In this document: positions 1 through 32,000 of the stretch, in pieces
How the letters are laid out: the number at the start of each line of letters is the position of its first letter
Numbering within the stretch: the stretch's first letter is position 1
Source of the DNA: Thermoproteus tenax Kra 1
GTDB lineage: Archaea > Thermoproteota > Thermoprotei > Thermoproteales > Thermoproteaceae
NCBI RefSeq assembly: GCF_000253055.1
Contig: NC_016070.1
Location: 750,001 to 782,000, forward strand
Direction: 5' to 3'
DNA: 32,000 bases
Made by a program: the position numbers and the translations under genes
The notes under the pieces: generated by a model
The model's input: only the letters and a program-made list of their open reading frames with translations
Told to the model about the DNA's origin: nothing
Database searches by the model: none

Positions 1-13
1 AGCGTGGGCATGG

Positions 14-1762
14 TTAATACTTCCTTTCCTCCAACTTAGTCCATTTGGTTATTCTCACAGGCGCATACGTCAGCCTTATCTGGCCGCCATCTAGATATGC
101 GATGGTGTGCTTAAGCCAGTTGGCATCATCGCGTTTAGGATAGTCCAAACGATAATGGGCCCCCCTTGACTCTTGTCTTGACAACGCTCCATAGGCTATG
201 GCCAACGCTACCTCGATCATACCATCGAGCTCCAACGCATCTTTAAGGTTCTGGTTATAGACTCTGCTTCTGTCCTCAATCCTGACTTTGGCTATATCCT
301 CTTTGATCTTAAGCAACTTCGGGATACCCTCCTTCATGACCGATTCGTGTCTGAAGGGCCCGAAGTGCTGCTCCATGGTGTCTTGGAGACGCCCTTTCAA
401 CTCATAGACCGATATGCCCCCTGTCTCCGTATGGAGCAGCCTGTCGAATATTCTGGACTCCTCAGATTGAGCCACCTCCTTGTAATGTCCGTCAAGAGCA
501 GGCGAGGGCTTCTCCAGGGCGTACTTAGCCGCGGCCTCGCCGGTCAGTCTTCCCCAGACCGAGCATTCGCTGAGCGAGTTGGAGCCGAGTCTGTTCGCGC
601 CGTGGACGCTTATAGCCGCGGCCTCGCCCGCTACCCAGAGGCCTCTAACCCACTGGCCGTCCGCCGTCAGCGCACGCCCATATGTATCAGCGTTTATGCC
701 TCCCATAGTATAGTGGACGGCCGGTCTAACGGGTATAAGCTCAGTAAGGGGATCTATTCCAACGTACTTGTGGGCCAGCTCTCTTATGAACGGTATCTTT
801 TGATTTAACACGTCCTCGCCCAAATGTCTTAGATCAAGCCCGACGTAGCCCATGCCGCTCTCTTCGTGCACAAAGCCGCGTCCCTCGGCTATCTCTGTCA
901 ATATAGCTCTCGACACTATATCCCGGGGCGCCAGCTCCATCTTCTGCGGCGCGTACCGCTTCATGAACCTCTCGCCCTCCTTGTTGACGAGGTAGCCCCC
1001 CTCGCCTCTGGCTGCCTCGCTCACGAGTATACCGCTGGGAACTAGAGCGGTCGGATGCCACTGGACGAACTCCATGTCTTTTAGCGCCAGGCCCGCTCTT
1101 AGGGCATACCCCAACATCTCCCCAGTAGTCGAGTGGGCCGTCGTAGTGAACCTATACAGTCTGCCCGCCCCCCCAGTTGCTATTATGGCGGCCTTTGCCA
1201 AAAAGAGCCTGAGCTCCCCGGTCTTCAGATCTATAGCTGTAGCGCCCTTAAATTCATTATTTTCAATTATTAATTTTGTTACAAAATGCTCATGATATTG
1301 TTTAATATTACTAAATCTTAATATATTTTGATATAAGGTTGACATGATAAAAAATCCAGTTTTGTCGGCCGCAAATGTAGTTCGGGGTATCGACATCCCT
1401 CCGAAGGCTCTTTGGTACATCCGTCCATCGGGCAGACGGCTCCAAGGCACTCCGATCCGCTCAAGGAATCTGACCTCAGAGGGGGCCGATTGAACTAACA
1501 GCTCAACGGCATCCTGGTCTGCTAGAAAGTCGGCGCCCTTTATGGTATCGTAGGCGTGAAGCTCTAGGCTGTCCCCAGTCTTATCGGGATACAGGACGGC
1601 CGACATACCGCCCTCGGCAGAGACGGAGTGGGACCTCATCACTTGGACCTTGCTTATGATCGCTATATCGAGATTGCCTCCGACATACGCCGCCTGTAGA
1701 GCAGCTCTGAGGCCCGCAATACCTGAGCCTATGATCAGCAGATCGTGCCTTAAAATCTCCAT
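14..1762 (-). CDS. sdhA: Succinate dehydrogenase / fumarate reductase flavoprotein subunit
   Basis: 582-aa ORF. It has an N-terminal FAD dinucleotide fold ([16 protein letters not shown]), an [10 protein letters not shown] covalent-FAD histidine region, and AARGEGGYL and HYTMGGI motifs typical of SdhA/FrdA. An ATG (complement of 9-11) lies 2 nt after its stop, so a downstream gene probably runs off the window. Confidence 0.9.
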
Positions 1763-1855
1763 GACAGATAATCGATGTCATTATATATAATTATTCTACG
1801 GCGAGCGCTACAAGCAATCTTCTGTAAATTTTTAAAGAAATATCACGACTAATCC

Positions 1856-2473
1856 GTGAGCCCGGAGGTTCTAAAGGTCTCAGTCTCAGAGAGGAGCGGC
1901 GCAGATACATGTACGGGCCAAAAGATAGCGCGATGCTGTCTTGGAAACATATGTATAGATGCGCCCGTGGACTCGAACGTAAAATCCGGCGCATATAGCG
2001 TTGAGGACGCTCTGAGGGATCCTTCGCTGAGGTTCTGCGTTGAAGCGATACGTGCTAGGGCCTTGACTGCGGCTAAGTCGGCCTTCTCGTGTCACCCTCA
2101 CGAGAGCAATAAGTGTGTGAGCAGATTTGTCGAATATATCTCACTGATATATGGCGGCCCCGTTTTGTTGGTGGGCTACAGCGAGAGAGTGGCCAACGCG
2201 CTAGACTACATAGTGCCCGAGATCTACGTATACGACCCCGCCAGAGTATCCCCCAAGCCCGTGGACTTTGTTGACGACGACGGTCTCAAGAGAATAATAG
2301 ACAAAGTCGGAGTGGTCATCATTGCACCTGGAGCCGCCACATCTGTGGACGTCAAATCGATCGTTGAGAGAGCGAGGCAAGCGGGCAAACCCGTCATAGC
2401 CTACGGCGTCAGCTTTGCCGGACTGGCGAAGCAGTTGGGCGTACTACACTTCTGTCCCTACGGCAGATTCTAA
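1856..2473 (+). CDS. Hypothetical protein with C-terminal Rossmann-like domain (resembles DUF364 putative chelation domain)
   Basis: 205-aa ORF with a GTG start and no internal Met. The C-terminal half (GGPVLLVGYS...VVIIAPGAATSVDVKSIVE...GKPVIAYGVS) resembles DUF364-type Rossmann domains from memory. A TATA-like TTTTTAAAG lies about 20 nt upstream. Both start and function are uncertain. Confidence 0.4.
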   Translation: MSPEVLKVSVSERSGADTCTGQKIARCCLGNICIDAPVDSNVKSGAYSVEDALRDPSLRFCVEAIRARALTAAKSAFSCHPHESNKCVSRFVEYISLIYGGPVLLVGYSERVANALDYIVPEIYVYDPARVSPKPVDFVDDDGLKRIIDKVGVVIIAPGAATSVDVKSIVERARQAGKPVIAYGVSFAGLAKQLGVLHFCPYGRF

Positions 2474-2716
2474 CCGGTCCTGGTCGGCCGACAGACGGCC
2501 AACTACGGAACGCTAGTAGAGCTAAGTCTTGCAGAGAGGGTGGACGACCAGATGCTCGTCAAGCTCTATATCGTGCGCCATATATACTCAGCTCTGGTAT
2601 ATGTCTTCACGTCTCAGCAATACCAGCCCTCGTCACTCTGGACGACATAATTCTGTAAGTTTAAATGCTAGCTCTTGCATACATAACCTCTGGTTATGGT
2701 GAGCATAAGCCGCGCT

Positions 2717-2740
2717 CCCCGCCCTAAAGGGCAGGGTTTC
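2717..2740. repeat. GC-rich hairpin repeat, copy A (putative IS end)
   Basis: The sequence ccccgccctaaagggcagggtttc forms an imperfect hairpin. It shares the core CCCCGCCCTnAnGGGC with copies B and C. Confidence 0.6.
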
Positions 2741-2787
2741 TCCTCGCCCACGCCTTCATCGGTAGCCAGGCAACCTCCGGCGTGGGC

Positions 2788-3284
2788 TCATCGGGCATGG
2801 GGCCGGGCGGCACGCGGCCCTCCGCGAGTTTTTCCACTTATGGCGGTATAGCCTGGCTTCCAGAGGTGGTCGTCAAGCCATACGGATACCTTCCTCACCT
2901 CCGGCCTCTCCGTCCTCGCCTTGCCCTCCCGCTTCAGCGCCATAAAGCTCTCTATGCGTTGGGAAGCGTCCTGCGCGGCTGTGGAGATGTAGTGGGGTGG
3001 GAGGTCTGGATGCCTCCCCCTCAGCTCCCCGTAGAGGGCCTTGCGGAGCGAGACGTGCCCAGTCACGCCGCGCTCGCGAATTCGACGAAGTGGACGACGA
3101 GCTCCCTATACTTCTCCACAAGCTCCTTCAGCGTATTGAACTTCCTCCAGCTCAGCCGCGGGCTGGGGACAACGACGGCGTGCGTTAGGACGTGCGCTTT
3201 CTCCTCAGCGTTTTTGCCCTTGTTGCGCCTCCGCTTCCTGCCTCTCCTCTGCCCGCTCCCCTCTCTGCCATCCCCTGCTTCCAT
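2788..3284 (-). pseudogene. tnpB: tnpB (IS605 OrfB-type) N-terminal remnant, frameshifted and truncated
   Basis: Two adjacent minus-strand ORF fragments in different frames (3063-3284 and 2788-3066) together read like the N-terminal ~165 aa of archaeal OrfB/TnpB proteins. The motifs are ...RLSWRKFNTLKELVEKYRELV... then ...SLRKALYGELRGRHPDLPPHYISTAAQDASQRIESFMALKREGKA...PEVRKVSVWLDDHLWK. No RuvC or zinc-finger C-terminal part is present. Confidence 0.6.
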
Positions 3285-3376
3285 AATAAAATATAGTCCG
3301 CCGCACAGTGCTTTTCAAGCTTCCTCCTGCACGGAACGCCTTTCTTCGGCCCTGAAAAATTATTAGCTTAAATCCA

Positions 3377-3413
3377 TCCCCGCCCTGAGGGGCGGGGCTT
3401 TCCGTTGTAAACT
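3377..3413. repeat. GC-rich hairpin repeat, copy B (putative IS end)
   Basis: In ccccgccctgaggggcggggctttccgttgtaaactt, the 8-bp stem CCCCGCCC/GGGCGGGG encloses the loop TGAG. 32 of 37 positions are identical to the reverse complement of 16904-16940. Confidence 0.7.
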
Positions 3414-3662
3414 TGAACTATCTCACCAGATTCTATACCCTCCAGTAGAAATACGGCCACTGCGCCCGGACGGCTTACAATAACTGTCGAAACCCCCGGC
3501 AACGGAGCACCCAACCTTGACCACCGTGAGCTGGCCAATCCTACGCAATAGATACTAGCATACTAGTTAGAAGGAATAAGCAGGATGTATGGCAATTTAC
3601 AACAATGAAAAATAATATAATATTAACTGAACAATTTTGTTAGAAATTAATATCATTCAGTT

Positions 3663-4439
3663 TTAATCGGTGCGAGGAGCCAAGATCATTGTGAAGACGC
3701 CGCTTGAGAATTCGTATGTTAGCTTCAGAGGCTTCATGTCGCCCAACTCTACCTTGACCCTTTTGCTTACGCCCTTTAGCTTCCCCGATATGTTTCTTAT
3801 GAGCTCCACAGTGTATTTCGCAGATACTGTGCCCTGAGAGCTGACCTCGTAGAGGCCCTCGCTGTTTTGGTCGAACTCCGTAGAGGCCTCCCTCCCTCCT
3901 TCCCCTTGTGAGACGAACGCAACTGAGGAGGGCGTCACTTTAACTACGACCATGTCGGAGACTTGTTCCATGAGGGCCATTGCGTCGTCAAACTCCGAGG
4001 AGTCCATTGTGAAGGACGCGTCATATTCCACGTTTATCTCAGGCACCTCCTCCTCAGCCAGCTGCACGATGGGGAAGTAGAACCGCCTGACTATGCCCGA
4101 CTCTCTGCCCCTCTTTGGATAGACCGTAAGCGCGAACTTCCGCCTTTCCTCATCGACCCCGATCTCCAGTTTCTCAGTGGCGCCCACCCTCTTGATCGCA
4201 TCCTTCACCGTGGATAGTATCAACCCTATCTTGACGTCGTGCTCAACGGAGTATTCCTCCAACCCGCCTGCAGTATACTCAAGTTGCAACAAGGCGACCT
4301 TGCTGGGATCCAACGCCTTCATCGTTATGCCGTCTGTCGTGAACGACATAGTGATCTCGGGCAACATGGAGATTAACGCCTCAAAAGTATAACGCGGATC
4401 CTTGCCCTTGGGAAACACGGCGCGAGCCGCAAGGCTCAT
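3663..4439 (-). CDS. pcn: DNA polymerase sliding clamp (PCNA)
   Basis: 258 aa, the expected PCNA length. Overall sequence recognised as a crenarchaeal PCNA paralogue (…ITMSFTTDGITMKALDPSKVALLQLEY…, C-terminal …LKLTYEFSSGVFTMILAPR). A TATA-like TTTTTAA sits about 24 nt upstream of the ATG. Confidence 0.85.
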   Translation of the reverse strand: MSLAARAVFPKGKDPRYTFEALISMLPEITMSFTTDGITMKALDPSKVALLQLEYTAGGLEEYSVEHDVKIGLILSTVKDAIKRVGATEKLEIGVDEERRKFALTVYPKRGRESGIVRRFYFPIVQLAEEEVPEINVEYDASFTMDSSEFDDAMALMEQVSDMVVVKVTPSSVAFVSQGEGGREASTEFDQNSEGLYEVSSQGTVSAKYTVELIRNISGKLKGVSKRVKVELGDMKPLKLTYEFSSGVFTMILAPRTD

Positions 4440-4458
4440 GAAAACAAATAATTAGTCT

Positions 4459-4467
4459 GTTAAAAAG
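4459..4467 (-). promoter_or_regulatory. TATA box of the PCNA gene
   Basis: The minus strand reads CCTTTTTAAC, centred about 24 nt upstream of the ATG at 4439. This is consistent with a leaderless archaeal transcript. Confidence 0.45.
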
Positions 4468-4469
4468 GA

Positions 4470-4528
4470 ACTTTGTGATGAACACCCTGATCGCAGACCG
4501 GTGAAGTGAGGTATTACAACTGAAAGTC
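4470..4528 (+). ncRNA. Candidate C/D box sRNA
   Basis: Perfect C box GUGAUGA at 4475-4481. A 12-nt spacer follows, then a degenerate D' box CAGA (4494-4497). After a 3-nt loop comes a degenerate C' box GUGAAGU (4501-4507), then a 12-nt spacer and a D box CUGA (4520-4523). A 5-bp terminal stem pairs ACUUU (4470-4474) with AAAGU (4524-4528). The candidate is intergenic, between the PCNA start and the end of the upstream gene. Confidence 0.45.
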
Positions 4529-4623
4529 TCGACCTTTGGGCAGAGAGTACTGACGTCCGTTTTAGCCGCTGGCCAGGATCCAACGGCCCACTGCCTCAAA
4601 TAAAAAGGAGTTTTCGTGGCCGG

Positions 4624-5853
4624 CTAGCTCAAAGCGCTTTCTAGTGCTGAGGGATTATAGCCCATCACGGCCGTATAAGTCCCATTGGGATAAACTATTA
4701 AGAGGACGGGCGGCGGGGCGCTTTGCGACGGTATGTTAAGGCCTTGTAAGGCAAGACCTAGTAGTGCTGCTTCAGATTCGAGATCAACACTACATGTATT
4801 ATTAGGTAATATAGTATATGAATTACTTGAATTTTCTAATACATTAATATATATTTTCTTTAATAGATTTAATAGATTAGATTTTGAAGCCAAATATGCA
4901 CATCTCAATCTCTCGACAATGGTCGTCGGCTGGCCGGGATAGTCTAACAGTATCAGGCCGCCTCTGCTCAAAAGACTGTAGTTATAGATGAAGAGCTTGG
5001 CAGAGGATGTATCGTTAAGGGCCAGGAAAGCTAGGACAGTGGGTGTCCCATTTTGTACGACCATCCCAATTTTCCTGGCCGCCGCGACCAACGAGAGGCC
5101 GCCCATGTCTCTCACTGGCATGTTGCCCGATAAATTGGATATTATGGAGAGATACGTTGAATTTATTGGAGATATAGACCTCAAGACGTAGGTGACATTA
5201 ATAGTTGTCTGTCCTAATGGAACTAATACTTCATATTTATAAACTATATTATTAATTAAATATATGATATATGTAAAGTTTATTGAATAGAATAAATATG
5301 TAATACTAGTATTATTTTTATATATCAATGCTGTACCAAAAGACGTGGGCGCAGTTCCGGCAAACGAGAGCACTGAAGGCGGAGGCACTTGGGATAACGC
5401 AGAAGCCACGTCGACGAAGTTCGACGGTGCTGAAAACGGTTGAGTTGAACACTGTTGGTTTGAGACGAACACGGGGACTCCGGCTATTCTCTGAGATATA
5501 GTGAAGTTGGAGCAGAAGAACCCTAGAGGACCTGGAAAGCCGATCATATAAAATGAAGCGTTGGGCGTCTGATACACTTCGCCCAGCCTCTGGGGAGCAA
5601 ACAACGCGTACGCTGTGCTGTTCTGTTGGAGGAGACCTATCAGAATAGATCTATTATAATAAACATAAATCAAAGGAACTTTATTTTGATTATTAATAAT
5701 TACATTATATAGATATATTCCATTTTGATATTCAATTTTACTTATATTTAATGTCTTAGGGTAAGATTGTTGGATATGGCTCAGGTACAAGACCGCGATA
5801 GCAACCACCAACGCCGCTACGACGACTAAGGCGAGCACTATAATTTTGTTCAT
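4624..5853 (-). CDS. Hypothetical N-terminally anchored extracellular protein, rich in N-glycosylation sequons
   Basis: 409-aa ORF with an N-terminal hydrophobic anchor (MNKIIVLALVVVAALVVAIAVLYL) and many N-x-S/T sequons. No family recognised. It contains three in-frame AT-rich islands. Confidence 0.7.
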   Translation of the reverse strand: MNKIIVLALVVVAALVVAIAVLYLSHIQQSYPKTLNISKIEYQNGIYLYNVIINNQNKVPLIYVYYNRSILIGLLQQNSTAYALFAPQRLGEVYQTPNASFYMIGFPGPLGFFCSNFTISQRIAGVPVFVSNQQCSTQPFSAPSNFVDVASALSQVPPPSVLSFAGTAPTSFGTALIYKNNTSITYLFYSINFTYIIYLINNIVYKYEVLVPLGQTTINVTYVLRSISPINSTYLSIISNLSGNMPVRDMGGLSLVAAARKIGMVVQNGTPTVLAFLALNDTSSAKLFIYNYSLLSRGGLILLDYPGQPTTIVERLRCAYLASKSNLLNLLKKIYINVLENSSNSYTILPNNTCSVDLESEAALLGLALQGLNIPSQSAPPPVLLIVYPNGTYTAVMGYNPSALESALS

Positions 5854-5880
5854 GACGAAAAAACAGCTGAGTTATATATA

Positions 5881-6300
5881 CTATTCTTTACTAGAGGGCC
5901 TTCTATCGGCAGACAAGCTCTCTATTATCTTGTCCTCTGCGATGAGGTCTCTCACAGACAACACTCCAACTAAGTCGCCGCCCTCGTTCAAGACGACCAG
6001 ATGCCTGATGTGATGCTTCCGCATCAAATATGCAGCCCTGTAGACCGTCTCATCCTCGCGGATCCATATGAACTTTTCCATAGTCCCCACTCTGTCCACA
6101 GTAGTAGTTAGAGGGATCTTTCGAGATATGGCCCTAATTATGTCTCTCTCGCTGATTACGCCGACAGGTCTCTTGGGATTATCGCGGACAATCACCAGGA
6201 GCCCTACGTTCTCCTTAGCCATAAGATCAGCTGCCTCCTCTACAGTGGCGTCAGCCCTTATAGTGACCGGCGGCCTTCTTAGAATTTCTTTAACTAACAC
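5881..6300 (-). CDS. CBS domain pair protein
   Basis: 139 aa with a GTG start. Two CBS repeats are visible: ...PPVTIRADATVEEAADLMAKENVGLLVIV...GVISERDIIRAI and ...IREDETVYRAAYLMRKHHIRHLVVL...GVLSVRDLI. Confidence 0.85.
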   Translation of the reverse strand: MLVKEILRRPPVTIRADATVEEAADLMAKENVGLLVIVRDNPKRPVGVISERDIIRAISRKIPLTTTVDRVGTMEKFIWIREDETVYRAAYLMRKHHIRHLVVLNEGGDLVGVLSVRDLIAEDKIIESLSADRRPSSKE

Positions 6301-6362
6301 AAAAGGATATATTATATTCCTATTTAAAAGTTTCTCTATATTTTTCTATATAGTCTATCTTT

Positions 6363-7661
6363 TTATATATTTCTTAAGACTTGTTTAAGGGATTCTACAT
6401 CAGTGGAGTCAACCCGAATAGTGGGAAGCTCCGATTCGATAACGGAGTTGGATCCGCCTATTAACAACGTCTTTACCTCCTTGAAGGCCTCCCTCGCCTG
6501 CCTTAAGATCTCAGGGCTGACGAAATCGTCTTCTCCATCCGTTATTATTATCAGTTTGTAGTTCCTGAGCCCCGCGGTCTTGGAATCCATCACCGCGGTG
6601 TGGACGGCCGAGGTTATATCGGTGCCCCCTAACGGCAGAACCTTGAGCAAGGCCTTTATCACCTCCTTAACGTTGGTAAGCTGAGGGTACACCATCTGGT
6701 CGAAGAATCTGAGAATGACCTTTCTACTGTGTTTCATCAGTGCCACAGCCAGAGCTGTTGCCCAAGTTATCTTCTGCGTCATATCCATGGCAAAGCCATC
6801 GTACACCGAGTAGAACATGGAACCTGATTTGTCTACAAGGAGGTATATCTTCTCCCTCGTGTCCAAGGAATAGTCTCTTACGGAGAGAGATTTGGTCGCC
6901 AACTTGTAGGCGAATAAGGAGGGCGACGCCAGATATATAGCCTTGCTCAAGTTAGTGACCCTAGTTAAATCTGAGAAGCTCCTCAGATTCCTAACGCCCG
7001 AGGGGATGCCGATTCTTTCAACTATGCCTCCTTCATCGACATAAGGGTCTATTTTAGACAAGATCCTCACTAGAGACTCTAGGATCTTGGCCAGACGTGC
7101 CCTGTAGGGATCTATATCTACATCAAATAGTAGATCGGCAACCTCTTTACCTACATCATCCCCTAAAATCTTTGAGATATTTTTTCTTATTTTATCTAAA
7201 TTTTTTATGTTTCCCATATAGAATCTTAGTAAATTGGTTATTTCTTGCCGTAATGCTTGATTATTCATAAGCCTCTGGACATTTCTCTCATCGCCCTCCC
7301 TCATCCCTTGCACGGTACCTCGCTCAATACGTGACAACAAGCTGTTGTACGCTCTGAGCAGTTTAACGGAAGCAGACCGCGAGATCGTGTAGTTATATCT
7401 GCTCAACTTACTAACCTCTTGATATATATCCGTTGATAGATACGACTTAAGAAAAGTATACCAGAGCGCGCCCTCCTCAGAGGAGGGGCCGCTGGACAAT
7501 ATCGGTGTGCGGTAGTGAATGTAGAACGAGTCAGCTATATACTCAAAGGATATCTTGTTGAGCTTAATGGGGAGCCCCAGACGTTGGATATAGCGTATTA
7601 TCTCCTGCGCCCGCAACCTCGTCAGCTCGTCCGAGTAATCTACGTTGAGAAGGGCGCCCAC
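6363..7661 (-). CDS. von Willebrand factor A (VWA) domain protein, ViaA/CoxE-like partner of the adjacent AAA+ ATPase
   Basis: 432 aa with a GTG start 2 nt after the stop of the upstream ATPase gene. The C-terminal VWA domain has the MIDAS motif D-x-S-x-S (LLVDKSGSM) and IIITDGED. Confidence 0.8.
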   Translation of the reverse strand: MGALLNVDYSDELTRLRAQEIIRYIQRLGLPIKLNKISFEYIADSFYIHYRTPILSSGPSSEEGALWYTFLKSYLSTDIYQEVSKLSRYNYTISRSASVKLLRAYNSLLSRIERGTVQGMREGDERNVQRLMNNQALRQEITNLLRFYMGNIKNLDKIRKNISKILGDDVGKEVADLLFDVDIDPYRARLAKILESLVRILSKIDPYVDEGGIVERIGIPSGVRNLRSFSDLTRVTNLSKAIYLASPSLFAYKLATKSLSVRDYSLDTREKIYLLVDKSGSMFYSVYDGFAMDMTQKITWATALAVALMKHSRKVILRFFDQMVYPQLTNVKEVIKALLKVLPLGGTDITSAVHTAVMDSKTAGLRNYKLIIITDGEDDFVSPEILRQAREAFKEVKTLLIGGSNSVIESELPTIRVDSTDVESLKQVLRNI

Positions 7662-7663
7662 GC

Positions 7664-8776
7664 CTACAACTGGCTCCTTAGCATGCTTAGGGCATCCTTT
7701 ATCTCGGCCATCTCAGTCTGGAAGAATTTATACAAAGTAGGATCGGCGTAGGCCTTATCCATCAACTCCTCAGCCTCCCTCAGCTTTTCGCGCGCGATCG
7801 TCAGCGCGTTGTTTGCTATAAGGGCCTTTATCTCGTTTATTAAGTCGTATAGCGTCGATAGATTGCCGGGCATATGGGAAGACACAAAGGCCTCGTACTC
7901 GCTTAAATCCTCCTTGTCGTGGACTAGATACTTCAAGACCTTAATAGTGGCGGCCCTTATACTTGACGCATCCATATCGCTCGGCTTTATGCCCAATATT
8001 GTCAGATACGCCATAACATAGATTGGAACTTTCACCCTTGTCCTATTGGATATTACTACATGGTCTAGATAGGCCGCTATTAACGGTGAAACATGTTTTA
8101 CTAGTAATTCACTATTTTCATATACTATTTTATTTATATATTCATTTATTTTCTTTATATCATCCATTGTCATTATATGAATCATACGCTCGTACTCTTG
8201 CCTCAAGGCTAGCCCGGTCCTCAAAAGATCCTCGGTCTCCTCGGGCGATGCATACTTAGTGAAAGTCCTCAGAGGGAAGCGGTCATAGAGGGCTTGTAGC
8301 TCCTCCTCGTCGGGCACTCTGTTGGACGCCCCGAACACAGTCCACGTCTTTACTGGGACCACTGCGCCGCCATCAAATATAACTCTCTCGTTTAGTATTG
8401 TAAGGAGAGTGTTGAGGATGGCGCTCGATGCATTAAATATCTCGTCCAACAGAGCCACGTCTGCCTCCACGATAGAGTTGGCATATATCCTCTTCACGTT
8501 GCCCTTGAGCAACTCAACGACATCTATGGGGCCTATGATCTCCTCCAGCTCTGTAAACTTTGTCAATAGTCTGTAGAACCACCGGGCCTTGAGAAGCTTG
8601 GAGAGGGATGCCACCAACATGGTTTTGGCGGTGCCAGGAGGTCCTATCATAATATAGTTTTCTCTACTCAATATTGCTATAAGAGCTCCTGTAATTTCAT
8701 CTGAGAATTTATAGAAGTAAACATTAAGATATTGTCTGACCTTTGATACATCTTTGATCAAAGCATCTACCTCCAC
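7664..8776 (-). CDS. MoxR-class AAA+ ATPase, RavA-like
   Basis: 370 aa with Walker A GPPGTAKT and Walker B ALLDEIFNAS. The LNTLLTILNER and FGASNRVPDEEELQALYDRF segments closely resemble RavA/MoxR signatures. Confidence 0.85.
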   Translation of the reverse strand: MEVDALIKDVSKVRQYLNVYFYKFSDEITGALIAILSRENYIMIGPPGTAKTMLVASLSKLLKARWFYRLLTKFTELEEIIGPIDVVELLKGNVKRIYANSIVEADVALLDEIFNASSAILNTLLTILNERVIFDGGAVVPVKTWTVFGASNRVPDEEELQALYDRFPLRTFTKYASPEETEDLLRTGLALRQEYERMIHIMTMDDIKKINEYINKIVYENSELLVKHVSPLIAAYLDHVVISNRTRVKVPIYVMAYLTILGIKPSDMDASSIRAATIKVLKYLVHDKEDLSEYEAFVSSHMPGNLSTLYDLINEIKALIANNALTIAREKLREAEELMDKAYADPTLYKFFQTEMAEIKDALSMLRSQL

Positions 8777-8823
8777 GAACTCAACGCGACATATACTTAA
8801 ATCTTTATGGGTCTAACGATTGT

Positions 8824-9099
8824 TCAGATCTTTGACAATTTGAAGAATACTAATGAAGCAATTAGCAATATCGACGACAGAGCCATCGACGGAAACGAGA
8901 CGTCGGGCCCGTGGCCGCGCAACATCCAGAGTGAGAACGAGGCCGCTGCTACAACTGAAAGGACTGCCAAAGCTGCGGTTATGGCGCACATATATCTTCC
9001 TATCTGGGTTCCCCTTATCGGCAGATAGTTCCTCAACGCAAGTAGGGAGAAGAGGGCCGAAAGGGAGGAGAGGGCAATGTCAACGAGCCAGGGAATCAT
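8824..9099 (-). CDS. Small integral membrane protein (about 3 TM segments)
   Basis: 91-aa ORF with three hydrophobic stretches. Its start overlaps the stop of the upstream ArsR-type gene by 20 nt, which suggests co-transcription. Confidence 0.5.
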   Translation of the reverse strand: MIPWLVDIALSSLSALFSLLALRNYLPIRGTQIGRYMCAITAALAVLSVVAAASFSLWMLRGHGPDVSFPSMALSSILLIASLVFFKLSKI

Positions 9100-9325
9100 G
9101 GCCTAAGTATCTGGCGGCCTCCTCCACCAGATCCCAGTTCCTCCTCAACAGATCGTTCACTAGGTATATTGCCCCGTAACCCTCCCCCACCCTCTCCACT
9201 AGGCCGTTCCTCTCTAGCACCTCTAAGTGGTGGCGCACAGTCTTGTAGTCCACGTTTAGCTCCTTGCTCAACTGGTTTGCGTTCATAGGCCTTCGGCTGA
9301 GCGCCAAGAGTATCTTTAGACGCAT
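9080..9325 (-). CDS. ArsR-family winged helix-turn-helix transcriptional regulator
   Basis: HTH region MNANQLSKELNVDYKTVRHHLEVLERNGLV. The start is set at the ATG at 9325 (MRLKILLAL...). The longer 126-aa ORF (to 9460) would overlap the upstream gene, so the true start is uncertain. Confidence 0.7.
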   Translation of the reverse strand: MRLKILLALSRRPMNANQLSKELNVDYKTVRHHLEVLERNGLVERVGEGYGAIYLVNDLLRRNWDLVEEAARYLGHDSLAR

Positions 9326-9416
9326 AGGCCCCCCGCGGGTCCCCAACACGAGGAGGAGCAAAACCCTCCTCAGAGAGCGACGGTCTGGCCACAGACATAG
9401 AAAAAAACAGTAATTT

Positions 9417-10598
9417 TTAATTGACAGGCCCCAGGAATACCCAAGGCACCGGTTTGACAAACTGCGCGTTCAACAGATAGCCATCCCCTCTGATCCAGAC
9501 GTTGGGGAACTTATAGGAGCCGTTGATCAATATCTTAGACTGGCCGTTCGACACAGTTGGGGTGAGCCAGGTCCAGCTGGTCACAGTTCTCGGCAGTATG
9601 GCCACGGTGATAATCGGCGTGGGAGCCCCACTGGCGCCGACGAATGTGGCCGCCGGGCTCACTACGCCGTTGGCTGCGAACGCGTAGGCTCCTAGAGGGG
9701 CCATTCCATCAACGCCGGGCAGATTAAGCGTTGCGTAGTACACCAAGCTGAAGTTATAGGCCTTATAGGTCGAGTTGCCGACCTTCAGATAAGTGCCGGG
9801 AGGCACTACGGCAATGATGTTCCCTACTCTGACAGCGCCCCCCTCTGTGCCGTTGATCCAAGCCTCTGCTATCTCTAATGGGACAAGCCCGCTCTCTACG
9901 CCCGATATATTGACGGCCGGCTTGATTATGCTAAAGCTGAGCGGCCGCTCCGAGCTCTCTGCTACAAATACCCAAGGCACCGGTTTGACAAACTGCAGAT
10001 TGACTTGAACGCCGCCGCCAACGTTGTACCACTGGTCGACGAAGACGTAACGGCCGCCGACCAACGTCCCGTTGGAGAGCTGGCGATAGCCCAGCCAAGT
10101 CCAGCTAGTCCAGGTGCTGGGGATATAGGCCAGTGTTATTATTTGTCTCGGTTTCCCTGACGCGTCCACGAAGGTTATGCTAGGGCTCACTTGGCCATTA
10201 ACAGCGAAGGCGAATGCGTACACGGGCATCCCGCCGTCCGGCGCAAGCCCCACTCCCTTAAGGTTGTAGATCACCAGAGAGAAGTTATATGTCGCAAGCG
10301 TGGAGTTACCGACCAAGGCGTAGGTCCCCGGTCTTATTACTACGATGAGGGGACCCAGCCTGAGCGTGGCGCCCTTTGTGGCGTTGACGACTGTGGAGCT
10401 TGCAGAGACAGGCACTAACTCAGGCGTAGTAGTAGGGACGACCGTCTGAGTGTAGGTCTGGGTCACCGTCTGAGTATAGGTCTGTGTGGTAGTTGTGCTC
10501 TGGATCACCGTCTTGCTCGGGGCTGCATAGTAGCCTGCGATGAACGCAATTACGGCGACTACCACCGCCACTATTATTGTGGTAGTTGTTTTAGTCAT
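9417..10598 (-). CDS. Membrane-anchored surface protein with Thr-rich linker and two tandem ~177-aa paralogous domains
   Basis: The probable start is MTKTTTTIIVAVVVAVIAFIAGYY (ATG at 10598). A TQTYTQTV x2 linker follows. Two homologous domains each end in QFVKPVPWVF and share PGTY..VGNST..YNFSLV...AFA.NG.VSP..TFV.ASG..TSWTWL. Confidence 0.75.
   Translation of the reverse strand: MTKTTTTIIVAVVVAVIAFIAGYYAAPSKTVIQSTTTTQTYTQTVTQTYTQTVVPTTTPELVPVSASSTVVNATKGATLRLGPLIVVIRPGTYALVGNSTLATYNFSLVIYNLKGVGLAPDGGMPVYAFAFAVNGQVSPSITFVDASGKPRQIITLAYIPSTWTSWTWLGYRQLSNGTLVGGRYVFVDQWYNVGGGVQVNLQFVKPVPWVFVAESSERPLSFSIIKPAVNISGVESGLVPLEIAEAWINGTEGGAVRVGNIIAVVPPGTYLKVGNSTYKAYNFSLVYYATLNLPGVDGMAPLGAYAFAANGVVSPAATFVGASGAPTPIITVAILPRTVTSWTWLTPTVSNGQSKILINGSYKFPNVWIRGDGYLLNAQFVKPVPWVFLGPVN
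9437..9465. repeat. 29-nt perfect direct repeat (copy 1) marking the internal domain duplication
   Basis: atacccaaggcaccggtttgacaaactgc is identical to 9968-9996. The copies lie 531 nt (177 codons) apart. Confidence 0.9.
9968..9996. repeat. 29-nt perfect direct repeat (copy 2)
   Basis: Identical to 9437-9465. It encodes the (Q/N)FVKPVPWV end of each domain. Confidence 0.9.
10441..10488. repeat. 24-bp coding tandem repeat (2 units)
   Basis: accgtctgagtgtaggtctgggtc followed by accgtctgagtataggtctgtgtg. On the minus strand these encode the TQTYTQTV x2 linker of the surface protein. Confidence 0.85.
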
Positions 10599-10658
10599 GA
10601 CGTCTCCCCGTTGTACACATAAGTACTTTTTCCAAAAATATACCCAAATTTTTTCCAA

Positions 10659-11486
10659 CTAAAAGATTTCTATGTTTAAGACAATAGGAAGCCCAGAGGC
10701 CAACCTTTCCATGATCAGCCTAGCTAGATCGATGATATATACCTGTCTCACGGCGTAAAGAGCCCTGGCGCCTAGACATGCCAAGCTCCTAGCGCCGTGG
10801 CGGGGAGGCGGTAGAGCCACTGGCACGTTGCGCCAAGTGATTCCGTCCACCGACACCCATATAGGCTTGTTCGAGACCTCATGGACAGCCAGATATCCTC
10901 CGCATCGGCCCACTGCGTGGGTGTACCCAGTGGGCCCTCTGCTCATGTTGAATGTCTCTAGGTCCTTGGTGTAGTATACACCGGTGGACGTCGCTATGAA
11001 TAACCTCCCTAGGTCTGAGAGTAGCGCGTGTAGTTCCCCCCTGAATTTAACGGGGCGGAGCTCGCTCAGATCTGCGCCGGCTAGCAGATTGCCCTCCTCA
11101 ACTGAGGCGACGAGCCTATCTTTAAATAAAACGATGTCGCTAATATGGGCCGGCCCTCTCTTATACCTCCACCCTAGCTCATCCGCATATCCGGTCAAAT
11201 CGGCGACCTTTGCGCCGGATACGGCGTCTACCAGCACGGGCCCTTCCAGCGATGCGATTAAATTATCGCCCAATTTAACGAGTCTCCAACACCCCCCGGG
11301 CGAAATCCTCCTCAACTGTCTCCCTTTGACTTCGTAGACGCCATGGGCGGGGGAGCAAACGTAAAGATGCCCCTCGAACAAGGCCGCGTCCACCACCTCC
11401 AAGTCGGGACAGCATATCCTGTGGGCTCCGCCAGTAGGGATGAGCTCGTAGACGCCCCCCTCGGTGGCCAGAAAAATCCTGTGCAT
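10659..11486 (-). CDS. Hypothetical protein, possibly beta-propeller / BNR (Asp-box)-like
   Basis: 275-aa ORF with repeated ...GGVYE.../...TGVYYT... strands and a near Asp-box (SVDGITW). Its stop abuts the long ORF of the next gene. A TATA-like element lies about 25 nt upstream of the ATG. Confidence 0.55.
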   Translation of the reverse strand: MHRIFLATEGGVYELIPTGGAHRICCPDLEVVDAALFEGHLYVCSPAHGVYEVKGRQLRRISPGGCWRLVKLGDNLIASLEGPVLVDAVSGAKVADLTGYADELGWRYKRGPAHISDIVLFKDRLVASVEEGNLLAGADLSELRPVKFRGELHALLSDLGRLFIATSTGVYYTKDLETFNMSRGPTGYTHAVGRCGGYLAVHEVSNKPIWVSVDGITWRNVPVALPPPRHGARSLACLGARALYAVRQVYIIDLARLIMERLASGLPIVLNIEIF

Positions 11487-11514
11487 ATCAATTCACAAAT
11501 AGATAAAGATATAA

Positions 11515-11691
11515 CTATTTTATTAACTCTAAATAAACTTCAGGCGCCTTGAATCCGACCTTCCTATGCGACCCATCACAGTAGGGCTTTTTCGACGAGG
11601 CGCCGCAACGACATAGATGGACGAAAGGTTTGCCGTCAATGAGAACCTCGTTTGGGCCGTCCTCTATTGAGCGCACAGCGACTTTCACCAT
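11515..11691 (-). CDS. CDGSH-type iron-sulfur domain protein (58 aa, absent from the ORF track)
   Basis: Manual translation gives MVKVAVRSIEDGPNEVLIDGKPFVHLCRCGASSKKPYCDGSHRKVGFKAPEVYLELIK*. This is an exact match to the CDGSH consensus C-x-C-x2-S-x3-P-x-C-D-G-S-H. A TATA ATTTAAAAAT is centred about 24 nt upstream. Confidence 0.8.
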   Translation of the reverse strand: MVKVAVRSIEDGPNEVLIDGKPFVHLCRCGASSKKPYCDGSHRKVGFKAPEVYLELIK

Positions 11692-11710
11692 ACGTCAGCC
11701 CTCGATTCCT

Positions 11711-11720
11711 ATTTTTAAAT
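11711..11720 (-). promoter_or_regulatory. TATA box of the CDGSH gene
   Basis: The minus strand reads ATTTAAAAAT, about 24 nt upstream of the ATG at 11691. Confidence 0.45.
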
Positions 11721-11762
11721 TGTCTGTTTTTATAATAAAACTCTATTAATATTAATTGATAT

Positions 11763-12242
11763 TTATTTTTTAAGTGCAAACAATACAAAACCGACCACTA
11801 AAACAATGAAGCCTATAAACCCTAAGCCCAGCGACACCAGAGTCGCGAGTAGCGCGTTGGTCAACGACTGGCCTATCGGTATAGCCGCGTACTTGATGTA
11901 GACGTAGTTTGTGTGGTTGTTCACAAGGTATACTGTCACATTGGGAGCCACAGCGATCGCAGTTATATTGTCAACATTGCTCTCCACTACAGGCGACGAG
12001 GTGCCCGACTGGTAAACATATATGTGCTCTGATGAGTTAATTATGAGTATAACTGGATTTGGGAAAACAAGGCTGACGTTTTCGCCCGGCTTCAATGTCA
12101 CCGCCTCGCTTTTGTTCAACTGGCCCAACGCCTCGTTGACTACAAAGTTCAATTGTTTTGTCGGAGACGCCACAAGGAAGAGAGCTACGGCGATTGCCAC
12201 CAGTATGGCGCCGGCAATTATCACAAACAACGAGGCCCTCAT
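11763..12242 (-). CDS. Hypothetical membrane protein (N- and C-terminal TM segments)
   Basis: 159 aa with hydrophobic termini (MRASLFVIIAGAILVAIAVALFLV... and ...LLATLVSLGLGFIGFIVLVVGFVLFAL) flanking a sequon-containing middle part. Confidence 0.6.
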   Translation of the reverse strand: MRASLFVIIAGAILVAIAVALFLVASPTKQLNFVVNEALGQLNKSEAVTLKPGENVSLVFPNPVILIINSSEHIYVYQSGTSSPVVESNVDNITAIAVAPNVTVYLVNNHTNYVYIKYAAIPIGQSLTNALLATLVSLGLGFIGFIVLVVGFVLFALKK

Positions 12243-12382
12243 GGACGCATCGATTAAAGCTTGTTATAAATTTTTAACACAATTCGTATCAAAGATATTT
12301 TTATACAATTCATTACAAACTTAAATTAAATTTTATAAATTTTATTTATTTATATTATAGTTAATTATACAAATATTGAGTA

Positions 12383-13057
12383 TCAAGCTTTCTTGCGGCC
12401 GCCGGCGCCGGGCCACGGGCACATATGTCGCACTGGGCATACATCGCACCTAGGCCTTTGCGCTCTGCAATAGTCTCTCCCAAACTGGATCAGCTTCAGA
12501 TGGATCTCTAAGTATCGTGTCGGCGGGAAATTTTTGCGGAACCACTCGCTTATTTCGCGATAGCTCTTGCCTATGCTCCAACGCGCGGCGATCCTTTTTA
12601 TGTGGGTATCTACGGGAAAGGCCGGCTTGCCCATATTTAAGAGTAGTACATCGGCAGTCTTTTCGCCGACTCCGGGCAGATCCATCAGGAACTTGCGCGC
12701 CTCCTCGAAGCTCATGCGGGAGATCTCCTCTAGAGGGTGGCCGAGCAGGCTACGCGAGAGTTCGATCAGCTTCCGGGCCCTCCCTCTGTGCATGCCGGCT
12801 GGCCGGATCAACTGGGACAGCTCCTCCTCGCTCAAGCTGAGGATGGACTGCGGCTCTATGATCCCCAGCCTGCCTTTCAAATTATAGTAGGCCTTAAAGG
12901 CGTTCTTATCTGAGGTGTTTTGAGTGAGGATTATGGCTATGAGCAGCTCGAAGAGGCCGGCCGACCTCTTGACCACTGGCGCCACAAACTCCTCCTCTCT
13001 CAGCTTCACGTGGGACACTACAGTCTCCACCAGTTGCCGCTTCAGTTCCTCGGACAT
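12383..13057 (-). CDS. nth: Endonuclease III (HhH-GPD DNA glycosylase/AP lyase)
   Basis: Helix-hairpin-helix LPGVGEKTADVLL, with a downstream Asp in VDTH. The C-terminal 4Fe-4S motif C-x6-C-x2-C-x5-C is present (CRAQRPRCDVCPVRHMC). Confidence 0.9.
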   Translation of the reverse strand: MSEELKRQLVETVVSHVKLREEEFVAPVVKRSAGLFELLIAIILTQNTSDKNAFKAYYNLKGRLGIIEPQSILSLSEEELSQLIRPAGMHRGRARKLIELSRSLLGHPLEEISRMSFEEARKFLMDLPGVGEKTADVLLLNMGKPAFPVDTHIKRIAARWSIGKSYREISEWFRKNFPPTRYLEIHLKLIQFGRDYCRAQRPRCDVCPVRHMCPWPGAGGRKKA

Positions 13058-13103
13058 ACGCCATTTTGAACATGGCGCTTTTTAATTACACATCCATCGT
13101 TGT

Positions 13104-13625
13104 GTGGACATAGTGGTGGGCGTGACAGCCGATGGCGTGTTTTACATCAGGAGGAGCGACATGGAGAGGATAGCCAAAAGGATGGGGCTGAGCGCCGACG
13201 AGCTGGCTGCCAGGATAGGCGCAAGGCCGGAGCAAGCAGGCAGAGGCGTGAGATATATCATAGAGTGGTCATGGATATTTGATAAGCTATTGGATCTGGA
13301 GAGGCGCATAGCGAGACTGGAGGGCGCCCCTCAAGAGAGAGGGGCGAACATAGAGCAGTTTGTCGCGGCGTTGGATGCAGCGATTAAGAGCACGGCGGGG
13401 CCGACTGGCTACTCATCGTTGAGGGCTGTGAGAGACCTAGTTGTGTCGCGCCTCGAGCTCTCGGACGCCCAGTTTGTGGAGCTCTTCACTAAGACAGTTC
13501 TGCAGAGCCGGGGGAAATATATCTTGCTCGAGGGAGGAGACTATAAAGTCCACATAAACGGCAAGTCCTACGGCTATATCAAAATAGTACAAGGATATAA
13601 GGGCAGTAATACGTCCACCTCTTAA
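13104..13625 (+). CDS. Hypothetical protein
   Basis: 173-aa ORF with a GTG start, divergent from nth. No family recognised. It is followed 22 nt later by a P-loop protein gene. Confidence 0.5.
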   Translation: MDIVVGVTADGVFYIRRSDMERIAKRMGLSADELAARIGARPEQAGRGVRYIIEWSWIFDKLLDLERRIARLEGAPQERGANIEQFVAALDAAIKSTAGPTGYSSLRAVRDLVVSRLELSDAQFVELFTKTVLQSRGKYILLEGGDYKVHINGKSYGYIKIVQGYKGSNTSTS

Positions 13626-13647
13626 TTATATAGAGGCCGCTCGTGTT

Positions 13648-14406
13648 GTGACATGCGAAATACCTACGTGGCCTGTGGCGAGGCGCGGCGTGAAGTTGAT
13701 GGGCAGAAAGTGGTCCGTGGCGTTGGAGGAGCTGACAGAAATGGCCTCTCGATATCCTCTCTCAGCTCTGATAGGTAGGGCCGGCATGGGGAAGACCCAA
13801 GTGCTATACGCTTTGTGCGAGCGCGTAAAGTGTATCTACATAGATGCGACCGAGTTGCCCGACAGAAGTCTCTCCTCGTTGGCTGCAGTCGTAGCCTGGA
13901 GACTCGCCTCTGAGGCTTCCAGCGCCAAATCTAAGATAGTCGATGTCTACAGGCGCTACGGCTTTCAAGGCCTTCTCTCGTTGGCGCAAGGAGATCCCTC
14001 GTGGACGCTTGCGGCGGCTCTAGACCTTGTATCTGACCGAATCGTCGTGGCGCTGGACGAGTGGATGCCGAGCTTTGAAGACCCCTCCTTCTTCCAAGCG
14101 GCCTCGGCGCTGCACAGAATAAGGAACATGTCACTGAGCAAGGCGAGTTTCGTAGTGGCGTTCCTCCCGGAGGTGTTTGAGAAGCTCGCGGAGAAGATCC
14201 CTCCCCTGGGCAACATATTGGCCTCAGTGGCCGTCCAGTTGCCGGACTACCTCGACGAAGAGGACGCCGAGGCTATCGTCTCCTCGTACTGTCCGGACAG
14301 AGTGAAGAGCGCGCTGACTTGGCTACGTTCAAAGCCGGACGCGACAGTGAGGGACCTATTGATGGCCTTGACGTCAGCTAAGGCCTTAGAAATACCCATA
14401 GAGTAA
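13648..14406 (+). CDS. Hypothetical P-loop NTPase (archaeal ATPase-like)
   Basis: Walker A GRAGMGKTQ and a Walker B-like VVALDEW. The start may be the ATG at 13699 (MGRKWSV) rather than the GTG at 13648, because a TATA-like TTATATA lies at about 13626-13632. Confidence 0.6.
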   Translation: MTCEIPTWPVARRGVKLMGRKWSVALEELTEMASRYPLSALIGRAGMGKTQVLYALCERVKCIYIDATELPDRSLSSLAAVVAWRLASEASSAKSKIVDVYRRYGFQGLLSLAQGDPSWTLAAALDLVSDRIVVALDEWMPSFEDPSFFQAASALHRIRNMSLSKASFVVAFLPEVFEKLAEKIPPLGNILASVAVQLPDYLDEEDAEAIVSSYCPDRVKSALTWLRSKPDATVRDLLMALTSAKALEIPIE

Positions 14407-14463
14407 GAGCCTTTTCGCTCTGAGTCTTGCGCACTACTTTAAAATACGAGCCACAGAGGCTCT

Positions 14464-15939
14464 ATGAGCTTCCCGTCTCCGACGATCAAAGAGATACTTG
14501 AAAGGTATAAGGTCATATGGGCTCTGAACCACGCCTCAAGCCTCATGGGCTGGGACAGAGAAGTGAACATGCCAGAGGAGGGCATCGGAGGGAGATCTCT
14601 GGCGGCCGCGGAGATCGCCAAGCTTGTGCAGAAACTTATGTTGGACGAGGAGTTCGTTAAACTGATCGATAAGGCAGATGGAGAAGAGTTGACTGATATT
14701 GAGAGAGGGGTGGTACGCATGTTAAAGAGGGATTTAAAGTTCTATAGAAAAGTTCCACCAGAGATAGTCGCCGAATTCGCCAAGGTGACCAGCGAGGCCT
14801 TTGTGGCCTGGCGTACGGCGAAAGAGAAGGCCGATTTCAAGGTCTTTGCCCCGTATCTCGAGAGGGTAGTGCAACTGGCCAGAGTGATTGCCGACAAACT
14901 GGGATATGAGGAGCATCCCTACGACGCACTGTTGGATCTACACGAGGAAGGGCTGACCTCGCGGGATGTGGAGAACATATTCTCCACGCTCGAGCCGGGG
15001 ATTAGAAGATTGTTGGATAAGATATCGACATCAGGCTGGCCGAAGCATCACCCGCTGGAGGAGGAGCCATACGATCGAAGGAGTATGGAGGAGGCCATCA
15101 GAGAGATACTGGCCACTATAGGGTATCCAGAGAGACGTTTTAGAATTGACGTGAGCCCTCACCCGTTCACTATCGGTATAGCGTCCCCGTTCGATGTGAG
15201 GATAACAGTGAGGTATCCGCCTAAGGACTTCAAAGAGCCTCTATTCTCCGCTATACACGAGTTCGGCCACGCGCTCTACGAGTTGGGAGTCGACGAGGCC
15301 CTCGCGTATACGCCCGTGGGAACCGGCGTATCTTTAGGCGTCCATGAGTCTCAGTCCAGATTCTGGGAGAACATAGTGGGCCGCTCCAGACAGTTTGTCT
15401 CGTTGATATCCCCAATTTTGAGGAGACATCTCTCCAACCTAGCCAGGTATTCAGACGAGGATATATATTATTACTTCAACGTTGTGAGGCCGAGCTTGAT
15501 CAGGACGGAGGCCGACGAGGTCACTTACAATTTACACATATTGCTACGATATAGAATAGAAAGGCTCATGATAGCGGGCGAGGTAAAGGTAACCGACGTC
15601 CCAAGCTTGTGGAACGAAGAGATGGAGAGGCTGTTGGGAGTTAGGCCTAGGAACGACGCAGAGGGGGTCCTACAGGATATCCATTGGTCGCACGGCTCCA
15701 TCGGCTACTTCCCGACGTATACTTTAGGCAACGTCATTGCGGCCCAGATCAAATACGCAATGGGGTTCCTCGAGGACGCCGTGGCCTCTGGCGATTTCGC
15801 GAAGATTAAGGAATGGCTCAGAGAGAGGATACATAGATGGGGCGCCACCTATCCACCAAAGGAGCTAGTGAGGAGAGCAACAGGTGAGACATATAATCCA
15901 TCCTACCTGCTAAAATATCTAGAAAACAAATACAGATAG
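14464..15939 (+). CDS. Carboxypeptidase Taq-type metallopeptidase (family M32)
   Basis: 491 aa with the zinc motif HEFGHALYE, plus HESQSRFWEN and IRTEADEVTYNLHI segments characteristic of M32 thermostable carboxypeptidase. Confidence 0.9.
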   Translation: MSFPSPTIKEILERYKVIWALNHASSLMGWDREVNMPEEGIGGRSLAAAEIAKLVQKLMLDEEFVKLIDKADGEELTDIERGVVRMLKRDLKFYRKVPPEIVAEFAKVTSEAFVAWRTAKEKADFKVFAPYLERVVQLARVIADKLGYEEHPYDALLDLHEEGLTSRDVENIFSTLEPGIRRLLDKISTSGWPKHHPLEEEPYDRRSMEEAIREILATIGYPERRFRIDVSPHPFTIGIASPFDVRITVRYPPKDFKEPLFSAIHEFGHALYELGVDEALAYTPVGTGVSLGVHESQSRFWENIVGRSRQFVSLISPILRRHLSNLARYSDEDIYYYFNVVRPSLIRTEADEVTYNLHILLRYRIERLMIAGEVKVTDVPSLWNEEMERLLGVRPRNDAEGVLQDIHWSHGSIGYFPTYTLGNVIAAQIKYAMGFLEDAVASGDFAKIKEWLRERIHRWGATYPPKELVRRATGETYNPSYLLKYLENKYR

Positions 15940-16189
15940 TGTTGGGTCCACAGCCCTGCGGTTGAAGTCATCGCCCTTTTAGAGCGGCGGAGCGCCGATA
16001 CTAGCCCAAGCCTCCATCCAAGGGCCGAGAAAAGTATATAAACGGGATATGACAGTGTTCCGCCGTATCCAACATACCTCTTCTGGCATCTTTATTTATT
16101 AGGGTTTCCTAATCTCTTTTATGGTTCTTTCGCTGAAAAAAGCCTATTTTTTGTAGTTAAGTTTTTATATTTCTGTTTTCTTAAGGCAC

Positions 16190-16666
16190 ATGGCTACCGC
16201 AGAGGAGCTAAGATTGACTGATAGACAGGTACAGATACTACAACACCTACTGCAAAGGGCCCAGCCCATGAGAGTCTATACAGTGTACGGCGACCAAGAC
16301 GAGATTGCCAGAGAGTTGGGGATGACAAGGCAAGCTCTAGCGATACACCTAAAGAGGCTCAAGGAGCTCGGTCTCGTGAGGACAGGCCGCGAGTTCGTTG
16401 ACGTTACTGAGAAGGCGGTCAAGTTCTTGAAAGGCCAGAGCAACGATGTTATTGTGCTTGTGAAAGTAGAGCCAAAGTATCGCGACAAGGTCTACGACTT
16501 CTCCAAGAAGCTCCCCATCGAAAAGGCGCTTAGGCTGGCCGGCGAGTACGACTTGGCTGTAATAACCCAAGAGACGGTATTGGACAAAGTGCTTGATGCG
16601 CTCAATAACATGGAGGGCGTGAAAGAGACAAAGACCTTTATTAGCATAGGGGCCATAAAAGAATAA
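16190..16666 (+). CDS. Lrp/AsnC-like transcriptional regulator
   Basis: 158 aa with an N-terminal wHTH (QDEIARELGMTRQALAIHLKRLKELGLV) and a C-terminal alpha/beta ligand-domain-like segment (VIVLVKVEP...YDLAVI...). A TATA TTTTTATAT lies about 24 nt upstream. Confidence 0.75.
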   Translation: MATAEELRLTDRQVQILQHLLQRAQPMRVYTVYGDQDEIARELGMTRQALAIHLKRLKELGLVRTGREFVDVTEKAVKFLKGQSNDVIVLVKVEPKYRDKVYDFSKKLPIEKALRLAGEYDLAVITQETVLDKVLDALNNMEGVKETKTFISIGAIKE

Positions 16667-16761
16667 GCGGATTTATATAAAATATAAATTATTTTCTTAA
16701 AGCAAGACCGTTTTTCGTCATCCTATTGTGTAATATTCCATCAGTGTCATCCAGCGAAGAT

Positions 16762-16864
16762 TGGCGGGCCCGCCGGGATTTGAACCCGGGTCCTACGGCT
16801 CCGGAGGCTCGGCGGACTTAGACTGGATCCACCGCCGCTCTGATCCATGCTGAGCTACGGGCCC
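16762..16864 (-). tRNA. tRNA, probably Arg (anticodon CCG), with a 24-nt intron at a non-canonical position; CCA encoded
   Basis: The reverse complement folds as acceptor GGGCCCG/CGGGCCC, D arm GCUC/GAGC, T arm CCGGG-UUCAAAU-CCCGG, then discriminator G and CCA. Removing 16808-16831 (UGGAUCCAGUCUAAGUCCGCCGAG) gives anticodon stem GCGGC/GCCGU and loop CUCCGGA, with U33 and G37. The mature length is 76 nt. Confidence 0.8.
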
Positions 16865-16883
16865 ATCATTTCAGTGGCCCCCT

Positions 16884-16890
16884 CTTTAAG
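16884..16890 (-). promoter_or_regulatory. TATA-like element of the tRNA gene
   Basis: The minus strand reads CTTAAAG, centred about 23 nt upstream of the tRNA 5' end. Confidence 0.4.
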
Positions 16891-16903
16891 CGTTTTGCGC
16901 CTA

Positions 16904-16943
<40 letters not shown>

Positions 16944-16983
16944 GGGTCATAGCCTAAGGGGCAGAGGATGGAGCCACAAGCCC

Positions 16984-17610
16984 TCAGCAGAGGCCCCTTG
17001 AAGATAGAAATTCGCAGAGATTGACACGCCGTCCTCTGACTATTAACGTACCCCAACCCAGAGAAAGATCGACTCCTCCGAGCGCTCCGACTACGTACTC
17101 TATATGCGGCGTTGCCTCAGATAAAAGGCCCTTGGCCCTCGCCATGGATATAGCGTAGTTATTCAGCCCCACTCTAGCTCTATATAAAATGTAGCGAGCT
17201 ACATCTTTCTCATCGTAGAGCCTTATGGCTCTAGCATCGAAGGCCAACGGCCTGCCCAAGGACAATGATACCCTGGAGGAGAGCAGAGAGGGCAAGACGC
17301 TGATAAGCTTCAAGACCCTCCCTCGATAAGGCGCCAACCTCTCAAATACCATGTTCACCTCATCGCTGACGACATAGACTATATCAGCGCCCAAGGTCTT
17401 CCCCAAGTCTGAGGCAGCCACCACCAAGGCTCTGTGAACTCCCCAGTTTCTCGGACCCGGCAAATCCGATAGGCGTTTGCCGAAGCTGACGCCGTCGAGC
17501 CTTAATGCAAAGGGAGGCTCTATGTAGTCCCTCGGAAGCTCCCGCGATCTATAGTCTACCTCCAGCTTAGAGGGCTCGGCCGAAAGGAGGGCTGATATTA
17601 TTTTATCCAC
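16984..17610 (-). CDS. Thg1-like protein (tRNA-His guanylyltransferase family)
   Basis: 208 aa with a GTG start 1 nt after the thiolase stop. The LRLDGVSFGK and VVSDEVNMVF segments resemble the Thg1/TLP catalytic carboxylate motifs. Confidence 0.65.
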   Translation of the reverse strand: MDKIISALLSAEPSKLEVDYRSRELPRDYIEPPFALRLDGVSFGKRLSDLPGPRNWGVHRALVVAASDLGKTLGADIVYVVSDEVNMVFERLAPYRGRVLKLISVLPSLLSSRVSLSLGRPLAFDARAIRLYDEKDVARYILYRARVGLNNYAISMARAKGLLSEATPHIEYVVGALGGVDLSLGWGTLIVRGRRVNLCEFLSSRGLC

Positions 17611-17611
17611 G

Positions 17612-18799
17612 TCAAGCCAGCTCTATGGCTATGGCGGTCCCGCCTCCAGTGCCGTGGCAGAGCGCCGCTATGCCGCGCTTGGCTCCCTTAACCTTTAATA
17701 CAGATATTAGAGTGGTGATCACACGCGCTCCTGAGGCGCCCAAGGGATGGCCCAACGCGATTGCGCCTCCGAAGGGATTGAGCTTCTCATAGGACACCTG
17801 CAACACTCTGTGGAAGAGCACGTTGTTGACCGCAAAGGCCTCGTTGTTCTCAAAGTAGTCGAAATATGTTATATCTACGCCCAATTTCTTCAAAAGCTTC
17901 TGTACGGCGTAGATCGGCGCCTCTACGAACCTCCAAGGCTCCACCATATGCCAAGAATAGCCCAAGATCTTCGCCACAGGCCTTAGGCCGAGCTCCCTCG
18001 CTCTCTCTGCCGAGGCTAAGACTAACACAGCCGCGCCGTCTGAGAGTTGGCTCGAGTTTCCGGCCGTAAGCACTCCGTCTGGCCTGAAGGCGGGCTTGAG
18101 CTTGGCTAACTTCTCAAGGCTTGTATCAGGCCTTATCCCCTCGTCTCTATCAAGCCTGACGGGCACCCCGCCTAGGTTCTCCTCTATAGGCTCCATGTCC
18201 AAGAACCACTTATTTTCAGTGGCCCTCCAAGCCCTCATGTGGCTCTCGTACGCCACTTGGTCCAACTCCTGGCGAGTTATACCCCACTCTCTGGCGAGCA
18301 AGTCGGTCTCCTCGCCCATGAGCATGTTGTTTGTGGGGTCGGTGAGACCATCGTAGACCATCAAATCGACCAGCGCTTGTTGGCGGCCTATCAAATGCTT
18401 CACGCCCCAACGGGAATCGTAGGGGATCGCGAGAGGGGCTGTGGACATAGACTCAGCACCTCCAGCGATAACTATGTCGGCATCGCCTACGGCGATTTCT
18501 CTGTACGCCTCGATCACGGCCTGCATGCCCGATGAACACACTCTGTTCACCGTATAGGCGCTTGTAGTGACAGGCAGGCCCGCATAGAGCGCCGCTTGCC
18601 TCGCAAGGCTCTGCCCTTGACCGCCTTGAAGAGTAGAGCCTATTACCACTTCATCGACAAGCTTACCGTCAAGGCCGACCCTCTCCAACGACTTGCGTAT
18701 CGCAAAAGCGGCAAGATGGGCCGTCTTGACGTCGCGGAGGGCGCCTCCGAACTTGCCTATGGGAGTCCTCGCATACCCCACTATCCAGACCTCGCGCAT
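17612..18799 (-). CDS. Acetyl-CoA C-acetyltransferase (thiolase II)
   Basis: Active-site Cys region NRVCSSGMQAV. C-terminal motifs NPFGGAIALGHPLGASGAR and LCHGTGGGTAIAIE are present. The start is set at the ATG at 18799 (MREVWIVGYARTPIGKFGG) because a TTTTAAAT TATA abuts the upstream ATG at 18817. Confidence 0.9.
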   Translation of the reverse strand: MREVWIVGYARTPIGKFGGALRDVKTAHLAAFAIRKSLERVGLDGKLVDEVVIGSTLQGGQGQSLARQAALYAGLPVTTSAYTVNRVCSSGMQAVIEAYREIAVGDADIVIAGGAESMSTAPLAIPYDSRWGVKHLIGRQQALVDLMVYDGLTDPTNNMLMGEETDLLAREWGITRQELDQVAYESHMRAWRATENKWFLDMEPIEENLGGVPVRLDRDEGIRPDTSLEKLAKLKPAFRPDGVLTAGNSSQLSDGAAVLVLASAERARELGLRPVAKILGYSWHMVEPWRFVEAPIYAVQKLLKKLGVDITYFDYFENNEAFAVNNVLFHRVLQVSYEKLNPFGGAIALGHPLGASGARVITTLISVLKVKGAKRGIAALCHGTGGGTAIAIELA

Positions 18800-18817
18800 G
18801 CGGCAACCCTGCAACAT

Positions 18818-18985
18818 ATTTAAAACCTTATCTTAAAACTATGGCTAACATCTCATGAATACTCTAGTCGATATAGATAAATATATTTATATTTATTAAT
18901 ATGTATCAAACACATACTATAAACATACAATTGTGCTCGAACACTTTACAACGCAAAATTTATTTTATAGTCCCTCAATACTTTA
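18818..18985. promoter_or_regulatory. AT-rich divergent promoter region (thiolase operon / filament operon)
   Basis: A 168-bp spacer between divergently oriented genes that is visibly very AT-rich (I did not count it). It contains several TATA-like tracts, such as TTTTAAAT near 18820 and TTTATTTTATAG about 20 nt before the GTG at 18986. Confidence 0.5.
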
Positions 18986-20404
18986 GTGCAGGCCGTTGAA
19001 ATAGTCGTAGTCGGCTTCATTCTGGCATTCTTCGTAGCCCTCACTTTCTATATGTTCAATTCCATGGCCCCAAGGGCTCAGACAGCTCAAGCGGAGTTGA
19101 ACGTATTGGCTCAACAGATCCTCCAGAGAATAACGTCGTACTCGGCCTACAACCTCTCCAACGACATAGGAATAGCCGACCCGAACGCGCCGGGGTATCT
19201 AAGCGACTACGCTGTAGACTACTTGGCTATGGCGACAGCTCAGCTCTCGGGCTACCCAGCCTGTAACGTCTGGAACCCCAGCAGCACAGTGGCCCAGTAC
19301 GTGGGAGACACAGTATACATGGCCGGCTACGGCTATGTGATCCCGGGCTTGGTCAACGGAAACCTCAACCTCACGGCTATTGCGATCAACTTCTTCGGGC
19401 GCGAGTATGGGAGGTATGACGTGGAGATACAGATAAAGCCTCTGGTCAGGCTCGGCGTCTGTCCCTACGTCGTTATGCAGAACTACGGCGTCACGTTCGA
19501 GAACGCCTTAAGCCCTGTCTGTGCGCAGTTCTATTCTATTATGGGCGCCGGCCTTAAAAACGGCACGGTTTACTTGGTCGCGCGCGGCGCTGGGGCATAC
19601 CCCCAGGGCCAGGTGGCGTACACCGTCTACTACTGTACTACGTCTACTTGCTATCAGCCCTACACAGGGACGGCCACTCTAACGCCGCTGGTCCAGTCCG
19701 GCGGATATTACTATAGCTACGCCGTAGCGGCCCTCCCGCCCTATGTAAGTTTCTCTCAAATCGCCAGTCTAAGTGCGGCGCTCGTCGTCTATGCCCAAAA
19801 GGTGACCTACCCATACAGTGCCGGGTTCTATGTCTTCAACGCTACCTCGGTCTCCCTAATATATGGAGCTCCGTTCCCCGGCTCCGCGTCCACGACGCTC
19901 TACCTCATCCATGACGCCGACTACGTGATCCCCGGCTCCAATCTGCCGTGCGATGGAAGGCTGAGCTCGGCCTCGGGAAGACAGTCTTTGGGCATAAGGT
20001 ACTTGAGCTTGTATACAGGCCAAGGCTTTGTGATCTACGGCTCCAACATAGAGCTCGACCCCGGCACAGGCAACTCCCCCGTTAAGGTGCAACCCTGTAG
20101 CCAATGCACTACCTCGGCCCACTGTACGGCGTGTTGGGCGAGCCTGCCCACCGACACGTTGTTGGCGATCGCCTACGTCACTCCCAGCTCTAGCTCGGGC
20201 AAAATACCGAGCGCTGCCCTCGTCCCCATACCCCTCTTTCCGGCGCCTCCAGCCACCGACGTTGACGTCAAGACGTGGCTCAGATGGGGCTTTACTAAAA
20301 CGCCGAGCACCTATGCCTCATCGGCTTGGGGGGTCTTCAACTCGCTGACGACGACATATCTAGTCAATGTAACCGTCTACGAATATCCCTCGCCGCTCCC
20401 ATGA
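18986..20404 (+). CDS. Pilin/TadE-like N-terminus protein P1 (472 aa), extracellular, sequon- and Cys-rich
   Basis: GTG start. The N-terminus is MQAVEIVVVGFILAFFVALTFYMF, with Glu at position 5 followed by a hydrophobic helix. It contains many N-x-S/T sequons and a C-x2-C-x5-C-x2-C cluster. Its stop overlaps the next ATG (ATGA). Confidence 0.7.
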   Translation: MQAVEIVVVGFILAFFVALTFYMFNSMAPRAQTAQAELNVLAQQILQRITSYSAYNLSNDIGIADPNAPGYLSDYAVDYLAMATAQLSGYPACNVWNPSSTVAQYVGDTVYMAGYGYVIPGLVNGNLNLTAIAINFFGREYGRYDVEIQIKPLVRLGVCPYVVMQNYGVTFENALSPVCAQFYSIMGAGLKNGTVYLVARGAGAYPQGQVAYTVYYCTTSTCYQPYTGTATLTPLVQSGGYYYSYAVAALPPYVSFSQIASLSAALVVYAQKVTYPYSAGFYVFNATSVSLIYGAPFPGSASTTLYLIHDADYVIPGSNLPCDGRLSSASGRQSLGIRYLSLYTGQGFVIYGSNIELDPGTGNSPVKVQPCSQCTTSAHCTACWASLPTDTLLAIAYVTPSSSSGKIPSAALVPIPLFPAPPATDVDVKTWLRWGFTKTPSTYASSAWGVFNSLTTTYLVNVTVYEYPSPLP

Positions 20405-20844
20405 GGTGGATGATCGAGCTGTTGCTCGCCGTTATGTTGGTGGCCTTGGCGGTGTACGCGCTTACTATGATGCCCAAGAGCCCGGTCTCTACAACGATGG
20501 GCAGACAGAACGTGGAGACCGCCTACAATACTTTGCTCCAGCTGTCCCTCAACCCCTCCTTTTTGAGCTCGTTGGAGGGCAGCATATGCTCTCAGAACCC
20601 TCAAGCTGTCAAGGCAATGTTGGACTCAGCAATACCTCAGCCCTACATCTACAACTTCACGGTCTATCTCGCGGGGAGCTCCCCGCCGCCATGCCTCATA
20701 TGCGCCACATGGAATAGCAAGCTCCTATCGGTGGCCAGGCCGACGGGCTGGGCCGGCTCCACGGCGACATCCTCTGCCACAATAGCCGCAGTATTGCCCG
20801 ACGGAACTCAAGTGAAGCTCGTGCTCTATATAGGCAAGCCGTAA
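20401..20844 (+). CDS. Pilin-like protein P2 (147 aa)
   Basis: The ATG overlaps the P1 stop (ATGA). The N-terminus MRWMIELLLAVMLVALAVYALTMM is followed by a small Ser/Thr/Pro-rich domain. It is the smallest member, so it is a candidate structural subunit. Confidence 0.65.
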   Translation: MRWMIELLLAVMLVALAVYALTMMPKSPVSTTMGRQNVETAYNTLLQLSLNPSFLSSLEGSICSQNPQAVKAMLDSAIPQPYIYNFTVYLAGSSPPPCLICATWNSKLLSVARPTGWAGSTATSSATIAAVLPDGTQVKLVLYIGKP

Positions 20845-20879
20845 CGTAAAATATATATTTTTAGAGAAAGGCTCATGAA

Positions 20880-23800
20880 GTGAAGTTTAAGGGTCAGTGG
20901 ATAATACTCACAGCGCTCGCGGTCGTTATTGCAGTGGCCGCCATATATATGGCCTACGTCTCGTCAACTATAGTGCCGGTGGCCTCCATACAGAGGCCGG
21001 CGTATGGCATCATGAGCCAAGACTGGCCCGAGTTAGTTCAGCTCTTGGCAGGGTACGCGCAGTTCCTCGCGCAGAGCGGGGCCTCTAAGGCGTCTATAGG
21101 CGCTCTGGACGCCGGCCTCTACAACAACCTAGTGCTAGCTCATCCGGCGGACGCCTATTTTCAGCTCCGGGTAGCCCAGAGCTTTCTCGGCGCCGCTCTC
21201 TCCTCGGTCGAGCAGAGCTTGCTCCCGCTGGGCACCTTCATTACGGCCAACTTCACGATAGACCAGAGGGGCTTCGGAGGCACCCTTGGCCCATATCCAG
21301 CTGCTCTGAGGCTGAGCGACGCCTATAACTTTACCTATTGGATAAACAGCGGAGCTATGCAAGTCCTCTACGCCTACCGGCTCTATAGATTTGTAGTAAG
21401 CACGCAAGTGCCCGTGCAGACCGACTACGTTATAATATACTCAGCCGACGTCAGAAGGCCGACCTCGGTCGGAGAGTCCTACAGCGTGCCTGTCGAGGAT
21501 ATATTGAACTTGGCCAAGAGCGGGGGCGGATACGATGTGAGTCTGCTTAAGGACAGGATGTACCTCATCCTGGTCAACAACACAGCCTTGGAGCAAGCGC
21601 TCCAGTACCTCGCCAGTCCCGGCTGTACGCCGAGCGGGTTCAGGGTAAGGCTATCGAAGGCCTTCGTACAAATCCCGTGGTGGTCGGAGTATATAAGGTG
21701 CCCCTTCTGTCTGTTCGACTTCAAAATGCCCGCTGGGACTTTAACGGCGCCTGGATACTCAGACGAGGTCATGGTGGTGCTCTTCAGCCAGCCCACCCGG
21801 AGGATACAGTTGGCGTTAAACATACCGCTTATGTTGTACCTCTCCGGCATAAATCCCGCCGGCGTATCGCCTAGTTGTTACTCCGTTTTGAACAACCAAT
21901 ACTCGTTAACTCTAAGGGTAGACCCAACGCTGAACAACAACCCATATGCCGTGTATAATATAGGCGGAGCGGAGTACTTCTATAACGCAGCGGCCATGAG
22001 CGGTTGGCCCAGCTCCATAGTCTATAGTACGTGTCATCAGGTTGGGCCTGAAAACCAGCCGACTCCGATTGAGCAACTGGTCCCAACCTCAGTATACGGA
22101 AACGCCACCACCGGCTTGTTGTTGGGCGCGGTATATCCGCCTGACACATACGATGTTGGATATCAGATATGGACCAGCATGAGCGTGCCCCAGAGCTGGC
22201 CGGGCTTTCAAGTGAGGACTCTCATCAATGTGACTAGCATCGGCTCAGAGAAGATGGGCTATCTCGCGTTGTTCTGGGGAGGCTATGATGGAAGCACTTT
22301 CCCGTGGTGTGCAGACATGATAGCTGTACAGCCCGAGAGCTATCCGCCGACTTTTGTGTGGTCTTATCAGCCCCAAGGGTATTTAACGGGCCCGTGGCAG
22401 ACGTATTCTTGGCAATACGGCGGATCGTACGTACCTCTAAGCTCTAACAGATGGTACGTCCTCTCTATATCGGAGGCGTTACAGGGCAGTAACGTCGGCC
22501 AAGCATATTTGGCCGTCTACAAATTCCTATCAAACTCCTCTGGACCCATGACGCCCTATGTAGGACAGTGGGTCAACTTGGGCACTGCCCTGTATTCTTT
22601 CAATGTTGTGTTGGGCACAGACACTGAGGACTTCCCCCAGTCCGGGGCAACGCCTTGGACCGACGCAGCTATATACGACTTCTTGGCAGTTAGGCCTTGG
22701 GTATATCCGGAGCCTTCGGCCGTCTTGACTACCTTGGGCGCAGCACCGGTGCTTAGTCCGCCGAGACCTACAGTCATAGCTTGGGGCAGATACTCTCTGG
22801 CGAACGCCTCTGTGACGATGCTCGGCAATATCTCCCTGGCCTTGGTGACGGACCTCAATATAACCCAGAGGATAGTGGTGAACGCCTCGACGCGATATGT
22901 CGTGGCCCAGTACTACAGCCCGTTCTATGTTAAATACATCTACGGCGTTTTAGTCAAGTCCAACGTGCCCCGAAGCACGCTAGCGTCCTCTTTCACCCTC
23001 GTCTACAACTACGGCGGAGTCCTCTACAACTACACGTGCGGCGCATCGCCTATGTGCAACCAGACTCTCGTCACATACTATGGGTACTTCAACGGGGTAG
23101 ACAAGGCGTTGTTCAACGTGTCAGTGTTGGTCCCCCGCCACTCCAACTTCGCCGTAGTGCTCAACCTCCTCGGGGCGCAGATCGCTGTGAACAACCTCAC
23201 TGTGGTGCACCCGCAGGTGTACTATCTCTGGAGCGGCAACTCGCTCTACCTGGTCAACGTGGGCAATATGGACGCAGTCTTCTACTTCCCCTGGCAGTCG
23301 GGAGCGCCCGTAGTGGCCTCGATCTTCCCCAACGACGGCGTCTTCGGCGCAGCTATGGATATAGCGGGCAACGGCGGGAGTTGGACGCTTGTCATAGTGC
23401 CGGCTCAAAGCGCAGTTAACGTGACGTTTGCCCCCACATATGTCTCCCAGATACGTCAAGGCTTTCCAAGCGCATATTCGCCGCAGTGGGAGTTGCCCTA
23501 TATATCGGCGATGTCATTTCCCTCCACAAACTGCCGCATCTTACAAGTGTATTTCCCGTCAGAGTACACGGGCGATCACCTCGTACTAGTTCTTCCGCCC
23601 ATTGTACTGGCAAATTTAGGTTTCTCCAACTACCGGAGACTTGCCTTCTACATCTTCTCAAAGGGCTCTTGGGTATCTGTCCCATATGCCATGGCCTATT
23701 GGAACGACGTGTGGCTCCGCATAAATCAATACAGAGGTTGGTTTGCGTATAGAGGCTCTCTTATATCAGTATGTACCGGCGGATCTCCGACATCTATGTA

Positions 23801-24437
23801 TAATATTCTGGATATGTATATACCTAAAACAAGCGGTTCCTACGCCTTCAATCCGCCTATAGGCCTTTCGGCATATCCCAACGGGTTTGCTATAATTATA
23901 AATTTAACTGGAAGTATAATAAATTATGGAAGTCCTGAACAGTATCTTAATTATATTTATTTAGCTAATACTACGAATCCAAGTTATACTTGTATAGAAG
24001 GAACTTACGCCGGCCGGCTCTTGGAGATATGGAACGGGTTCGCTAGCGGTACTCCAGGTTGGACGGATTGGTGGAACCAGTACGCAAGCGTCTGCGGAGA
24101 TCAAAGCGTGTGGACCACGTACGGCTCAGGCGTTGAGACCTATTTCATAATAGCGCTCACGCCTCAATTTGCCAACTTCCACATTGCTACGGAATCTGGA
24201 AACATGCTCAATCCCTACAATATGTGGTGGTACAACGGGTGGCCCAACACGGCGTACAACCCCGCCCTATTTCAGACGACGCCGACATGTAGCGATCCTC
24301 AACAGTGCAACGGCCCTCTGTGGTCCTTCAATTACCTGGTGGTCAGTCCCACGTTGAGCTACGGAATTGATGTAATACCGTATATGTGGCCTCTGCCGTA
24401 CGTGTTATTAGACGGCAATATCTATCAGACGATATGA
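20880..24437 (+). CDS. Giant pilin-like N-terminus surface protein P3 (1185 aa)
   Basis: GTG start. The N-terminus is MKFKGQWIILTALAVVIAVAAIYMAY, a possible class III signal with K-G/Q. The rest is aromatic-rich (Y/W) with dozens of N-x-S/T sequons. No enzymatic motif was recognised. Its stop overlaps the P4 ATG (ATGA). Confidence 0.7.
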   Translation: MKFKGQWIILTALAVVIAVAAIYMAYVSSTIVPVASIQRPAYGIMSQDWPELVQLLAGYAQFLAQSGASKASIGALDAGLYNNLVLAHPADAYFQLRVAQSFLGAALSSVEQSLLPLGTFITANFTIDQRGFGGTLGPYPAALRLSDAYNFTYWINSGAMQVLYAYRLYRFVVSTQVPVQTDYVIIYSADVRRPTSVGESYSVPVEDILNLAKSGGGYDVSLLKDRMYLILVNNTALEQALQYLASPGCTPSGFRVRLSKAFVQIPWWSEYIRCPFCLFDFKMPAGTLTAPGYSDEVMVVLFSQPTRRIQLALNIPLMLYLSGINPAGVSPSCYSVLNNQYSLTLRVDPTLNNNPYAVYNIGGAEYFYNAAAMSGWPSSIVYSTCHQVGPENQPTPIEQLVPTSVYGNATTGLLLGAVYPPDTYDVGYQIWTSMSVPQSWPGFQVRTLINVTSIGSEKMGYLALFWGGYDGSTFPWCADMIAVQPESYPPTFVWSYQPQGYLTGPWQTYSWQYGGSYVPLSSNRWYVLSISEALQGSNVGQAYLAVYKFLSNSSGPMTPYVGQWVNLGTALYSFNVVLGTDTEDFPQSGATPWTDAAIYDFLAVRPWVYPEPSAVLTTLGAAPVLSPPRPTVIAWGRYSLANASVTMLGNISLALVTDLNITQRIVVNASTRYVVAQYYSPFYVKYIYGVLVKSNVPRSTLASSFTLVYNYGGVLYNYTCGASPMCNQTLVTYYGYFNGVDKALFNVSVLVPRHSNFAVVLNLLGAQIAVNNLTVVHPQVYYLWSGNSLYLVNVGNMDAVFYFPWQSGAPVVASIFPNDGVFGAAMDIAGNGGSWTLVIVPAQSAVNVTFAPTYVSQIRQGFPSAYSPQWELPYISAMSFPSTNCRILQVYFPSEYTGDHLVLVLPPIVLANLGFSNYRRLAFYIFSKGSWVSVPYAMAYWNDVWLRINQYRGWFAYRGSLISVCTGGSPTSMYNILDMYIPKTSGSYAFNPPIGLSAYPNGFAIIINLTGSIINYGSPEQYLNYIYLANTTNPSYTCIEGTYAGRLLEIWNGFASGTPGWTDWWNQYASVCGDQSVWTTYGSGVETYFIIALTPQFANFHIATESGNMLNPYNMWWYNGWPNTAYNPALFQTTPTCSDPQQCNGPLWSFNYLVVSPTLSYGIDVIPYMWPLPYVLLDGNIYQTI

Positions 24438-25132
24438 GAGGTCTCGAGGCTCTGGAGGTGGCTATCTTGCTCTCAATATCGCTGGCTATAATTTTCGCCG
24501 CAGTGCCCTACATAATTCAGAACATATTCCAACTGGAGGCAGGGCTTGAGGCCAAGAACGTGATAGCCTTTTTGACCTCTCTGGCGGACTCGTTGGAGTC
24601 AGACTTCGGCATGACCGGCGTCCAGAGGATGTATCAGCTGCCCAGCGCGTACTTTGGGACGTTCTACGTGAGGACGCCGCGCCTCTACGTCTCCATAAGC
24701 TGTGCGTCTCTGTCTGGAACCACGTCAACGACCTTCGTCTTCAGAGAGGCCGTTGTAGGCTATAACTCAAGCTACGCCGAGTTCGGAAACGCCATGTTGA
24801 GGGGTCTCACAGGCTCTCTGCTCGCCCCCATTGGGGAACCGGTCATCGCAGTGAACTCGACTTTCCCAAGCGCTGTGCGTCTCTATACTAGAGTCGTTTA
24901 CGTCAACGGCACATCATCTCTATATCTTTACACAATATCTGCATCCTTCATCCAGCAGGGAACAGGCGGGGCGCTGGCCTACGTGGTCGGACCTCTAAAC
25001 TCCACCTCGCTCACATGCGGCGGCACCGCCGCTGTGACAGTGTCGAGCAGATTGGGCTCTGCCACGGCCACCTTCAACAACGTCCAGACGGTGTACTTGG
25101 TCTGGAACAATGTCACACTAGTCTGGAAATGA
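24434..25132 (+). CDS. TadE/pilin-like protein P4 (232 aa)
   Basis: The N-terminus is MRG-LEALEVAILLSISLAIIFAAVPYII, which has a short basic leader, then Gly, Glu at +5 and a hydrophobic helix. There are ATGA overlaps at both ends. Confidence 0.7.
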   Translation: MRGLEALEVAILLSISLAIIFAAVPYIIQNIFQLEAGLEAKNVIAFLTSLADSLESDFGMTGVQRMYQLPSAYFGTFYVRTPRLYVSISCASLSGTTSTTFVFREAVVGYNSSYAEFGNAMLRGLTGSLLAPIGEPVIAVNSTFPSAVRLYTRVVYVNGTSSLYLYTISASFIQQGTGGALAYVVGPLNSTSLTCGGTAAVTVSSRLGSATATFNNVQTVYLVWNNVTLVWK

Positions 25133-25710
25133 GGGGCATATCAGCTCTCGAGGCCGCAATCCTTTTCGGCTTCCTCGCCCTAGTCTATATAGTTGCGGCC
25201 TATCTGGTCTGGCTGATATCCTACAACTACTTTAGGGATGAGGCATCTGTGACGGCCTCACTCATGGTGAAATATGTGGCGTCCCAAGTGGCGGATTTAA
25301 TGGCGTCCTCTCTAACGCCGGGTGTCAGCTCCATAAGCTACAAGCTATTTCTGCCCACCCAATTCCCCAATTTCGACGCCTATTCCTACTCGATAGCGCT
25401 TATTAACAACGCCACTTCGCCGGGGGCAGTCGCCCTTTACGTCTTAGCCAACTTCTCGGCATATAGGGGCTCCTTCTCGGCGTATGAGTACAACGTGGGG
25501 GCGTTTGCCTATGCGCTCAACGCCACTTTCGCTGGAGTCCAAATCTATGTCACCAACTTCGATAGAGCCATCGGCGGCTCCGCCTGTTTAGTGCCATCGC
25601 CGGTAGTTCCAGGAGCGTATGCGGTCAATTTAACTAAACCTGGTTGTGGAGCCCTCTGGTACGCGCCCACGCCGGCTAACTACAAGCTTCTTACTGTCGT
25701 CAGAGGCTAG
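25129..25710 (+). CDS. TadE/pilin-like protein P5 (193 aa)
   Basis: The N-terminus MRG-ISALEAAILFGFLALVYIVAAYLVW has the same architecture as P4. The ATG overlaps the P4 stop. Confidence 0.7.
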   Translation: MRGISALEAAILFGFLALVYIVAAYLVWLISYNYFRDEASVTASLMVKYVASQVADLMASSLTPGVSSISYKLFLPTQFPNFDAYSYSIALINNATSPGAVALYVLANFSAYRGSFSAYEYNVGAFAYALNATFAGVQIYVTNFDRAIGGSACLVPSPVVPGAYAVNLTKPGCGALWYAPTPANYKLLTVVRG

Positions 25711-25712
25711 CC

Positions 25713-26330
25713 GTGTGGTTGACGGATCCTCTAGAATGGCAGTATATATATACTCTGGCTAAATCCCTTCTCCCGGGTCTTTCGTTTCACAGAGACGAGG
25801 AGGCGGCGGAGCTGGCATCGAGGCTGGGAGGCCTTCCCATTGGCAAGCTGAGGGAATTCGATTGGACTAGGCCCGTCATCTATATGCCGCCCTTCAAGCG
25901 TATAGCCGAGGGCACAGTTGTAGTGGCAGTCGAAGGGCGCACGGCCAAAAAGTTGGCCGGGCTGGGCGTCAGACCTCACGTGGTCGTGACTGATCTAGAC
26001 TTTGAGCCAGACTACATAGACATAGGCCTTATCGCCGTTGTGCACGCTCACGGCGATAATATAGATAGGCTGGCTGAATATGCGCGCGGACTCCGCATAT
26101 ACACAGTCCAAACGCCGCCGAGGCCCAACACTTATAACGTGGGCGGTTTCACCGACGGAGATAGAGCGATATATCTAGCGATAGCCATGGGCGCCCGGGA
26201 GATAATAGTCAGCGGCTTCTACCCCGAGGAGCCCATTAAGCGGAACGACGAGGTCAAAAGGAGGAAGTTGGCGCTGGCTAAGGCGTTGATCAAGCGCCTA
26301 TCCTCACGGGCGTTGCTCAACATGATTTAA
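25713..26330 (+). CDS. DUF115 / MptE-like protein (6-hydroxymethylpterin diphosphokinase MptE / Maf family fold)
   Basis: 205 aa with a GTG start 2 nt after the P5 stop. The VVVTDLD...VVHAHGDN motif pair is typical of the MptE-like (DUF115) family. Confidence 0.65.
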   Translation: MWLTDPLEWQYIYTLAKSLLPGLSFHRDEEAAELASRLGGLPIGKLREFDWTRPVIYMPPFKRIAEGTVVVAVEGRTAKKLAGLGVRPHVVVTDLDFEPDYIDIGLIAVVHAHGDNIDRLAEYARGLRIYTVQTPPRPNTYNVGGFTDGDRAIYLAIAMGAREIIVSGFYPEEPIKRNDEVKRRKLALAKALIKRLSSRALLNMI

Positions 26331-26591
26331 TAGCATCGTCAACGATCTCTCCAGTTGCTCTAGCCGTCTCTCGTCATCTTCAAACCTTAGATACTCTTCA
26401 AGCGGCATCTTTAAATCCATCATGTCCTCGCCAGCTATATAGACACATAGAACGTTTTTACATACTGTTAGAGTGTATATGGTCCGGTAGGGGTACAGCT
26501 CGGTATAATACCAGAGGTAGCCGCCCATACCTCTCAGAGTCTCAACGACCCGAGGGTCTCTCCCAACCTTGGCGATGTCAAGTTTGTCCAC
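26304..26591 (-). CDS. Hypothetical protein (95 aa)
   Basis: GTG-start ORF convergent on the DUF115 gene (27-nt overlap) and divergent from the platform-protein gene. No family recognised. Confidence 0.35.
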   Translation of the reverse strand: MDKLDIAKVGRDPRVVETLRGMGGYLWYYTELYPYRTIYTLTVCKNVLCVYIAGEDMMDLKMPLEEYLRFEDDERRLEQLERSLTMLLNHVEQRP

Positions 26592-26676
26592 GCCTCCCTC
26601 TTGATTTATACATTTATATGTTCCTCGGAGGCGCTGCTCTGACGCAAAAAATATATTCTACATATAGAGACCGCTT

Positions 26677-28251
26677 GTGAATATTTACAATTTCCTCATG
26701 AAGGGTATTGAGAGAACCGATCTGGATCCGTTGAGATTCAGACAGACAATAAGGCTGTCTCTCCTGGGGGGTTCCGCCCTATTAGCCCTTGGTATATTCC
26801 TGACTCTTGTTAAGGCCTTTCCGATAGGTCCGCTGCTCCTTGGTCTCGGCGTATTCCTCCTCTTCATGCCTAGACTAATCATAAACGTGCGCGCCGCCTC
26901 CATAAGGGAGATGCTCAACATGGAGATCCCGTTCTTGACGGTGCTTGTGCAGATGACCTTTGCAACAAAGGCGCCTTTAGAGCTCGCCATACAGAGGATG
27001 ATGCGATATAGAGAGCTGCCGGGCATCAGAACGCTGGCTACCACTGCGTGGAATAATACGCGCATGCTCGGCATGGAGCCGCTAGACGGATTAAAGAGGG
27101 CCGTTGAGAAGCTGGCCCCTCAAAAGCTGATCTACCGCTTTAACTCACTCTACACAGCCCTAAGGGTCGGGGAGGACATAATAGCGAAGCTCGCCTTGTA
27201 TATGGACATGGACATGGTCGAGTTCTCCTCTGGTATGCAACGGAGGATGGACTCCTTGGTCTCGGCCATATCGGCAACAATAGTGGGCCTAGCAATGGTG
27301 TCTGTCACGGCTGTAGTCGTGGGCAGAGGCAACGCAGGCGTCTTTGTGTTGATGGGAGGCCTCCTACCTGCTGTGATGGGGGCCATAATGGGCATGATAA
27401 TCAACGTCCCGTTATTGAAGATGGACTTCAGAATATGGCCGCTTATCTTCGCCCTGCTGTCGGGCATAACGATGATAATATTGGGCTTCTTCCTGAACTT
27501 CGGCGTGTATACTCCTCTGGCCGCTGCAAGCGTATCCGCCCTAGGCTATTTTCTGACTAAGGAGAAGATAAATGCTAGATCATTTGAGAGAGGCTTCATG
27601 GACTTCTCATACGTAGTTTTGGACGAGCTGAAGCGTTCGCCCTCCGTGGTGCGCGCCATAGAGAACGCAGTAACTTACGGAAACTTCGGCGACTTCACGC
27701 CCAGAGCTGCATCTATGTTGACGGCTATTAAGTCCGGAATATCTGAGCTGGAGGAGGTGGTAGTTAGGGGAATGCAGCCGCTGATGGCCATCATCTCAAG
27801 GATCTTCTTCGACATCCACAGGCTGGGCACTCTTCCCCGCTCAACGATAGACCAACTTCAGAACTTTGTCGCAAAGCTCTTCGACTACAGAGAACAGCTA
27901 AGTAAGTCCTTGGGAATAGTGAGGTTGCTGGCCGTGCTCGGAGCCGCGATGGTGGCCTTCGTCAATGCATCTATGATCATAATGACCCAAGCCATGGCCG
28001 GCGTATCCGGCGGTGGCGCAGCGCCGGTTGCTGGCATGGCCGCCGGCGGCATAGGCATGAACTTCCTCTATCTAGCATTCGGCATGTTGGCCATAGGATA
28101 CTACTTCCTCTTCGCCAAGGTCAGCTTCTCAACGCGCGGAGGCCTTATATATCTCTCCATATTCTACATCTCCATGTTCCTCGTGATCACCGTCACAACT
28201 AGCGTATTAAAGCCGCCGAGCAGCTCCTCATCATCGTTAGGATTGCCATGA
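26677..28251 (+). CDS. FlaJ/TadC-like polytopic membrane platform protein (two T2SS-F-like domains)
   Basis: 524 aa. The start may be the ATG at 26698. Two cytoplasmic helical segments resemble T2SSF domains (EIPFLTVLVQMTFATKAPLELAIQRM...LGMEPLDGLKRAVEKLAP... and a second copy around SVVRAIENAV...). Each is followed by multiple TM helices. Its stop overlaps the ATPase ATG (ATGA). Confidence 0.75.
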   Translation: MNIYNFLMKGIERTDLDPLRFRQTIRLSLLGGSALLALGIFLTLVKAFPIGPLLLGLGVFLLFMPRLIINVRAASIREMLNMEIPFLTVLVQMTFATKAPLELAIQRMMRYRELPGIRTLATTAWNNTRMLGMEPLDGLKRAVEKLAPQKLIYRFNSLYTALRVGEDIIAKLALYMDMDMVEFSSGMQRRMDSLVSAISATIVGLAMVSVTAVVVGRGNAGVFVLMGGLLPAVMGAIMGMIINVPLLKMDFRIWPLIFALLSGITMIILGFFLNFGVYTPLAAASVSALGYFLTKEKINARSFERGFMDFSYVVLDELKRSPSVVRAIENAVTYGNFGDFTPRAASMLTAIKSGISELEEVVVRGMQPLMAIISRIFFDIHRLGTLPRSTIDQLQNFVAKLFDYREQLSKSLGIVRLLAVLGAAMVAFVNASMIIMTQAMAGVSGGGAAPVAGMAAGGIGMNFLYLAFGMLAIGYYFLFAKVSFSTRGGLIYLSIFYISMFLVITVTTSVLKPPSSSSSSLGLP

Positions 28252-29757
28252 GCGCCCGCGGCCTAGGCTTCAAAATAGAGCGATGTCCCGGCGTGCCTGT
28301 TGAAGAGTACGGCGTAGAGGGCGCCCGAATAACCATACATAAGTTCGAAGACGGCTACTGCTATTCGGTCAATTACGCCTTTCCCTATTCAGACAAGGTG
28401 GGCGAATACGTATACAAGATAGTCGAGTACCTCACGGCGAGACAAGTAGTGCGCCCCGATATGACCAGAGAGGAGTTAGGCAAGCTGATCGAGATGGCTA
28501 TGGCCGACGTGGGGGTACCGAAGCCTTTAAGGGCGCCGGTGCGTTTCTACGTCCAACTGGAGGCCGCAGACTACTCCTATCTGACGCCGCTGCTGTATGA
28601 TGTGAAGCTCGAGAACGTCAATATAAACGGGACCGATAATCCAATATACGTCGATCACAGAGATTATGGCTACAATATCAAGACGAACATAGTCCCCACC
28701 GACAAGGAGGTCATATTGAGAATTGTAAGTAGAGTCTATGCGGAGACCGGCAGACCGCTCAACGAGCAGTATCCTATTCAGGACACCTACCTCCGGCTTT
28801 CCAACGGCGCCCTATTAAGGTTCGCCACTGCGATGTCAAATAAGACCTCGCGCAATCCGCCGTATGTCTCAGTCCGTATCCAGCCTCCGGAGCCCATCTC
28901 TCCGACTAAACTCATAAAGAACAAGACCATCTCCGCTCTAGGGCTCGCCTATCTGTGGTATTTGTTCGAGAACCTATCTGTGGTATTTGTTCGAGAATCT
29001 GAAGTCTATAATGATAATCGGAGGCACTGGCTCTGGCAAGACCACGTTGTTGAACGCGTTACTAGTTCTACTGCCGCATAAACGTATAGCCGTAGCTGAG
29101 GAGACTCCCGAGATACGCCTGCCCAAGAGCTTCACAAATTCAGTGCTACTATTCACATCTCCATTATACGACTATCAGAAAAATCTGCCAGGCTCAGAAT
29201 CTGCTATATACCTAATAGACCTTGTCCGCTTCTTGCTCCGCGCGAGGCCGGACATCGTCGTCATAGGGGAGAGCCGCGGCCGCGAGATACACGAACTGAT
29301 CCAAGGAATCTTGACGGGACACGGCGGAGCCACTACGTTCCACGCCGAGGATATGGTGGAGGCGTTCATGAGAATGACTGGGGAGGCCATGGGCGTATCG
29401 CCCGAACACATCTCGGCGTTCAGCGCGGTGGCCGTAGTCAGAAAGTTCGATTGGGGAAGAAGAGTTACATCTCTGACCGAGATAGTTTGGCTTAGAGCGT
29501 ACCCCTTCCCTGCCTTAAACCGCATTAAGATCAAAGAGGAGGAGTTCGGTCTAGTGGAGGTGGGCACCTACGACCGTAATAAAGACACGTTCACGGTCGA
29601 TTTAAAACGCTCCTTCTGGCTCCAGAAGCTTGGAGGCGTTGAGGAGGTTATGGCGCGTGCCGAGCTGCTCCAAGCCTTAGCAGATAAAGGCGTTATAGAC
29701 GCAGAGGCCGTGGCGGAGGCCGTCAGACAGTATTACAGACTGAAGAGGAAGATATGA
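28248..29757 (+). pseudogene. FlaI/TadA/VirB11-family secretion ATPase, reading frame split by a 25-bp tandem duplication
   Basis: The N-terminal part (ORF 28248-29081) ends ...ISALGLAYLWYLFEN and then runs out of frame. The C-terminal part (ORF 28987-29757, in the +1 frame) reads (M)FENLKSIMIIGGTGSGKTTLLNAL (Walker A), then DIVVIGESRGREIHE (Walker B/Asp box) and TGHGGATTFHAED (His box). Deleting one 25-bp copy joins ...AYLWYLFENLKSIMIIGGTGSGKTT... in one frame. Confidence 0.85.
28948..28997. repeat. Perfect 25-bp tandem direct duplication (2 copies)
   Basis: cctatctgtggtatttgttcgagaa occurs at 28948-28972 and again at 28973-28997, with no mismatch and no spacer. Because 25 is not a multiple of 3, this causes a +1 frame change. 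Confidence 0.95.
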
Positions 29758-29972
29758 TACTATATGGTTCTCCGGAGGAGATAAGGGGAGCTTTAGAGGA
29801 TGAGGCCGCCAAACTTATGTCCTTAAAGGGGAAAGACCCACATCTTGATAAATATATAGATAATAAACTGAAAGTATTGAAAGAATGTTTTAATAAACTA
29901 AAAAATATCCATTCTAATTATATACAGATTATTGCGATTTCTTCGTGTGATATAATAGAATTAGGTCAATAG
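29754..29972 (+). CDS. Hypothetical small protein (72 aa)
   Basis: The ATG overlaps the ATPase stop (ATGA). The 3' two thirds are strongly AT-rich. The product is hydrophilic and helical-looking. No family recognised. Confidence 0.4.
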   Translation: MILYGSPEEIRGALEDEAAKLMSLKGKDPHLDKYIDNKLKVLKECFNKLKNIHSNYIQIIAISSCDIIELGQ

Positions 29973-30061
29973 TTTAGCCTCCAGGGTTTGGGCTTTAGCT
30001 GTTGTATCAAGGACCCTCTAGGCGTCCATTAATATATATATTATACTTTAAGCCTATAGTT

Positions 30062-30574
30062 ATGAACTTCGAGATATATCCAGCGTTGCTGATAGCTGTT
30101 TTCACGGCATTAGGCGGCTATATAATAAGAGACCTACAAGCGCTATCGATACTGGTAGCCCTCTCCTCGGTCGCGGCCTTTCTGTTGGCTATATTATTCA
30201 ACGCACCTGCGGCGGTCTTAGGTCTCCTTGGCCTGACTGTGGCGGCCGTGAGGATAATACGAAGGCCGGAGCTCAGAACTTGGAGGCAGAGGATATATAG
30301 ATCGAGGAGGAGACTCGAAGAGCTTGAGGAAATGACAAAACAGCTTTCCCGCATCCATATAATGGACCTAGTTCCGGCGGGATCCAAAAGGGCCATCCAT
30401 CCTAAGTTGGTCGAACTGGTCGATATGGCCGATAAAGCTACATCGTTGGGCTACCAAGTCTCAGAGCCTCAGTGGCTGAAAATCCTGAGAACATATAGGA
30501 GACTACTAGGTTCGCAATTCGAGGCCGAGGCGACGACTATAGTGGGCGAAACCGACGTCTTCGAGCTCGAGTAG
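30062..30574 (+). CDS. Hypothetical membrane protein
   Basis: The start is set at the ATG at 30062 (MNFEIYPALLIAVFTALGGYII), which lies about 20-30 nt after a TATATATATTA tract. It has 2-3 N-terminal TM helices followed by a charged cytoplasmic tail. Confidence 0.55.
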   Translation: MNFEIYPALLIAVFTALGGYIIRDLQALSILVALSSVAAFLLAILFNAPAAVLGLLGLTVAAVRIIRRPELRTWRQRIYRSRRRLEELEEMTKQLSRIHIMDLVPAGSKRAIHPKLVELVDMADKATSLGYQVSEPQWLKILRTYRRLLGSQFEAEATTIVGETDVFELE

Positions 30575-30589
30575 GGCTCCGTCTAGCAG

Positions 30590-31066
30590 TTAATATAACA
30601 ATATACTTTCAATTCCACTTCTTCTAAGCGCCTTTACTGTCTCAAGGTTGTCGTCAAAATGGGCCGCGATATCTAGACCGGATCTAAGTAGCCTTAAGAT
30701 TGTGTCAGTCTTATAGACAGGATCGGACCGCGCATCTTCAGATGGGCGCATGAACAAGTCCTCGTAGACTACGTTGTACGCGCTCAGCTGGCGTTCCGTA
30801 CACTCTCTCATTGTCTCAGGCCTTCCTGTCACGAGCACAATTTTGAACCCTCTATTATATAAATAATTTATAAAATCTATATTATTAATCTTAGGGCTAT
30901 CTAAGTATAGTTTATTACAATCTAGAAAACATTTCCAGTCTATCGTCGAGCCGTTAATACACATCGATAGCCTCCTCGTTGCATCTATCAATACGCCATC
31001 TATATCGGAGCTCAGCACAATGCGCTGGTCCCACTTGTTAGTCGGCCCTTGAGGGAGCCGCATCAC
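30590..31066 (-). CDS. HAD-superfamily phosphatase-like protein
   Basis: 158 aa with HAD motif I DIDGVLID, motif II VLVTGR and a C-terminal FDDN acidic motif. It contains an in-frame AT-rich island (about 30840-30960). Confidence 0.65.
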   Translation of the reverse strand: MMRLPQGPTNKWDQRIVLSSDIDGVLIDATRRLSMCINGSTIDWKCFLDCNKLYLDSPKINNIDFINYLYNRGFKIVLVTGRPETMRECTERQLSAYNVVYEDLFMRPSEDARSDPVYKTDTILRLLRSGLDIAAHFDDNLETVKALRRSGIESILLY

Positions 31067-31382
31067 TATATCTTATAATGCCCAACTGTTCGGCGATCTT
31101 CAGGTACCAAAATGCGAGATGGCGCGCCAGAGAGGACAGAGCTCTCTCGGCGTCGGAGGCCCCGAAGATCTCAGAATAGGCCGCTGTGGCGGATTCTGGA
31201 TCTAGTCTCTCCCTCAACAGCCGTGCAAGCTCTTCAACGACCTCGGAGGCCGGCCTGCCTGACATATCGGCTATAGTCCGCAGTAGCGAGGAGTTGGGTA
31301 TTACTTTGTCTATCAACTCGGCCCTTCCTCTCTCTCGCAACTTCTCGACGTAACGCGCTATAAGCGGGTCGTCGAGCTCCAT
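31038..31382 (-). CDS. Hypothetical protein (114 aa)
   Basis: An ORF that overlaps its neighbours at both ends (25 and 29 nt), consistent with an operon. No family recognised. Confidence 0.45.
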   Translation of the reverse strand: MELDDPLIARYVEKLRERGRAELIDKVIPNSSLLRTIADMSGRPASEVVEELARLLRERLDPESATAAYSEIFGASDAERALSSLARHLAFWYLKIAEQLGIIRYSDAAPSRAD

Positions 31383-32000
31383 AATATTCTAAACATATCC
31401 ACCATATCGTCGCGTCTGTACTTAGGCTCATAGCCCAACAGCGACCTAAGTTTTTCACACGAGAATTTAATTCCGGCATATTTCAGCAACCCCCTTATTG
31501 ACGGCGGGGCGAGAGCTCTGGCCAGCGCCAGCGGCATGGGCAATTTGACGAGGCGTCGCCCAGCGGCCTCCTCCAGCGCCGTAATGACTTCGTTGAAGCT
31601 CAGCGGCTCGCACTGGGTGGCGAAGAAATACTGCCGGGCAGTGATGTGAACAGCCCTTTCTACTATTTCCGATAGATCGCTTACAGATATGGCCGAGAAG
31701 CTCAAGCTAAGCCTTGGGGCGAGACCCCGCCTTGCCAAGTCCACTAGCTTAGCCCACTCGGGGTGGTCGTTGTAGGGCCCGTAGACAGCAGTAGGCCTTA
31801 TTATGACCCAGTTGTTGGCACACTTAGATATAATGCGCTCTCCCTCGGCCTTAGTTTCATCGAAGTAGGTCGCAGGCCTTATACCCACCAAGTGCTCCTC
31901 CTCCTCTTTAACTGTCGTCCCGATTGGGCCTACCACTGTGGCGCCCGATATATGTATCAAGCGGCCGCTCCATCCGGCTTGACTCAATGCTGAGCATAAC
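31358..32000 (-). CDS. NAD-dependent epimerase/dehydratase (SDR) family protein, N-terminus outside the window
   Basis: The C-terminal two thirds of an extended SDR are visible (…IIRPTAVYGP…, substrate-domain-like tail). The frame stays open to the window edge, so the track 'M' is only a TTG and not the true start. Confidence 0.7.
   Translation of the reverse strand, partial: LCSALSQAGWSGRLIHISGATVVGPIGTTVKEEEEHLVGIRPATYFDETKAEGERIISKCANNWVIIRPTAVYGPYNDHPEWAKLVDLARRGLAPRLSLSFSAISVSDLSEIVERAVHITARQYFFATQCEPLSFNEVITALEEAAGRRLVKLPMPLALARALAPPSIRGLLKYAGIKFSCEKLRSLLGYEPKYRRDDMVDMFRILWSSTTRL

Follow-up and report, generated by a model that had tools for sequence, protein, structure and literature searches.

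The locus TTX_0887–0898 of Thermoproteus tenax Kra1 is probably a copy of the type IV pilus system termed "subclade 4E" in the Thermoproteales, in which five consecutive genes (P1–P5) most likely encode, by analogy, a set of minor pilins and adhesins. A major pilin of arCOG03740, encoded on its own elsewhere in the genome, likely forms the filament itself after cleavage by an A24 peptidase, whose gene also lies elsewhere. The ATPase gene of the system is inactivated in this genome by a 25-bp tandem duplication. Membership of 4E was taken from the published arCOG labels and the literature assignment. P3 has 100% identity to a T. tenax protein, and the coordinates and arCOG assignments of TTX_0886–0901 in the annotation table fit the positions of the window, i.e. 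the whole 32,000-nucleotide stretch of DNA analysed, plus 750000. A summary of the features is provided in Table 1.

Both the locus and the type of system were already known. The 2011 T. tenax genome paper flagged TTX_0887–0898 as a putative operon for a type IV pilus, and 4E was later defined by arCOG05475, its signature minor pilin, and arCOG08085, a small cytoplasmic protein, together with a membrane protein and major pilins of arCOG03739/03740, most of them encoded on their own (Makarova et al. 2016, PMC4858521). In view of these two accounts, novelty of the locus was not supported, although the preliminary description of this DNA had called its subunit set unusual. The P. arsenaticum pilus has also been linked to "subsystem 4E" (Sivabalasarma & Albers 2026 preprint). 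No prior report was found in the literature of the split of the ATPase by the 25-bp duplication, nor of orthologous minor pilins switching between a three-residue leader and none. The core of the earlier interpretation was supported: this is a crenarchaeal type IV filament locus, its subunits resemble pilins, its platform FlaJ/TadC and its ATPase FlaI, and it differs from the Aap, Ups and archaellum loci. An Epd/Tad-like identity did not stand.

Table 1. Features of the locus in window coordinates (a slash within a motif marks the leader boundary).
Feature	Locus tag	Family	Position	Strand	Remarks
TATA-like element			18961..18969	+	tattttata, ~17–25 nt upstream of P1 start codon
P1	TTX_0887	arCOG05475	18986..20404	+	472 aa, GTG start, 10 Cys, signature predicted 4E minor pilin
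P2	TTX_0888	arCOG07433	20401..20844	+	147 aa, M-R-W-M-I-E plus hydrophobic helix
P3	TTX_0889	arCOG07434	20880..24437	+	1185 aa, class III-type signal MKFKG/QWIIL, no Glu5
P4	TTX_0890	arCOG05474	24434..25132	+	232 aa, MRG/LEALE, Glu at +5
P5	TTX_0891	arCOG05473	25129..25710	+	193 aa, MRG/ISALE, Glu at +5
MptE-like Rossmann enzyme	TTX_0892	PF01973	25713..26330	+	Pfam E=8.7e-12
orf95	TTX_0893	arCOG05589	26304..26591	-	small charged protein, convergent with MptE-like gene
Platform	TTX_0894	arCOG01808, TadC/FlaJ family	26677..28251	+	524 aa, at least 7 hydrophobic segments
ATPase, disrupted	TTX_0895 + TTX_0896	arCOG01818, FlaI/GspE2-type	28248..29757	+	two frames
Tandem duplication			28948..28997	+	perfect, 25-bp, 2.0 copies, just upstream of Walker A codons
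orf72	TTX_0897	arCOG08085	29754..29972	+	small cytoplasmic alpha+beta protein linked to 4E
3-TM protein	TTX_0898	arCOG05458	30062..30574	+	3 hydrophobic segments, charged C-terminal tail, 4E-associated

Gene order and neighbouring genes

The five consecutive genes with pilin-like hydrophobic N-termini were confirmed, as was the separate platform/ATPase operon, based on gene calls. The ATGA overlaps at the P1/P2, P3/P4, P4/P5, platform/ATPase and ATPase/orf72 junctions are all legible in the sequence. Elements similar to the TATA-like element before P1 occur at 20855–20863 before P3 and at 26652–26660 before the platform gene, and the three elements suggest as many leaderless transcription units.

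More than 20 other loci show the order P1–P5, at 26–77% identity, and the arrangement is therefore not due to chance. Within Thermoproteus, this order is kept with the ATPase operon adjacent or within ~8 kb, and in Pyrobaculum-like contigs it is kept with a major pilin gene a few kb upstream. The P1–P5 operon does not stand immediately beside the ATPase/platform genes in T. uzoniensis, in strain CP80 or in any of the Pyrobaculum-like loci, so the pairing of the two modules relies on their co-occurrence and on published work. The T. tenax accessory and ATPase/platform operons, unlike the split operons of Pyrobaculum, are adjacent except for the MptE-like gene pair. The MptE-like gene adjoins P1–P5 in all Thermoproteus loci and is absent from Pyrobaculum-like ones; orf95 travels with it, and both are probably not part of the pilus system.

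Accessory subunits

Each of P1–P5 has a single hydrophobic segment, which is N-terminal, and a content of Lys, Arg, Asp and Glu of 8–9%, compared with 22–32% in the cytoplasmic neighbours; NxS/T sequons and cysteines are abundant. From these features we infer that P1–P5 lie outside the cell, each anchored in the membrane by its pilin-type helix. The early Glu reported in four of them, and its lack in P3, were confirmed and extend across orthologues. P1 starts with M-Q-A-V-E and has no leader, as a stop lies six codons upstream with no start codon between; nine Thermoproteus orthologues begin M-[QE]-[SA]-[IV]-E. P2 shows an early-Glu pattern (M-R-W-x-x-E), with M[RK]W[VIL][LI]EL invariant among orthologues and, in Pyrobaculum-like loci, a stop two codons upstream of the start. 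The canonical [KR]-[GA] cleavage site was not found in P1 or P2. By contrast with these two, P3–P5 have the three-residue M-[KR]-G leader of the major pilin, whose Glu+5 register is also shared, and the N-terminus of P4 aligns in register with that pilin. The P4 orthologues keep MRG/LEALE and those of P5 keep MR[GS]/IxAIE, P5 being distantly paralogous to P4 across its initial ~80 residues (BLASTP E=4e-6). Several minor-pilin orthologues differ in carrying either the three-residue M-[KR]-G leader or no leader, with the initiator Met at +1.

P3 is the most divergent of the five subunits, with 36% identity to its counterpart in strain AZ2 against 60–70% for the neighbours. Its first 100 residues are best conserved, with G5, Q6 and W7 invariant among orthologues (M[KR]G/QW...), and the remainder is fast-evolving; Glu5 was absent from every orthologue examined. 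We infer that P3 is a candidate adhesin or tip subunit. Its AlphaFold2 model was poor and unusable. P4, whose family comprises only 10 clusters among 1.84e9 proteins, yielded an AlphaFold2 model with a pLDDT of 91 and a pTM of 0.81, consisting of a helix (residues 3–56) and an all-beta domain.

Searches of P1–P5 against Pfam and NCBIfam gave no pilin family match; in Pfam, TadE and Class_IIIsignal were not matched even at E<=1, and no match to Flp or PF04021/QxSxEF was obtained. Foldseek with the P4 model returned no similar solved pilin, and FlaFind flagged none of TTX_0887–0891 (2011 T. tenax genome paper). These results, together with the missing canonical cleavage sites of P1 and P2, the leaderless P1 and an operon that in many genomes stands apart from the genes for ATPase and platform, would suit uncleaved, N-terminally anchored surface proteins, adhesion- or S-layer-associated, that in Thermoproteus merely lie near a pilus operon. 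Such an explanation of P1–P5, or at least of P1 and P2, is unlikely, however: the pilin-specific Glu is kept in the register of the mature major pilin across genera, the P3–P5 leader is that of the major pilin, the 54-residue N-terminal helix and beta domain of P4 have a pilin-like architecture, and pilin genes accompany the operon in AZ2 and Pyrobaculum-like loci.

Major pilin and peptidase

As previously described for 18986–29972, no short pilin or A24 peptidase was found within the locus, here up to 30574. The subunit set is not unusual in this respect, since arCOG03740 pilins and the A24 peptidase TTX_0979, a peptidase candidate in the 2011 T. tenax genome paper, have their genes at other sites in the genome, as is usual for 4E systems. 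The stand-alone arCOG03740 major pilins in the annotation are TTX_0846 and TTX_1067. The T. tenax pilin P0043 (132 aa, arCOG03740) matches PDB 6W8U at E=4.7e-14, and the MTSLE start of the 6W8U chain aligns with LTSIE after MKG in P0043 (MKG/LTSIE...). Strain AZ2 encodes a homologue of P0043 after P5, a class III pilin of 138 aa. The 6W8U structure is the P. arsenaticum pilus, a filament formed from the homologous pilin Par_PilA (PMC7347861).

The gap within the locus had been read as a self-contained Epd/Tad-like adhesion filament made from P1–P5 only, with no conventional major pilin and maybe no dedicated peptidase. The ATPase is detectably similar to CpaF/TadA and an S+3/E+5 N-terminal pattern resembles QxSxEF, yet we consider this the least probable of the alternatives, and highly improbable, given the pilins and peptidase encoded elsewhere, the classical pilin of about 130–150 aa beside or a few kb from P1–P5 in AZ2 and Pyrobaculum-like loci, and the homologous pilin of the observed P. 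arsenaticum filament. In addition, EppA is restricted to clade-1 organisms (Makarova et al. 2016, PMC4858521). Epd/Tad-like identity was rejected, as the published assignment is to clade 4 (TACK-specific, 4E) and not to clade 1, P1–P5 have no TadE or Class_IIIsignal match, and the ATPase is nearer to archaeal GspE2/FlaI than to CpaF.

Assembly machinery and the ATPase lesion

The best NCBIfam match of the platform was UpsF (4e-10), followed by BasF and ArlJ, all under the cut-off. Its FlaJ/TadC-like nature was upheld, but not its description as a two-domain T2SSF protein, as no Pfam T2SSF match and, with BLASTP, no internal repeat were found. The ATPase matched T2SSE (1.8e-26), 2OAP (2e-38), FlaI (1e-30), CpaF (6e-25) and also BasE. 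Beyond the ATPase, orf72 is kept after it in L004 and L006, and TTX_0898 is conserved beside orf72; the machinery genes reported up to 29972 were confirmed, but the operon extends to 30574 to include TTX_0898.

The 25-bp duplication causes a frameshift in the ATPase and is absent from three relatives; the published annotation likewise divides the gene into TTX_0895 and TTX_0896. Removal of 25 bases restores an intact 494-aa protein, of which 493 residues align at 94.5% identity with the intact genes in L004 and L006. The inactivated ATPase probably leaves the sequenced culture with no working system, barring reversion of the duplication or replacement by another ATPase. The lesion might suggest that the whole Kra1 locus is a decaying remnant, its pilin-like genes functionless in this strain. 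This is very unlikely, because P1–P5, the platform, orf72 and TTX_0898 are intact, full-length ORFs whose alignments with their orthologues run from one end to the other, and the single lesion is a perfect repeat, hence recent and in principle reversible. Moreover, two other T4P ATPase loci of T. tenax (2011 T. tenax genome paper) might act in trans.

Proposed assembly and comparison with other systems

In the proposed 4E pilus, the assembly module would comprise the platform, a hexameric ATPase, the arCOG08085 cytoplasmic protein and the 3-TM arCOG05458 protein, and P1–P5 would form the accessory-subunit module. The peptidase of the major pilin would also cut P3, P4 and P5 after M-[KR]-G. By analogy to bacterial minor pilins, P1–P5 would make a complex for priming the filament, capping it or both, with the Glu5-less P3 as the exposed adhesin, and the ATPase and platform would then insert the major pilin beneath this complex. 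Against such a tip position, comparable archaeal minor pilins were drawn near the pilus base, for clade-1 systems (Makarova et al. 2016, PMC4858521).

With 4E, the T. tenax locus shares the minor pilins/adhesins arCOG05475, 07433, 07434, 05474 and 05473, as well as arCOG01808, 01818, 08085 and 05458, a stand-alone major pilin (arCOG03740) that is homologous to Par_PilA and, including Pyrobaculum-like loci, the P1–P5 gene order. The Sulfolobales Aap, Ups and bindosome (Bas) systems (clade 4A/4I) belong to the same broad ATPase/platform clade, consistent with the UpsF, BasE and FlaI matches; however, their loci are described as simple, with an ATPase, a platform and one or two PilA-type pilins, and as lacking the five-gene accessory set (Makarova 2016, PMC4858521). 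The Epd system of M. maripaludis (clade 1) and bacterial Tad/Flp have in common with T. tenax archaeal-type TFF machinery, multiple minor pilins and a distantly similar ATPase (CpaF/TadA), but the T. tenax locus is without EppA, a QxSxEF/PF04021 match, Flp and TadE/F/G, and its ATPase falls in another clade by published assignment.

The bacterial T4aP FimU-PilVWXE set with PilY1 and the T2SS GspH-I-J-K set likewise comprise four to five pilin-like proteins that differ in size and are transcribed together, alongside a separate major pilin. P1–P5 show no detectable sequence or fold similarity to these complexes, and the analogy would be functional only. A large, fast-evolving putative adhesin is a further likeness, represented here by P3, and P3, the largest of the five, lacks Glu5 as GspK does.

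Locus layout and gene identities

Open reading frames were listed and read directly, and locus tags were assigned by adding 750,000 to the window coordinates to obtain the published coordinates of TTX_0886-TTX_0901. This upheld two elements of the preliminary description: five consecutive pilin-like genes (P1-P5, TTX_0887-0891) with a separate operon for a platform protein (TTX_0894) and an ATPase, and ATGA overlaps, which were found at P1/P2, P3/P4, P4/P5, platform/ATPase and ATPase/orf72. The membrane-protein gene TTX_0898 was counted in the unit, which therefore ends at 30574 and not at 29972. The P3 product showed 100% identity to a T. tenax protein. TATA-like AT-rich elements were noted at 18961-18969, 20855-20863 and 26652-26660, approximately 17-25 nt before the GTG starts of P1, P3 and the platform gene. 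Their positions suggest three putative leaderless transcripts, P1-P2, P3-P5 and platform-ATPase-orf72.

Genes of the type IV pilus locus in window coordinates, with arCOG labels as published
Feature	Coordinates	Strand	Description	Source
P1	18986-20404	+	472 aa, GTG start; TTX_0887, arCOG05475	ORF listing and genome-paper table
P2	20401-20844	+	147 aa; arCOG07433	ORF listing and genome-paper table
P3	20880-24437	+	1185 aa; arCOG07434	ORF listing and genome-paper table
P4	24434-25132	+	232 aa; arCOG05474	ORF listing and genome-paper table
P5	25129-25710	+	193 aa; arCOG05473	ORF listing and genome-paper table
MptE-like gene	25713-26330		PF01973 Rossmann enzyme
orf95	26304-26591	-	95-aa charged ORF, convergent with MptE-like gene
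Platform	26677-28251		Second operon; arCOG01808 (TadC)	Genome-paper table
ATPase	28248-29757		Second operon; arCOG01818, split TTX_0895/TTX_0896	Genome-paper table
orf72	29754-29972		Second operon; TTX_0897, arCOG08085	Genome-paper table
TTX_0898	30062-30574		Membrane protein, arCOG05458	Genome-paper table

Assignment to subclade 4E

The T. tenax genome paper counts TTX_0887-0898 among its three putative type IV pilus operons (PMC3189178), and the same component set was described for “subclade 4E” of Thermoproteales by Makarova et al. 2016 (PMC4858521). In that description, the predicted minor pilin arCOG05475 “can be considered a signature” of the subclade, the small cytoplasmic protein arCOG08085 is linked to it, an associated membrane protein is also part, and the major pilins belong to arCOG03739/03740 and are mostly stand-alone (PMC4858521). 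In the published table, the signature arCOG05475 is P1, the cytoplasmic and membrane proteins beside the ATPase are orf72 and TTX_0898 (both kept in two Thermoproteus MAGs, L004 and L006), and arCOG03740 pilins are present in T. tenax as TTX_0846 and TTX_1067. All arCOG labels of the locus genes are those of the genome paper's table, and the ATPase was placed in 4E by its arCOG01818 label and gene context. Judged by this gene content, the locus is the T. tenax copy of the already described Thermoproteales 4E type IV pilus system. A 2026 preprint (Sivabalasarma & Albers) ties 4E to the pilus of Pyrobaculum arsenaticum, the cryo-EM structure of which (PDB 6W8U) was solved in 2020 and which is the receptor of virus PFV2.

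The original call of a type IV filament locus was right, whereas its novelty did not survive: the 2011 genome paper already listed the locus, a description of the type followed in 2016 and the structure of the cognate filament in 2020. Nothing new emerges at the system level; what remains of interest is the set of uncharacterised accessory proteins, a duplication in the ATPase gene and the alternation of leader and leaderless forms.

Comparison with Epd and Tad systems

The Epd/Tad-like label originally attached to the locus was unsupported. Pfam and NCBIfam scans of P1-P5 returned no meaningful family, TadE and Class_IIIsignal included. At E<=1, there was no match to the archaeal pilin family PF04021 (QxSxEF) in Pfam, and none to TadE/TadF/TadG (PF07811) or a Flp-type pilin in Pfam and NCBIfam. 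Against the QxSxEF motif, P1-P5 showed a partial S+3/E+5 likeness only, and even the trans-encoded pilin P0043, a 132-aa T. tenax protein, scored 18 bits with PF04021, under the 23.7-bit cut-off. A scan of the window for class III N-termini gave no small Flp-type hydrophobic ORF. Epd (clade 1) systems have a dedicated 9-TM EppA peptidase, and EppA is confined to clade-1 organisms (Makarova 2016, PMC4858521). The candidate peptidase gene of T. tenax, TTX_0979, spans only 585 bp.

Tad/Flp pili employ a CpaF/TadA-type ATPase. Here, the ATPase was repaired in silico by removing one copy of a 25-bp duplication, and the resulting 494-aa protein matched PF00437 (T2SSE; 1.8e-26), PDB 2OAP (2e-38) and FlaI (1e-30). 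Its bit scores were 135 for archaeal GspE2 and 110 for FlaI but 91 for CpaF, which was thus not the closest ATPase, and TadA ranked below BasE and FlaI in NCBIfam. This stronger match to T2SSE and archaeal GspE2/FlaI than to CpaF agrees with the 4E assignment.

Major pilin and prepilin peptidase

Directly after P5, Thermoproteus sp. AZ2 encodes a class III pilin of 138 aa. A search with this protein retrieved P0043, which has the N-terminus MKG/LTSIELAILL (the slash marks the leader boundary) and fits TTX_1067 in length in the annotation table. P0043 matched the 6W8U pilin (E=4.7e-14), and the deposited mature chain, which begins MTSLE, aligned to LTSIE; this sets the cleavage site after M-K-G and puts Glu at +5. 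No A24-family prepilin peptidase was found within the window; the candidate TTX_0979 (arCOG02299; genome 847837-848421) is found downstream of the pilus genes, at a distance of about 68 kb (PMC3189178).

The locus lacks a short pilin and a peptidase, as had been claimed, but arCOG03740 pilins and the candidate peptidase TTX_0979 are encoded elsewhere. The arrangement is the normal 4E layout and not an anomaly, and the first proposal of an unusual, pilin-less and undescribed system was not supported.

P1-P5 as pilin-like proteins

Each of P1-P5 has one hydrophobic segment, at the extreme N-terminus, and 8-9% charged residues, versus 22-32% in cytoplasmic neighbours. All are rich in NxS/T sequons and cysteines, and the composition, as predicted from the genes, is that of extracellular proteins. 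Class III signals were conserved in T. tenax P3 (MKFKG/QW), P4 (MRG/LE) and P5 (MRG/IS). Across the Thermoproteus orthologues, the leader is the three-residue one of the major pilin, whose mature N-terminus is known from 6W8U (P3 M[KR]G/QWI, P4 MRG/LEALE, P5 MR[GS]/IxAIE), and P4 and P5 share its conserved Glu+5 register. P3 alone lacks Glu5 in every orthologue, and neither P1 nor P2 contains a canonical class III cleavage site. TTX_0887-0891 are omitted from the FlaFind-positive list of the genome paper (PMC3189178).

The preliminary description had suggested HMM and structural checks. The former gave no Pfam match to TadE or archaeal pilins in P1-P5. As for the latter, the AlphaFold2 model of P4, computed from a 10-sequence alignment, was confident (pLDDT 91, pTM 0.81) and pilin-like: a helix spans residues 3-56, and the remainder forms an all-beta domain, so that the predicted protein is of classic pilin architecture. 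A Foldseek search of this model against the PDB, however, turned up nothing significant (best E=5e-3, TM<0.2), and support for a pilin fold therefore comes from architecture only. P4 and P5 are distant paralogues over the first ~80 residues. In a set of 1.84 billion proteins, the P4 family is tiny, with 10 clusters when grouped at 50% identity. The P3 model (9-sequence alignment) was unusable, with a mean pLDDT of 43 and nothing below E=0.02 in Foldseek against the PDB. P3 is 36% identical to its AZ2 orthologue, compared with 60-70% for the neighbours, and good conservation is confined to its first ~100 residues.

Assembly machinery and the ATPase lesion

As it stands in the window, the ATPase gene is frameshifted: immediately ahead of the Walker A codons, a 25-bp sequence is perfectly duplicated in tandem (28948-28997). 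The published annotation likewise splits the gene into TTX_0895 and TTX_0896 (PMC3189178). The repaired protein was 94.5% identical over 493 residues to the intact L004 and L006 genes. Programmed frameshifting was rejected because the relatives have one continuous ORF and a single copy of the 25-mer, as found in three of them. The dedicated motor is therefore inactive as sequenced. This matters for electron microscopy or mass spectrometry of T. tenax Kra1: the reference ATPase is broken, and the genes for the major pilin and the peptidase have to be looked for in other parts of the genome.

The platform protein gave NCBIfam matches to UpsF (4e-10), BasF (1e-5) and ArlJ (2e-3), all far below the cut-offs, and no Pfam T2SSF match. 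It has at least seven hydrophobic segments, and BLASTP of its two halves revealed no internal repeat.

Conservation across Thermoproteales

In both Thermoproteus MAGs, gene order was as in T. tenax, with the ATPase intact. The ATPase operon is inverted but adjacent in AZ2. T. uzoniensis and strain CP80 have the platform gene in inverted orientation ~7.7 kb upstream, where the ATPase operon presumably lies as well. Pyrobaculum-like contigs kept the order P1-P2-P3-P4-P5 at 26-43% identity, often with a major pilin gene a few kb upstream. In these contigs, the ATPase, platform and MptE genes were all absent from the 10 kb around P1-P5. The synteny of P1-P5 with the ATPase and platform genes, on which the initial interpretation depended, thus held in Thermoproteus and was in part lost outside it. 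Such separation is the documented norm for 4E.

The Pyrobaculum-like loci were recovered by a metagenome scan with the P4 alignment. Word-indexed searches with P3 and P1 gave, among the matches listed, Thermoproteus only and missed the Pyrobaculum homologues of the genome paper; a genome-contig scan with the P3 alignment, the patterns of which were very specific, also gave Thermoproteus only.

The MptE-like/orf95 (TTX_0893) pair remains next to the locus in all Thermoproteus genomes, including those with an inverted or relocated ATPase operon, and PF01973 is also found in Maf flagellin glycosyltransferases. A role of the MptE-like gene as a pilin-modifying enzyme was nevertheless rejected, as the adjacency is limited to Thermoproteus and absent in Pyrobaculum-like loci. 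From its distribution, the pair is probably unrelated to the pilus system. Separately, the AZ2 orthologue of P1 (L001/L007 8238-9549) occupies two reading frames, with gene calls of 325 and 86 aa, owing to either a frameshift or an assembly error.

Alternation of leader and leaderless forms

Reading the DNA upstream of each orthologue revealed that the same families alternate between a three-residue leader and none. In Thermoproteus, P1 begins M-Q-S-I-E and no start codon separates this Met from the stop six codons upstream, whereas the Pyrobaculum-like form reads (GTG)M-R-G/L-E-S-I-E. P4 and P5 follow the reverse pattern: MRG/LEALE and MRG/ISAIE in Thermoproteus versus stop-G-I-D-ATG M-Q-S-L-E-L and M-R-S-L-E, respectively, in Pyrobaculum-like loci. 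P2 invariably begins M[RK]W[VIL][LI]EL, which puts Glu at position 6, and in Pyrobaculum-like loci its start is preceded by a stop two codons upstream. In every case, the leaderless form has the initiator Met at mature +1 and keeps Glu at position 5. Alignment of the P1 family with the P4 family and the major pilin by hhalign covered the N-terminal helix only, at a probability of 3-9%; given such low values, it serves for register only, in agreement with Met at +1.

It is possible, albeit on balance doubtful, that orthologous pilin-like sets alternate between a cleaved M-[KR]-G leader and a “born-mature” leaderless form; if the latter were incorporated into pili, peptidase processing would be dispensable for type IV filament subunits in this lineage. 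Were the alternation real at the protein level, nature would have provided a test of whether a subunit must lose a class III leader to enter the pilus. No paper using the term “leaderless pilin” came up in a text search, which leaves novelty unproven.

One Pyrobaculum-like contig (L023, 240-4903) carries three genes upstream of the P1-P5 operon. The first encodes a major pilin with an N-terminus nearly identical to that of 6W8U, the second a pilin paralogue whose sequence opens with MSSLEV and leaves no room for a leader, and the third a protein of 937 aa that has a signal at its N-terminus and a membrane anchor at its C-terminus.

Proposed assembly and role

The proposed mechanism gives the platform and ATPase, together with arCOG08085 and arCOG05458, the task of drawing subunits out of the membrane and polymerising the trans-encoded arCOG03740 pilin. 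In this scheme, P1-P5 would act as a complex of minor pilins, priming and/or capping the filament. P3 is likely the exposed adhesin, as it is the largest of the five, never has Glu5 and is the most divergent. By analogy with bacterial GspK/PilY1-type complexes, the tip model used here, we infer that the P1-P5 complex may lie at the tip. Comparable archaeal minor pilins were drawn near the pilus base by Makarova et al. (PMC4858521). Since Pyrobaculum pili are virus receptors, fast-evolving P3-like adhesins could matter for virus-host biology.

Other observations in the window

The only other class III-like N-terminus in the window belongs to TTX_0879 (11763-12242, minus strand), a 159-aa membrane protein that begins with MRA and a strongly hydrophobic stretch and has no Glu5 and no family match. 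TTX_0876 (9417-10658, minus strand), without a Pfam match here, appears on the FlaFind-positive list of the genome paper as “fragment of inactivated transposase” and in its main table as a conserved hypothetical of arCOG06041 (PMC3189178). A block of lower GC content (0.42-0.47 versus ~0.53 elsewhere) at 4624-8776 on the minus strand comprises TTX_0870-0873, which encode a DsbG-like protein, a CBS-domain protein, a vWA-domain protein and a MoxR AAA+ ATPase. The latter matches PF20030, the “MoxR-vWA-beta-propeller ternary system” domain.

What the first reader, a model, noticed from the sequence alone, without database searches (positions are those of the whole stretch)
28948..28997. Perfect 25-bp tandem duplication splits the only secretion ATPase of the locus, possibly as a reversible on/off switch
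What the sequence shows:
- cctatctgtggtatttgttcgagaa occurs twice back to back (28948-28972 and 28973-28997) with no mismatch.
- The first copy is read as A-YLWYLFEN in frame 0. After the second copy, the Walker A region (LKSIMIIGGTGSGKTT) is in frame +1.
- Deleting either copy gives one uninterrupted ~500-aa FlaI/TadA-like ORF.

Inference:
- The duplication is evolutionarily very recent, because the copies are identical.
- Tandem duplications of this size are lost at high frequency by slippage or recombination. This could therefore be a phase-variable switch for filament assembly rather than a dead gene.
- Alternatively it is a strain-specific inactivating mutation or an assembly artefact.
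Basis: partly seen in the sequence, partly recalled or inferred. Interest (0 to 1): 0.75.

Follow-up and report, generated by a model that had tools for sequence, protein, structure and literature searches.

The report
Reference-only 25-bp duplication breaking pilus ATPase
The 25-base duplication really is in this sequence (the Thermoproteus tenax Kra 1 reference genome) and really breaks a pilus-assembly ATPase gene, but seven independent public read assemblies of the same strain or species carry a single copy and an intact gene. It is therefore a one-off lesion or artefact of the reference, not a demonstrated genetic switch.

Summary
**Observation: confirmed.**
- CCTATCTGTGGTATTTGTTCGAGAA occurs twice in perfect tandem (28948-28972, 28973-28997). 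Chance expectation is zero.
- It shifts a T2SSE/FlaI/TadA-type ATPase gene by +1, giving a 277-aa and a 248/256-aa ORF.
- Removing one copy restores a 494-aa protein that is colinear with ten orthologues and with solved GspE and FlaI structures.

**Context.**
- The window is the T. tenax Kra 1 reference chromosome.
- The gene lies in one of three putative type IV pilus operons, inferred to be TTX_0887-0898.

**Decisive result.**
- The exact one-copy protein is present in Logan assemblies of four consecutive runs, SRR2760420-23. Those contigs have 0 mismatches to the window apart from the 25-bp gap.
- Three further runs hold T. tenax-like strains (99.3-99.7% nt identity) that also have one copy.
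- The two-copy products occur only in the NCBI reference records.
- The rest of the locus is intact, and the gene has been under strong purifying selection.

**Verdict.** This is a very recent lesion private to the reference.
- Spontaneous tandem duplication in the sequenced DNA: about 0.5.
- Cloning or finishing artefact: about 0.33.
- Programmed phase switch: about 0.08. No repeat tract exists in relatives, so this is unsupported but not excluded.

Interest is low.

The parts
28948..28972 (+). Copy 1 of the 25-bp unit CCTATCTGTGGTATTTGTTCGAGAA. In frame 0 it encodes (A)YLWYLFEN.
28973..28997 (+). Copy 2, identical to copy 1. This is the extra 25 nt (+1 frameshift) missing from all seven independent assemblies; which of the two copies is 'extra' is arbitrary.
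28248..29081 (+). 5' fragment ORF of 277 aa (RefSeq WP_231818774.1, 'hypothetical protein'). It holds the N-terminal domain of the ATPase plus 35 out-of-frame residues and a premature stop.
28987..29757 (+). 3' fragment ORF: 256 aa from TTG at 28987, or 248 aa from ATG at 29011 (RefSeq WP_231818776.1, 'ATPase, T2SS/T4P/T4SS family'). It holds Walker A (GGTGSGKTT), Walker B and the His box.
26677..28251 (+). 524-aa polytopic membrane protein. GenBank CCC81548 names it FlaJ/TadC family; NCBIfam gives weak matches to UpsF, BasF and ArlJ. It overlaps the ATPase start by 4 nt. Intact.
29754..29972 (+). 72-aa soluble protein (CCC81550). It overlaps the ATPase stop and is conserved downstream of the ATPase in relatives. 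Intact.
30062..30574 (+). 170-aa membrane protein (CCC81551), the conserved fourth gene of the module. Intact.
18986..25710 (+). Five upstream genes (472 aa, about 147-172 aa, 1185 aa, 248 aa, about 203-231 aa). Each has an N-terminal hydrophobic segment that looks like a class III signal peptide, so they are candidate pilins or adhesins of the same operon. They are syntenic in several Thermoproteus MAGs and all are intact.
28145..28152 (+). TATA-like TTATATAT, about 33-40 nt upstream of where the SRR2760421/22 contigs begin (28185 and 28187). Possible internal promoter for the ATPase plus 72-aa ORF. This is an inference only.

Best explanation
A single, non-programmed 25-bp tandem duplication arose very recently in the T. 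tenax Kra 1 DNA that was shotgun-cloned for the reference genome. It would be a spontaneous replication or repair error of a kind common in crenarchaea.

**Consequence.** It adds 25 nt (+1 frame) inside the helix that immediately precedes the Walker A loop of the assembly ATPase of one type IV pilus-like module. Translation yields a 277-aa N-terminal-domain fragment without the ATP-binding domain. In that lineage this module's motor is predicted to be dead. That step is inferred, not shown.

**Status.** The lesion is private to the reference. The wild-type one-copy allele is what other datasets of the same strain and species carry. It is an ordinary loss-of-function mutation, plausibly tolerated or favoured in long-term laboratory culture, and not a regulatory device.
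For: **The lesion is real in the deposited sequence.**
- The duplication is perfect and is not a chance match.
- The window is the Kra 1 reference: its ORFs equal CCC81541-52 and WP_231818774/776 exactly.

**One copy is the ancestral, functional state.**
- The 494-aa reconstruction aligns without any indel through the junction to ten orthologues and to A. fulgidus GspE 2OAP (2e-38) and FlaI 4II7 (1e-30).
- Against the nearest other species there are 233-238 synonymous versus 27-28 non-synonymous codon differences, which indicates strong purifying selection.

**Two copies are private to the reference.**
- Contigs from SRR2760420, 21, 22 and 23 have 0 mismatches over 1.3-1.8 kb apart from one 25-bp gap.
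- Strains at 99.3-99.7% nt identity in SRR28178316, SRR28178318 and SRR31758307 also have one copy.
- The nearest other species are only about 77-80% nt identical, so the 0-mismatch contigs are of the Kra 1 genotype.
- The 277-aa and 248-aa products occur only in NCBI records.

**It is recent and isolated.** All other genes of the locus match their orthologues in length.

**A real mutation is plausible.**
- The reference was built from Sanger reads at about 8-fold coverage with Phrap (PMC3189178). A consensus there normally rests on several independent clones.
- The depositors kept the frameshift and bridged it with a join in the CDS.
- Large indels, including tandem duplications, make up about 10-15% of spontaneous pyrE mutations in Sulfolobus acidocaldarius (PMC7785828).
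- Another cultured strain, Thermoproteus sp. CP80, lost the same gene by an independent deletion and insertion.
Against: - Nothing here separates a mutation in the sequenced culture from a lesion acquired in an E. coli clone or during finishing.
- No dataset other than the reference shows the two-copy allele.
- There is no junction microhomology, which replication slippage often leaves.
- The provenance and library type of SRR2760420-23 could not be verified. If they came from the same laboratory culture line as the genome DNA, a fixed mutation would be harder to sustain.
- Logan contigs show only the majority path, so allele mixtures are invisible.
Confidence: 0.5

Rival explanations
1. Sequence artefact. 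T. tenax Kra 1 never carried the second copy. It arose in an E. coli TOPO plasmid clone, possibly selected because the intact gene is harmful to E. coli and left the region thinly covered. Alternatively it was introduced during gap closure or manual finishing and passed into the consensus.
For: - All four assemblies that are otherwise identical to the reference lack the second copy.
- No other public dataset contains the two-copy products.
- The repeat is exactly 2.0 copies with no microhomology, as expected for an end-to-end join of overlapping pieces.
- The remainder of the locus is intact and the gene is strongly conserved.
- The genome was closed by primer walking on bridging clones, and the authors quote a non-zero error rate of under 0.4e-4.
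Against: - Phrap consensus at about 8-fold Sanger coverage rarely produces a 25-bp duplication unless every covering clone carries it.
- The known errors of Sanger-era genomes are mostly single-base errors (own knowledge).
- The depositors evidently noticed the frameshift and kept it, writing a join in the CDS.
Confidence: 0.33
2. Reversible phase switch. Gain and loss of the 25-bp copy toggles the ATPase, and so filament assembly, OFF and ON within T. tenax populations. The reference caught the OFF state and the other datasets the ON state.
For: - Both states exist for what appears to be the same strain: the reference versus SRR2760420-23.
- A perfect tandem duplication can be lost precisely by slippage or recombination, restoring the wild type (established knowledge).
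- The rest of the locus is intact, so an ON revertant would be fully functional.
- Surface appendages are typical targets of phase variation in bacteria (own knowledge).
Against: - There is no pre-existing repeat tract. Every conspecific strain and orthologue has a single unique copy, and the sequence is not conserved at the DNA level between species. Nothing marks the site as a contingency locus.
- The OFF state has been seen once, in the reference only. Seven of seven read-derived assemblies are ON.
- The forward step, de novo duplication of exactly these 25 nt without microhomology, would be rare, so the toggle is not symmetric.
- The other window repeats reported by TRF are short, mostly A+T-rich arrays, and none is comparable.
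Confidence: 0.08
3. The split gene is still functional. Either the N-terminal (277 aa) and C-terminal (248/256 aa) pieces are both made and assemble into an active ATPase, or the frame is restored at the RNA or ribosome level by a +1 programmed frameshift or by excision of 25 nt.
For: - The break falls near the boundary between the N-terminal domain and the ATPase domain.
- An in-frame TTG and an in-frame ATG lie at the start of the 3' piece.
- If SRR2760420-23 are RNA-seq runs, the RNA carries one copy.
Against: - No orthologue is split or frameshifted.
- The RNA around the site has no significant structure and no bulge-helix-bulge motif was apparent in the predicted structure (minimum free energy -20.6 kcal/mol, z = +0.8).
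- No known mechanism removes one copy of a tandem repeat from RNA.
- DNA-derived, metagenome-sized assemblies of conspecific strains are also one-copy.
- The 5' piece carries 35 junk residues, and the helix before Walker A would be duplicated or truncated.
Confidence: 0.02

Closest known systems
Archaeal type IV pilus-like assembly ATPases of the T2SSE/FlaI/GspE/TadA superfamily (A. fulgidus GspE 2OAP, S. acidocaldarius FlaI 4II7, CpaF), with their TadC/FlaJ/UpsF-type platform proteins
   Same: - The one-copy protein matches PF00437 at 1.8e-26, above the gathering score.
- It matches 2OAP at 2e-38 and FlaI at 1e-30, with Walker A, Walker B and the His box aligned.
- It lies next to, and is translationally coupled with, a polytopic membrane protein that weakly matches UpsF, BasF and ArlJ.
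- The upstream genes have pilin-like N-termini.
   Different: - It is not an archaellum FlaI. NCBIfam NF058587 scores 160 bits against a cut-off of 550, and T. tenax has no archaellum operon (PMC3189178).
- The platform protein has no Pfam hit.
- In this window the ATPase is broken by the duplication.
- Which clade of Makarova et al. 2016 (4B, 4E or 4G) it belongs to was not determined.
Spontaneous tandem-duplication frameshifts (ordinary loss-of-function mutations, as in the pyrE mutation spectra of Sulfolobus acidocaldarius)
   Same: - A short perfect tandem duplication inside a coding region causes a frameshift and a premature stop.
- It is present in one lineage only.
- It is precisely revertible in principle (PMC7785828, PMC3139894).
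   Different: - It is seen only in a deposited reference, not in a selected mutant.
- There is no junction microhomology.
- It cannot be told apart from a cloning or finishing artefact with the data at hand.
Bacterial phase-variable contingency loci (repeat-tract slippage in pilus, adhesin and LOS genes of Neisseria, Haemophilus and Campylobacter)
   Same: - A repeat copy-number change inside a surface-appendage gene shifts the reading frame.
- Loss of one unit would restore function.
   Different: - Contingency loci carry a standing, conserved tract of many short units (1-7 nt) that varies among all isolates.
- Here the unit is 25 nt, occurs once in every other strain and species, and the two-copy state has been seen exactly once.

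Membership tests
T2SSE / FlaI / GspE / TadA secretion-ATPase superfamily (PF00437) | Significant match to the family profile over the ATPase core | tested here: met
   The one-copy protein scores PF00437 at E = 1.8e-26 and 93 bits against a cut-off of 24.9. PDB matches are 2OAP at 2.2e-38 and FlaI 4II7 at 1.1e-30.
T2SSE / FlaI / GspE / TadA secretion-ATPase superfamily (PF00437) | Walker A, Walker B/Asp box and His box present and aligned | tested here: met
   GGTGSGKTT, RPDIVVIGESRG and TGHGGATTFHA align to the corresponding motifs of 2OAP and 4II7. They are invariant in ten orthologues.
T2SSE / FlaI / GspE / TadA secretion-ATPase superfamily (PF00437) | N-terminal domain and ATPase domain encoded in one continuous ORF | tested here: not met
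   In the window the gene is split into 277-aa and 248/256-aa ORFs by the +25-nt duplication. It is continuous in all seven other assemblies.
Archaellum motor FlaI (NCBIfam NF058587 equivalog) | Score above the curated equivalog cut-off, with neighbouring archaellum genes (FlaH, FlaJ, archaellins) | tested here: not met
   The score is 160.6 bits against a cut-off of 550. No archaellum-gene family was hit among the window ORFs scanned. The genome paper states that FlaI, FlaH and FlaJ are missing.
Archaeal type IV pilus-like locus | ATPase adjacent to a TadC/FlaJ/UpsF-type polytopic platform protein | tested here: inconclusive
   A 524-aa protein with multiple hydrophobic (predicted membrane-spanning) segments lies immediately upstream. 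It has no Pfam hit. NCBIfam gives UpsF at 4e-10, BasF at 1e-5 and ArlJ at 2e-3, all far below the curated cut-offs.
Archaeal type IV pilus-like locus | Genes for proteins with class III (prepilin) signal peptides | tested here: inconclusive
   Five upstream ORFs have a short charged N-terminus followed by one hydrophobic helix (KFKGQ-WIIL.., MRGLEALEV.., MRGISALEA..). This was judged by eye and a hydropathy scan only; FlaFind was not available.
Phase-variable contingency locus | Standing repeat tract at the site in conspecific strains and relatives | tested here: not met
   The site is single-copy and non-repetitive in seven conspecific assemblies and in all orthologues.
Phase-variable contingency locus | ON and OFF alleles coexisting within one clonal population | tested here: inconclusive
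   The reference has two copies. SRR2760420-23, identical elsewhere, have one copy. These are not the same sample, and minor alleles are invisible in contigs.
Phase-variable contingency locus | Measured high-frequency switching in both directions | not testable with these tools
   This needs cultures, amplicon sequencing or raw reads.
Programmed ribosomal frameshift / recoding site | Frameshift conserved in orthologues | tested here: not met
   All orthologues are in one frame.
Archaeal bulge-helix-bulge intron in mRNA | BHB structure flanking the excised segment | tested here: not met
   The minimum-free-energy fold of 28920-29025 is no better than shuffles (z = +0.8), and no BHB motif was apparent in the predicted structure.
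Assembly / cloning artefact | Absent from independent read sets of the same strain | tested here: met
   Four runs give 0-mismatch contigs with one copy. Caveat: the identity and library type of the runs were not verifiable.
Assembly / cloning artefact | Supported by only one clone or by a manual join in the original assembly | not testable with these tools

The most novel reading that the evidence does not exclude
The 25-bp duplication is a genuine, reversible OFF allele that cycles within T. tenax Kra 1 cultures. The reference would be OFF and the SRR2760420-23 cultures ON. That would be the first example of tandem-duplication-based phase variation of a type IV pilus motor in a hyperthermophilic archaeon.
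Probability: 0.07. Interest if true: 0.7.

Novelty: new member of a known kind. Interest (0 to 1): 0.15.

Why it matters
Mostly housekeeping.

- **Annotation.** The T. tenax type-strain reference misrepresents this gene. GenBank carries an artificial 491-aa join that drops three residues (KSI). RefSeq carries two fragments, one of them labelled 'hypothetical'. The species' real gene is an intact, strongly conserved 494-aa ATPase. Anyone cloning it, modelling it or inferring pilus capability from the reference should use the one-copy sequence.
- **Biology.** If the duplication is a true mutation of the sequenced culture, it would be one more case of surface-appendage loss in a laboratory lineage. 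The independent decay in Thermoproteus sp. CP80 points the same way.
- **Only a read-level demonstration of allele mixtures would make it biologically notable.**

Tried and rejected
- **RNA-level excision (BHB intron).** The fold of 28920-29025 has no structure beyond shuffles. Rejected.
- **Programmed frameshift or two-piece enzyme.** No orthologue shares the split. Rejected as unsupported.
- **Environmental alleles in JGI metagenomes.** Two scans, one allowing either allele and one for the 25-mer alone, gave 0 hits.
- **GTDB genome scan.** It returned 18 related loci but not T. tenax itself, so paralogous ATPases of the same genome could not be examined.
- **Provenance of SRR2760420-23.**
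  - No paper in the library cites these run numbers.
  - The T. tenax RNA-seq paper found (PMC4731332) cites GSE72127, with no run numbers. One further search was uninformative.
  - Library type is therefore inferred, weakly, from two things. Contig numbers are small (467-1723, against 1e5-1e6 in the metagenomic runs). All four contigs are also confined to 28185-30030.
- **Exact-protein look-ups that found nothing.** Several window ORFs (P0010, the thiolase, the 524-aa protein by position) were not on record in the contig index. The reference genome seems not to be indexed there.
- **Junction microhomology as a slippage signature.** None found.
- **Other lesions in the locus (pseudogenisation).** None found. 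The overlapping ORF pairs 24386-25132/25015-25710 and 18986-20404/20326-20844 are explained by over-long ORF starts, since orthologues have the same gene series.

Full report
**1. Observation**

The window contains CCTATCTGTGGTATTTGTTCGAGAA at 28948-28972 and again, immediately after, at 28973-28997, with no mismatch.
- Tandem Repeats Finder reports period 25, 2.0 copies, 100% matches and score 100. It is the only repeat of that quality in 32 kb.
- A search allowing three mismatches finds only these two copies. None of 100 dinucleotide-preserving shuffles gives a match.
- The repeat does not extend by a single base on either side, so there is no junction microhomology.
- The frame-0 ORF 28248-29081 (277 aa) reads ...LAYLWYLFEN, then 35 out-of-frame residues and a stop.
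- The Walker A segment LKSIMIIGGTGSGKTT lies in the +1 frame, in ORF 28987-29757.
- Removing one copy gives a 494-aa ORF.

**2. What the gene is**

- The one-copy product matches Pfam T2SSE (PF00437) at 1.8e-26.
- It matches the solved structures of A. fulgidus GspE (2OAP, 2e-38), S. acidocaldarius FlaI (4II7, 1e-30) and CpaF (about 6e-25).
- The alignment to 2OAP and to FlaI 4II7 runs without a gap straight through the duplication site: LAYLWYLFENLKSIMIIGGTGSGKTT against [26 protein letters not shown] in 2OAP.
- NCBIfam places it nearest FlaI, BasE and TadA, but far below every equivalog cut-off (FlaI 160 bits against 550). It belongs to the superfamily and is not an archaellum motor.

The gene sits in a conserved module.
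- Upstream, overlapping by 4 nt, is a 524-aa polytopic membrane protein. It has no Pfam hit and weak NCBIfam matches to UpsF, BasF and ArlJ. GenBank names it 'FlaJ/TadC family'.
- Downstream are a 72-aa soluble protein and a 170-aa membrane protein.
- This four-gene module is conserved in related Thermoproteus contigs.
- Further upstream, five ORFs (18986-25710) have N-termini that look like class III signal peptides. They are syntenic in several Thermoproteus MAGs.

**3. Where the window comes from**

- The 277-aa and 248-aa fragment ORFs are identical to RefSeq WP_231818774.1 and WP_231818776.1.
- The neighbouring ORFs looked up, seven in all (accessions within CCC81541-CCC81552), are identical to their GenBank proteins of Thermoproteus tenax Kra 1, on a 1,841,542-bp contig.
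- The genome paper lists three putative type IV pilus operons, each with an ATPase: TTX_0962-0973, TTX_1130-1136 and TTX_0887-0898. It states that there is no archaellum operon (PMC3189178).
- Twelve consecutive accessions fit TTX_0887-0898. That assignment is my inference.
- So this is the only ATPase of this locus but not of the genome.
- The depositors' protein CCC81549.1 (491 aa) reads ...FENL|MIIGG... It is a join of 28248-28976 with 29011-29757 that bridges the frameshift and drops KSI. The frameshift was therefore noticed and kept.

**4. Comparison with relatives**

- Ten orthologues (59-95% aa identity: Thermoproteus spp., Pyrobaculum spp. and Thermoproteaceae MAGs) have no indel at the site.
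- At the DNA level none has any repeat there.
- The nearest other species are about 95% identical in protein but only about 79-80% in coding DNA (about 77-78% over the wider aligned locus). There are 233-238 synonymous against 27-28 non-synonymous codon differences. The gene has been under strong purifying selection until very recently.
- All other genes of the T. tenax locus match the gene series and lengths of relatives L017 and L020. There is no sign of general pseudogenisation.

**5. The decisive evidence**

- An exact-sequence look-up showed that the reconstructed one-copy protein exists in the public collection (P0121, source Logan).
- It is encoded on contigs from SRR2760421 and SRR2760422. 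Look-ups through the 72-aa neighbour added SRR2760420 and SRR2760423.
- All four contigs (1.3-1.8 kb) have zero mismatches to the window and one 25-bp gap, that is, one copy.
- Three further runs carry T. tenax-like strains at 99.3-99.7% identity: SRR28178316, SRR28178318 and SRR31758307. Their contig numbers are of metagenome size. All have one copy and an intact 494-aa gene.
- In the stretch where the four SRR276042x contigs have no difference, these strains each differ from Kra 1 at ten positions. The SRR276042x contigs are therefore of the Kra 1 genotype.
- As far as I know, Logan assembles with 31-mers. On that basis a 25-bp tandem duplication cannot be collapsed, because five 31-mers are specific to the one-copy span. 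One-copy molecules were therefore really in those reads. Minority two-copy reads, however, would be hidden.
- No non-NCBI source holds either two-copy product.
- Two scans of JGI metagenomes for the T. tenax sequence found nothing.

**6. What SRR2760420-23 are**

I could not establish this.
- Their contig numbers are small.
- All four contigs lie inside 28185-30030. Two of them start within 2 nt of each other, about 35 nt downstream of a TTATATAT element.
- This looks like a transcript (ATPase plus the 72-aa ORF) from a pure culture, that is, RNA-seq. That is an inference.
- If it is RNA, the simplest reading is still that the template DNA has one copy. The region has no structure, no BHB motif was apparent in the predicted structure, and no mechanism is known that would excise one repeat copy from RNA.

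**7. Interpretation**

The second copy is private to the deposited reference. There are two mundane origins, and they cannot be separated here.

(a) A spontaneous tandem duplication in the culture or DNA used for the genome project.
- The Sanger/Phrap consensus was at about 8-fold coverage.
- The depositors retained the frameshift.
- Large indels, including tandem duplications, are about 10-15% of spontaneous pyrE mutations in S. acidocaldarius (PMC7785828).
- Another cultured strain, Thermoproteus sp. CP80, has lost the same gene independently. It has a frame-shifting deletion of about 476 bp and a 4.75-kb insertion carrying a PaRep2b-family gene.

(b) A cloning or finishing artefact.
- The repeat is exactly two copies with no microhomology.
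- It is absent from every other dataset.
- The locus is otherwise pristine.

I put (a) at about 0.5 and (b) at about 0.33.

**8. The phase-switch idea**

It is mechanistically conceivable, because precise loss of a tandem copy restores the gene. The defining features of contingency loci are absent, though.
- There is no standing repeat tract in any conspecific strain or relative.
- The OFF allele has been observed once.
- The forward event would be rare.

I give it about 0.07-0.08. A functional split enzyme or recoding gets about 0.02.

**9. Verdict**

This is an ordinary frameshifting duplication, or an artefact, in a known genome. The practical consequence is that the reference annotation of this ATPase should be replaced by the intact 494-aa sequence. 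Interest is low.

Noticed in passing
L023 (Thermoproteus sp. CP80, NZ_LCWM02000011.1) 5248-11146: The orthologous ATPase has a frame-shifting internal deletion of about 476 bp (residues about 40-199). About 4.75 kb is inserted between the TadC-like gene and the ATPase start. The insert encodes a 1143-aa PaRep2b-family protein and a TFIIB-repeat protein. This is independent decay of the same module in another cultured strain.
   Followed up: partly
window 28145-30030: Contigs from four consecutive runs (SRR2760420-23) are all confined to 28185-30030. Two of them start within 2 nt of each other, about 35 nt downstream of TTATATAT (28145-28152), which lies inside the 3' end of the TadC-like gene. 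This suggests a separate mRNA of about 1.85 kb for the ATPase plus the 72-aa ORF, and that these runs are RNA-seq. The library type was not verifiable.
   Followed up: partly
window 18986-25710: Five consecutive ORFs have N-termini that look like class III (prepilin) signal peptides, for example VKFKGQ-WIILTALAVV, MRGLEALEVAILL and MRGISALEAAILF. The genome paper says only the other two T4P operons contain pilin-like proteins. None of the five has a Pfam hit, and none of the four scanned against NCBIfam has a hit there.
   Followed up: partly
window 28248-29757: The public annotations disagree. GenBank CCC81549.1 is an artificial 491-aa join (28248-28976 plus 29011-29757) that lacks KSI. RefSeq splits the gene into WP_231818774.1 (277 aa, 'hypothetical protein') and WP_231818776.1 (248 aa, ATPase). 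Neither equals the 494-aa protein found in the other datasets.
   Followed up: yes
window 25713-26330: An MptE-like protein (PF01973, 6-hydroxymethylpterin diphosphokinase-like / DUF115) lies inside the pilus-like operon, between the pilin-like genes and the platform protein. It is conserved there in L017, L020 and L031. Its role in such a locus is unclear.
   Followed up: no
L025, L026, L027-L032 (Logan runs SRR28178316/318/319, SRR31758307, SRR24079460): A natural population of T. tenax-like strains at about 99.3-99.7% nt identity to Kra 1 exists in metagenome-sized public runs. It shows graded amino-acid variants: the TadC-like protein differs from the reference at 2, 3 or 5 positions. These runs could give within-species context for this poorly sampled species.
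   Followed up: partly
window 30030-30061 and 26595: The only other indels between Kra 1 and conspecific strains in 5.6 kb are single bases in intergenic A/T-rich promoter-like stretches. One is an extra A after 30030, next to TAATATATATATTATAC upstream of the 170-aa gene. The other is a T at 26595.
   Followed up: no
L020 2605-6184: In MAG UBA157 the orthologue of the 1185-aa protein is split into 352-aa and 804-aa ORFs. L017 has a single 1247-aa ORF. This is probably a MAG frameshift.
   Followed up: no
window 4000-9000: This stretch has lower G+C (0.42-0.48 against about 0.53). It holds a MoxR-type AAA ATPase (PF20030), a vWA-domain protein, a CBS-domain protein and several A+T-rich short tandem repeats in the intergenic DNA.
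   Followed up: no
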